A stretch of DNA of 37,808 nt from Pirellulales bacterium (GTDB lineage Bacteria; Planctomycetota; Planctomycetia; Pirellulales; PALSA-1355): NCBI GenBank assembly GCA_040901665.1, contig JBBDYK010000145.1:1-37808 (forward strand), given 5' to 3'. The position numbers and the translations under genes are program-made. The notes beneath the pieces were generated by a model. It did not search any database and was not told where the DNA came from. It saw nothing but the letters and a program-made list of their open reading frames with translations. This document shows, piece after piece, positions 1 to 37,808 of this stretch (position 1 is its first letter; the number at the start of each line of letters is the position of its first letter).

Positions 1-408
1 CGGCACGACAACGCGTCGCACGCGCACGCGCGACTTGCGGCAACTGGTCCGCACTTTGCATGCCACAAACAGAATACCCGTTCTGATTCGCCGGATTGAG
101 TTTTAAGTCATTACTGTGAAAATAGTTACAAAACATCGTTCGAAGTCGCCGACCGTGATCCAGCGCGCGGCTGCGCCAATGCGGCGCATCCGCCGGCACA
201 CTGCGCGCCGCGCGCGGTGCGCCCTGGCACAGCTCAGCGCCACGTGTCGCCGGTCGTTCCCACGGTCGGCGGGAACAGCAAGAGGGGTACTGCGGATCTC
301 ACGCCCAACGCAGCCGCCACGCGATTCGCCATCCCAGCGTGTGAAAACCACCTGCGCTTCTGCTAGAGTCGCGAGATAGCACCTTTCCAAACCGACGGGC
401 CGGGAGTA

Positions 409-918
409 ATGCCAAAAGTGAATCGTTTGATCGAGGCGCGCTCGCAGCTCGACCTGGTGCGAGACGTGCTGGAGGGCTATGCCGAGCGGGGTGTCTTCCG
501 CGGATTCAGCGCGGGCCCGGTGCAGGGCCGCAAAGCCGTGTTTAGAATGATCTGGCATCGCAATCGGGCCTTCGATCTGCTCGTCGATCTGGAGGCGGGC
601 ACGCTGCGCTTCCCAAACCTGTTGCCCAATGTTCCGGCCGACGCGGCCATGTATCGAGAGTTGAAAGCGTTCGTCAAAGCACGCCACGCCGACGATTTGC
701 CGGAGCATCGGCGAATCGACACGAGCAAGGCGCACGTTCGACCGTACAATCGCCAGGGAAGCGTTTCGCTCGTGCTCACCATGAAAGACGGCGATTGCCA
801 GTACGGCGCGCGAAAGTTGATCCACCTGGTACACGAGATCTTTCTCACTTTCCTGACCGAAGGAAGCTGTCTCGAATATATGGTCGAAACGTTCGATCTC
901 GATCCCGATCGCATGTGA
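409..918 (+). CDS. hypothetical protein (169 aa), family not recognised
   Basis: ATG-initiated ORF with balanced amino-acid composition and G/C-rich third codon positions. The overlapping ORFs 103..834(-) and 477..953(-) are Arg/Ser/Ala-rich junk typical of wrong frames in high-GC DNA. No motif I recognise, and no signal peptide. Confidence 0.55.
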   Translation: MPKVNRLIEARSQLDLVRDVLEGYAERGVFRGFSAGPVQGRKAVFRMIWHRNRAFDLLVDLEAGTLRFPNLLPNVPADAAMYRELKAFVKARHADDLPEHRRIDTSKAHVRPYNRQGSVSLVLTMKDGDCQYGARKLIHLVHEIFLTFLTEGSCLEYMVETFDLDPDRM

Positions 919-971
919 CGTTCACCGCTTGAAGTTGATTGCCGCACGACCACCGACGTCCGAGGAATCTC

Positions 972-1442
972 ATGCCGCTACGAGTTCTTGTCCTGGTTTT
1001 CGTTGGCCTGCTGCTCGCTGCCCCCGCAGCATCATTACGGCGCGGCGCTTTGGCTGCCGATGCCGCCACCCAAGACGACCACGGCCGCTTGACCGAAGAG
1101 CAGGTCAAGCAGCTCAAGAATCCCGTTCCGTTCAGCAAGGCCTCGATCGCCAAGGGCCTGATTCTCTACCGGCGCGACTGCGTCGAGTGCCACGGCGCCG
1201 ACGGCAAGTCGCAAGTCGACGTGATCGCCAACGCAACCGACCTGACCGAGCCCAAGTATTGGAAGAGCGGCATCAGCCAGGGCGAGGTCTTCCGCAGCAT
1301 CCGCGACGGCGCTGGCGACTCGATGCCGCCGTTTAGCGACAAGATCGAGAAAGATGAGGACCTCTGGCACGTCGTCAATTACGTCATAAGTCTTTGGCCC
1401 GAGGAAGCTCGGCCCAAGCTTGCAGAAGCCGCCGCCAACTGA
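972..1442 (+). CDS. secreted class I c-type cytochrome (mono-haem)
   Basis: Same frame as track ORF 939..1442. I start it at ATG 972 because GAGGA sits at 962-966, 5 nt upstream. This gives a signal-like N-terminus MPLRVLVLVFVGLLLAAPAA. It has one CxxCH haem motif (CVECHG) and a distal Met context (GDSMPPF). Confidence 0.8.
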   Translation: MPLRVLVLVFVGLLLAAPAASLRRGALAADAATQDDHGRLTEEQVKQLKNPVPFSKASIAKGLILYRRDCVECHGADGKSQVDVIANATDLTEPKYWKSGISQGEVFRSIRDGAGDSMPPFSDKIEKDEDLWHVVNYVISLWPEEARPKLAEAAAN

Positions 1443-1478
1443 TCGCACGCCCGAACCAGCCAATCCAGGAGTTGCCCG

Positions 1479-3443
1479 ATGAAGACGAACGCCCAACCTC
1501 AAGCCGCCAAGCAGCCCGACCCCACGCGCCGCTCGTTCTTACTCTCTTCCGCCGCAGGAGCCGGCGCCGTTGTCGCCGGGGTTGTCGAAACCGCCCGGGC
1601 ACAAGCCGATGCCACCAGCATCCCCTCGATCACCATCCCCAAGGAAATCCCCGACTCGGTCAACGAGGCGCCCAAGCCCGGCTCGTTCGAAGGGCAGGGG
1701 ATGACCGGCGCCGAAGTGTTCGCGCAACTGTGCAAGCAGGAAGAGCTGGCCGCGCTGTTCTGTTGCCCCGGCAACTACACCGTCATCAACGCCATCGCCG
1801 CGGCCGGCGTGCCTGCCTTTGGTGGACGCACCGAGGGCGCCATGTGCGCCGCTGCCGACGGCTTCTCGCGCGCCACCGGCGAAGTCACCGCCTGCTCGGG
1901 CACCGAGGGCCCCGGCCTGACGCACATGATCATGAACATTGCCGCCGCGGCCGCCGCCCGCACGCCGTTGTTGGTGCTGGCCAGCAACATGCAGATCGCC
2001 GGCGACGATCGCGAAGCCTTCATCCAAACCGGCTATCAGCAGCCGATCACCACCGGCATGAAGAAATATGGCAAGCGCTTGATCGCCCCCGATCGCGTCT
2101 GGGAATACGGCGGCTATGCGTTCCGCAATCTCAAGTCGGGCGTGCCCGGCCCGGTGCACCTGGACTTTCCGGGCGAAGTGGCCCGCGCCCGCTTCACCGA
2201 TCCCACCAAGCTCAAGGACTACTACACCAAGGACAAGTACCGCACCGAGTCGCAAATGCACCCCGACCCGGCCGACGTCAAGAAAGCCGTCGAGTTGATC
2301 AACCGCGCCGAGCGCCCGCTGGTCGTCGCCGGGCAGGGAGTCTTTCAGAACAAGGGCTGGGACGCACTGCTGAAGGCCGCCGAGAAAAACGAACTGGCCG
2401 TTGTCACCTCCGGCCCCATCCGCGGCCACTTTCCGGACGATCATCGCCTGAGCGTCAACGTGGCGCCCGACGCCTTGATGAGCGCCGACCTGGTGGTCTT
2501 CGTCGGACAGTATTGCATGCCCAGCCCGGGCGAGTTCCGCTTCAATCCCGACGTCAAGGCGATTCGCGTTCATCCGGTGCCCGAAGACTTGGGCCGCAAC
2601 TGGCCGCTCGAGTTGGGCGTTGTCAGCGGCGAGCGCTCGTTCCTGGAAGCGCTGGCCGACGCATTGCCCAGCCGCAAGCGCGATGCCTGGGTCAGCGAGC
2701 TGTCGGCGGCCCGCGACAAGTACGACAAGTTCATTCACGACCAGTACGAGCAAGGCCTGAAGTACAGCCGCAAGACCGAGCATTTGCACCCCGCCGTGAT
2801 CGGCAAGGAAGTTCACGACTTCCTTTACAAAGGCGATCTCGACCCGAAGCAGACCGTCACCGGCTGGGGCGGTTGGACGATCGGCACGTACATCGGCCGC
2901 TGGCTGCGGGCCTATCGCCCCGCGCAAGAAATCGTCTGCCCGTATCAATACGGCGCCATTGGTCCGGACCTGGCGATGATGATCGGCGCGAGCGCCGCCG
3001 TGCAGCAAGGCGTCGGTCCGCAAGCTCCCTACAAGGGCGCTCCCACGTTGTGCGTCACCAGCGACGCGGGCATCGCCTACAGCCTGTTCGATCTGGAGAC
3101 GGCGGCCAAATACCAGATTCCCGTCATCGCCGTGGTCTATAACAACGACTCCTGGGGCATGTGGCCCAGCGCCGTCACCTCGGCCCGCTCGATGCACATG
3201 TACATTTTCCAGCAGAACCTGCGCTACGACAAAATGGCCGAAGGCGTCGGTGCCCGCGGCGAATACGTCCGCACGCCCGAGGAACTGCAAGAGGCGCTCA
3301 AGCGCAGCTACCAGTCGGCCGACAAGGATCGCGTCTCGACGCTCATCAACTGCCAGGCCCTGAAGGAATTCACCTCCGCCAGAGATTATCCGCCCGGTGT
3401 CTCGCTCAATCCCGAACCCGGTTGCGGCGCGGTGGCGCACTAG
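1479..3443 (+). CDS. thiamine-diphosphate-dependent enzyme of the acetolactate synthase / pyruvate oxidase superfamily, with an N-terminal twin-arginine (Tat) signal
   Basis: AGGAG at 1467-1471 lies 7 nt before the ATG. The Tat motif is TRRSFLL, followed by a hydrophobic stretch and ARA-QA. The Pyr domain shows GGRTEGAM and GTEGPGLTHM. The ThDP/Mg motif is TSDAGIAYSLFDLETAAKYQIPVIAVVYNND. The length and three-domain layout are typical of the family. Confidence 0.85.
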   Translation: MKTNAQPQAAKQPDPTRRSFLLSSAAGAGAVVAGVVETARAQADATSIPSITIPKEIPDSVNEAPKPGSFEGQGMTGAEVFAQLCKQEELAALFCCPGNYTVINAIAAAGVPAFGGRTEGAMCAAADGFSRATGEVTACSGTEGPGLTHMIMNIAAAAAARTPLLVLASNMQIAGDDREAFIQTGYQQPITTGMKKYGKRLIAPDRVWEYGGYAFRNLKSGVPGPVHLDFPGEVARARFTDPTKLKDYYTKDKYRTESQMHPDPADVKKAVELINRAERPLVVAGQGVFQNKGWDALLKAAEKNELAVVTSGPIRGHFPDDHRLSVNVAPDALMSADLVVFVGQYCMPSPGEFRFNPDVKAIRVHPVPEDLGRNWPLELGVVSGERSFLEALADALPSRKRDAWVSELSAARDKYDKFIHDQYEQGLKYSRKTEHLHPAVIGKEVHDFLYKGDLDPKQTVTGWGGWTIGTYIGRWLRAYRPAQEIVCPYQYGAIGPDLAMMIGASAAVQQGVGPQAPYKGAPTLCVTSDAGIAYSLFDLETAAKYQIPVIAVVYNNDSWGMWPSAVTSARSMHMYIFQQNLRYDKMAEGVGARGEYVRTPEELQEALKRSYQSADKDRVSTLINCQALKEFTSARDYPPGVSLNPEPGCGAVAH

Positions 3444-3519
3444 GGCACTGCCATGCTAATCCTGATAGCTCCACGGGTGGCGAAGTCCACGCGTGTTGTA
3501 GTCACCGCTGCACGAACCA

Positions 3520-3569
3520 ACAGCGACGCTGCGCGCTGTGGCAAACTGCGCGCTCGCGCTGTCGTTTTT
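3520..3569 (+). terminator. candidate intrinsic terminator downstream of the ThDP-enzyme gene
   Basis: Imperfect GC-rich stem: 3520-3536 pairs with 3548-3562, giving 14 bp with one bulge and one small internal loop. The loop is 11 nt and the stem is followed by TTTTT at 3565-3569. Confidence 0.45.
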
Positions 3570-3698
3570 GGAAGTGTTTTCGGGGCATGACGTTGCCGAC
3601 GCTGGGCACTTGACGGATTCGCGCGATCCACTCATGATTCCGCAACGTCGTCGAGACTTGCCGACAATTGCTTCCGCTGGCCAAGCCGGTCCACTACC

Positions 3699-4058
3699 GT
3701 GAGCGACTCGCAACCGCGTCCCGTCAGCTACCAGGCCGCTCGGCGGGTCTTCGTGCGGCGATTGCTGCTCTGCATCGGCCTGGCCGGCGGGCTGGTCGCG
3801 GTTTCACTGGCCGCGGGCGTGGCCGGCTATCACTTTCTCGAAGGCATGAGCTGGATGGACGCCTTCGTCAACGCCTCGATGATCCTCTCCGGCATGGGGC
3901 CCGTGACCGAGTTGCACACGGAGATGGGCAAGCTGTTCGCCGGCTGCTATGCGCTCTATAGCGGTCTGGCCGTGATCCTGGCCACCGGCCTGATCCTCGC
4001 CCCCGTCATCCATTTCGTGCTGCATCGATTCCACCTCGAATCGAAGCGCGAAGAGTGA
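3699..4058 (+). CDS. small two-TM membrane protein, K+-channel-pore-like with a degenerate filter
   Basis: GTG start. There are two hydrophobic helices flanking SWMDAFVNASMILSGMGPVTE. This resembles the pore-helix/filter segment of 2-TM K+ channels, but with LSGMGP in place of TVGYGD. Confidence 0.55.
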   Translation: MSDSQPRPVSYQAARRVFVRRLLLCIGLAGGLVAVSLAAGVAGYHFLEGMSWMDAFVNASMILSGMGPVTELHTEMGKLFAGCYALYSGLAVILATGLILAPVIHFVLHRFHLESKREE

Positions 4059-4097
4059 CTCGGTCCTCACTGCATTCATCCACTGGTAAGTGAGCCT

Positions 4098-4874
4098 TCA
4101 CCCCTGCCAGTTCGGCTTGCGCTTTTGCATGAAGGCGTCGATGCCTTCGCGCAGCTCGGCGCTTTCCCAAGCGTCGGCCAGGGCCGTGGCCGTGTAGTGC
4201 AGGTTGTCCGCGCCTTCGTGCGCGCCGACGTAGCGGATCAGTTCCTTGCAGTTGGCCACCGCGCCGGGCGCGCATGTTAGTAGGGCCGCCGCTTCGCGCT
4301 CCACGGCCTGATCGAGCTCGTCGATGCTCGACACCACTTCGTCCAATAGTCGCAGACGCGCCGCCGCGTGGCCGTCCATCTTGTAGGCATTGAGCATCAC
4401 CCTACGGGAGTTGGGCACCCCGATCTTGCCGATCACGAACGGCGAGATCGTGGCCGGAATCAGCCCCAGCGTCACTTCGGTCAAGCGAAACGTCGCGCCG
4501 GCCAGGCCGATTGCCATGTCGCAAATCGAAATCAAACCTAGCCCGCCACCGAAGGCCGAGCCGTTGATCCGCCCGATGAGCGGCTTGGGCAGCCGGTCCA
4601 ACTCGCCCAGGATGGTGGCGAACTCGACCGCGTCGCTCATGCGCCCCGCACGGGTATTGGCGGCCTGCTGGTGCATGCCCTTCAAATCGCCGCCGGCGCT
4701 AAAGATTTCGCCCGCTCCGGTGAGCACGATCACCCGCACGGCCGGGTTGGCAACAAGATCCTTGGCTGCCGCGCTCAGTTCGCGCATCAGTCCCTGCGAC
4801 ATCGCGTTTTTGGCGTCCGGCCGATTCAACGTCAGCCGCGCCACGCCCCGCGAGTCGACTGCGACGTCGATCAT
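4098..4874 (-). CDS. enoyl-CoA hydratase/isomerase (crotonase) family; methylglutaconyl-/isohexenylglutaconyl-CoA hydratase-like
   Basis: Crotonase hallmarks are present: LTLNRPDAKNAM, VIVLTGAG..FSAGGDLK and INGSAFGGGLGL. I moved the start to ATG 4874 (MIDVAVDSRG...). The 90-aa upstream extension in the track (to 5144) is Arg-rich junk. Confidence 0.85.
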   Translation of the reverse strand: MIDVAVDSRGVARLTLNRPDAKNAMSQGLMRELSAAAKDLVANPAVRVIVLTGAGEIFSAGGDLKGMHQQAANTRAGRMSDAVEFATILGELDRLPKPLIGRINGSAFGGGLGLISICDMAIGLAGATFRLTEVTLGLIPATISPFVIGKIGVPNSRRVMLNAYKMDGHAAARLRLLDEVVSSIDELDQAVEREAAALLTCAPGAVANCKELIRYVGAHEGADNLHYTATALADAWESAELREGIDAFMQKRKPNWQG

Positions 4875-5076
4875 CTCAAAGTTGCTCACGACAAGTACTC
4901 CGGAAGTGCGGCGGCGCCAAGGACGTTCAACACCGCCGAATCCTAAAGCACCACGCGGCAGTTGAAAAGAGTTTGCCCCGGCACGCCGGTTCAACCTCCG
5001 GCTTTGCCGAGGGATTCTTTGTTGCGCACGACATTCCCGAGATTCCAAGCATCGGCCATCGGCTATACTTGCCCGC

Positions 5077-5568
5077 ATGAGCAATCCCGTCGCCCGGCCT
5101 CGACTTGCATCGCGTCTCGCTCGGTCGTTCTGCGAATGGGGCACGATGGCCTTGGCAACGCTGTCGGTGGCGTGCCTGATCTATTGGATCGTGTCGATCA
5201 ATACGTCGCGGGCCGATCCGCCGCAGCTTGGGCTTGGGCGGCGTCTCGGTACCATCGTTGCGACAGATGGCTTTCTGGAAGTCCGGTCCGACTTAGACCT
5301 GGACCTCGCCAGGCTCGACGAGCTTGCAAATTTTCCGCAGCTCAATCCCGGGATCGTCGTGGATCGTGGATTTAACCTTCCCGGGGCTCGCTTCCGCATG
5401 CTCCAGTCTGACTTCAGCGACCGTTCGGACTGGGCCGTCGAAATCTCGTTTCTCGTACTTTCCATCTGCTCGGCTGCCTTGACGGTGTTGTTTTTCTGCA
5501 CCTACCGCATCATTCGCCGCGCGATCGGTCGCCCCCGTGGGGCTCACGACGTCTCAAACGCGCCGTGA
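5077..5568 (+). CDS. hypothetical membrane protein (two predicted TM helices)
   Basis: Hydrophobic segments sit near both ends (MALATLSVACLIYWIVSI and WAVEISFLVLSICSAALTVLFFC), and the codon pattern looks coding. The start is uncertain: ATG 5077 or ATG 5146. Confidence 0.45.
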   Translation: MSNPVARPRLASRLARSFCEWGTMALATLSVACLIYWIVSINTSRADPPQLGLGRRLGTIVATDGFLEVRSDLDLDLARLDELANFPQLNPGIVVDRGFNLPGARFRMLQSDFSDRSDWAVEISFLVLSICSAALTVLFFCTYRIIRRAIGRPRGAHDVSNAP

Positions 5569-5737
5569 CCGCGGGCGTTGCCCGCGGCTCACTTAGGTTG
5601 GGCCGTTGGCCCACCGAGAACGATTCCGCTCACGTGCAACTCTCCCAGCGCGGCCCCAATTGGCGATCCGCCGCGCCGTCGGCTAGAATCCAACGCTTCA
5701 TCGTAACGTGCCCGGGCGAACCAGGAGCTCACCAGCG

Positions 5738-7342
5738 GTGCGGCGGCAAACCATTCCTTCGCGGCTCGATCGACAGAGTGCCCAGTTTCGCGCCAATCGC
5801 GAGGCCGTGCTCGAACAATTGACGGCGCTCGACGCGCTGCTCGCGCAAGCCCGGGCCGGGGGCGGCGAGAAATCCGTCGCGCGCCACCATCAGCGCGGCA
5901 AGCTGTTGGTGCGCGAGCGGATCGAGTTGCTGGTGGATCAGGACTCGCCGTTTCTCGAGCTTTCGCCGTTTGCCGCCGCCGGCACGGATTACGAAGTCGG
6001 CGCGGCGGTCGTGTGCGGCATTGGCGTCGTCTCAGGCGTGGAGTGCTACATCAGCGGCAACGATCCCACCATCCGCGGCGGCGCCGTCAATCCGCTCACG
6101 CTCAAGAAATCGATGCGCGGCTTCGAGATCTGCCGCCAGAATCGTTTGCCGCACATCATGCTCACCGAAAGCGGCGGCGCCGATTTGCCGCGGCAGTCCG
6201 AAATCTTCCTGCCAGGCGGCGCCTCGTTCCGCAACCTGACGCAGCTTTCCAAGCTGGGCATTCCCACCATCTCGCTCGTCTTCGGCAACTCGACCGCCGG
6301 CGGCGCGTACACGCCCGCCATGTGTGACTACTCGGTATTCGTCAAGGATCGCGCCAAGGTATTCCTCGGCGGGCCGCCGTTGGTGAAGATGGCCACCGGC
6401 GAGGAGTCGACCGACGAAGAGCTGGGCGGCGCCGAAATGCACTCCAGGGTCTCCGGCCTGTCCGACTATCTGGCCAGCGACGAGCTGGACGCCATCCGCA
6501 TCGGCCGCCAGATCGTGGCGAATCTCAACTGGCGGAAGCTTGGTCCGCCACCATCCGCTGATTTCGCCGAGCCGCTGTACGACGCCGACGACCTGCTCGG
6601 CCTGGCGCCGGCCGATCTGAAGATGCCCGTCGACATGCGCGAGATCATTGCCCGCGTGGTCGACGGCTCGCAGTTTCACGAGTTCAAGCCGGCCTACGGC
6701 GCGAACCTGATCACCGGTTGGGCCTCGCTGCACGGCCACGAGATCGGCATCCTCGCCAACCAGCAGGGCGTGCTCTTCTCGGCGGAAGCTCAGAAGGCGT
6801 CGCAGTTCATTCAATTGGCCAACAAGAACGGCGTGCCGCTGATCTTCATCCACAACGTCACCGGCTACATGGTCGGCAAGGAGTACGAGCAGGCCGGCAT
6901 CATCAAGCACGGGGCGATGATGATCAACGCGGTCTCTAACAGCACCGTGCCGCACATCAGCCTGCAGATCGGCGGCTCCTATGGAGCGGGCAACTATGGC
7001 ATGTGCGGCTATGCCTACGAGCCGCGATTCGTGTTCCTCTGGCCCAACAGCAAGACGGCCGTGATGGGCCCCCAGCAATTGGCCGGCGTGCTGTCCATCG
7101 TCCGCCGCGCCGCGGCCGCCGCCGCCGGCAAGCCGTTCGACGAAAAGCAAGACGCGATGCTCCGCCAGGCCGTGGAAGAGCAGATCGAAAAAGAATCGCT
7201 CGCCCCGTTCACCAGCGGCCAGGTGTACGACGACGGCATCATCGACCCCCGCGACACCCGCACGGTGCTGGGCATGGCCATTTCCGCGGCGCTATCTGCG
7301 GAAGTGAAGGGCGCGGAGAGTTACGGCGTGTTTCGGATGTAA
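5738..7342 (+). CDS. acyl-CoA carboxylase carboxyltransferase (beta) subunit, methylcrotonyl-/geranyl-CoA carboxylase type
   Basis: Full-length carboxyltransferase pattern: GGGEKSVARHHQRGKLLVRERIELLVD..SPFLELS and GGAYTPAMCD. The frame is open from GTG 5708. I prefer GTG 5738 because AGGAG at 5723-5727 lies 10 nt upstream and the N-terminal length then matches LiuB/AtuC-type proteins as I remember them. Confidence 0.85.
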   Translation: MRRQTIPSRLDRQSAQFRANREAVLEQLTALDALLAQARAGGGEKSVARHHQRGKLLVRERIELLVDQDSPFLELSPFAAAGTDYEVGAAVVCGIGVVSGVECYISGNDPTIRGGAVNPLTLKKSMRGFEICRQNRLPHIMLTESGGADLPRQSEIFLPGGASFRNLTQLSKLGIPTISLVFGNSTAGGAYTPAMCDYSVFVKDRAKVFLGGPPLVKMATGEESTDEELGGAEMHSRVSGLSDYLASDELDAIRIGRQIVANLNWRKLGPPPSADFAEPLYDADDLLGLAPADLKMPVDMREIIARVVDGSQFHEFKPAYGANLITGWASLHGHEIGILANQQGVLFSAEAQKASQFIQLANKNGVPLIFIHNVTGYMVGKEYEQAGIIKHGAMMINAVSNSTVPHISLQIGGSYGAGNYGMCGYAYEPRFVFLWPNSKTAVMGPQQLAGVLSIVRRAAAAAAGKPFDEKQDAMLRQAVEEQIEKESLAPFTSGQVYDDGIIDPRDTRTVLGMAISAALSAEVKGAESYGVFRM

Positions 7343-7354
7343 CAGGATCGCGAC

Positions 7355-8035
7355 GTGAATCAGGCGATACCAGCGAAAGACGTGACCAACGCGGAGCATC
7401 GCATGAACACCGACGCTGCGCCCGGCAAGTTCGCGCGATTTCGCGTCGCCCCGGTTTTCCTGCAAGCTTACACGGTGTTCGTGATCGTGGTCAGTATCCT
7501 GAGCATGACCGTGTTCTTCGCGCCGCCGCTAAATCGCGCGATAGTGCCCTACACTGGGTGGAACCCAGGAATGATTTATATGTTTACCATTTTCTTTAGC
7601 GTGACTGCGGCAATTGGCGGTCAGCGAGGTCAGCGAAGGGTCATATACGGCATTGTGTTGCTCTTGGGATTAGGTATCGGCATCGGCCTTTTCGATATGG
7701 CTTTGGCTTGGAAGAATCCCTCAATGCTGCAAGCCAGCCAAACCAATCCCTATCTGGTATATGCGGCTCAGCGCCCGATTTTTACCGTCGTCGCGCCACT
7801 GGCGTGGCTGCTGCTGCTCCTTTCGCCCGTGATGCGCAAGTGGATTAAGGGTGACGCCGATACCGACGGTGTCGGCCCGAAGCAGTATCAATTTGCTCTA
7901 GTTGACCTGCTCTACGTGATGATGGTCGTCGCCGTTTGCTTTGCGCTCTCCATCGCCCTGGTTGGCGTCGTCAAAAGGAAGCAACAATCATTGGCCATGC
8001 CAAACGCTGCGCCCCAACGGGGGACGTCGTCCTAG
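7355..8035 (+). CDS. hypothetical polytopic membrane protein (about 5 TM), low-GC gene between the carboxylase subunit genes
   Basis: GTG 7355 has AGGA at 7344-7347, 7 nt upstream, and lies 12 nt after the beta-subunit stop. Several long hydrophobic segments are present. Composition is visibly AT-richer: line 7561-7620 is 26/60 G+C by hand count. No family recognised. Confidence 0.6.
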   Translation: MNQAIPAKDVTNAEHRMNTDAAPGKFARFRVAPVFLQAYTVFVIVVSILSMTVFFAPPLNRAIVPYTGWNPGMIYMFTIFFSVTAAIGGQRGQRRVIYGIVLLLGLGIGIGLFDMALAWKNPSMLQASQTNPYLVYAAQRPIFTVVAPLAWLLLLLSPVMRKWIKGDADTDGVGPKQYQFALVDLLYVMMVVAVCFALSIALVGVVKRKQQSLAMPNAAPQRGTSS

Positions 8036-8054
8036 GTCGACAACAGACTCAACC

Positions 8055-10043
8055 ATGCCAACCCGCCCCATCCAAAAAATCCTGATTGCCAACCGCGGTG
8101 AGATCGCCCGCCGAATCCTGCGCACGTGCCGCGCCATGGGCATCAGCAGCGTGGCCGTCTGTTCCGACGCGGATCGCGCCGCGCCGTTCACGCGCGAGGC
8201 CGACGAAGTCGTCCCGCTGGGCGGTCTGCAAGCGGCCGAGTCATACCTGCGCATCGACGCCATCATCGACGCGGCGCGCAAAACCAACAGCGACGCCATC
8301 CATCCCGGCTATGGCTTCCTCTCCGAAAACGAGGCCTTCGCTCAGGCCTGCGTCGACGCCGGCATCACCTTCATCGGCCCGCCGCCCGAGGTGATCGCGG
8401 CCATGGGCTCGAAGATCGAAGCCAAGCGCCGCATGCAAGCGGCCGATGTGCCGCTCTTGCCCACGCTCGAAGTCGGCCAGCAGTCGGCCGAGGCCGTGCT
8501 CAAGCAAGCGAAATCGCTCGACTGGCCACTGGTGATCAAGGCCTCGGCCGGCGGCGGCGGCCGGGGCATGCGCATCGTGCGCTCGCCCGACGAATTCGCC
8601 GCGCTGCTGGAAACGGCACGCCGCGAGGCGCTGGCCGCCTTTGGCGATGGCACGCTGTATATCGAGCCCTACATCGAATCGGGCCGCCACGTCGAGATCC
8701 AAATTTTCGGCGACACACACGGCAACGTCGTCCACCTGTTCGAGCGCGAATGCTCCATCCAACGCCGTCATCAGAAGATCATTGAAGAGTCCCCTTCGGT
8801 GGCGCTCGACGACGACTTGCGCTGCGCGATGGCCGACGCCGCCGTCCGCGCCGCCGCGCAGATCGGCTATGTCAACGCCGGCACGGTCGAGTTCCTGTTG
8901 ACGCCGAACGGAAAGTTTTACTTCCTGGAAGTCAACACGCGCTTGCAGGTCGAACATCCCGTGACTGAGTACGTCACCGGCCTCGATCTGGTGCGGCTGC
9001 AGATCCTGGTGGCTGCCGGCGAGCCGCTGCCCGACGAAGTGCACAGCGCGAAGCTCAGCGGCCACGCCATCGAGGCCCGGCTCTACGCCGAAGATCCGCA
9101 GCAAGGCTATCTCCCGCAGGCAGGCATGCTGCACCGCTTGCGCTTTCCGCACGATGCCGGCATCCGCGTCGAATCGGCGCTCGGCGACAGGGCCGAGGTC
9201 TCGCCCTATTACGACCCGCTGTTGGCCAAGGTGATCGTGCATGCGCCCACGCGGGCCGAAGCCGCCCGCCGCTTGAGCCGCGCGCTCGCCCGCACGCAGA
9301 TTCACGGCCTGCGCACCAATCGCGAGCTGCTGGTGCGCATCCTCGAGCATCCCGACTTTCTCGCCGGCCACACCGACACGCATTTTCTTGAGCACCACGA
9401 GGTCTTCGCCCTCTCGGAACCGCTGGGCGACGACCAGGCGGTGCGCTTGCACGCCGCCGCCGCCGCGATTGCCGCACAGGCCGAGCGCCGCCGCGACGCC
9501 CTCGTGCTGTCTCGCGCGCCCTCGGGCTGGCGCAACAATACTTCACAGCCGCAACAGACGCGTTTTCGTGGCTATCATGGCGAATTGATCGTCGATTACC
9601 AGTTCCAGCGCGCCGGCTTGCTCATGAGTATCAACGGCGAGGCACTGCCCGACGTGCGCCTGGCCAGCGCGACACCGGAACAGGTGCGCCTGCAAGTCGG
9701 CGGCGTCGAGCACCGTTACGATGTACACCGCCATGGCGGCACTTGTTACGTCGACAGCAGCTTGGGCTGCTCGACGCTGATCGAGATCCCACGCTTTCCG
9801 CTGCCAGAGGAAGCCATTGCAGCCGGCTCGCTCGCAGCGCCGTTGCCGGGCGTCGTGATCGAGGTGAAGGTCAAGTGCGGCGACGTGGTCGCGGCCGGCG
9901 ACCCGTTGCTCGTGATCGATTCCATGAAGGTTCACCATTGGATCGCCGCGCCGCGGTCCGGTTGCGTGGCCGAGGTCCGTGTCGAACAAGGCCAACACGT
10001 CACCGCCGGCGCCGTGCTGGTGGTAATTGACGAGGTCGAGTAG
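8055..10043 (+). CDS. acyl-CoA carboxylase biotin-carboxylase + biotin-carrier (alpha) subunit, methylcrotonyl-/geranyl-CoA carboxylase type
   Basis: The N-terminus IQKILIANRGEIARRILRTCRAMG is the canonical biotin carboxylase start, with ATG at 8055. An ATP-grasp segment (KASAGGGGRGMRIV) is present. The C-terminal biotinyl domain carries a lysine in VIDSMKVHH. The track's 38-aa upstream extension overlaps the preceding gene and is junk. Confidence 0.9.
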   Translation: MPTRPIQKILIANRGEIARRILRTCRAMGISSVAVCSDADRAAPFTREADEVVPLGGLQAAESYLRIDAIIDAARKTNSDAIHPGYGFLSENEAFAQACVDAGITFIGPPPEVIAAMGSKIEAKRRMQAADVPLLPTLEVGQQSAEAVLKQAKSLDWPLVIKASAGGGGRGMRIVRSPDEFAALLETARREALAAFGDGTLYIEPYIESGRHVEIQIFGDTHGNVVHLFERECSIQRRHQKIIEESPSVALDDDLRCAMADAAVRAAAQIGYVNAGTVEFLLTPNGKFYFLEVNTRLQVEHPVTEYVTGLDLVRLQILVAAGEPLPDEVHSAKLSGHAIEARLYAEDPQQGYLPQAGMLHRLRFPHDAGIRVESALGDRAEVSPYYDPLLAKVIVHAPTRAEAARRLSRALARTQIHGLRTNRELLVRILEHPDFLAGHTDTHFLEHHEVFALSEPLGDDQAVRLHAAAAAIAAQAERRRDALVLSRAPSGWRNNTSQPQQTRFRGYHGELIVDYQFQRAGLLMSINGEALPDVRLASATPEQVRLQVGGVEHRYDVHRHGGTCYVDSSLGCSTLIEIPRFPLPEEAIAAGSLAAPLPGVVIEVKVKCGDVVAAGDPLLVIDSMKVHHWIAAPRSGCVAEVRVEQGQHVTAGAVLVVIDEVE

Positions 10044-10143
10044 CAGTTGGGTGGCACTGGCGTGTCGCCAGTGCAGTGCGAACACTGGCAAAATGCCGGT
10101 GCCATTCTGACGAGTGAGTGTGAAATCGGCAGGAGCTCGAAAG

Positions 10144-11940
10144 ATGTCCACGCCCTTGCGAATCGCCAACTGCTCCGGTTTTTATGGCGATCGGCTGGCC
10201 GCCGCGCGCGAAATGGTGACCGGCGGGCCGATCGACTTCCTCACCGGTGACTACCTGGCCGAGCTGACGATGCTCATCCTCTGGAAGGCTCAGCAGAAGA
10301 ACGCCTCCTGGGGCTACGCCACGACGTTTCTCAAGCAAATGGAAGATGTCGTCGGCGAAGCCCTCGGCCGCGGCGTCAAAATCGTCACCAACGCCGGCGG
10401 GCTCAATCCGGCCGGACTCACCGGTGAGCTGCGCGCGCTGCTCGATCGTCTCGGCCTCAAGGCCAAGGTGCTGCACATCGAAGGGGACGATCTCTTGCCG
10501 CAGTTGCCCGCCCTCATGCAAGCCGGTCACGAGCTTGCGCACCTCGACACTGGCCGGCCGCTGGCTCAGCTCAAGGCCAAGCCGCTCTCGGCCAACGCCT
10601 ATCTCGGCGCCTGGGGCATCGTCGAAGCTTTGAACCAGGGCGCCGATATCGTCGTCTGCCCGCGTGTGACCGATGCGTCCGTCGTCGTCGGCCCCGCTGC
10701 CTGGCACTTCCGCTGGCAGCGAAACGATTGGGACCGACTGGCCGGCGCGGTCGTGGCCGGTCACGTCGTCGAGTGCGGCGCACAGTGTACCGGCGGCAAC
10801 TACGCCTTCTTTCAGGAAGTGCCCGGGCTTGAATATCCTGGCTTCCCGATCGCAGAAATGTATGAGGATGGCTCGAGCGTCATCACCAAGCACGAAGGTA
10901 CGGGCGGGCTGGTTTCCGTCGGCACCGTCACGGCGCAATTGCTCTACGAGATCGACCGGCCCGCGTATATCAACCCCGACGCGGTCGCTCGTTTCGACAC
11001 CATTCAGCTAACCCAGGAGGCAACTGACCGCGTGCGCATCTCGGGCGTCCGCGGCGAACCGGCCCCATCCACGACCAAAGTTTGCCTGAACTATCTGGGC
11101 GGGTTTCGCAATCAAATGACGTTCGTCCTCACCGGGCTCGACATCCAGGCCAAGGCCGATCTCGTGCGCCGCACGCTGCACCGCCTGCTTGACGCGAAGC
11201 AGTTCGACGCGTTCGAGATCCACTTGTCCCGCACCGACAAGCCCAACGCCGCCACGAATGAGGAAGCCGCGGCTCGCTTGAGGATTACGGTCAAAAGCCA
11301 GGATCCCAAGCGCGCCGGCCGCGCCGTTTCGAGCGCGATCACCGAGATGGCCTTGGCCAGCTATCCCGGCCTGTTCGCCACCACGCCGCCCGGCGAGGCC
11401 AGTCCCTTCGGTGTCTACTGGCCCATGCTCGTGCCGGCCGACGTGCCGCGGCACGTGGTCGTGCTCGAAGACGACACGCGAATTCCGATTCCAGCCACCG
11501 ATGGTTCGGCGGCAGGCGACGTGCGTGTTGAAACCGTGTCGCCGGAATTGCCCGATGCACCGGCCGGCCCAACGCGTGCCGTCCCGCTGGGCACGCTGTT
11601 CGGCGCGCGTTCCGGCGACAAGGGGGGCAATGCCAACGTCGGCGTCTGGGCTCGCGACGCTGCGGCCTACGCCTGGCTGGCGTCGTTCCTCACCGTCGAG
11701 CAGTTCAAGACGCTCATCCCTGAAGCATCGAAGTTGGAAGTCCGCCGCTACGAGTTGCCGAACATGCTGTCGCTCAACTTCGTCGTCGTCGGCCTGCTGG
11801 GCGAAGGTGTCGCCTCCTCCACCCGCTTCGATCCCCAAGCCAAGAGTCTCGGCGAGTATCTCCGCTCGCGCGTGGTGGAGATGCCCGAAGCATTGCTTAC
11901 CCGAGGCACTGTTGGCGGTTTGGCTGGCGCCGCGATATAA
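10144..11940 (+). CDS. atuA: AtuA-family protein (DUF1446, acyclic terpene utilisation) with fused C-terminal AtuA-associated domain
   Basis: The N-terminus LRIANCSGFYGDRLAAAREMV..GPIDFLTGDYLAELTM is the signature start of DUF1446/AtuA proteins. The C-terminal segment ARSGDKGGNANVGVW resembles the small domain that is often encoded separately. ATG 10144 has AGGAG at 10131-10135, 8 nt upstream. Confidence 0.75.
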   Translation: MSTPLRIANCSGFYGDRLAAAREMVTGGPIDFLTGDYLAELTMLILWKAQQKNASWGYATTFLKQMEDVVGEALGRGVKIVTNAGGLNPAGLTGELRALLDRLGLKAKVLHIEGDDLLPQLPALMQAGHELAHLDTGRPLAQLKAKPLSANAYLGAWGIVEALNQGADIVVCPRVTDASVVVGPAAWHFRWQRNDWDRLAGAVVAGHVVECGAQCTGGNYAFFQEVPGLEYPGFPIAEMYEDGSSVITKHEGTGGLVSVGTVTAQLLYEIDRPAYINPDAVARFDTIQLTQEATDRVRISGVRGEPAPSTTKVCLNYLGGFRNQMTFVLTGLDIQAKADLVRRTLHRLLDAKQFDAFEIHLSRTDKPNAATNEEAAARLRITVKSQDPKRAGRAVSSAITEMALASYPGLFATTPPGEASPFGVYWPMLVPADVPRHVVVLEDDTRIPIPATDGSAAGDVRVETVSPELPDAPAGPTRAVPLGTLFGARSGDKGGNANVGVWARDAAAYAWLASFLTVEQFKTLIPEASKLEVRRYELPNMLSLNFVVVGLLGEGVASSTRFDPQAKSLGEYLRSRVVEMPEALLTRGTVGGLAGAAI

Positions 11941-11989
11941 TAGGCCGTGTTCGTTGCGTATCTTTACGATTGCGACTGGGAACCTCTCG

Positions 11990-12208
11990 ATGGCAACAGG
12001 ACCGAACGAGATTATCAACGCTGCTCTAAAACTTTCAGACTCGGATCGGCTGCTGATCGCAACTCGCCTTTTGGATACCTTGCCCGACGAGTTTCAGTTT
12101 CTCGAAGATGACGCAGTCATGCTGGCTGAGCTTGAGCGACGTGCCAGCGATCCGAGTCCGACGATTCCGGCCGCCGAGATATTCATTGCCCGCACTGGCG
12201 GCGGCTAA
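11990..12208 (+). CDS. putative addiction-module (antitoxin-like) component, TIGR02574-like, 72 aa
   Basis: The pattern EIINAALKLSDSDRLLIATRLLDTLPDE....LAELERRASD....IPAAEIF matches the short 'putative addiction module component' family as I remember it. It lies within the long wrong-frame track ORF 11411..12208. The segment is AT-richer than its neighbours. Confidence 0.55.
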   Translation: MATGPNEIINAALKLSDSDRLLIATRLLDTLPDEFQFLEDDAVMLAELERRASDPSPTIPAAEIFIARTGGG

Positions 12209-12711
12209 GTTCGTTCTTCGCGCGGCGGCAGCACCATTTGAGTCTGAGTGACCAGGGCAATGAGCTTGCCGTCGTCGCTGGTGACGCGCGTCTGCCAGAC
12301 CATGGTGGTCCGCCCCAGGTGCAACGGCGTGGACTCGCCGAGCACGCTGGCGCCCAAGGGCGCGGCGCGCATGAAGTTCGTCTTCGATTCGATCGTCGTG
12401 GTGCCCGCGCCGGCCGGAAGATTCGCCACGGTGCCGGTCGCCCCCAGCGTATCGGCGAAGGCCATGATCGAGCCGCCGTGCAGGATGTCGCCCACAGTAC
12501 ACAGGTCGCGACGCACGGTCAGCTTTGCCCGCACCCGCTGCGGCGTGATCTCCAAAAACTCAATGCCCAGCGTTGCCGGCAGCAAGTCCTTCATCCGTTC
12601 GTGCGCGACTTTTATCGGATCCACGGGTAGTTCGCTCCCTATGCGGACTGAAGACAAGTTAGCCACCGAGAACACGGAGGGCTCAGAGGAATGAGGAACC
12701 TCGCTGACCAC
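12205..12711 (-). CDS. PaaI-family hotdog-fold acyl-CoA thioesterase
   Basis: LGIEFLEITPQRVRAKLTV...GDILHGGSIMAFADTLG....ESKTNFMRAA is the typical PaaI/4HBT pattern. The start is uncertain. The first ~30-40 codons have weak GC3 bias, so GTG 12624 (GGGAG upstream) or ATG 12594 are alternatives. Confidence 0.75.
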   Translation of the reverse strand: MVSEVPHSSEPSVFSVANLSSVRIGSELPVDPIKVAHERMKDLLPATLGIEFLEITPQRVRAKLTVRRDLCTVGDILHGGSIMAFADTLGATGTVANLPAGAGTTTIESKTNFMRAAPLGASVLGESTPLHLGRTTMVWQTRVTSDDGKLIALVTQTQMVLPPREERT

Positions 12712-12798
12712 GTCGACCTGGTTGACGTTCCTTCCCGTTCTCGGTGTCCTCGGTGTACTCGGTGGCCAATCCTAATTCAAGTGCGATGACCAACGGCG

Positions 12799-14361
12799 TC
12801 ACGGGCACTCGCACGCCTTTTCGCGCAGCACGCGGCGCAGGATCTTACCGATGTTGCTCTTGGGGAGCATCGTCTCGAAGTGCACGCGCGTGGGCGCTTT
12901 GAACTTTGCCACCTGCTTGCACGCGTGCTCGATCACCTCCCGCTCGGTGAGCGTCTGGCCGGGCGCCACCACCACGAACGCCACCACGTTCTCGCCGTAA
13001 ATCTCGTCGGGCACGCCCACCACGGCGGCTTCGGCGACGGCCGGATGCTCGTGCAGCACGGCCTCCAACTCGGCCGGATAAATGTTCTCGCCGCCGCGGA
13101 TGATCATGTCCTTCTTGCGATCGACCACGAACAGGTATCCGTCCTCGTCCAGATAGCCGATGTCGCCGGTGTGCAGCCAGCCGTTGCGCACCGTTTCGGC
13201 GGTGGCCTCCGGCTTGTTGTGATAGCCGCGCATGACCACCGGCCCGCGAATGCAGATCTCGCCGCGCTCGCCGGTGGGCAACGGCCGATCGGCATCGTCG
13301 ACGATCTGCATTTCCATGTTGATGTACGCCCGCCCCGCACTGCCGGGTCGATAGGGCTCGCTGCGCCGGTTCACCGTGCCCATGCCAGACGCCTCGGTCA
13401 AGCCGTACACCTCGCGAATGCGGCACGGATAGCGCTGCATGAAGGCCTGCGCCAGCTCGACCGGCAGCGGCGCTCCACCGCAAATGATTTCTACCAGCGA
13501 CGACAGGTCATACTGCTTCGCGCTGGGATGATGCAACAGCAGCGCCAACACGGTGGGCACCGCGGCGGTCGTGTTGACCCGGTGCTTCGCGATCAACGCC
13601 ATGAACGACTCCGGCTCGAACCAGCGCATCTGCACCAGCCGCGTCGCCTCGGCCAGATGCTTGGGCGTGCGCAACAAGTCGTTCATGATGGCCACGCCGA
13701 AGATGTGGGCGATCGGCATGCCGCTGAGCGAGACGCGAGGGCCTTCCCACAGATGCAGCTCTGCCCCTTCACTCACCGCGTCGGAACTGGCCAGCAGATT
13801 CGTGTGCGACAAGAGCACGCCTTTGGGTCGTCCCGTCGTGCCCGATGAATACAGCATCACGGCCGTGCTGTCCGGATCGATGTTCGCCAGCGACGATTGC
13901 GGGTCGAATTGCAACAGCGACTCGAGCCGTGCCTCCGGCGGCGTGGCTTGCGGATTGTCGTCGCCGCCCACCACCACGATGTGGCGCAGGTGGGGCAGCC
14001 CGGCCGCGGCTTCGCGCCCCACCGGCAATAGTTCGGCGTCGGCCACGATCAACTGTGCCTCGGTGTCGGCCAGCACATAGCGCAGCTCGGGCGCTGCCAG
14101 TTGCGGCATCACGGGCACGGCCGCGCCGCCAGCGCGAAAAACGCCCTGCATCACAGGAAACAAGAGCGGATGGTTCATCATCATCACCACGGCGCGACCG
14201 CCTGGTGTCAGGCCCAATTCCGACAGGCCGCCTTGCAGCCGCCGGCCATCTTCCAGCAGTTGCCAATTGGTGAACCGCTGGCCGTCGATCTCGTAGTTTG
14301 CATGTTCGCCCAGCCGCTCGGCCGAGTCTTCCGCCAGTTGCGCGAGATTGGTAACCGCCAT
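12799..14361 (-). CDS. AMP-dependent acyl-CoA synthetase/ligase (ANL superfamily)
   Basis: AMP-binding core motifs are present: YSSGTTGRPKGV, YGLTE, and TGDIGYLDEDGYLFVVDRKKDMIIRGGENIYP. The ORF is full length at 520 aa. Confidence 0.9.
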   Translation of the reverse strand: MAVTNLAQLAEDSAERLGEHANYEIDGQRFTNWQLLEDGRRLQGGLSELGLTPGGRAVVMMMNHPLLFPVMQGVFRAGGAAVPVMPQLAAPELRYVLADTEAQLIVADAELLPVGREAAAGLPHLRHIVVVGGDDNPQATPPEARLESLLQFDPQSSLANIDPDSTAVMLYSSGTTGRPKGVLLSHTNLLASSDAVSEGAELHLWEGPRVSLSGMPIAHIFGVAIMNDLLRTPKHLAEATRLVQMRWFEPESFMALIAKHRVNTTAAVPTVLALLLHHPSAKQYDLSSLVEIICGGAPLPVELAQAFMQRYPCRIREVYGLTEASGMGTVNRRSEPYRPGSAGRAYINMEMQIVDDADRPLPTGERGEICIRGPVVMRGYHNKPEATAETVRNGWLHTGDIGYLDEDGYLFVVDRKKDMIIRGGENIYPAELEAVLHEHPAVAEAAVVGVPDEIYGENVVAFVVVAPGQTLTEREVIEHACKQVAKFKAPTRVHFETMLPKSNIGKILRRVLREKACECP

Positions 14362-14499
14362 ACCTGGTTCGCTCCCTGCGAGAGTGTGCCATGAGCGCGC
14401 GCATTGCTCGAAAGATGCACGCGGCCTGCTTGATTACAGCGGACAGAAAACACGTCCGCCAGGAATCAGGATAGCGAATCGCTTTGGTCCACGCCGCGC

Positions 14500-14558
14500 A
14501 AAAAAATGAAAAAAATGTGTTCACCCCGCGAGGCCGCCGGGCCGCTGTCGTCTACAAT
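14500..14558 (+). promoter_or_regulatory. candidate promoter elements in the divergent ligase/dehydrogenase intergenic region
   Basis: There is a tandem 9-nt A-tract repeat, AAAAAAATG x2, at 14500-14517. This is striking in high-GC DNA. A TACAAT -10-like hexamer lies at 14553-14558, 45 nt upstream of ATG 14603. I could not place a convincing -35. Confidence 0.25.
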
Positions 14559-14602
14559 CACAACCGCCTGAGGAGGCAATTGCGAATCCGGGAGCCACCA
14601 CG

Positions 14603-15790
14603 ATGGACCTCGCTTACGGAACCCAGTACGAAACCCTGCGACGAGAGGTCCGGCAATTCATCGCCGACCATGGGCATCTTGCGCCCAAGAACCTGCTGGA
14701 GATCGATCGCGCCAAAACCCGCGCCTGGCAGGAACTGTTGATCCAACACGGGTACGTGGCCCGCGCCGTGCCGAAGCAGTACGGCGGCTACGGCGCGCCG
14801 CTCGATCCGCTCGAGGCGCATCTGATCGCCGATGAGTTCGCCCGCGCTCAAATCGCGCCCGGCTTCGGCGGCCAGGGCATCGCCTATCTCGTGCCCGCAC
14901 TGTTGGAACTGGCCACCGAGGAACAAAAGAAGCGCTTTGTCCCCCCCACGCTCACCACCGAGATCATCTGGTGCGAGGGCTATTCCGAGCCCAACGCCGG
15001 CAGCGACCTGGCCAGCCTCAGCACCAGCGCCCGGCTGGAAGGCGACCACTGGGTCGTCAACGGCCAGAAGATCTGGACCAGCACGGCCGAGAGCGCCGAC
15101 TGGATGTTCTGCCTGGTGCGCACCGAGCCCGACGCGCCCAAGCACCAGGGCCTGAGCTTTCTGCTGTTCTCGATGCGCACGCCCGGCATTCGCGTCCGCC
15201 CGCTGAAAACGATGACCGGCGACGCCCACTTCAACGAAGTGTTCTTCACCGACGTGCGCGTGCCCCAGGTCCAGATCGTTGGCGAGCGCGGGCAAGGTTG
15301 GCTGGTGGCCAACAACGTCCTGCTGCACGAGCGCGACGATCTGGGCGATCCCGACGCCACGCTGCAGAGACTCAATGCGCTGGTGGACTTGATGAAGAAA
15401 GAAACGGCCGCCGGTGGGCGCATCATGGATAACGCCGCTTACCGCGACCGCCTGCTCCGCCTGCAGGGCCGTGTGATGGCGCTGCGCTACAACCACCTGC
15501 GGTTGCTAAGCGCCAAGCTCAACAATAAGGACGCCTCGCTAGCGGCCATGATCGTCAAGTTGCAAGGCACCGAGCTGCGCCACGAGCTCGAAGGGCTGGC
15601 CGTCGACGCGCTCGGCGAGCTGGGCATTCTGTACCAAGAGGGCCGCCACCTGCGCGACGGCGGATCGTGGCAGACCATGTACATGTTCTACCTCGGTCTG
15701 ATCATCGGCGGTGGCACGTCGCAAATTCAAAAGAACATCATCAGCGAGCGCGGACTCGGCATGCCGCGCGAGCCAAAAGTAAAAGCCTAA
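14603..15790 (+). CDS. acyl-CoA dehydrogenase family protein (likely catalytic subunit)
   Basis: GGGAG at 14590-14594 lies 8 nt before the ATG. The ACAD middle-domain pattern is EPNAGSDLASLSTSA....W.VNGQKIWTS. The C-terminus is GGGTSQIQKNIISERGLGMPRE. Confidence 0.85.
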   Translation: MDLAYGTQYETLRREVRQFIADHGHLAPKNLLEIDRAKTRAWQELLIQHGYVARAVPKQYGGYGAPLDPLEAHLIADEFARAQIAPGFGGQGIAYLVPALLELATEEQKKRFVPPTLTTEIIWCEGYSEPNAGSDLASLSTSARLEGDHWVVNGQKIWTSTAESADWMFCLVRTEPDAPKHQGLSFLLFSMRTPGIRVRPLKTMTGDAHFNEVFFTDVRVPQVQIVGERGQGWLVANNVLLHERDDLGDPDATLQRLNALVDLMKKETAAGGRIMDNAAYRDRLLRLQGRVMALRYNHLRLLSAKLNNKDASLAAMIVKLQGTELRHELEGLAVDALGELGILYQEGRHLRDGGSWQTMYMFYLGLIIGGGTSQIQKNIISERGLGMPREPKVKA

Positions 15791-15856
15791 CAAAGAAACG
15801 GGACGGCCTGGGAGCGCTTCGCCGCCCGTTCCGTTTTTCAGCCAGCAGGGTTCGCC

Positions 15857-16939
15857 ATGGAATTTGGACTCTCCGCCGAACAAACGATGCTGCAAGACAG
15901 CGTCGCGAAGTTTCTCGATCGTACCAGCCCCTTGGAGCGCGTGCGCCGCTTCTGCGAACAGCGGGAACAACGCGCCCAGGACGTCTGGTCCGGCCTGTGC
16001 GATCTGGGCATTCCCGGCCTCTTCGTCGCCGAAGAGCACGGCGGCATCGGCTGCTCGCTGCTCGATGCGGCGCTGGTGGCCGAGACGCTCGGCTCCCGCG
16101 TCGCGCCGGTGCCGTTTGTCGCCACGGCCGTCATGGCGCCCTTGGCCATCGCCACGGCCGGTTCGCCTGCCCAACAAGCAAAGTGGCTGCCGGCGCTGGC
16201 CGAAGGCAAAGTCGTCGTCGGCGCGGCGCTTTCCACAGCCGCCAGCAATCGCCTCACCGATCCGGTGCAAGCTGATGGCGCCAAGCTACGCGGCCGGGCG
16301 CTGTTCGTGCTCGATTTCGAGGCCGACGCCTATCTCGTCGCCGACAGCCAGCAACGGCTCTACCTCGTCGACGCTAACGACTCGGGAGTTCACCGCGAAT
16401 CGCTCGCCACCATCGACCGCACCCGCATCGTGGGTGAGCTGGTGTTCGAAGATGCCGCCGCGGAGCTCTTGCCGGGCAGCAACGATCCGGATGTTTGCGC
16501 CCGTGTGATCGACGCCGGTCGCATCGTGCTGGCGGCCGACACGTTGGGCGCGGCGAGCACGATGCTCAGCCGGGCCGTGGCGTACTCGAAGGAGCGTGTG
16601 CAGTTCGGCCGGCCGATCGGCTCGTTCCAGGCGGTCAAGCACCTGTGCGCCGAGATGGCGGCCGAGCTCGAGCCGTGCCGCGCCATGATGTGGTATGCAG
16701 CCCACGCCTTCGACGCGATGCCCGACGAGACCCGCCTCAATGCCTGTCACGCCAAGGCCCATCTTTCGGAAGTGGGCACGCGCGTCGCCCGCACCTCCAC
16801 CGAAGTCCACGGCGGCATCGGCTTCACCGACGAGCTAGGCCTGCACTTGTGGTTCAAGCGCATCGGCGCCAATCGCCAGTTGCTCGGCGGCCCCGATCAG
16901 CTCCGCGACGAAGCGGCCCGTTTACAGCAGTGGGTTTAG
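15857..16939 (+). CDS. acyl-CoA dehydrogenase family protein (possible non-catalytic partner subunit)
   Basis: ACAD N- and C-terminal patterns are present: GIPGLFVAEEHGG, KERVQFGRPIGSFQAVKH and EVHGGIGFTDE. It starts 66 nt after the first ACAD gene. Confidence 0.8.
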   Translation: MEFGLSAEQTMLQDSVAKFLDRTSPLERVRRFCEQREQRAQDVWSGLCDLGIPGLFVAEEHGGIGCSLLDAALVAETLGSRVAPVPFVATAVMAPLAIATAGSPAQQAKWLPALAEGKVVVGAALSTAASNRLTDPVQADGAKLRGRALFVLDFEADAYLVADSQQRLYLVDANDSGVHRESLATIDRTRIVGELVFEDAAAELLPGSNDPDVCARVIDAGRIVLAADTLGAASTMLSRAVAYSKERVQFGRPIGSFQAVKHLCAEMAAELEPCRAMMWYAAHAFDAMPDETRLNACHAKAHLSEVGTRVARTSTEVHGGIGFTDELGLHLWFKRIGANRQLLGGPDQLRDEAARLQQWV

Positions 16940-16942
16940 AGT

Positions 16943-17001
16943 GTAGCTGAATTCGCAAGAATTCAGCCTGGACGCTACTGAATTCTTGCGAATTCAGCTA
17001 C
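16943..17001. terminator. 24-bp perfect inverted repeat (hairpin, 11-nt loop) between convergent genes; likely bidirectional terminator
   Basis: Left arm 16943-16966 (GTAGCTGAATTCGCAAGAATTCAG) is the exact reverse complement of right arm 16978-17001. It lies 4 nt after the ACAD stop and 21 nt before the permease stop. There is no flanking T-run. Confidence 0.6.
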
Positions 17002-17021
17002 CCGTTGAAATCCATCCCCCG

Positions 17022-18413
17022 CTACATCAATCCCCAGGCCGGCACCAGTCGAAACAGCGCAATCGCCAACGCCGTGCCAGCCAGGGGAATGAGCAAGGTC
17101 GTGACGAACACCGGGCCATACGCGCGGGCATGCGTTTCGCCGCAGACGTTGCGGATCAGCATCACGATATAACCGTTGGCGGGCAGCGAATCGAGCGAGC
17201 CAGACGCGATCGCCACCACGCGGTGCAACGCTCGCGGCGCCACCCCCAATTGATCGACGAAGATCGGCTTGATGATCGGCAGCGCCAAGCCTTGTCCGCC
17301 GGAAGCGCTGCCCGCCATGCCGGCGATCACGGCGACGGCCAGCGCCGCGCCGATCAACGGATCGCCCGGGACGTTGGTCACCCAGTCCACCATCCGCTCG
17401 AAGGCCGGCAAGCCCTGCATCGCCGAACCAAAGCCGACGACCGAGCAGGTGGCGCCGATGGCAATCAGCCCGTTGCCAAAGCCCTCGGCCAGCGATCGAC
17501 CCGCCGAGACGAACGGCCACAGGCAAATGAGCGCCGTCAGCACGCCGGCAAAGATCGCCACGGTCGGATCGGCGGGAAACGCCGCCCACAATCGCGGCGC
17601 CACGTTGAGCGCCAAGAGCGTCACGATCAACGGCGCCAGCGCTGCGCCCAATCGCGGCAACCGCTCGATATCAGTCGCGCGTTCCGTGCTTGACATCTCA
17701 CCCTCGGGCACGTCGCCCGCAGCGCCGGTCGCAGCACCGCTGCGAAGGTCGCGGGCAATGGCCCAATCGAGATACCATTGCCCGGCTGCGAACATCAGCC
17801 CCGCCACGATCAGGCTCACGGGCCAGCCTGCCAATGCGTCGGTCAGCGGCTCCCCGGTCGAAGCGTCGATCAGGTACTGAATTGGAATCAGGTTCTGGAT
17901 CTCCGGCGATCCGGCCGAGGTCATCGTAAACGTCACGCTGCCGAAAGCGATCGCCGCAGGAATGAAGCGATGCGGCAGCTTCGCCTCGCGAAACAACCGT
18001 GCGGCCAGCGGGTACACCGAGAATCCCACCACGAATAGCGACACGCCGCCATAGGTCAGCACCGCGCAGGCCAGCACCACGGCCAGGCACGCTCGCTGCG
18101 GCCCTAGCACGCGCACCACGGCCTGCGCAATGCGTGCCGCGGCGCCCGAGTGTTCCATCAGCTTGCCGAAACTCGCGCCCAGCGCAAAGATCAAATAGAA
18201 CCGCCGCAGATAGTCGGCGAAGCCCACCATGTACCGCCCGGTCATGCCTTCCACCGGATCGGCACCGCTGAACACCAGCACCATCAAGGCGCAAAACGGC
18301 GCCACCACGAAGATGCTCTGGCCGCGATAGACCAGCACGGTCAACAGCAGCAGCCCGCCCACGAGCACCGCCAGACCGTAGCCGGCATTGAGGACTTCCA
18401 TTCGGCGATCCAT
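17022..18413 (-). CDS. GntP-family (gluconate:H+ symporter-like) organic-anion permease
   Basis: Polytopic 463-aa protein. It has the pattern FALGASFGKLMEHSGAAARIA....YGGVSLFVVGF..YPLA..LF..A.LP.RFIPAAIAFGSVTFTMT, which I associate with COG2610/GntP-type permeases. Confidence 0.6.
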   Translation of the reverse strand: MDRRMEVLNAGYGLAVLVGGLLLLTVLVYRGQSIFVVAPFCALMVLVFSGADPVEGMTGRYMVGFADYLRRFYLIFALGASFGKLMEHSGAAARIAQAVVRVLGPQRACLAVVLACAVLTYGGVSLFVVGFSVYPLAARLFREAKLPHRFIPAAIAFGSVTFTMTSAGSPEIQNLIPIQYLIDASTGEPLTDALAGWPVSLIVAGLMFAAGQWYLDWAIARDLRSGAATGAAGDVPEGEMSSTERATDIERLPRLGAALAPLIVTLLALNVAPRLWAAFPADPTVAIFAGVLTALICLWPFVSAGRSLAEGFGNGLIAIGATCSVVGFGSAMQGLPAFERMVDWVTNVPGDPLIGAALAVAVIAGMAGSASGGQGLALPIIKPIFVDQLGVAPRALHRVVAIASGSLDSLPANGYIVMLIRNVCGETHARAYGPVFVTTLLIPLAGTALAIALFRLVPAWGLM

Positions 18414-18691
18414 CAGCGACTGATGATTTGGACTACTGGCATAGCAGCGTACCGGCGGCTATCTGCCAGCACAACCAACCCGCAGGCGCTCGGGGGCAAA
18501 CATCCAGCGGCCAGCGTCCCGGCCGTCGGGCGCTTGTTTCCGGGCAGCGGCTGGTTTAGATTTGACGTGCTCGCAGGATGGGATTTGTCCGCACGCAGCG
18601 GCCGAACCCATCTTCCCCCGTCGAGATTGCACTGCATGCGAGCGGTCAGTGTGCCCGACTCTGGGTTTCGCAGATGGAGTGACTCTCGATC

Positions 18692-21145
18692 ATGCGTCGT
18701 CTTGTCGCACTGTTGGTGATCGTCTCCGCGTTCGTTTCGCTGGCTTCGGCCGAAGAGTCCGCTCCCGCGCCCCAGATTCCGGGTTGGGTCGCGCGCGGCA
18801 GCGCCTGGCATCCGGCCGAGCCCTATGCCGAAGGTCAACCGCGCGCCACCAGCCTGCAGTTGCCCTTTCCCAAGATGCGCTCGTTGGAAAGTAATTCCAT
18901 GTCGCCCGAGAAGGTGGCGCTGGGCAAGCTGCTGTTCTTCGATCCGCTGCTCAGCGGCCAGAACACGATCTCTTGTGCCCACTGCCACCATCCCGACCAT
19001 GGCATGGCCGACGGCCGCAAGCTGAGCATGGGCTTCGGCGGCACGGGTGTCGGGCCCGAGCGCACCGGCGGCGACGTGCTGGGCCGCAGTGCGCCCAGTC
19101 TCTGGAACGCCGCCTACTACAAATGGCAGTTCTGGGACGGCCGCGCCGACGATCTCGAAGCGCAGGCTGCCGGACCCATCACCAACGAGCACGAGATGGG
19201 CGAGAAGCCCGAGACGCTGGTCAAGGAGCTGCGCGACAACCCCGAGTACGTCGCGCTGTTTCAAAAGGTGTACGGCGGCAGCACGGACGAAGCAGTGACG
19301 TTCGAAAACACCTGTCGCGCGATCGCCGCCTTCGAGCGCACCCTGCTGTCGTTCAACTCCAAGTTCGATCGCTATACGGCCGGCGACACCACGGCGCTCA
19401 ACGAGCAGGAACGTAGCGGCATGCGGCTGTTTCGGTCGCTCAAGACGCGCTGCTTCGAATGCCACAACTTTCCCACCTTCGCCGACGATAGCTTCCGCGT
19501 GATCGGCGTGCCGGACAACGGGCCCCACGACCCGGGCCGCGCCGGCGTGCCGAACGAAGGCCCCGACGGCGCGTTCAAGACCACCAGCCTGCGCAACATC
19601 GAGCTCACCGCTCCGTACATGCACAACGGCGCGTTCAACAGGCTTGAGGAAGTCATCAAGTTCTATGCCAAGGGAGGCGGCCGCGGCGAACCGAATCCCG
19701 TCGACGGCATCGACGACAAAATCGGCAAGTTCGACATCACCGACGCCGAAGTGGCCGACCTGGTGGCCTTCTTGAAAGCCCTCACCGATACCTCGCTGCA
19801 ACCGGTTCCGCCGGAGCAAGTGCCCAGCGGCTTGCCGATCGTCGCAGTGAAAACCAGGCCGATGCCGGCGACCCCAGCGTCGACTCCCGCGGCGGTCGCC
19901 GTGGCCGGCGCGCCCGCTTCGCGTCCGGCGACATCCTCCCCACCCGCCGCCGCCGCGCGGCCCGCGCAGCCGCTCACCGGCTTCTCCGACGGCAATCTCA
20001 ACCGCACGGCCGAGCGCGCCGTGCTGAGCATCGCCTCGGCGCGCAGCGCTTCGGCTGCGGCCGGCCCCTGGGTCGGCGCCGCGAGCGTCGCCGCCACGTT
20101 CACCGTGCGCCCCGGTCAATCGATTCAAGCCGCCGTCGATCGCTGCCGTGCCGGTGATCGCGTGCTGCTCGAACCGGGCGTCTATCAACAAACGGTCGTC
20201 ATCGACACCGACGGCATCACGCTCTCTGGCGTCAATCGCCAGGGCGAGCGCCCCGTGCTCGACGGCGGCGGCACGCTGGCCGACGCCGTGCAAGGCTCCG
20301 GCGGCAACCTGCTCATCGCAGGGCTCACCATTCGCAATTATGTCGGCAACGGCATCATGGTCAGCAAGGCCAAGAACGTCGCCTTCCGCAACCTGGTCAT
20401 CGAAAACTCCGGCTTGTACGGCGTCTACCCCGTCGAGTGTACCGGCGTGCTGGTCGAAGGCTGCACGGTCAGCGGCATTCGCGACGCGGGCATCTATGTC
20501 GGCAGCAGCCGCGACGTCGTCGTTCGCAATAACGAGGTCTACAACAACGTGGCCGGCATCGAGATCGAAAACTCCGTCGGCTCGCTGGTGGAGAACAACA
20601 GTGCCCACCACAATACTACCGGCATCCTGGTGTTCGCGCTGCCGAACAATCCCGTGAAGGAGTGCCGCGATACGCGCGTGATCAACAACCGCGTGTGGGC
20701 CAATAACCACGAGAACTTTGCCAAGCCCGGCACCACCGTGGCCAATCTGGCGCCGGGCGTGGGTATCGTGGTGATGGCCGCCGACCGCACCGAAGTGACC
20801 CAGAACCGCATCAGCGAGAACGACTCGTACGGCATCGTGGTGGTCTCGCTCGCCGCCGCGCGGCTGCCGGCCCGGCGCACGGTTGACGTCGAGCCCAACT
20901 CGGACCAGACGCTGATCGTGGCCAACCAGTACGAGAACAACGGCCGTCACGCGCACCAGTTGTTCGCCCAAGTGCTCAAGGCGCCCGGCGGCGATCTATT
21001 CTGGGATGGCAGCGGCGCCGGCAACGATTGGCGCGAGAGTCGCAATCTAGCGACGTTTCCCCAAGATCTACTCGGACCCGCCGGTCCGTCCAGTGCGCAA
21101 ACTACTCCCGTGCAAACCAATTCATCGGCAGGAGGTTCCAAATGA
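18692..21145 (+). CDS. secreted di-haem cytochrome c peroxidase/MauG-family domain fused by a Pro/Ala linker to a right-handed parallel beta-helix (NosD/CASH-like) domain
   Basis: The signal peptide is MRRLVALLVIVSAFVSLASA. There are two CxxCH motifs (CAHCHH, CFECHN), plus FWDGRADDLEAQAAGPI and the PYMHNGAF Met-ligand context. The linker runs about 19844-20098. After it come repeated ~22-aa rungs (N.V.N....G....S....V..N). Confidence 0.85.
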   Translation: MRRLVALLVIVSAFVSLASAEESAPAPQIPGWVARGSAWHPAEPYAEGQPRATSLQLPFPKMRSLESNSMSPEKVALGKLLFFDPLLSGQNTISCAHCHHPDHGMADGRKLSMGFGGTGVGPERTGGDVLGRSAPSLWNAAYYKWQFWDGRADDLEAQAAGPITNEHEMGEKPETLVKELRDNPEYVALFQKVYGGSTDEAVTFENTCRAIAAFERTLLSFNSKFDRYTAGDTTALNEQERSGMRLFRSLKTRCFECHNFPTFADDSFRVIGVPDNGPHDPGRAGVPNEGPDGAFKTTSLRNIELTAPYMHNGAFNRLEEVIKFYAKGGGRGEPNPVDGIDDKIGKFDITDAEVADLVAFLKALTDTSLQPVPPEQVPSGLPIVAVKTRPMPATPASTPAAVAVAGAPASRPATSSPPAAAARPAQPLTGFSDGNLNRTAERAVLSIASARSASAAAGPWVGAASVAATFTVRPGQSIQAAVDRCRAGDRVLLEPGVYQQTVVIDTDGITLSGVNRQGERPVLDGGGTLADAVQGSGGNLLIAGLTIRNYVGNGIMVSKAKNVAFRNLVIENSGLYGVYPVECTGVLVEGCTVSGIRDAGIYVGSSRDVVVRNNEVYNNVAGIEIENSVGSLVENNSAHHNTTGILVFALPNNPVKECRDTRVINNRVWANNHENFAKPGTTVANLAPGVGIVVMAADRTEVTQNRISENDSYGIVVVSLAAARLPARRTVDVEPNSDQTLIVANQYENNGRHAHQLFAQVLKAPGGDLFWDGSGAGNDWRESRNLATFPQDLLGPAGPSSAQTTPVQTNSSAGGSK

Positions 21146-22290
21146 AACGCTCGTTGAAATGTATCGCGCCGGCCGCTCTCGTGGTACTCTCGCTAGTGAC
21201 CATCTCCGCCCGGGCTGAAGAGGAAAAGTATCCCGCGCGCAACGCGCAGGCGCCGGCCGTCGGTCCGCAGACCGTGCGCGGCACATTCACCGTGGCGCCG
21301 GGACAATCGATCCAAGCGGCCGTCGATCGGGCTCGCCCCGGCGACCGCATCGAAGTGCTGCCCGGCACGTATAGCGAGAGTGTCACCATCGATTTCGACG
21401 ACATCGAGCTGGTCGGCGTCGTGCAAAACGGCGAGCGGCCCGTTCTCGATGGCAAGACCACCATGAATGACGCCGTGATCACCTCGGGAAATAACTTCGT
21501 CATCTCCGGCTTTGAAATTCGCGACTACAAGGGCAACGGCGTCGTCGTCAGCCAGGCCAAGAACGCCACCTTCAAGAATCTGGTCTGTCACAACACGGGC
21601 AAGTACGGCGTCTATCCCGTGCTCTGCCAGGGCGTGCTGGTCGAAAACTGCGTCGTGTCCGACGTGTGGGACGCCGGCGTCTATGCCGGACAGTGCCAGG
21701 ACGTCGTGATCCAGAATTGTGAGGGCTATCGCAATACCATCGGCATCGAAACCGAGAACTGCGTCAACGTGGTGATGGCAAACAACTCGGCCCACGACAA
21801 TTCGCTGGGCCTGCTGGTCGTGCTGCTGCCCGATTTGCCCACCACCATCGCCACCAACGCGCGCGTGATCAACAACCGCGTCACCAACAACAACTACCCC
21901 AACCTGGCGCCGCAGGGCAACATGGTCAGCATGGTCGAGCCCGGTAACGGCATCGTCATCAACGCGGCCGACAACACGGAAGTGACCAAGAACGAAGTGC
22001 GCGGCAACGGCTCCTATGGCATCGCCATGTATGCGTTGACCGACGTGTTTCCACCCGACCGCAAGCTGAACGTCGAGCCCAATCCCGACCGCAATTTCAT
22101 CCACGACAACAAGCTCTCGGACAACGGCGGCAACGTTTCGAAGCGCTTGGGCTCGCTGGGCGCCACCGGCGGCGATCTGTTCTGGAGCGGCAAAGGCGCC
22201 GGCAACGGCTGGAACGAGGCCACCGACAAAACGTTCCCCGAGAAGCTGCCCGGCTGGGGCGGAGTGCCGGCAGCAGGCGGCGGAGATTGA
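21142..22290 (+). CDS. secreted right-handed parallel beta-helix repeat protein, paralogue of the C-terminal domain of the preceding gene
   Basis: ATG 21142 overlaps the upstream stop (ATGA at 21142-21145), and GGAGG at 21131-21135 lies 6 nt upstream. The signal peptide is MKRSLKCIAPAALVVLSLVTISARA. Long stretches align without gaps to residues ~470-800 of the upstream protein (FTVAPGQSIQAAVDRARPGDRI vs FTVRPGQSIQAAVDRCRAGDRV). Confidence 0.85.
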   Translation: MKRSLKCIAPAALVVLSLVTISARAEEEKYPARNAQAPAVGPQTVRGTFTVAPGQSIQAAVDRARPGDRIEVLPGTYSESVTIDFDDIELVGVVQNGERPVLDGKTTMNDAVITSGNNFVISGFEIRDYKGNGVVVSQAKNATFKNLVCHNTGKYGVYPVLCQGVLVENCVVSDVWDAGVYAGQCQDVVIQNCEGYRNTIGIETENCVNVVMANNSAHDNSLGLLVVLLPDLPTTIATNARVINNRVTNNNYPNLAPQGNMVSMVEPGNGIVINAADNTEVTKNEVRGNGSYGIAMYALTDVFPPDRKLNVEPNPDRNFIHDNKLSDNGGNVSKRLGSLGATGGDLFWSGKGAGNGWNEATDKTFPEKLPGWGGVPAAGGGD

Positions 22291-22433
22291 TGCGACGCTT
22301 TATCGACTCCACGACGACCGCGAACTTCCGATTCGCGGCGCACGGCCACACCTGGTGCTGCGCGCCGCGGATCGGCGTGGCTTTACCCGCTTGATCCCTG
22401 CCGAATGCCAACCCTCCACCAAGGACAGCTACG

Positions 22434-24575
22434 ATGCGCCAGCGCACCCGATTCTTGGCACTTCCCGCCGCGCTCTTGCTGATGACGATCAACGCAACGG
22501 CCGCCGAGCGCGCCGCTAGCTCGGCATATCCCGATGCTCCCACGGCCGACGTGGTCGACGATTACCACGGCACGCGCGTGCCCGATTTGTATCGCCCGCT
22601 GGAAGATCCCGATGCGCCCCAATCGCGCGCCTGGATCGACGCCGAGAACAAGATCACGTTCGCCTTCCTCGAAGGCATTCCCGCCCGCGAGCCGCTCAAA
22701 GAGCGCCTGACCAGGCTGTGGGACTACGAAAAGTTCGGCGTGCCGTCGCGCGAGGGCAGGCGCTACTTCCTCACCCGCAATAGCGGACTGCAGAACCAAA
22801 GCGTGCTCTACACGCTCTCGTCGTTGGATGCCGAGCCGAAAGTGCTGCTCGACCCCAACACGCTATCGAAGGATGGCACCGTGGCATTGTCCGGATTGGC
22901 GATCAGCGAAGACGGCAGCAAGATGGCCTATGCGTTGGCCGATGCCGGCAGCGATTGGATCACCTGGCACGTCCGCAACGTGGCCAGCGGCCTGGACACC
23001 GACGACATCGTGCGCTGGAGCAAGTTCTCCGGCGCCAGTTGGACCAAGGACGGCGCGGGCTTCTTCTATGGACGCTATCCCGAGCCCAAGGAAGGCGAAG
23101 ACTTGCTGGCCTCGAACTATTTTCAAAAGCTCTACTACCACAAGCTGGGCACGCCGCAAGCCGACGACGCGCTGATCTATGAAACGCCCGACCACAAGGA
23201 GTGGCACTACTCGAACCAGGTCAGCGACGACGGCAAATACCTGATCATCGGCGTGGCTCGCAGCACCGAAGACGTCAACATGCTGCTCTACAAGCGGCTG
23301 GCCGAGGCCGATGCGCCGCTGGTCCCGCTCATCGACAACTTCGACGCCGGCTACGAGTTCATCGACAACGACGGCCCCGTGTTCTACCTCAAGACCAATC
23401 GCAACGCTCCGCGCAGCCGCGTCATCGCCATCGACACGCGCAAGCCGGCCGAAGAGCACTGGCAAGAGTTGATTCCGCAAGCCGACGAGCCGCTCACCGC
23501 CGCCAGCCTGGTCGGCGGTCGCCTGTTTGCCACCTACTTGAAAGACGCCCACTCGCAAGTCAAGGTGTTCGATCCGGCCGGCAAGTTCGAGCGCGAGGTG
23601 AAATTCCCAGGGCTAGGCACCGTCAGCGGTTTCGATGGCAAGCGTTCCGACAAGGAAACGTTCTACAGCTTCACTTCGTTCACCGTGCCCGACACGATCT
23701 ATCGCTACGACGTGGCCAGTGGCAAAAGCAGCGTCTTTCGCGCGCCGCAGGTGGATTTCAAGCCCGAGGACTACACTACCCAACAGGTTTTCTACGCCAG
23801 CAAAGACGGCACCAAGGTGCCGATGTTCATCAGCTATAAGAAGGGCCTGGCGAAGAACGGACAGACTGCCACGTTCCTGTACGGCTACGGCGGCTTCAAT
23901 ATTCCGATTACGCCGGCCTTCAGCGTGGCCAACCTGGTATGGATGGAAATGGGGGGCGTGTTTGCCGTGCCGAACCTGCGCGGGGGCGGCGAGTACGGCG
24001 AGGAGTGGCACAAGGCCGGCACCAAGCTGCAAAAGCAAAACGTGTTCGATGACTTCATCGCCGCGGCCGAGTGGCTCATCGCCCACAAGTACACTTCCAC
24101 GCCCAAGCTGGCCATCGGCGGCGGATCCAACGGCGGATTGCTGGTGGGCGCTTGCCTGACGCAGCGTCCCGATCTTTTCGGCGGCACGCTGCCGGCCGTG
24201 GGCGTGCTCGACATGCTGCGCTTCCACAAGTTCACCATCGGCCACGCCTGGGTCGACGACTACGGCTCGAGCGACAACGCCGACGAGTTTGCGGCGCTCT
24301 ATAAGTACTCGCCCCTGCACGCCATCAAGAGCGGCACGTGTTATCCGCCCACCATGATCACCACGGCCGATCACGACGACCGCGTGGTGCCGGCGCACAG
24401 CTTCAAGTTCGCCGCCGCGCTGCAAGCCGCGCAAGGCTGCGACAAGCCGATCCTGATCCGCATCGAAACCCGCGCCGGCCACGGCGCCGGCAAGCCCACC
24501 AGCAAGCGCATCGAAGAGGCCGCCGACCGCTGGGCCTTTCTGGTGAAAGTGCTGGGAATTGACTGGCCGGGATAG
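22434..24575 (+). CDS. prolyl oligopeptidase (peptidase S9A), secreted
   Basis: Signal-like N-terminus. The N-terminal propeller pattern is DDYHGTRVPDLYRPLED. The catalytic Ser is in GGSNGGLL, the Asp in TADHDDRV and the His in RAGHGAG. Confidence 0.9.
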   Translation: MRQRTRFLALPAALLLMTINATAAERAASSAYPDAPTADVVDDYHGTRVPDLYRPLEDPDAPQSRAWIDAENKITFAFLEGIPAREPLKERLTRLWDYEKFGVPSREGRRYFLTRNSGLQNQSVLYTLSSLDAEPKVLLDPNTLSKDGTVALSGLAISEDGSKMAYALADAGSDWITWHVRNVASGLDTDDIVRWSKFSGASWTKDGAGFFYGRYPEPKEGEDLLASNYFQKLYYHKLGTPQADDALIYETPDHKEWHYSNQVSDDGKYLIIGVARSTEDVNMLLYKRLAEADAPLVPLIDNFDAGYEFIDNDGPVFYLKTNRNAPRSRVIAIDTRKPAEEHWQELIPQADEPLTAASLVGGRLFATYLKDAHSQVKVFDPAGKFEREVKFPGLGTVSGFDGKRSDKETFYSFTSFTVPDTIYRYDVASGKSSVFRAPQVDFKPEDYTTQQVFYASKDGTKVPMFISYKKGLAKNGQTATFLYGYGGFNIPITPAFSVANLVWMEMGGVFAVPNLRGGGEYGEEWHKAGTKLQKQNVFDDFIAAAEWLIAHKYTSTPKLAIGGGSNGGLLVGACLTQRPDLFGGTLPAVGVLDMLRFHKFTIGHAWVDDYGSSDNADEFAALYKYSPLHAIKSGTCYPPTMITTADHDDRVVPAHSFKFAAALQAAQGCDKPILIRIETRAGHGAGKPTSKRIEEAADRWAFLVKVLGIDWPG

Positions 24576-24662
24576 TGGCTTCTGATATAGCTTGTGTGAG
24601 CGCTTGGGCTCGGTCAAGAGGTACTCTGCGCGATCAGTATTACATCTCCCCATTGCAACCGC

Positions 24663-25088
24663 ATGCACATGGATCAACTTAATTGGCTTGTCAACCATCG
24701 CTTCCAAGAGGCGCTAAGGTATGAGTTTAGTTGGGCATTCGTGTTCGACGAGGGTGCCAGCGCGACCGTGGAATGCCTCTGGCGGCTTGTTGAAAACGGC
24801 CGAATTCGCGTCACCAGTCAGGATGACGGCCATCAATTTGGCCTGCCGGCGGCCATCGATGGTGTTCTTGAAGTAAACCAAAGGCTTACTGGCGCGATGG
24901 TTGACTCCGTTGCTTTGAGCGAAGGATCGCTAGATTTGGAGATTCGATTCGACACCGGTCACGCTCTTCAGTTTATCGCGGTCTCGTCGGGGTACGAGGC
25001 GTGGAGCATGAATGATCGGTCGCGACAATTTATTGCAGTTGGCGGTGGTGAACTGGCTGTGGTAGGAAAGAACTCGAGCGAGGCGTGA
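24663..25088 (+). CDS. hypothetical small protein (141 aa), low-GC orphan; immunity-protein-like pattern
   Basis: AT-richer than its neighbours: line 24661-24720 is 29/60 G+C by hand count. The pattern W.F.F......ECLWRL...GRI..TS.D..Q.FG ... LDLEIRFD.GH.L......SGYEAW resembles small beta-rich DUF6188/immunity-type proteins as I remember them. This is weak. Confidence 0.5.
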   Translation: MHMDQLNWLVNHRFQEALRYEFSWAFVFDEGASATVECLWRLVENGRIRVTSQDDGHQFGLPAAIDGVLEVNQRLTGAMVDSVALSEGSLDLEIRFDTGHALQFIAVSSGYEAWSMNDRSRQFIAVGGGELAVVGKNSSEA

Positions 25089-25114
25089 TACTGTCGCGAC
25101 TCGATTTCAAACTG

Positions 25115-25132
25115 GCTCACACCGGTGTGAGC
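25115..25132. repeat. 18-nt perfect palindrome between convergent genes
   Basis: GCTCACACCGGTGTGAGC reads identically on both strands. It lies between the stop of 24663..25088(+) and the stop of the DUF885 gene (-). There is no T-run. Confidence 0.4.
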
Positions 25133-25188
25133 ATGCTCACCCACCGCTTTCGCGGCGTGTGAACATGGCACCCATCGCGGTGGGTCTC

Positions 25189-26967
25189 TCAATCCGACGC
25201 CCGCGTCGCCTCGATATACGCCTTCACATTTTCTTCCAGCACGTCCAGCGGCACGGCGCCGCTGCCCAGCACGACGTCGTGAAACTGGCGCACGTCGAAC
25301 TTCTCGCCCAGTTGCTCCTCGGCTTGCTTGCGCAGCGCGCGAATCTTCAGCTCGCCCATCTTATAGGCCGTCGCCTGGCCGGGCCACGAGATATAGCGAT
25401 CCACCTCGGCCGCAATGTTGTGCAACGTGAGCGCCGTGTTGTCGGCCATGAACTGGATCGCCCGTTCGCGCGTCCAACCCAGGTAGTGCATGCCCGTGTC
25501 GACCACCAGCCGGCAGGCCCGCCACATCTCGTAGCTCAGCCGCCCGAAGTCGCGATAAGGATCTTTGTAAAAGCCGATTTCCAAACCCAGCCGCTCGGCA
25601 TACAGTCCCCAGCCTTCGACGAACGCCGTGGGATGCGCAAACCGCCGGAACTCCGGCAGCCCGGTCAGCTCCTGTTGCAGCGCGATCTGCAAGTGATGTC
25701 CCGGCACGGCTTCGTGCAGCGACAGCGCTTCGATCTCGAACAGCGGCCGGCTCTTCAGATTGTAGGTGTTCACGTAATAGAACCCGGCCCGCGTACCGTC
25801 GCCGGCCGGCGGCTGATAGTAGGCCGTCGTCGTGCGCGGCGCGATGAACGCCGGAATCTCGCGAACGCCATAGGGCGTGCGCGGCAGCGTCTTGAACAGC
25901 TTCGGCAGCTCGCCGTCGATCTGCTTCAGCACCAGACCCGTTTCCTTCATCAACTGCTCGGGCGTGTCGACATAAAACTTGGGATCGGTGCGCAAGTACT
26001 CGACAAACGCCGCGAAGTCGCCGTCGAAGCCCACCCGCTCGATCACGTCCTGCATTTCGGCCTTGATCCGCTTCACCTCGGCCAGCCCCGTCTCGTGGAC
26101 TTGCTCGGGATCGATGTCCAAGGTGGTGAAGTGCTTCACGCGATAGCGATAAAACGCGCGTCCCTGCGGCAGGGCACTGGCGCCGATCTGTTGCCGGCAG
26201 GCCGGCACGTACTCGTCCGTCATGAACGCCAGCAGCTTGCGATAAGCGGGCGCCACGCTCTCGGCAATCGCCGCCTTGCCCTCGGCCGTCAAGCGCGCGC
26301 GGTCTTCCGGACCGATGGAGTCGGGCCAATCCACGAAAGGAGCAAACAATAAGCTTCGCGTCGGATCGTCGACATCGTGCGGCGCAATCGCCTCGTCGAT
26401 ATCGGTCAGCACGACTGCTGGCGTGGTGAAGCCCTGTTTGATCCCCTCGCGCATCAGCTCGATGTGATCGTCGGTGTACTGTGCAAAAGCGCGCAGCCGC
26501 GCCACGTAGTTCTCGTAATCCTTGAGCGTCTTAAGCGGCGTGTGCTTGGGCAACTCTGGAAACGAAACGTGAAAGCCCGAGCGATTGGTGATCGGCATCA
26601 AGTACGATTGGAACTCGAACTCGCTGGCGCCGTCACGTCGTTGCCGGCGAAAGATGTCGTAGTTCACTTGCTCGGCCCGCGACAGTTTGTCGCGCTCGAT
26701 GGCGTCCAACCGCTTGAGAATCCCGCGCTCCACGTCGTTGCGGCGCGCCTGATCGGCCAGGGTCTCGCGCGGCAGCCGGTCGTTATAGCGCGCGTCCCCC
26801 GCGTGCGTGGCGAACAGCGGGTCCTCGGCCAGCGCGAACTCCCAGCTTTCGGCCAGCAGCTTGGCCAGTTGCTCGCTCGGCGAGTCATCGGCCCAGGCCG
26901 GCGCGACGCCAGGCAAGAGGAGAACGGCCGCGGCCGCCAGCGTTCGAAACTTGTTGGAGTGCAACAT
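25189..26967 (-). CDS. DUF885-family protein (predicted secreted metallopeptidase-like)
   Basis: A HExxGH-type motif is present (LHEAVPGHHLQ). Length and overall pattern are typical of DUF885. I start it at ATG 26967, giving the signal peptide MLHSNKFRTLAAAAVLLLPGVAPAWA. The track extension to 27066 would overlap the upstream gene. Confidence 0.75.
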   Translation of the reverse strand: MLHSNKFRTLAAAAVLLLPGVAPAWADDSPSEQLAKLLAESWEFALAEDPLFATHAGDARYNDRLPRETLADQARRNDVERGILKRLDAIERDKLSRAEQVNYDIFRRQRRDGASEFEFQSYLMPITNRSGFHVSFPELPKHTPLKTLKDYENYVARLRAFAQYTDDHIELMREGIKQGFTTPAVVLTDIDEAIAPHDVDDPTRSLLFAPFVDWPDSIGPEDRARLTAEGKAAIAESVAPAYRKLLAFMTDEYVPACRQQIGASALPQGRAFYRYRVKHFTTLDIDPEQVHETGLAEVKRIKAEMQDVIERVGFDGDFAAFVEYLRTDPKFYVDTPEQLMKETGLVLKQIDGELPKLFKTLPRTPYGVREIPAFIAPRTTTAYYQPPAGDGTRAGFYYVNTYNLKSRPLFEIEALSLHEAVPGHHLQIALQQELTGLPEFRRFAHPTAFVEGWGLYAERLGLEIGFYKDPYRDFGRLSYEMWRACRLVVDTGMHYLGWTRERAIQFMADNTALTLHNIAAEVDRYISWPGQATAYKMGELKIRALRKQAEEQLGEKFDVRQFHDVVLGSGAVPLDVLEENVKAYIEATRASD

Positions 26968-26998
26968 CAATCGTCTCACGGTTTCCAGTGTCAGCCGT

Positions 26999-28261
26999 TC
27001 AGCCCACGAGCGTGTTGGGTTGTTTCCAGTGCAGGCGCGCAACGTACACGCTGCCGTCGCTTCCATACTTCTCGCAGCCGACCGGCTGCATCCACTCGGC
27101 CACCGTCACCCAGGTCTCATCGCGCGTGACGTCCGTCACGCCAAAGTTCCCCAATCGGGCCCCGCGCTCGGGCACCAGCACTTGCTCGGTCGCGCGGATC
27201 ACGCACAGCTCTTCAGGATCGACTTGCGCCATCACCAGTGGCGCCCGATGGCGAAACACGTGGTCGTTGTTCAGGCCTCGCCGTGTGTAAACCAAAAACA
27301 CGCCGTCGCTGTGCGTCACCCAATGGGCCTGCGTATTGTAGCTGCCCAATTCGCTGCCGTCGTCAAACGTCCACGCCCGTAGCGGCCCGAAGTGCAGCCC
27401 GTCGCGGCCGCGGGCCACATACGCCCGGCGATCGTGCCGAACGGTCAGCAGATAATCGTCGCCGAACCGCGTCAGCGACGGCTCGCCCACGCCCCGCGTT
27501 TCGTCGTCGATGCCCAATTCGCTGCCGTGCTCCAGGTACTTCAATTCGTGCCCGTCGAAGCCGCACCGCATGACCGCCACCCGCGAGTTGCTTTCCGGCG
27601 GGCGAAAATAGAACGGCAGCAGAATCGTCCCGTCCGCCTCGTCGTAACGCTGTGTGCAGCCCGCGCCCGAGTTGTAGAACTTGGTCGCGTCGGGCATCGG
27701 CAGCTTCTGCCATGCCGACCAATCGTCGGCCGCCGGATCGTAGCTGGCAAACACCGACTGCCGCGGCCGCTGCGGCACGACTCTCCACTCGGGCGTATAG
27801 ACGACTGAGTGGCCCGTCGCCAGCAGCGACTTGCTGGCCGCGTGCCAGCCGGGCGTCAGATCGCTGGCCGCTACCGGCCGGCGCACGCCGTCGATCGTCT
27901 CCTCGCGCGGCGCCATCGGCTTGAGCTCATTGACGTCGCTCCACGTCTGGCCCATGTCGTCTGTCATGAGTCCGAACACGCCGCGAAACACGTCGCTGCC
28001 GGCCAGGTCCAGCGAGTTCATGGTCATCACCACGCGCGGCCGACCGTCGCGTCCGGCCCCCGCCACGATCCCCGCCCGCGGATGGCACCAGCAGCGCTTG
28101 CCGTCAAAGAACTTCGTCGGCACGTCGCGCGAGAGCCGATAGGCCAGCGCATTGTCTTCGTCTGCCACGGCCCGCCCGCGCCGCACTCCCATCGGCACCG
28201 CCAGCAATGACACCCCAGCCACAAGCGACGACTGCAAAAACGCGCGACGAGAATTTGGCAT
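26999..28261 (-). CDS. BNR/Asp-box beta-propeller protein, sialidase-like glycoside hydrolase, Tat signal
   Basis: I start it at ATG 28261. The Tat motif is SRRAFLQSSLVAGVSLLAV. There is an Asp-box, TDDMGQTW (S/T-x-D-x-G-x-T-W). The 97-aa upstream extension in the track is junk. Confidence 0.65.
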   Translation of the reverse strand: MPNSRRAFLQSSLVAGVSLLAVPMGVRRGRAVADEDNALAYRLSRDVPTKFFDGKRCWCHPRAGIVAGAGRDGRPRVVMTMNSLDLAGSDVFRGVFGLMTDDMGQTWSDVNELKPMAPREETIDGVRRPVAASDLTPGWHAASKSLLATGHSVVYTPEWRVVPQRPRQSVFASYDPAADDWSAWQKLPMPDATKFYNSGAGCTQRYDEADGTILLPFYFRPPESNSRVAVMRCGFDGHELKYLEHGSELGIDDETRGVGEPSLTRFGDDYLLTVRHDRRAYVARGRDGLHFGPLRAWTFDDGSELGSYNTQAHWVTHSDGVFLVYTRRGLNNDHVFRHRAPLVMAQVDPEELCVIRATEQVLVPERGARLGNFGVTDVTRDETWVTVAEWMQPVGCEKYGSDGSVYVARLHWKQPNTLVG

Positions 28262-28279
28262 GGCTGGAATCCGCCAGCG

Positions 28280-28501
28280 ATGGCAGGGCAGGGGGCATGG
28301 GAACCGAGCAAATCCGACCGCATCCATTCTACCACGCCGCTGCTCGTGACGATCGCTCGCGCCTACAAGCATTTTGGCGACGCGCTCGACGAGCGCAGGC
28401 CGCTGTTCGACGCCCGCGCACGGGAGATCGCCAAGCAAGAGATCGAGCACGAACGCTGGGTGCAGTACTGCCAGGAGCGTGCGATTTTTGGCCCGCATTG
28501 A
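28280..28501 (+). CDS. possible small protein (up to 73 aa) upstream of the toxin gene
   Basis: The C-terminal 50 codons (LLVTIARAYKHFGDALDERRPLFDARAREIAKQEIEHERWVQYCQERAIFGPH) have protein-like composition and strong GC3 bias. The start is uncertain: ATG 28280 or an internal GTG near 28340. No family recognised. Confidence 0.3.
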   Translation: MAGQGAWEPSKSDRIHSTTPLLVTIARAYKHFGDALDERRPLFDARAREIAKQEIEHERWVQYCQERAIFGPH

Positions 28502-28565
28502 TCGCGGGCCATTCGACGCTTTCTCCCTCGATTCAGACGGCAATGCGCGCACCTAGAGGCACGAC

Positions 28566-30122
28566 ATGACGGACGACGCGTATTCGCGCCAGCTTTTGCA
28601 GGAGGCCTACGAAGACGGCTGCCGTCGTTGCGCCGCCGACTTGCAGCAGTTCGTCACGCCGCTGGAAGCCTGGATGGACCGCCTGTTGGAAGAGCCGTTG
28701 GCGCCCGACTGGCGCGACCAGCTCAACGACTACCTCGCCGAGCAGGAGCCCAAAGGCTACCGCATCGAGCCCGAGAATCGCTGGGTGCTGGAAGCAGAGA
28801 TCCTTGACAGCGCCGCGCAACGGGTGTGGGCGGCGGGGAAGACGTCGAAAGAAACAGGACCGTCCTCCCCGGCAGTGCAGATGGCTCAGGAAGACGCTGC
28901 GCGCGACAAAGCAGAGCAACAGCAGGAGCGTGAATTCCGTTGGTTTGCCCGTGAGGCGTCCGCGCTCGAACGGAAGCGGCTTGGTCTTAGCGACGGTGAG
29001 CGAGCCGAATATGAACGGTATCTGATCGAGGCTCAGCGAAGCCTGGCGCGCGGCGAGCCGGCCGTTCCCGCTCCTGACTTCTATTTGGAAAAGAAAGCGC
29101 GATATGACGAGCAACAGGCCGAGGCCGACCGCAACACGCCGACGATCAGGGCATCGAGATTGTCGGACCTGGAGTGGGAGATTCAGACGATCGTCGCGAA
29201 GTTGAGCCATCGCGCCCTGCTCTCCGACGCCGAATATCAATCGCTCGTTGCGAAGCTGCGCTTGAAGCAACGGGAGCTGTACTACCAAACCGGTGATTGG
29301 AACTTCGTCACGCGGACCATGGACCGGCTGCTCAATCCCGCCTGGGACGGCACGGGCACGCTCAACGACATTGCGATCGGGCTTGGAGGGTTCAGCGGTG
29401 GCGCGCCAGGGCTGTCAAATTCAGCCGGCAAGCAACCACTGGCATCTCCCCCAAGACGCGGTCGCCGTCCGGCGCGCAAGCCCGGCAGATCGCCATCCGA
29501 TAGTCAGCACAGACCAAATGACCGAGCCGGCTCAAGTCCGCCTTCAGCAACCCAACCAAGCACGACGAGGCCCGCCGAGACCTCGACTTCGCGCACGCCG
29601 CCGCAGTCGAGCGTGACGGCTAGCGAAGCACTCAGTATTGCAGCGCGGATAGCAGAGCTTAAGGCCAAGCTTCCGAAGACAGTCGCCGAGCGACTCGACA
29701 GCCTGGCTCCCAGCAAGCGCAAGGCTCTCATGTCAAAGGCCATTGCCGCCAAGACGGACGACGAAGCGCTCGATATAATCGAGCAAGGCTTGAAAGCGGG
29801 GATCGCGGCTGATGATAAGGTCAATTCTGCCTATCGCTCGGTCGAGTCAAACAAGGTCAACTACGTTGGGATCACGAACAACATCGCTCGCAGAGCTATT
29901 GAGCAGCTGCGAAGTCGGGGAATCATCATTGAAAAGATCCTCGATAAGCTGTCTCGGAGTGACGCACGCGCCGTCGAACAGGCACTGATCAAGATCCACG
30001 GACTACAAAGGAGCGGAGGCACCCTCGAAAACAGAATCAACAGTATTGCAAAGTCGAACCCTAAATATGCCCATCAGCTCAAACGTGGTTTTGAGCTACT
30101 GCAATCCATCGGTTATCGCTAG
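28566..30122 (+). CDS. polymorphic-toxin-like protein: unrecognised helical N-terminal region, P/S/T/R-rich linker, C-terminal GIY-YIG/URI-fold nuclease-like module
   Basis: The 518-aa ORF has no signal peptide. A low-complexity linker lies at about 29400-29620. The last 101 aa carry Y-x10-YVG (AYRSVESNKVNYVGIT), RR (NNIARRAIEQ), E (ARAVEQALI) and N (LENRINS), in the order and spacing of the GIY-YIG superfamily. Immunity-type genes follow immediately. Confidence 0.6.
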   Translation: MTDDAYSRQLLQEAYEDGCRRCAADLQQFVTPLEAWMDRLLEEPLAPDWRDQLNDYLAEQEPKGYRIEPENRWVLEAEILDSAAQRVWAAGKTSKETGPSSPAVQMAQEDAARDKAEQQQEREFRWFAREASALERKRLGLSDGERAEYERYLIEAQRSLARGEPAVPAPDFYLEKKARYDEQQAEADRNTPTIRASRLSDLEWEIQTIVAKLSHRALLSDAEYQSLVAKLRLKQRELYYQTGDWNFVTRTMDRLLNPAWDGTGTLNDIAIGLGGFSGGAPGLSNSAGKQPLASPPRRGRRPARKPGRSPSDSQHRPNDRAGSSPPSATQPSTTRPAETSTSRTPPQSSVTASEALSIAARIAELKAKLPKTVAERLDSLAPSKRKALMSKAIAAKTDDEALDIIEQGLKAGIAADDKVNSAYRSVESNKVNYVGITNNIARRAIEQLRSRGIIIEKILDKLSRSDARAVEQALIKIHGLQRSGGTLENRINSIAKSNPKYAHQLKRGFELLQSIGYR

Positions 30123-30127
30123 CTGTT

Positions 30128-30595
30128 ATGACAATTCGAAAGCAACGACCAAAGATCGGCGACCTGCTTGAAATCAAATTGCCACGCGGTCTGGCATATG
30201 TTCAATACGTGGGACGGCACGCCGAGTACGGCGACGCAATCTGGGTCCGTCCAACCGTGTATCGAATTCGTCCCGCGGACTTCGGGAAATTGATCGACAA
30301 GGCGGGATATCTGACGTTTTATCCGGCCCGCGCCGCTGTATCGCAGGGCCTAACCCAAGTGGTTGCATCGTCACAGTTGCCGCATTCGATTAGCATTCCT
30401 CATCGCTATCGCCGTGTTGGCGCTCGCAGCCGCGATGGCAAGGTGTTGACTTGGATTATCGTCGATGACGGTCGGGAAACGTTGCGGCACACGCTGAACG
30501 AATCGGAGAGAAAGTTGCCGATCGCCGCAATTTGGAACCACCAAATGCTGTGCGACAGAATTGACGATCAATGGTTTCCGGAATCGGAGGGGTAG
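30128..30595 (+). CDS. immunity-protein-like (Imm26-like N-terminal pattern), candidate cognate immunity
   Basis: It starts 5 nt after the toxin stop. The N-terminal KIGDLLEIKLPRGLAYVQYVGRH...GDAIWV matches the 'GD..ei.L.dG.yay..v' pattern of a polymorphic-toxin immunity family as I remember it. GC is low: line 30121-30180 is 25/60. Confidence 0.55.
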   Translation: MTIRKQRPKIGDLLEIKLPRGLAYVQYVGRHAEYGDAIWVRPTVYRIRPADFGKLIDKAGYLTFYPARAAVSQGLTQVVASSQLPHSISIPHRYRRVGARSRDGKVLTWIIVDDGRETLRHTLNESERKLPIAAIWNHQMLCDRIDDQWFPESEG

Positions 30596-30598
30596 GCA

Positions 30599-30955
30599 AT
30601 GGCAAGTGACTCTGACGCACTGGACCAACTCGCAGAGGTCTCGGATATCAGCAAGGTGCACGCGGTGCAACACTACCTGTACTTCCCCTCGAAGATCGCT
30701 GCCAGGCGAGCTGCGTCCGATATTGTTAAGCAGAAATATGTCGTGACAGAGCGACTCGGCGCCGATCTCAAGAATTGGCTCGTGCTCGCCGAGCATCGAA
30801 TTGTTCCGACACTAGAGGCGTTAACCGCCGCCAGAGCCGCGCTTGAAAAGTGTGCCACAAAATTCGGAGGGGAGTACGACGGTTGGGAAGCGGCAGTGCG
30901 ATCAATCAACGCGGACGCGACAGTGGATACAGAAAGCAACAATCCGCTTGGCTGA
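30599..30955 (+). CDS. RraB-like (regulator of ribonuclease activity B / DUF1260 fold) protein, immunity-type
   Basis: GGAGG at 30586-30590 lies 8 nt before the ATG, and the gene starts 3 nt after the upstream stop. Its HAVQHYLYF.....A...A......Y.V ........ KFGGEYDGWEA matches the RraB family hallmarks (H-x-IEH-x-F ... YDGW). Confidence 0.65.
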   Translation: MASDSDALDQLAEVSDISKVHAVQHYLYFPSKIAARRAASDIVKQKYVVTERLGADLKNWLVLAEHRIVPTLEALTAARAALEKCATKFGGEYDGWEAAVRSINADATVDTESNNPLG

Positions 30956-31080
30956 TCGTTACGTTTGTCACGGGCGAAGAGCGCGGATGGATACTCCTCA
31001 AGCGGGCCTACGGCGGTATCTACTACCTCGCGGACGGCATCGAGGAGTTTTTCGGCTTGCTGCGCGAACGAAGCGAGTAG
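30952..31080 (+). pseudogene. remnant of a third immunity-type gene (SMI1/KNR4-like C-terminal tail), no usable start codon
   Basis: The frame-1 translation LIVTFVTGEERGWILLKRAYGGIYYLADGIEEFFGLLRERSE* resembles the C-terminal tail of SMI1/KNR4-type immunity proteins. The upstream part of track ORF 30850..31080 overlaps the RraB-like gene out of frame and reads as junk. There is no ATG/GTG/TTG after 30955 until near the end. Confidence 0.3.
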
Positions 31081-31120
31081 CGGACCATGCTTGCAGGAGG
31101 TTGTCAGGGCACTCGTCCCC

Positions 31121-31921
31121 TCACCACGCCGTCCAACCGCCATCCACCACCAGGTTGTGGCCCGTCACGTAACTGCTGGCGTCGGAGGCCAGGTACACGA
31201 CGGCGCCTTTCAGCTCGTGCGGTTGACCCATGCGGCCTAGCGGAGTGCGCTGTTCGAGCCGTGTCACCAGCTCGCGCGGCGCTTGCGGCGAGGGGAACGG
31301 GCCGGGGCTCAGGCAGTTCACGCGCACGCCGTCCTTCGCCCAGTACACGGCCAAATGCCGCGTGAGATGGATGATCCCGCCCTTGAGCGCGTGATACGCG
31401 GCCGGACTCGCCGCGCCGATGCCTTCATACGCTTCCGGATAAGAGCCGACCAGCCCGTACATCGAACCGAGCATGATCACGCTGGCCGGCGATCCTCGTT
31501 CGACCGCGTGATCGCGCAGCAGCCGGGCCAACAAAAAATAGCCCGTGGCGTTGGCCAACTGGCGCGTGAACTGCTCGCCCGAGACATTGCGCCAATCGTC
31601 CGCCAGGGGCTCGTGTCCGTTGTTGACCAGGATGTCGAGGTGCCCGGCCGCGGCGACGGCCGCAGCGAACCCGCGCTCGATCGACGCCTCGTCCATCTGA
31701 TCGATTGCCACGCCCACGTGCCGACCCGCTTCACGTCCGCCGAGCGTGGCGGCGGCGGCCCGCGCCTTCGACGCATCGCGACTGCCAACCACGACGCGGC
31801 CGCCGACTTCGGCCAAGGCCTCGGCCAGCGCGCGCCCCAGATGCCCGCTGGCGCCGGTGACCAGTGCCACGCGACCGCCCAGATCGAAAAGCTGCTGCAC
31901 GCTGGTCGAAGTGTTTGTCAT
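31121..31921 (-). CDS. short-chain dehydrogenase/reductase (SDR)
   Basis: The motifs are TGASGHLG (TGxxxGxG), NNG, and the catalytic YHALK (YxxxK). ATG 31921 overlaps the upstream stop (ATGA). The track extension to 32149 is junk. Confidence 0.85.
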   Translation of the reverse strand: MTNTSTSVQQLFDLGGRVALVTGASGHLGRALAEALAEVGGRVVVGSRDASKARAAAATLGGREAGRHVGVAIDQMDEASIERGFAAAVAAAGHLDILVNNGHEPLADDWRNVSGEQFTRQLANATGYFLLARLLRDHAVERGSPASVIMLGSMYGLVGSYPEAYEGIGAASPAAYHALKGGIIHLTRHLAVYWAKDGVRVNCLSPGPFPSPQAPRELVTRLEQRTPLGRMGQPHELKGAVVYLASDASSYVTGHNLVVDGGWTAW

Positions 31922-32934
31922 CGGTTGGGCTCGTCGCACTCCAAGATTTCCCAAGCGCGCCGTTCGGCGCTGCGCAGAATTGCCAGGTTCGCCGTCAGCG
32001 TTTGTCGCGCTTCGTCCAGCGTACATGCCGGCGGCGACTTGCCTTCCACCGCGTCCAGCAGCGCGTCTGCTTGCCGCACGAACAGGGTGTCGCGCTCCAG
32101 CGGTCCCACCGGCTCGTTGGTCCACGCGCCGCCCGGCTCGACCATCCATCGCCAGCGGCTCTCATGATACTCGAATCGCGCCGTTCCGCGCGTGCCGATC
32201 ACCGTGATCGTCGATTCGTTGGGCGCCTGGTGCTGGTTCAAACTGTAGGAGCCCATCACCGCGCCATGCCGGGCAATGACGTGCGCGGTGTCTTCCACCA
32301 AGACGCCTTCGAGCGCCTGGTGGTTTACGTCGGCCACCAGCCGATCGATCGGCCCGACGAGCCACTGACCGGCGTTGATCACGTGCGTCAGCGAATCCTG
32401 CACCGCGCCGCCGCCGCTGGCGCGATCCTTGTAATAGATCTCCCGATACGCGGGCCGATAGAGCGGAAAGTGCTGACCGCTGGTGGCCACGATCTCGACG
32501 GGCGTGCCAAAGTGTCCCTGCTGGACCGCCGCGCGCATGGCCGCCAGCGCCGGATGCGCGCGATACACGTAGGCCACCGACGCCGTCACGCCAGCCCGGT
32601 CGACGGCTTGCAACAACTCATCTACGCCGTCGAGCGAAGTGCTCAAGGGCTTTTCGATGAGCAAATGCGCGCCCGCTCGCACGGCCGCCAGCGCCAGCGA
32701 CACGTGCAAGTGCGCCGGCGTCGCAATCACCACCACTTCTGGCTCCGCCGCCAGCGCGTCTTCGAACCGCTCGAATGCGTCGTCGACTGCATACTGCTTG
32801 GCCACGCTGATACGCACCGCCGCGTTGGTTTCGCACACGCTCAGTCGTGCTCGACCCGTCGCGCCAAAGCAGCGCACGTGTCGCTCGCCGATCGAACCGG
32901 CGCCGACGACGAGCACGCGGTGCGCCGCCGTCAT
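31918..32934 (-). CDS. Gfo/Idh/MocA-family NAD(P)-dependent oxidoreductase
   Basis: The N-terminal Rossmann segment is HRVLVVGAGSIGERH. The EKP motif (LLIEKPL) is typical of the family. ATG 32934 overlaps the aldolase stop (ATGA) and its own stop overlaps the SDR start. Confidence 0.85.
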   Translation of the reverse strand: MTAAHRVLVVGAGSIGERHVRCFGATGRARLSVCETNAAVRISVAKQYAVDDAFERFEDALAAEPEVVVIATPAHLHVSLALAAVRAGAHLLIEKPLSTSLDGVDELLQAVDRAGVTASVAYVYRAHPALAAMRAAVQQGHFGTPVEIVATSGQHFPLYRPAYREIYYKDRASGGGAVQDSLTHVINAGQWLVGPIDRLVADVNHQALEGVLVEDTAHVIARHGAVMGSYSLNQHQAPNESTITVIGTRGTARFEYHESRWRWMVEPGGAWTNEPVGPLERDTLFVRQADALLDAVEGKSPPACTLDEARQTLTANLAILRSAERRAWEILECDEPNR

Positions 32935-33755
32935 GATTTCTTCTCCATCGCCGCGGCCTCGGCCGCCAGCCGATTCTCGAACTGGAAGCCAAGTTGAGCA
33001 TAGCGCGCTTGGACGTCCGTGAAGCCTTGCTTCACCAGCAAGATGTCGGCGTTGTGGCAAACGAACGTCGCGCCCAGATCCAACAGCATCTGCGAGTGCT
33101 CGGGCGAGCCGCTGGTGGTGCCCCAGGCTTTGCCCACCCGCTTGGCCACGTCCGCCACGCGTCGATACGCGTCTTGAATGATCTGGTGATTGAACTGAAA
33201 CGGAATGCCGGACAAGATGCTCAAATCGGCCGGCCCGATCATCAGCACGTCGACGCCCGGCACCTGGGCGATCGCCTCGACGCTCTCCAGCGCTTTGGGC
33301 GACTCGATTTGCACGATCAGCAAGGTATGTTCGTTGGCCAGCTTGATGTATTCGGCCATCGGCACAGCGCAATAGGGCGCGTCCGGATTTGCGCCATCGA
33401 TTCCGCGCTCGCCCAGCGGCCCGAACTTGGCCCAGCGCACCACTTCGGCGGCCTCGTCGGCCGACTCGCAGCGCGGGTACATGATGCCTTGCGCGCCGGC
33501 TTCCAGCAGCCGTCCCATCCGCATGAACTCTCCCTTGGCCGGCCGCACGATCACGTCGGAGCTGCCCACCCGCGCCGCGCGCATCAATTGATTGGCCGTT
33601 TCCGTGCTGGTCGAGTGATGCTCCAGGTCCATCCAGATGCCGTCGAAGCCCATCAGGCTGGTGAGCTCATAGACGCTGGGGTCAGTGAAGTGGCAGGTCA
33701 CGATCAGCGCCGGCTCGCCCCGGCGCAGCTTGGCTTTGACGCGGCTGAATCGCAT
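32931..33755 (-). CDS. HpcH/HpaI-family (class II, 2-keto-3-deoxy-acid) aldolase
   Basis: The pattern is GFDGIWMDLEH...VRP......I.R.LEAGAQGIM.P......EA.......KF.PLGERG ... VQIES..A......I...PGVD...IGP.DLS. Confidence 0.8.
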   Translation of the reverse strand: MRFSRVKAKLRRGEPALIVTCHFTDPSVYELTSLMGFDGIWMDLEHHSTSTETANQLMRAARVGSSDVIVRPAKGEFMRMGRLLEAGAQGIMYPRCESADEAAEVVRWAKFGPLGERGIDGANPDAPYCAVPMAEYIKLANEHTLLIVQIESPKALESVEAIAQVPGVDVLMIGPADLSILSGIPFQFNHQIIQDAYRRVADVAKRVGKAWGTTSGSPEHSQMLLDLGATFVCHNADILLVKQGFTDVQARYAQLGFQFENRLAAEAAAMEKKS

Positions 33756-33808
33756 GAATCGTTGGTTCCTTGGAATATCGGAGAGGGAAAACGTCGTTGG
33801 TCGTTGAA

Positions 33809-36124
33809 CTAGGTGAGTCGCGCAAAACCCGTGTGGCGCACGCCGCCCGGCAGCCGCGATTCTACGTCATTGCGGCGAATCGCAGCGGCCAATTCGCCAA
33901 AAACTTCATCCAGCGCAGCCAGACAGGCATCCACGTGACGCGGCTGGTGCGCCAGGCTCGGGTAAAACCCGCCGCCGAATAAATAGCCGCGCGCCAGCAT
34001 TCGCACGCTTACCAACGTGCTCAGCGCGGCCGCTTGCGGATGATCGAACGACAGCGAGAGCAGCGCCGCATGTCCGCTGGCCAGCGCCGGCACGCCATGT
34101 TCGTGTCCCAGCGCCAGCCATCCTGCACGTATCAGGCCGCCGATCCGCTGGGCGTGGGCCGGAGCGTCCGCGGTTTGCAACTTGCGAATCGTGGCCAGCG
34201 CCGCCGTGGGGCCAACCCCTTCGGTCCAATAGGTACTGGACACGAACGACTCCTGCGCCGCCTGCATCACACTGGCGCGACCGATCACGGCCCCGATCGG
34301 ATGTCCGTTGCCCAGCGCCTTGGCGAACACGGCCACATCGGGCGCCACGCCATAGCGCAAGTGCGCGCCGCCGAGCGCGAAACGCCAGCCGGCCGAGATC
34401 TCGTCGAACACCAGCGCCGCTCCGCACTCGTCGGCCAGCCCCCGCACACCCTCCAGAAAGCCTGGCTCCGGCTGCCGATTGCGCGTCGGTTCCATCACGA
34501 TGGCCGCCAGCTCGCGACCGTGCTCGCGCACGTGGCGCTGCAACTCATCGAGCTTGTTGTAGCCAAATGGCAGCGCCGTGCCGGCCAGACCAGCGGGCAC
34601 GCCGCGCGGCGATAGCCCCGTTAGCAAGTGTCCGGCCAGTCGATCGCCATCGTCGGCCGCCGCATCCGCCGGCAGATTCGCGGCCAGATACCAATCCGAC
34701 CAGCCGTGATATCCACAAAAGGCCACGCGCTGGCGGCCGGTCGCCGCGCGCGCCAAACGCACGGCAACCGCCATCGACTCGCCGCCGGTGCGCGTGAACC
34801 GCGCTTGCTCGGCCCAGGGGTGCAGCTCCAGTAACAACTCGGCCAGCTCCAACTCCTCGGGCGAGTTCAGCGTACACATCGATCCCAGTTGCACGCGCCG
34901 CACCACGGCGTCGGTGACGTCCGGATCGGCGTAACCCAATAGACAGGAACCAATGCCCGAGGTCGTCATGTCGATGAATCGCCGGCCGTCGAGATCGACC
35001 ACTTCGCAACCGCGCGCCTCGGCGTAGTAAGCGGGCCAGACGCCGGGTGCAACCATCTCAGGCCGCTTGCTCAGCAGTTGTGTCCCGCCGGGAATGACCG
35101 CTTTCGCGCGCTGGTAAGCGGCATGCGACCGCGTTCCGTCCGGCGAGGGAGTTAAGCCCAATAGTTGCCGCGCGTTGCTGCCGAAGATGTGTTCGACGTC
35201 CGCGTCGCCAAGCCGCAGCGTGCCGCACGCCTGCTTCAGTGCCAATAGCGACTCGATGCCCACCAGCACCGGCCTGGCAAAAGCCGACTTGTCCCACGCC
35301 ACGTTGTCCTCGAGCAGCCAGGCAAAGCCATCTCCGATGCTGACGCAGCGTCCCGGCATTTCGCTCACGGGAAAATCCGTGCCGAAGAGCAATCTCCGCG
35401 GACCGAATTCGCGCAAGATCGCTTCCAATGACGCGGCTTCACAAACGGCTGAAGTGTCGAAGTACACATTGTCGAGCCCACGCAAGCTGCCGATGCCCTC
35501 GACCGTGTGCCGCGCGCAGAAGCCTCGCGCGGCATGCGCCAAGATCAGCTTCGCGCCCGGATAGCGCAAACAGCGCTCGCGCAGGTATTCCTGGTTGACC
35601 GGATCGGCCAAAGCTCGGGCGCGCACGATGTGTAGCATGATGACCAGGCCGCGCCGGTCCGCCAGCTCCCAGGCCCAGTCGGGCAGAAAACTCTCTGTCG
35701 GCGCCTCGAACGTATTCGGCTGATCCGCGAACACGTGATACACCTTGAATCCCGCGAAGCGGTCGGCGTCCAGGTTTGCTACCACGCGCGCCGGATCGTC
35801 GCAGGGCGCGATCAAGAGCAAGGCGCGCGAGCCCGCCAGCGGCGCGATCTGATCGGCCACGAAACGATTGGCACTGGCCAATTCGAGCCCGACTTTGGGA
35901 ATGGTGAAGGCCAGCCCACCCGTCGGACGCCGATCTCCCATCCACTGCTCGACGCCGCGACAATAGGCCTGCCAGCTCGCGTTGCCCGCGGCGTCCAGCG
36001 CGCCCGGCGGCAACGCGGCCGTGGCGTCTTCGCCACGATAGAGGTGCAAGTGCGCGTCGAAGCCCCCGGGCGGCACGAACGAGCGCAAATGCTTGTCGAA
36101 CAGCGCCGACGATTCGATTGGCAT
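33809..36124 (-). CDS. fusion protein: N-terminal amidohydrolase_2 (lactonase/decarboxylase-type TIM-barrel metal hydrolase) + C-terminal class III PLP aminotransferase-fold domain
   Basis: I start it at ATG 36124. The N-domain metal ligands are FDAHLHL (HxH), MLHI, ILAHAA and FGTDFPV. The junction lies near aa 322-335 (about nt 35120-35160). The C-domain resembles glutamate-1-semialdehyde-aminomutase-like aminotransferases (FTRTGGESMAVAVRLAR, CGYHGW), with the PLP lysine context VAVFAKALGNGHPIG. Confidence 0.8.
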   Translation of the reverse strand: MPIESSALFDKHLRSFVPPGGFDAHLHLYRGEDATAALPPGALDAAGNASWQAYCRGVEQWMGDRRPTGGLAFTIPKVGLELASANRFVADQIAPLAGSRALLLIAPCDDPARVVANLDADRFAGFKVYHVFADQPNTFEAPTESFLPDWAWELADRRGLVIMLHIVRARALADPVNQEYLRERCLRYPGAKLILAHAARGFCARHTVEGIGSLRGLDNVYFDTSAVCEAASLEAILREFGPRRLLFGTDFPVSEMPGRCVSIGDGFAWLLEDNVAWDKSAFARPVLVGIESLLALKQACGTLRLGDADVEHIFGSNARQLLGLTPSPDGTRSHAAYQRAKAVIPGGTQLLSKRPEMVAPGVWPAYYAEARGCEVVDLDGRRFIDMTTSGIGSCLLGYADPDVTDAVVRRVQLGSMCTLNSPEELELAELLLELHPWAEQARFTRTGGESMAVAVRLARAATGRQRVAFCGYHGWSDWYLAANLPADAAADDGDRLAGHLLTGLSPRGVPAGLAGTALPFGYNKLDELQRHVREHGRELAAIVMEPTRNRQPEPGFLEGVRGLADECGAALVFDEISAGWRFALGGAHLRYGVAPDVAVFAKALGNGHPIGAVIGRASVMQAAQESFVSSTYWTEGVGPTAALATIRKLQTADAPAHAQRIGGLIRAGWLALGHEHGVPALASGHAALLSLSFDHPQAAALSTLVSVRMLARGYLFGGGFYPSLAHQPRHVDACLAALDEVFGELAAAIRRNDVESRLPGGVRHTGFARLT

Positions 36125-36384
36125 TTCAGATGGCTTCCCGACCGATGCCTCCGCAGCGCTAGGGCCAGTGCCGCCATGACGCGTGTCGCGGCATTTCTCG
36201 ACGGCATTTCGTTGTCGGAGCGTCGGCACACGGGAGTTTAATGTTCGTCGCATGAGCGAGCAACTTGCCGAGCGAGCAATTCGGGCCGTAAACTGTGTCG
36301 TTCGGTCGAAGCGGCAGCGGCAGCGTTTGCCCGCCCACGCTCGCGAGCCAAGCCGGTCGCCAATCTTCCAGCACCTTGGTACGC

Positions 36385-37808
36385 ATGCCTCGCTCAATTC
36401 CAGTCAAATTCGCGCTTGCGGCCGTCTTCGTGGCCGTGCCGACGCGGCTGATGGCCGCCGAAGAGGCCGTCACGGCCAATCCCGCCGTGCTCACCTGGCT
36501 CGACGGCCTGGTGATCGTGCTCTACTTCCTCGGCATGCTCGGCGTCGGCGGGTACTACATGGCCCGCAACAAGACCGAGGAGGATTACTTGTTGGGCGGC
36601 CGGCACATGAGCCCCTGGACGGTCGGCCTGTCGTTGTTCGCCACCATGATCAGCACGATTTCGTATCTGGCCATGCCGGGCGAGATGATTCGGCATGGTC
36701 CGTTGTACTTTACGAACATTCTGGCGTACCCGGTGATCGCGCTCGTCGTCGGCTGGTTTTTGATTCCGCTGTTCATGAAGCTGCCGCTGACCAGCGCGTA
36801 CGAAATCCTGGAGACGCGGCTGGGATTGTCGGTGCGAATGCTGGGCGCCGTCTTCTTTCTGACGTTGCGGCTGCTGTGGATGGCGGTGATCCTTTACGCC
36901 ACCACCACGATCGTGCTGGTGCCCCTGTTGGGGCTCGATGCCGCGGCCGTGCCCTATCTGTGCGCGGTGCTGGGACTGATCACTGTGGCCTACACCTCGA
37001 TGGGCGGCATTCGCGCCGTCGTGGCGACCGACGTTGCACAGACATTTATCCTGCTGGCCGGCGCCATCGCCGCGCTGGTGCTGATCAGTTGGCAACTGGG
37101 CGGCGTCGGCGCCTGGTGGCCGCGCACCTGGGCCGAGAATTGGGATCCGCCCACGCTGGGCTACGATCCCACGGCGCGCATGTCGCTCATCGGCGCCATT
37201 ACCTCCACCTTTTTTTGGCACGTCTGCACCGCCGGCTCGGACCAGATGGCCATCCAACGCTATCTCTCGACCCGCGACGTTCACGCGGCACGCCGCATGT
37301 TCAATATCTCGCTCTCCGCCAACGTGGTCATTTCACTGCTGCTGGCGACATTGGGAATGGCATTGCTCGCCTGGTTTCGGTCATTTCCCGAGATGCTGGC
37401 CGCGGGACAGTCCATCGAGGGCAACGCGGATCAACTGTTTCCACGTTTCATCGCCGTGGGATTGCCGGCGGGCGTCAGCGGCCTGATCGTGGCCGGACTG
37501 CTGGCCGCCGCCATGTCGAGCCTGTCGTCCGGATTGAACTCCTCGTGCGCCGTGATCAGCGTCGATTTTCTCGAGCGCTTTGGGCGCCGCGACGTCGCCA
37601 ACAGCGACAGTGTTCGGCGCACGCGCTACGTTGCCTGGTGCGTCGGCGTCGTCGTCGTCTTGCTGAGCACGGCAGTGGGCGCGGTGACAGGCAACCTGCT
37701 GGAGATCGCTTACAAAGTGACCAACCTGCTGGTGGCGCCCCTGTTCGGACTGTTCTTCATGGCGCTTTTCGTCCGCTGGGCCACTAGCTTTGGAACCATG
37801 GTGGGGGC
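36385..37808 (+). CDS. sodium:solute symporter (SSS) family transporter, 3' end outside the window
   Basis: This gene is not in the ORF track because the frame has no stop in the window. My own translation from ATG 36385 (frame 1) reads MPRSIPVKFALAAVFVAV...LVIVLYFLGMLGVGGYYMARNKTEEDYLLGGRHMSPWTVGLSLFATMISTISYLAMPGE..., and the window ends ...LFGLFFMALFVRWATSFGTMVG. This is a typical SSS N-terminal motif (Y.LGGR....W....S..AT..S). Confidence 0.8.
   Translation, partial: MPRSIPVKFALAAVFVAVPTRLMAAEEAVTANPAVLTWLDGLVIVLYFLGMLGVGGYYMARNKTEEDYLLGGRHMSPWTVGLSLFATMISTISYLAMPGEMIRHGPLYFTNILAYPVIALVVGWFLIPLFMKLPLTSAYEILETRLGLSVRMLGAVFFLTLRLLWMAVILYATTTIVLVPLLGLDAAAVPYLCAVLGLITVAYTSMGGIRAVVATDVAQTFILLAGAIAALVLISWQLGGVGAWWPRTWAENWDPPTLGYDPTARMSLIGAITSTFFWHVCTAGSDQMAIQRYLSTRDVHAARRMFNISLSANVVISLLLATLGMALLAWFRSFPEMLAAGQSIEGNADQLFPRFIAVGLPAGVSGLIVAGLLAAAMSSLSSGLNSSCAVISVDFLERFGRRDVANSDSVRRTRYVAWCVGVVVVLLSTAVGAVTGNLLEIAYKVTNLLVAPLFGLFFMALFVRWATSFGTMVG

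Follow-up and report, generated by a model that had tools for sequence, protein, structure and literature searches.

The window analysed here (the whole stretch of 37,808 nucleotides from a Pirellulales bacterium) carries a module of two secreted or periplasmic proteins, the second of which is translationally coupled to the first. Gene 1 fuses an N-terminal di-haem domain of the CCP/MauG fold to a beta-helix of the uncharacterised family TIGR03805, and gene 2 encodes a free-standing paralogue of that helix (Table 1). Judged by homology, the module resembles the systems in which a MauG-like enzyme is paired with a partner protein, with a beta-helix as the partner. Our tentative reading, to which we assign slightly less than an even chance, is that a conserved Tyr/Asp/Glu site of the helix is the target of oxidation by the di-haem domain, both in cis and in trans. 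A literature search retrieved no publication on the fusion or the two-gene module and no characterised example, in line with the preliminary description of this DNA.

The architecture proposed there for gene 1 was recovered: a signal peptide (read by inspection, with putative cleavage between MRRLVALLVIVSAFVSLASA and EE), a full di-haem domain, a Pro/Ala-rich linker and a beta-helix, although the linker is ~80 rather than ~85 aa long and the helix ~335 rather than ~350 aa. Gene 2, with a putative cleavage between MKRSLKCIAPAALVVLSLVTISARA and EEE (likewise by inspection), indeed starts inside the stop codon of gene 1, its ATG at 21142 overlapping the TGA, and runs to 22290; the segment 21131-21145 reads GGAGGTTCCAAATGA, with GGAGG 6 nt 5' of the ATG. 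A 4-nt overlap is likewise found between the called genes of a Pirellulales relative (L001). In-frame GC3 (0.83 for gene 1, 0.82 for gene 2) matches that of the real genes of the window.

Table 1. Features of the two-gene module, in window coordinates.
Feature	Position	Strand	Basis
Gene 1: secreted fusion of a MauG/MbnH-like di-haem domain and a TIGR03805 beta-helix, 817 aa	18692..21145	+	ORF, Pfam, NCBIfam, 115 orthologues, AlphaFold2
Gene 1 Sec-type signal peptide, MRRLVALLVIVSAFVSLASA	18692..18751	+	read by inspection
Di-haem domain of the CCP/MauG fold, residues ~47-384	18830..19843	+	PF03150, PDB sequence matches, Foldseek
Haem motif 1, C95-A-H-C98-H99, peroxide-binding haem by homology	18974..18988	+	alignment, n=115
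Haem motif 2, C254-F-E-C257-H258, six-coordinate haem by homology	19451..19465	+	invariant, 115/115
Tyr325 codon, aligned to MauG Tyr294 (axial haem ligand) and the MbnH Tyr	19664..19666	+	HMMER alignment, 115/115
Disordered Pro/Ala/Ser-rich linker, residues 385-465	19844..20086	+	composition, pLDDT, orthologue variability
Gene 1 beta-helix (TIGR03805), conserved site Y576, D598, Y602, E624, E626	20087..21091	+	TIGR03805, family-wide invariants
Gene 2 ribosome-binding site, GGAGG	21131..21135	+	sequence reading
ATGA start/stop overlap of genes 1 and 2	21142..21145	+	sequence reading
Gene 2: free-standing paralogue of the gene 1 beta-helix (TIGR03805), secreted, 382 aa	21142..22290	+	TIGR03805, identity to gene 1, AlphaFold2

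Both helices pass the TIGR03805 cut-off of 141.5 bits in the NCBIfam scan (229.5 bits for gene 1, 186.2 for gene 2). Residues 450-802 of gene 1 align with residues 32-378 of gene 2 at 52% identity with 6 gap positions in 353 columns (E 5e-104), a similarity far beyond chance that bears out the long, nearly gapless paralogy noted at first sight. The label NosD/CASH-type given to the helix proved weak. In Pfam, gene 1 matches Beta_helix (2e-29) and NosD (7e-14); however, the NosD model TIGR04247 gives 61.1 (gene 1) and 49 bits (gene 2) against a cut-off of 300, and neither NosFY-type ABC genes, the absence of which had been noted before, nor a nosZ context are present among the scanned window ORFs. 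The NCBIfam matches of gene 2, modelled by AlphaFold2 with a pLDDT of 91.5, are solely TIGR03805, the NosD model and a beta-helix repeat model; the neighbour of gene 1 is thus a beta-helix and not MbnP.

Like NosD, AlgE4, AlgG, Pel9A and the PL6 lyases, the window helices adopt the right-handed parallel beta-helix fold, and their resemblance to polysaccharide epimerases and lyases appears to be confined to the fold: the closest structures are the AlgE4 epimerase, Pel9A and PL6 lyases, with TM ~0.5, 12-14% identity and E 6e-8. As these nearest folds are carbohydrate-active, the helix might bind a non-protein substrate, for instance a small molecule, a glycan or some other polymer, for oxidation or cleavage by the di-haem domain with the use of H2O2 or O2, in the manner of RoxA and the oleate diol synthases from the same superfamily; the free paralogue would add binding capacity. 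A catalytic and a binding module would suit permanent fusion, and non-protein substrates have precedent among the enzymes of the bCCP/MauG superfamily (PMC6311187, PMC4496055). Furthermore, a BNR/sialidase-type protein is encoded upstream of the module in L001. We nevertheless consider oxidation of a bound substrate possible but unlikely, since the fold matches are weak and the surveyed loci show no conservation of CAZyme or sugar-transport genes beside the module. The AlgE-type catalytic motif, which we take to be YG(F/I)DPH(D/E), is apparently not kept either, the look-alike here, aligned by eye only, reading YGVYPVE. Nor would this explanation account for the cytochrome c or cupredoxin domains borne by the beta-helix itself in the split systems described below. 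TIGR03805 helices are repeatedly joined to a MauG-like di-haem domain, an SO2930 di-haem cytochrome, a cytochrome c or a cupredoxin; cytochrome c, cupredoxin or SO2930 domains recur at the C-terminus, and cytochrome c genes recur upstream (directly so in Chloroflexota and Gammaproteobacteria). At the level of such associations, the helix family is wired to redox carriers.

The residues invariant throughout the family are Y, D, Y, E, E and an Asn ladder, carried by both window proteins (Y155, D177, Y181, E203 and E205 in gene 2), and there is no His, Cys, Met or Trp among them. Such a combination of two Tyr with three carboxylates (one Asp, two Glu) is typical of Fe(III) ligation. Accordingly, the site could bind a hard metal (Fe, Mn) or possibly Cu, and the di-haem domain could oxidise or reduce the metal, comparable to the peroxidase EfeB with EfeO or to MbnH/MbnP copper homeostasis beside TonB-dependent transporters. 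In Zhongshania and Novosphingobium the system is indeed flanked by TonB-dependent receptors, just as transporters of this type often adjoin MbnH/MbnP pairs (PMC3621798), and the weak NosD-family matches point the same way. However, neither a TonB receptor nor a metal transporter lies beside the module in the window or in most fused loci, and the helix lacks a conserved His, Cys or Met as a ligand for Cu, which makes metal handling a rather improbable account of the module.

Gene 1 contains exactly two CxxCH motifs (CAHCH at 95, CFECH at 254), and PF03150 (CCP_MauG) covers residues 72-233 with 193.8 bits (E 3e-57; gathering cut-off 25.6). In the full-length orthologue alignment (n=115) C95, C98, H99 and H100 are invariant, as are W148 of the FWDGR motif between the haem domains and Q158 and E168 of the distal pocket, whereas P162 is at least 90% conserved; we take W148 to be the counterpart of MauG Trp93, and Q158, P162 and E168 those of Gln103, Pro107 and Glu113. 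The HMMER alignment places Y325 against the axial ligand in the MauG chains and against its equivalent in MbnH (6e1c), and the residue is present in all 115 fusions; the Zhongshania and Ruegeria proteins, which are split, retain it as well. For the C-terminal 86 aa of the domain MbnH is the best match (5e-14), followed by MauG (5e-7), while the canonical peroxidases score 4e-5 or worse, their alignments ending at about residues 324-327 for most chains. The distal His of Geobacter CcpA ('tgHg') aligns to the Phe of SMGFGG, and most orthologues lack His there; at the Ca-site Asn position gene 1 has Ser133, which is variable across orthologues. Because Tyr325 aligns with MauG Tyr294 and the peroxidase distal His is missing, the domain can be classed from its sequence as MauG/MbnH-like and set apart from canonical peroxidases, so that the complete MauG-type domain of the preliminary description holds.

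As a whole, the domain scores best against canonical bacterial di-haem peroxidases, in sequence as well as in fold, and stays below the equivalog cut-offs for MauG (TIGR03791, 212.2 bits versus 443.85) and MbnH (TIGR04039, 225.1 versus 362.85), an observation that speaks against a MauG-like role. Its PDB sequence matches comprise bacterial di-haem peroxidases, MbnH (6e1c) and MauG, and in Foldseek searches with the AlphaFold2 model TMt (the TM-score normalised to target length) is ~0.8 for bacterial peroxidases and ~0.7 for MbnH/MauG (0.66-0.81 for 3o5c, 4aam, 6e1c and 3l4m, E down to 4e-18). Gene 1 might thus encode an ordinary periplasmic cytochrome c peroxidase detoxifying H2O2, with the helix serving merely for anchoring or adhesion and with electrons supplied by nearby cytochromes c, such as those encoded immediately upstream in Chloroflexota and Gammaproteobacteria. 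We regard this as very unlikely: the domain shares the peroxide-site residues with the canonical enzymes (Geobacter CcpA, 3HQ8; Shewanella, 3O5C), but the Met ligand is replaced by Tyr in all 115 orthologues, and the distal His gives way to Phe. Moreover, the polar site of the helix is strictly conserved, the helix stays with the haem enzyme as an obligate partner where the two are encoded separately, and the donor cytochrome nearest to the module in the window is ~17 kb away. Further differences from the canonical enzymes are the Ser at the Ca-site Asn position and the fused helix.

The pairing of the haem enzyme with the beta-helix, fused or adjacent, spans more than 10 bacterial phyla, and cultured organisms with the system include Zhongshania and Ruegeria pomeroyi. 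Among the surveyed loci the two halves are fused in ~48 and split but adjacent in ~20 more, most of which have -3 to +60 nt between the two genes. By its distribution this is a Rosetta-stone pair, which supports a functional tie between haem domain and helix. Two separate genes in relatives had been named beforehand as a sign that the fusion is artefactual; such genes do exist (in Proteobacteria, Myxococcota and a few others), but in Proteobacteria they form a genuine split operon, which strengthens the functional link. That assembly or a frameshift joined two genes is effectively refuted by full-length fusion in more than 100 independent orthologues, which stem from many assemblies and more than ten phyla, and by the in-frame GC3 of 0.83 across the whole gene 1 ORF, even though the ORF is broken in or near the linker in three loci (L007, the closest genome match at 91% identity, L022 and L092), where contig names suggest long-read assemblies and the breaks lie in low-complexity linker sequence.

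Only some lineages have the free paralogue behind the fusion; it is missing from the surveyed loci of Acidobacteriota, Chloroflexota, Armatimonadota, Marinimicrobia and Verrucomicrobia. Its maturation, suggested earlier as one role of the haem enzyme, therefore cannot be the core function; to judge from the loci compared, what is conserved as the partner is a beta-helix, whether fused or encoded by the adjacent gene. Action in trans is nevertheless plausible, because free copies arose at least twice and retain the core site residues, and because in one locus (L094) a di-haem protein with a truncated helix is followed by a complete free helix, the only intact copy there.

The two domains of gene 1 probably pack together. 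P, A, S and T account for 64% of the linker residues 385-465, the pLDDT falls below 50 at residues 405-459, and the linker differs in sequence and length among orthologues. A pTM of 0.85 (pLDDT 86) for an 817-aa two-domain protein with such a linker would imply a confidently predicted interface. In keeping with packing, the haem domain closes with a family-specific VPSGLP motif, which the split proteins retain C-terminally.

In MauG–preMADH and MbnH–MbnP there is precedent for the conserved pairing of a di-haem enzyme with a protein partner (PMC11951088, PMC3621798). With MbnH/MbnP (TIGR04039/TIGR04052; PDB 6E1C, 7L6G) the module shares a MauG-like enzyme with Tyr at the axial-ligand position and a conserved periplasmic partner, which MbnH oxidises; proteobacterial split versions also share the TonB-dependent neighbours. 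In contrast to the Trp-rich MbnP, the partner here is a TIGR03805 helix without a family-wide conserved Trp, and in most phyla it is covalently fused. Compared with MauG/pre-methylamine dehydrogenase (TIGR03791; PDB 3L4M), the di-haem fold and the Tyr ligand are common to both, and the cupredoxin and cytochrome c domains on the partners of split systems recall amicyanin and cytochrome c of the MauG system. However, no mau operon genes (methylamine dehydrogenase subunits, amicyanin) are found among the scanned window genes, the position of the MauG surface Trp199 is presumably taken by Thr252, and the target cannot be a Trp pair. The uncharacterised pair of TIGR03805 and TIGR03806 ('SO2930 family di-haem c-type cytochrome') combines the same helix family with a di-haem cytochrome, also paired or fused; the SO2930 domain is C-terminal, whereas the haem partner here is N-terminal, of the CCP/MauG fold and without detectable similarity to it.

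By analogy with MauG and MbnH, the five-coordinate N-terminal haem would react with H2O2, or with O2 plus electrons, and would share the oxidising equivalents with the His/Tyr-ligated second haem via Trp148, giving a MauG-like bis-Fe(IV) state. The hole would then cross a fixed domain interface into the beta-helix, where the cluster of Y576, D598, Y602, E624 and E626 on consecutive rungs may be the target or working site. In this manner the di-haem domain could act in cis on its own helix and in trans on the free paralogue. Either a Tyr-based cofactor or metal site might arise post-translationally, or a ligand bound at the cluster might be turned over. A permanent 1:1 fusion of maturase and substrate would be uneconomical, which favours continuous turnover over one-off maturation, and the lack of invariant His, Cys, Met or Trp excludes a TTQ-type or kynurenine-type product as a universal feature. 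We know of no MauG relative that targets Tyr.

A further-reaching and rather speculative possibility, which we rate as unlikely, is that TIGR03805 helices constitute a new class of periplasmic redox proteins, in which a Tyr-based cofactor or a Tyr/carboxylate metal centre is installed, and possibly re-oxidised, by a dedicated MauG-like domain, with cytochrome c, cupredoxin or SO2930 modules serving as electron wires. If true, the system would be a beta-helix counterpart of the methylamine dehydrogenase–MauG–amicyanin system.

The two genes under study meet in the sequence GGAGGTTCCAAATGA, where the TGA of gene 1 (di-haem domain, linker and beta-helix) overlaps the ATG of gene 2 (free beta-helix), and a GGAGG motif is found 6 nt upstream of this ATG. 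GC3 is ~0.82 in both ORFs, as in the real genes of the window (64% GC). Gene 1 possesses exactly two CxxCH motifs (residues 95 and 254), and Pfam detects in it CCP_MauG (residues 72-233, 3e-57), Beta_helix (2e-29) and NosD (7e-14), but in gene 2 only Beta_helix and NosD. In the linker (residues 385-465), P/A/S/T account for 64% of the residues, and AlphaFold2 predicts disorder for residues 405-459. Over its C-terminal 353 residues, the gene 1 protein shares 52% identity with that of gene 2 (E 5e-104). The gene pair of the preliminary description, i.e., its ATGA coupling, GGAGG, haem motifs, Pfam domains and paralogy, was therefore borne out. Sec signal peptides are plausible at both N-termini, as judged by inspection. 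Scanning of positions 18300-22600 revealed no promoters or terminators exceeding shuffled expectation.

Features of the window and of related loci mentioned in the text
Sequence	Feature	Position	Strand	Remark
Window	Mono-haem cytochrome c gene	939-1442	+	
Window	TPP-dependent enzyme	1479-3443	+	Tat-signal model PF10399 at residues 8-36
Window	Catabolic cluster	4098-16939		leucine/acyclic-terpene type
Window	Carboxyltransferase	5708-7342		catabolic cluster
Window	Biotin carboxylase/BCCP	7941-10043		catabolic cluster
Window	AtuA	10114-11940		catabolic cluster
Window	Gene 1	18692-21145	+	817 aa
Window	GGAGG	21131-21135		upstream of gene 2
Window	Gene 2	21142-22290	+	382 aa
Window	S9 prolyl oligopeptidase	22434-24575		
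Window	DUF885 protein	25189-27066	-	
Window	ORF	26999-28552	-	zero Pfam matches
Window	ORF	28566-30122	+	zero Pfam matches
Window	Low-GC stretch	30001-31000		GC down to 0.54
Window	Amidohydrolase_2/class-III aminotransferase protein	33809-36397	-	861 aa
Window	ORF	36183-37787	+	zero Pfam matches
L007	Broken fusion ORF	8064-10345		
L046	Split operon and flanking genes	4606-12713		Zhongshania
L092	Broken fusion ORF	3950-5952		
L093	Gene 2 orthologue P0148 and neighbours	4642-8487		
L094	Truncated fusion and free helix	2431-5591		

The cytochrome c gene at the start of the window is directly upstream of the gene for the TPP-dependent enzyme, whose N-terminus matches a Tat-signal model; the enzyme may be exported and paired with this cytochrome. 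The catabolic cluster, which is unrelated to the gene pair, additionally encodes enoyl-CoA hydratase, thioesterase, acyl-CoA synthetase and two acyl-CoA dehydrogenases. The S9 peptidase and DUF885 genes are syntenic with the pair in close Planctomycetota relatives (L001, L005, L007), but not elsewhere. The three ORFs without Pfam matches have coding-like GC3 or length.

Gene 1 belongs to the CCP/MauG superfamily. Both haem motifs, H100, W148, Q158, E168, H311 and Y325 are invariant in 115 aligned orthologues, and P162 is conserved in at least 90% of them. When the whole haem domain is compared with the PDB, canonical di-haem peroxidases (5e-48) score better than MbnH (6E1C, 4e-39) and MauG (1e-30); however, the alignments with most peroxidases end at ~324-327, whereas those with MbnH and MauG reach 372-386, and with the last 86 residues of the domain alone, the matches to MbnH (5e-14) and MauG (5e-7) are much stronger than those to any peroxidase. 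Furthermore, Tyr325 is aligned to the Tyr that serves in MauG as axial ligand of the six-coordinate haem (Tyr294) and to its MbnH counterpart, and Phe is present where resting peroxidases have the distal His ligating haem 1. The NCBIfam scores are under the equivalog cut-offs (225 vs. 363 for MbnH, 212 vs. 444 for MauG). The domain thus belongs neither to the canonical peroxidases nor to the MauG or MbnH families, and its MbnH/MauG-type features combined with sub-cut-off scores place it on a branch of its own within the MauG-like group. Peroxidases, MbnH and MauG can all be superposed on the AlphaFold2 model of gene 1 (pLDDT 86, pTM 0.85). Judged by its sequence, the haem domain is MauG/MbnH-like rather than a canonical peroxidase, and the alignments show that the predicted secreted product of gene 1 has a di-haem domain of the MauG class, in which the peroxide pocket is intact and the axial-ligand position is occupied by Tyr.

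Both beta-helices pass the NCBIfam model TIGR03805 ("parallel beta-helix domain-containing protein"; 229 bits for gene 1, 186 for gene 2, cut-off 141.5). They were designated as NosD/CASH-type in the preliminary description, but this label did not hold, as NosD membership is ruled out for both proteins by score (61 and 49, cut-off 300) and by genomic context. A PDB sequence search with gene 2 gave zero matches. The fold neighbours of its model (pLDDT 91.5) are the A-modules of the mannuronan epimerases AlgE4/AlgE6, Pel9A and PL6 lyases, with a similarity at the fold level only (E ~1e-7, TM ~0.5, identity 12-14%). In an alignment spanning fused, free, split, SO2930-paired and stand-alone TIGR03805 members, the functional-looking invariant residues are Y576, D598, Y602, E624 and E626 (gene 1 numbering) together with an Asn ladder, and no invariant His, Cys, Met or Trp is present across the member types. 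From the strand pattern of the model we infer that these five residues would share one sheet, on consecutive rungs. Beta-helices of this type are represented by 807 sequences at 50% identity (E <= 1e-30) from more than 10 phyla. Some are found in one protein with an SO2930-family di-haem cytochrome (TIGR03806; P0311, P0333, P0376) or fused to an amicyanin-like cupredoxin (P0248, P0256, P0239), and others have two beta-helices in tandem (P0252, P0275).

The fusion is genuine and occurs widely. Among 5.8 billion proteins, more than 100 full-length sequences were found to share this architecture (48-86% identity), with Pirellulales/Planctomycetia, Hydrogenedentota, Verrucomicrobiota, Acidobacteriota/Blastocatellia and Armatimonadota as named sources; when one genome per species was scanned, the list grew by Sumerlaeota, Marinimicrobia, Chloroflexota, Poribacteria and others. 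In the closest genome match, a Planctomycetaceae MAG (L007, 91% identity), as well as in L022 and L092, the ORF is interrupted within or close to the low-complexity Pro/Ala linker. The L007 match makes a planctomycetal origin of the window most likely. As the contig names suggest long-read assemblies, these breaks are probably indel errors and not true split genes.

The preliminary description had called for a survey of this distribution, which showed the architecture in more than 10 phyla, with ~48 fused and ~20 adjacent split pairs among 84 loci (all counts are approximate). Fused genes occur in Planctomycetota, Sumerlaeota, Verrucomicrobia, Acidobacteriota, Armatimonadota, Marinimicrobia, Chloroflexota, Poribacteria and others. 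The split genes, mostly separated by -3 to +60 nt, are found in Gammaproteobacteria (13 loci), further Pseudomonadota, Deltaproteobacteria/Myxococcota (2), Planctomycetota (1) and Caldilineales (1); at two further loci, L060 (Lysobacterales) and L062, the genes are separate and in reversed order. Haem domain and beta-helix are thus shown to be a conserved pair, fused or split, with the beta-helix as obligate partner.

Electron carriers recur at these loci. The operon of Zhongshania aliphaticivorans, a cultured bacterium, encodes in this order a di-haem cytochrome c, the MauG-like protein (385 aa, Tyr retained, ending in ...VPSGLTPV...), the beta-helix with a C-terminal cytochrome c domain, and a TonB-dependent receptor. 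In the Zhongshania locus L046, the split operon is flanked by genes for a secreted PKD-domain subtilase and a TonB-dependent receptor. At 162.8-167.0 kb of the Ruegeria pomeroyi DSS-3 megaplasmid NC_006569, the split operon comprises genes for cytochrome c, "cytochrome c peroxidase", a TPR protein and a beta-helix bearing a cytochrome c domain, whereas at deltaproteobacterial loci an amicyanin-like cupredoxin replaces cytochrome c on the beta-helix. A small conserved gene is located just upstream of the fusion in 14 Chloroflexota loci, and the member scanned encodes a mono-haem cytochrome c. Other TIGR03805 members adjoin or are fused to the SO2930-family cytochrome, whose similarity to the CCP domain is limited to the haem motif. 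In Novosphingobium (L091), TIGR03805 and SO2930 genes lie between TonB-dependent receptors. These recurring associations with cytochrome c, cupredoxin and SO2930 imply that the TIGR03805 beta-helix is systematically coupled to haem/copper electron-transfer modules. All-versus-all ORF clustering of 89 loci revealed no conserved third gene, only clade-specific neighbours, namely cytochrome c (Chloroflexota, Gammaproteobacteria) and PBP1a (Blastocatellia); the upstream genes at Verrucomicrobia loci are unrelated to those at Acidobacteria loci.

The free paralogue belongs to the accessory rather than the core components. It follows the fusion in Pirellulales relatives (with an identical 4-nt overlap in L001, and with S9 peptidase and DUF885 genes downstream of the pair), in Hydrogenedentota and in one unassigned lineage, and is located 3.5 kb downstream in Sumerlaeota. 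To the question raised in the preliminary description, whether it always follows the fusion, the answer is no: its absence from Verrucomicrobia, Acidobacteriota, Chloroflexota, Armatimonadota and Marinimicrobia loci rules it out as a universal partner. In a distance tree, gene 2 orthologues form one clade (52 clusters), with the fused helices from the Planctomycetota/Hydrogenedentota/Verrucomicrobia group as its sister, and the Hydrogenedentota free copies branch beside their own fusions; free copies therefore arose at least twice. Two of them are in tandem on one contig. The free paralogue retains the equivalents of Y576, D598, Y602, E624 and E626, whereas E582, S606, K656, F676, M695 and D772, invariant in the fused domain, are relaxed and may be interface positions. 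In L094, a di-haem protein (589 aa) with only the first ~100 helix residues is followed by a complete free helix (395 aa); this naturally occurring arrangement is an argument for the ability of the haem domain to work with a free helix in trans. P0065 and P0066 (600-608 aa) are possibly further variants of this kind. Within 6 kb of the gene 2 orthologue P0148 in L093, no CCP gene was called; adjacent to it are genes for a protein of 368 aa lacking Pfam matches and one of 422 aa that gives a faint cytochrome c match.

The gene 1/beta-helix module resembles most in its working the pairs MbnH + MbnP and MauG + preMADH. By analogy with the H2O2-driven high-valent di-haem chemistry of MauG and MbnH (PMC6405878, PMC11951088), H2O2 would bring the haem domain of gene 1 to a high-valent di-haem state, and the oxidising equivalent would be passed to the beta-helix, in cis to the fused domain and in trans to gene 2, either modifying the helix or driving chemistry at the conserved Tyr/Asp/Glu site. 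This possible route is our tentatively favoured reading. The partner is shown to carry this site, with electron-carrier modules recurring on or near it, and a fixed domain interface is suggested by the predicted pTM (0.85) and by the VPSGLP motif, specific to the family, in which the haem domain ends. However, a permanent 1:1 fusion suits continuous turnover better than one-off maturation, the beta-helix family lacks a conserved Trp, and we know of no MauG relative targeting Tyr. Alternatively, the di-haem domain could oxidise a helix-bound ligand, e.g. a glycan, which we consider rather unlikely. A metal-oxidising or metal-binding system, in favour of which speak the ligand-like residues of the beta-helix and the TonB receptors in Proteobacteria, appears more doubtful still, and a plain peroxidase with the beta-helix as an anchor is improbable. 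An assembly or frameshift artefact, a possibility raised in the preliminary description, can be dismissed as the many independent full-length fused orthologues rule it out.

For MauG-class di-haem enzymes, two functions are established in the literature consulted, namely biosynthesis of TTQ and conversion of Trp to kynurenine in MbnP, whilst BthA, a third member of the class, is an orphan. Full-text literature searches gave no paper on the fusion or on TIGR03805 function, and neither "fusion" nor "helix" appears in the text of the published CCP/MauG superfamily similarity network. While an enzyme with a dedicated partner is already known, the novelty here is that the partner of a MauG-like enzyme is an uncharacterised beta-helix, usually covalently attached. 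The gene pair is well supported, widespread and experimentally tractable; genetics is feasible, as the split version is present in cultured bacteria, R. pomeroyi DSS-3 and Zhongshania. TIGR03805 proteins and their SO2930 cytochrome partner can therewith be approached as redox-linked proteins. The family is large and has an obligate beta-helix partner, enzyme and partner being one polypeptide in most lineages, and this single fused polypeptide would represent a self-contained system for long-range oxidative chemistry.

Follow-up and report, generated by a model that had tools for sequence, protein, structure and literature searches.

The islet at positions 28262–31120 of the window, by which we mean the whole 37.8-kb stretch of DNA that was analysed, is very likely a polymorphic toxin–immunity locus of a Pirellulales-like planctomycete. 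In our opinion this is the best explanation in full, that is, including the arrival of the toxin tip and the immunity genes as a recombined cassette. The islet is on the plus strand and is inserted into an otherwise contiguous array of minus-strand genes; the rest of the window carries Atu/Liu-type catabolic genes and other metabolic genes. On the 3′ side an adh_short gene on the minus strand starts at 31121, and on the 5′ side a minus-strand gene coding for 420 aa ends at 28261, which is labelled BNR-like, has a twin-arginine-type leader and is without a Pfam match. The sequence-only reading had described a plus-strand block that breaks a minus-strand run, and both flanks are indeed on the minus strand. 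Since the syntenic relative L088 has an empty site, where both flanking genes are adjacent and the islet is absent, we regard the islet as an insertion. The five features which had been read from the sequence (the small ORF, the toxin, the two genes following it and the start-less fragment) are all found on the plus strand with the spacings that had been claimed. Together with the subdivisions of the toxin gene, the islet comprises:

28280..28501, plus strand, small upstream ORF, 73 aa
28566..30122, plus strand, predicted polymorphic toxin ORF, 518 aa
28566..29390, plus strand, predicted helical carrier region of the toxin, residues 1–275, conserved among relatives
29334..29369, plus strand, junction motif NPAWDGTGTLND, residues 257–268, after which conservation ends and the variable region follows
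29391..29600, plus strand, Pro/Ser/Arg-rich low-complexity linker, residues 276–345, read from the sequence
29601..29792, plus strand, predicted helical pre-tip module, residues 346–409, motif AAKTDDEAxxII
29793..30119, plus strand, C-terminal tip, predicted Tox-URI1/GIY-YIG-fold nuclease domain, residues 410–518
30128..30595, plus strand, Imm26-like predicted immunity gene, 155 aa, 5 nt past the toxin stop codon
30599..30955, plus strand, RraB-like (Imm-VC0424/DUF1260) gene, 118 aa, 3 nt past the Imm26-like gene
30952..31080, plus strand, 3′ remnant of an SMI1/KNR4 (SUKH) gene, start-less frame, 42 aligned codons and the stop codon

Exchange of the cassette at one chromosomal site

The relative L001 is collinear with the window up to position 29392 and again from 31119, and L083 is collinear up to 29413 and again from 30984. 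In both cases the tip and the immunity genes between these positions are unrelated to those of the islet, that is, the same head is followed at the same site by different tips and different immunity genes. The alignment of these loci shows exchange of the cassette between strains at a single site of the chromosome. The proposal of a recombinationally swapped tip plus immunity cassette is thus borne out by the comparison across strains that had been suggested along with it, with replacement in L001 and L083 and the empty site in L088.

The base composition agrees with the earlier claim of a shift within the toxin gene. The flanks have a GC content of 0.63–0.66, and the 5′ part of the toxin gene (residues 1–275) is host-like with 0.625 (GC3 0.76). 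The linker has a GC content of 0.668, the fall starts in the pre-tip module (0.594) and the tip reaches 0.506 (GC3 0.59), followed by 0.549 in the Imm26-like gene and 0.560 in the RraB-like gene. The lowest-GC stretch of 1560 bp in the window begins at 29501 (0.556 compared with a mean of 0.639, sd 0.022), and this minimum is the cassette. While the swap itself stands, its boundary has to be moved: the homology breaks at about residue 275 (nucleotides 29392–29413), ∼200 nt upstream of the GC fall at ∼29600.

The start-less frame at the 3′ end of the islet has a host-like GC3 of 0.79. It had been likened to the tail of an SMI1/KNR4 protein, and an intact SMI1_KNR4 gene coding for 156 aa is present at the same site in the syntenic L083 (10145–10615 of that locus). 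In a tblastn search residues 111–152 of the L083 protein align to positions 30952–31077 of the window with 57% identity over 42 aa. Judged by this homology, the fragment is a true 3′ pseudogene remnant of the gene that is intact in L083. We suggest that the pre-tip module, the tip and the Imm26-like and RraB-like genes came in together by recombination as a lower-GC cassette, and that the former tip and its immunity genes would thereby have been lost, except for the last ∼42 codons of the SMI1/KNR4 gene.

The predicted toxin and its small upstream ORF

The carrier region consists of a head module (residues 1–90) and a second module (residues 98–275). It shares 65% amino acid identity with P0002 and 55% with P0003, and homologues are rare: only 47 clusters were found at E ≤ 1e-3 among 1.84 billion representatives. 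An AF2 model of the carrier is all alpha-helical (pLDDT 68, pTM 0.37) and matches nothing in the PDB, neither by sequence nor by fold, and residues 1–409 of the toxin contain no Pfam or NCBIfam domain. Taken from its sequence and model, the predicted all-helical carrier is a new and rare N-terminal module which had not been described. It ends with the junction motif; the regular expression NPAWDGTGTLND is found in nine distinct sequences of the family with differing C-terminal sequences, and the residues N257, P258, G262, G264 and D268 are invariant in alignment A5. A linker of similar kind is present in P0003, P0047 and P0052–54. The pre-tip module is common to P0005, which has the same tip, and to P0015, which has an AHH tip, and a related form occurs in P0067.

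The head (residues 1–90 or 1–275) also occurs with other tips, namely AHH and a CDI EC869-like DNase, and with further C-termini that are HExxH, HNH-like, URI2-like or unclassified. At least eight different tips have been seen with it. Where the tip differs, so do the immunity genes (Imm11, CdiI, SUKH), and the genes which follow the other tips of this head code for Imm11, CdiI or an orphan Tox-REase-5.

The small ORF upstream of the toxin gene had been regarded as merely possible. It is substantiated by its C-terminal ∼57 aa, which recur in conserved form just upstream of related toxin genes, with amino acid identities (tblastn) of 77% for L001, 83% for L085 and 60% for L083 and L084. The homologues always end 21–64 nt before the toxin start, and the 73-aa ORF has no match in Pfam, NCBIfam or PADLOC. 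Both this ORF (dN/dS 0.18–0.27) and the carrier region (dN/dS 0.15–0.21) are under purifying selection. We suggest that the small protein is a partner of the carrier, possibly a chaperone or an adaptor.

The C-terminal tip had been called nuclease-like. It carries the residues Y423, Y433-V-G435, R443, R468-A-V-E471 and N489/N492, and the conserved ones (Y423, Y433, G435, R443, R468, E471, N489 and N492) are invariant in alignment A1 except R468, which is present in seven of nine rows. The published signature of Tox-URI1 is Y, YxG, R, [RK]xxE, N (PMC3482391). All nine aligned tips match Pfam GIY-YIG (best E 2.8e-5); the window tip itself scores 16.6 bits on PF01541, under the gathering score of 22.6 (E 0.0098). 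The AF2 model of the tip (pLDDT 77) was compared with the PDB by Foldseek, and the top seven matches are GIY-YIG domains of UvrC with probabilities of 0.90–0.97 (best 0.96–0.97), the matches being modest in E (0.05–0.3, ∼0.05 for the best) and TM (0.39–0.56, with 0.41–0.48 for the best). Thus, the tip is predicted from signature and fold to be a Tox-URI1 nuclease of the GIY-YIG fold. It is found in 178 loci of GTDB representative genomes from many phyla, among others on Rhs (PF05593/PF25023), Fil_haemagg_2 (PF13332) and PT-HINT (PF07591) carriers.

One might argue that the islet is a decaying and non-functional remnant of horizontally acquired DNA, as the SUKH gene is truncated and the upstream ORF, with 73 aa in the window, falls short of its counterparts in L083 (149 aa) and L085 (260 aa). 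In addition, a promoter-like site was not found, the sigma-70 scan being uninformative for planctomycetes. However, all four ORFs of the islet are intact and closely packed, the residues of the Tox-URI1 signature are all kept and the head and the partner ORF have dN/dS values of 0.15–0.27, and we consider decay very improbable.

Predicted immunity genes

The gene directly downstream of the toxin had been taken for an immunity gene of the Imm26 type. The 155-aa protein itself has no Pfam match at E ≤ 1. Eight of 24 members of its family match Pfam Imm26 (PF15428), five of them over the gathering score, and hhalign links alignment A3 (the family of the window protein) to A4 (the Imm26-positive clade) with 99.6% probability (E 9.8e-24, 148 columns). 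Furthermore, in 75 of 80 loci the tip is directly followed on its 3′ side by an ORF of the Imm26 family (70 detected by HMM and five by tblastn). We conclude from family membership and gene order that the 155-aa protein is a divergent member of the Imm26 family and the predicted cognate immunity protein. The producer would be guarded by this protein, which is encoded 5 nt downstream and would neutralise the toxin, probably aided by the RraB-like (Imm-VC0424) protein, whose gene comes after a further 3 nt.

The resemblance of the latter to RraB holds at the family level: the 118-aa protein belongs to Pfam RraB (PF06877) with 62.4 bits (cutoff 23.3, E 6.4e-17) over profile positions 4–101 of 102. 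It has no sequence match in the PDB. An RraB orthologue is ruled out by the NCBIfam equivalog model of the RNase E inhibitor (NF008393), on which the protein reaches 15.2 bits, the cutoff being 82.

An RraB-like gene follows Imm26 in 15 of 80 loci, and the contig of P0005 has the same order. In other phyla RraB and Imm26 are fused (11 ORFs of 256–276 aa in 10 loci). Because both are joined in one ORF in these 10 loci, we suggest that the RraB-like protein is probably a second immunity component. As the gene is missing from the other 65 tip loci, immunity in general does not depend on it. Pfam membership alone could also be reconciled with a housekeeping regulator of RNase E that has come to lie in the islet accidentally and has nothing to do with the toxin, since the family owes its name to the RNase E inhibitor of E. 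coli. This we regard as extremely improbable: the score on the equivalog model is far under its cutoff, the gene lies within the low-GC cassette, the syntenic relatives L001, L083 and L088 have no RraB-like gene at this site, and such a gene comes after Imm26 in 15 loci and is fused to it in 10. Moreover, a subset of DUF1260 proteins has been given as 'Imm-VC0424', a potential immunity protein, for which no toxin partner was named and which was listed only for Firmicutes, Fusobacteria and Proteobacteria (PMC3482391).

Export and comparison with known systems

In the 518-aa toxin neither a signal peptide nor a hydrophobic segment is present (maximum 19-aa hydropathy 0.78), and searches with Pfam, NCBIfam, PDB and fold comparison revealed no secretion or trafficking determinants (PAAR, VgrG, LXG, TPS, Rhs shell, etc.). 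The sequence-only reading had noted the absence of secretion-system genes, and the Pfam scan of the window ORFs finds none; beside related loci none were found either. Export is thus assumed by analogy to other polymorphic toxins. The tip would then enter a competitor cell and cut nucleic acid, most likely DNA.

The same observations would suit an intracellular toxin–antitoxin, addiction or abortive-infection module, in which the nuclease would always stay within the producer and be set free there from its immunity proteins, for example, upon phage attack; the toxin has neither a transmembrane segment nor a known trafficking domain, and the islet lies alone inside a metabolic operon. On the contrary, the defence-system models of PADLOC match none of the four proteins, and the pair of this tip and Imm26 recurs with Rhs, haemagglutinin-repeat and PT-HINT carriers, all of them exported toxins. 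In addition, a conserved head, a hypervariable tip, an immunity gene, orphan cassettes and SUKH, Imm11 and CdiI neighbours constitute the architecture of polymorphic toxins (PMC3482391). We therefore think that an intracellular module is unlikely and prefer an exported polymorphic toxin.

A further-reaching proposal would be that the head, the NPAWDGTGTLND junction and the upstream ORF form an undescribed delivery class, seemingly confined to Pirellulales-like Planctomycetota, with an export unrelated to T5SS, T6SS, T7SS or Rhs, and that the RraB-fold protein is a true second immunity subunit acting with Imm26 against Tox-URI1. As a whole this proposal is possible but doubtful.

The N-terminal delivery module is the basis on which polymorphic toxins are classed, and every new one has pointed towards a route of delivery. 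The TANFOR module, for example, led to a proposed link to the T9SS (PMC7073777). In the literature searched we found no study of toxin delivery between cells in planctomycetes. The planctomycete cell envelope is unusual. A rare and phylum-restricted head that has no signal peptide and is combined with at least eight tips gives a concrete handle on planctomycete toxin delivery.

T7SS LXG toxins have small helical partner proteins that are encoded upstream (LXG/Lap arrangement). The islet resembles them by analogy only, with its helical N-terminus lacking a signal peptide, its exchangeable C-terminal toxin, the downstream immunity and the small upstream ORF. In contrast, the islet has no Pfam match to LXG or WXG100 and its carrier has no fold match, neither the window nor the related loci contain T7SS genes (WXG100/Lap partners, EssC-type ATPase), and the host is a planctomycete. 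A precedent for a phylum-restricted class defined by its N-terminal domain is given by the TANFOR toxins of Bacteroidetes, in which a previously unassigned N-terminal domain is combined with many tips including GIY-YIG and for which the export route has only been hypothesised (PMC7073777). Most of these toxins have signal peptides and T9SS-substrate neighbours, whereas the head of the islet has no signal peptide and its neighbours are uninformative, and the islet toxin is not related to TANFOR in sequence (no Pfam or NCBIfam match).

As a pair, Tox-URI1 and Imm26 are nothing unusual; the combination had been predicted as early as 2012 (Zhang et al. 2012, PMC3482391). The islet shares with the published pairs the signature of the tip, the order of toxin and immunity gene, and Imm26 as one of the four immunity families listed for Tox-URI1. 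The tip of the islet also occurs on Rhs, FilH and HINT carriers. The carrier of the islet, however, is an undescribed helical region, distinct from Rhs, CdiA, T6SS effectors and TcdB. Furthermore, Planctomycetes are absent from the Tox-URI1 entry of the published table, the Imm26 protein of the islet is too divergent for the Pfam model and an RraB-like second gene is present. Immunity by an Imm26 domain against a DNase, as predicted for the islet, is known from Yersinia, where DNA is degraded in vitro by the effector TepC, and TipC, the immunity protein paired with it, has an Imm26 domain (PMC10833071). TepC, however, is a T6SS-delivered effector in which no GIY-YIG domain can be recognised, whereas the islet is without an evident T6SS. 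With E. coli RraB and Vibrio VC0424 the 118-aa protein shares the Pfam family without being an RraB orthologue. Unlike 'Imm-VC0424' as listed in PMC3482391, the type of gene found in the islet is linked with Tox-URI1 and, in 10 loci, forms a single ORF with Imm26. These fusions place the 'Imm-VC0424' (DUF1260/RraB-fold) domain in a specific toxin context for the first time.

Organization of the islet and exchange of its distal part

The plus-strand block at positions 28262–31120 of the window (the islet) comprises four intact, closely packed open reading frames and one start-less frame with a minus-strand gene on either side. Our reading of the open reading frames bears out the five features which the sequence-only reading had placed here.

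Features of the islet and its flanks
26999–28261, minus strand: left flank, 420-aa gene ("BNR-like") with a twin-arginine-type leader and without Pfam match
28280–28501, plus strand: small ORF (73 aa), the partner ORF
28566–30122, plus strand: toxin ORF (518 aa), 64 nt beyond the small ORF
30128–30595, plus strand: Imm26-like ORF (155 aa), 5 nt past the toxin stop
30599–30955, plus strand: RraB-like ORF (118 aa), 3 nt beyond the 155-aa ORF
end at 31080, plus strand: start-less frame, remnant of an SMI1/KNR4 immunity gene (SUKH family), overlapping the end of the 118-aa ORF
stop at 31121, minus strand: right flank, adh_short gene

The claimed change of composition within the toxin gene is also found. 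The GC content amounts to 0.63–0.66 in the flanks and drops from 0.625 in toxin codons 1–275 to 0.51 in the tip (residues 410–518) and 0.55–0.56 in the 155-aa and 118-aa genes; the 1560-bp stretch with the lowest GC content of the entire window starts at 29501, inside the islet. No flanking direct or inverted repeats, integrase or transposase could be found at the islet, and the repeats detected around it are short and chance-like. There is also no terminator excess and no sigma-70-like promoter at the islet, the sigma-70 scan being uninformative for planctomycetes.

At the level of sequence comparison, three related contigs settle that the islet is an insertion and that its distal part is exchangeable. 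Contig L088 (ENA ERZ869940) aligns collinearly with the window to the left and right of the islet (window 27025–28132 matches 15357–16464 and window 31123–32922 matches 16676–18469 of L088), and its BNR-like gene and adh_short are adjacent with ∼84 nt between them; L088 has the empty site. Contig L001 (ENA ERZ25039495) matches the window at 22500–29392 and 31119–36124 with 70–85% identity and has no similarity to window 29393–31118. In L001 the small ORF is present and the toxin has the head of the window toxin at 65% aa identity; its tip differs, and an unrelated 105-aa gene follows. In contig L083 (ENA ERZ13693045) the partner ORF and the head are present as well; next come an HNH-like tip, a pair of paralogous genes of 120 and 122 aa, a complete SMI1_KNR4 gene of 156 aa and then adh_short. 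Thus, three relatives have a conserved head at one chromosomal site, with three different sets of tip and immunity genes. The left homology break lies at residue ∼275 (nt 29392–29413) and the right one at ∼30952–30984. A recombinationally swapped cassette of tip and immunity genes had been proposed, with a comparison of the locus across strains as the check; L001 and L083 show such replacement directly, and the empty site in L088 confirms the insertion. Two further contigs, L086 and L087, are not syntenic at the islet site and carry no toxin.

The alternative tip of L001 (6849–7197, protein P0002, …YHLAKHGKG…GGYWTSDGRLVTFWD) and the 105-aa gene downstream of it are without Pfam match and are an unclassified toxin–immunity pair. 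The paralogous 120/122-aa genes of L083 (9325–10112, between the HNH-like tip and the SMI1_KNR4 gene), the first of which has no Pfam match, are probably duplicated cognate immunity genes. The 420-aa gene of the left flank is found in L001 and L088 (69% aa identity) and is missing from L083; therefore the left islet border also varies between relatives. Elsewhere, window 1479–16939 contains an Atu/Liu-type catabolic set (TPP enzyme, enoyl-CoA hydratase, carboxyltransferase, biotin carboxylase with a BT_MCC_alpha domain, AtuA, AMP-binding ligase and two acyl-CoA dehydrogenases), and window 18692–22290 two neighbouring genes for right-handed beta-helix/NosD-like proteins, the first with a fused di-haem cytochrome c peroxidase (CCP_MauG) domain; this gene pair is kept in L083, L087, and L088.

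The start-less frame had been compared to the tail of an SMI1/KNR4 protein. The 46-aa fragment had no match in a word-based homologue search or in Pfam and NCBIfam scans, and blastp and tblastn against the tip loci of GTDB representative genomes (80 loci) gave noise only; its identity was obtained only via the syntenic L083, whose intact SMI1_KNR4 protein aligns through residues 111–152 with window 30952–31077 at 57% identity, in line with the earlier comparison. As the nucleotide homology to L083 restarts at window 30984, inside this gene, and as the GC3 of the fragment (0.79) is host-like, it follows that the fragment is the 3′ remainder of an immunity gene that was already resident and was truncated when the cassette arrived.

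The toxin tip and its immunity genes

In a homologue search residues ∼410–518 recur at the C-terminal end of Rhs, haemagglutinin-repeat and PT-HINT proteins. When one genome per GTDB species was scanned, 178 tip loci came up, in Myxococcota, Bacteroidota, Bacillota, Planctomycetota, Chlamydiota, Acidobacteriota, Pseudomonadota and others. The main rival explanation regards the locus as an intracellular addiction or defence module; however, the tip occurs on exported carriers and PADLOC gave no match to a defence system. We thus prefer the reading as a modular toxin.

Invariant in the alignment of nine tips are Y423, Y433, G435, R443, E471, N489, and N492 (window numbering); R468 is also conserved, in seven of the nine. 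The conserved residues of the window tip correspond to the Tox-URI1 signature "Y, YxG, R, [RK]xxE, N" (Zhang et al. 2012, PMC3482391). Each of the nine aligned tips matches Pfam GIY-YIG, with E values down to 2.8e-5; at 16.6 bits the window tip stays under the cutoff of 22.6. The seven best PDB matches of the AlphaFold tip model (pLDDT 77) are all UvrC GIY-YIG domains (probability ≤0.97, E ∼0.05), and in a search of PDB sequences the best hit of the tip profile was weak (E 0.19), to 2lwf, the GIY-YIG domain of GRXS16. The support from the fold is suggestive rather than decisive. On the basis of signature and context, the tip, which had been described as nuclease-like, is predicted to be a Tox-URI1-type GIY-YIG nuclease.

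In 70 of the 80 loci an iterated HMM places a homologue of the 155-aa protein directly 3′ of the tip, and tblastn adds five loci; such linkage is expected if the gene encodes the cognate immunity protein. The window protein itself has no direct Pfam or NCBIfam match, and comparison of the Imm26 profile with PDB sequences was uninformative. Of the 24 aligned family members, 8 match Pfam Imm26 (five score above the gathering threshold), and the window clade aligns to the Imm26-positive clade with an hhalign probability of 99.6% (E 1e-23), so that the proposed assignment to Imm26 can be retained. Imm26 is among the immunity families listed for Tox-URI1 (Zhang et al., PMC3482391). Tandem arrays of Imm26 or Imm26–RraB paralogues downstream of one tip were observed in L004 (6284–7093 and 7577–8407), L023 (849–2313), and L059 (713–2404), and in L061 the unit of tip and immunity gene is duplicated (231–1027 and 4314–5110); these are typical poly-immunity arrays.

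As anticipated, the 118-aa protein clearly belongs to Pfam RraB (E 6e-17); its comparison with PDB sequences was uninformative. An RraB-like gene comes next after the Imm26 gene in 15 of the 80 loci. Both are joined in one ORF of 256–276 aa in 10 loci (Archangium, Hyalangium, two Acidobacteriota), one such natural fusion being L016 1537–2322, and are adjacent separate genes in the planctomycete loci L018, L025, the contig of toxin-related protein P0005, and the window. The loci with RraB are those whose Imm26 most resembles the window protein. Given the fusion, a joint role of the RraB-like protein with Imm26 appears to be the most economical reading. Under the name "Imm-VC0424", DUF1260 (RraB) has been counted among the potential immunity proteins, without a named toxin partner (Zhang et al., PMC3482391). 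Identity as an RraB orthologue is ruled out by NCBIfam. In the window both ORFs share a frame, with TAG and one codon (GCA) before the ATG (30593–30601), and the two genes of L018 and of L025 lie in different frames; the in-frame arrangement may be a coincidence, a recent split or a readthrough candidate.

The carrier head and its partner ORF

For toxin residues 1–275, searches of Pfam, NCBIfam and PDB and the comparison of folds gave no match, and the region lacks a signal peptide and any hydrophobic segment. Its predicted structure is entirely alpha-helical, in an AlphaFold model with a low pTM (0.37) for which the fold search gave chance coiled-coil-like matches only; the full toxin and the head profile were uninformative against PDB sequences. 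An exhaustive HMMER search found only 47 relatives of the head among 1.84 billion cluster representatives, two metagenome scans with head alignments found none, and the head is absent from all of the 80 tip loci. The C-termini of those relatives that were examined differ.

C-termini of head relatives
AHH, then Imm11
CDI EC869-like DNase, then CdiI and an orphan Tox-REase-5 cassette
HExxH motifs: two proteins
HNH-like tip: one
URI2-like tip: one
unclassified tips: several

The motif NPAWDGTGTLND closes the conserved part in ten sequences (nine distinct), and a second, pre-tip motif, AAKTDDEAxxII, is common to the window toxin, P0005, and P0015. The partner ORF, without match in direct Pfam and NCBIfam scans, immediately precedes the toxin gene in L001, L083/84, and L085 with 60–83% aa identity, and dN/dS values of 0.15–0.27 indicate purifying selection on head and partner ORF. 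No similarity to it was detected in the 262-aa ORF that precedes a distant family member in L089; therefore the partner ORF is conserved only among closer relatives. The S9 peptidase beside the locus has its closest named relatives in Pirellulales MAGs (74–77% identity), and L082 carries planctomycete-typical N_methyl/SBP_bac_10 genes.

Five proteins with the same head (P0005, P0006, P0044, P0045, P0073) have transmembrane-like hydrophobic segments in their mid-region (19-aa hydropathy 1.75–2.04), which may bear on membrane translocation; the window toxin and its closest relatives are without them. Another five (P0007, P0052, P0053, P0054, P0074) have in their C-terminal ∼140 aa one common unannotated tip without Pfam match (…PHPSHV…VIYWG.KIG.HG.DVVSYNL.TK.VTLWDVK.R…), which has a PD-(D/E)xK-like pattern and may represent a new restriction-endonuclease-fold toxin family.

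Proposed mechanism and relation to known systems

The comparison of loci has shown what we read as a modular toxin: at a fixed site, recombination swaps the tip and the immunity genes, and Imm26 (plus the RraB-fold protein) is the predicted antidote. From what is known of the families, the tip would be a Mg2+-dependent nuclease that kills cells without antidote, and the antidote would work through binding the tip. Secretion genes are found neither among the window ORFs, as had been stated, nor beside related loci. Overall, the sequence-only reading was right on every testable point.

The pairing of a helical head with a small upstream partner resembles that of LXG toxins, but the window locus shows none of the features that define them. 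As far as we searched databases and literature, neither the planctomycete carrier module and its partner ORF nor the specific association of Imm26 with RraB has been described; the pair of Tox-URI1 and Imm26, SUKH remnants, and cassette swapping are already known.
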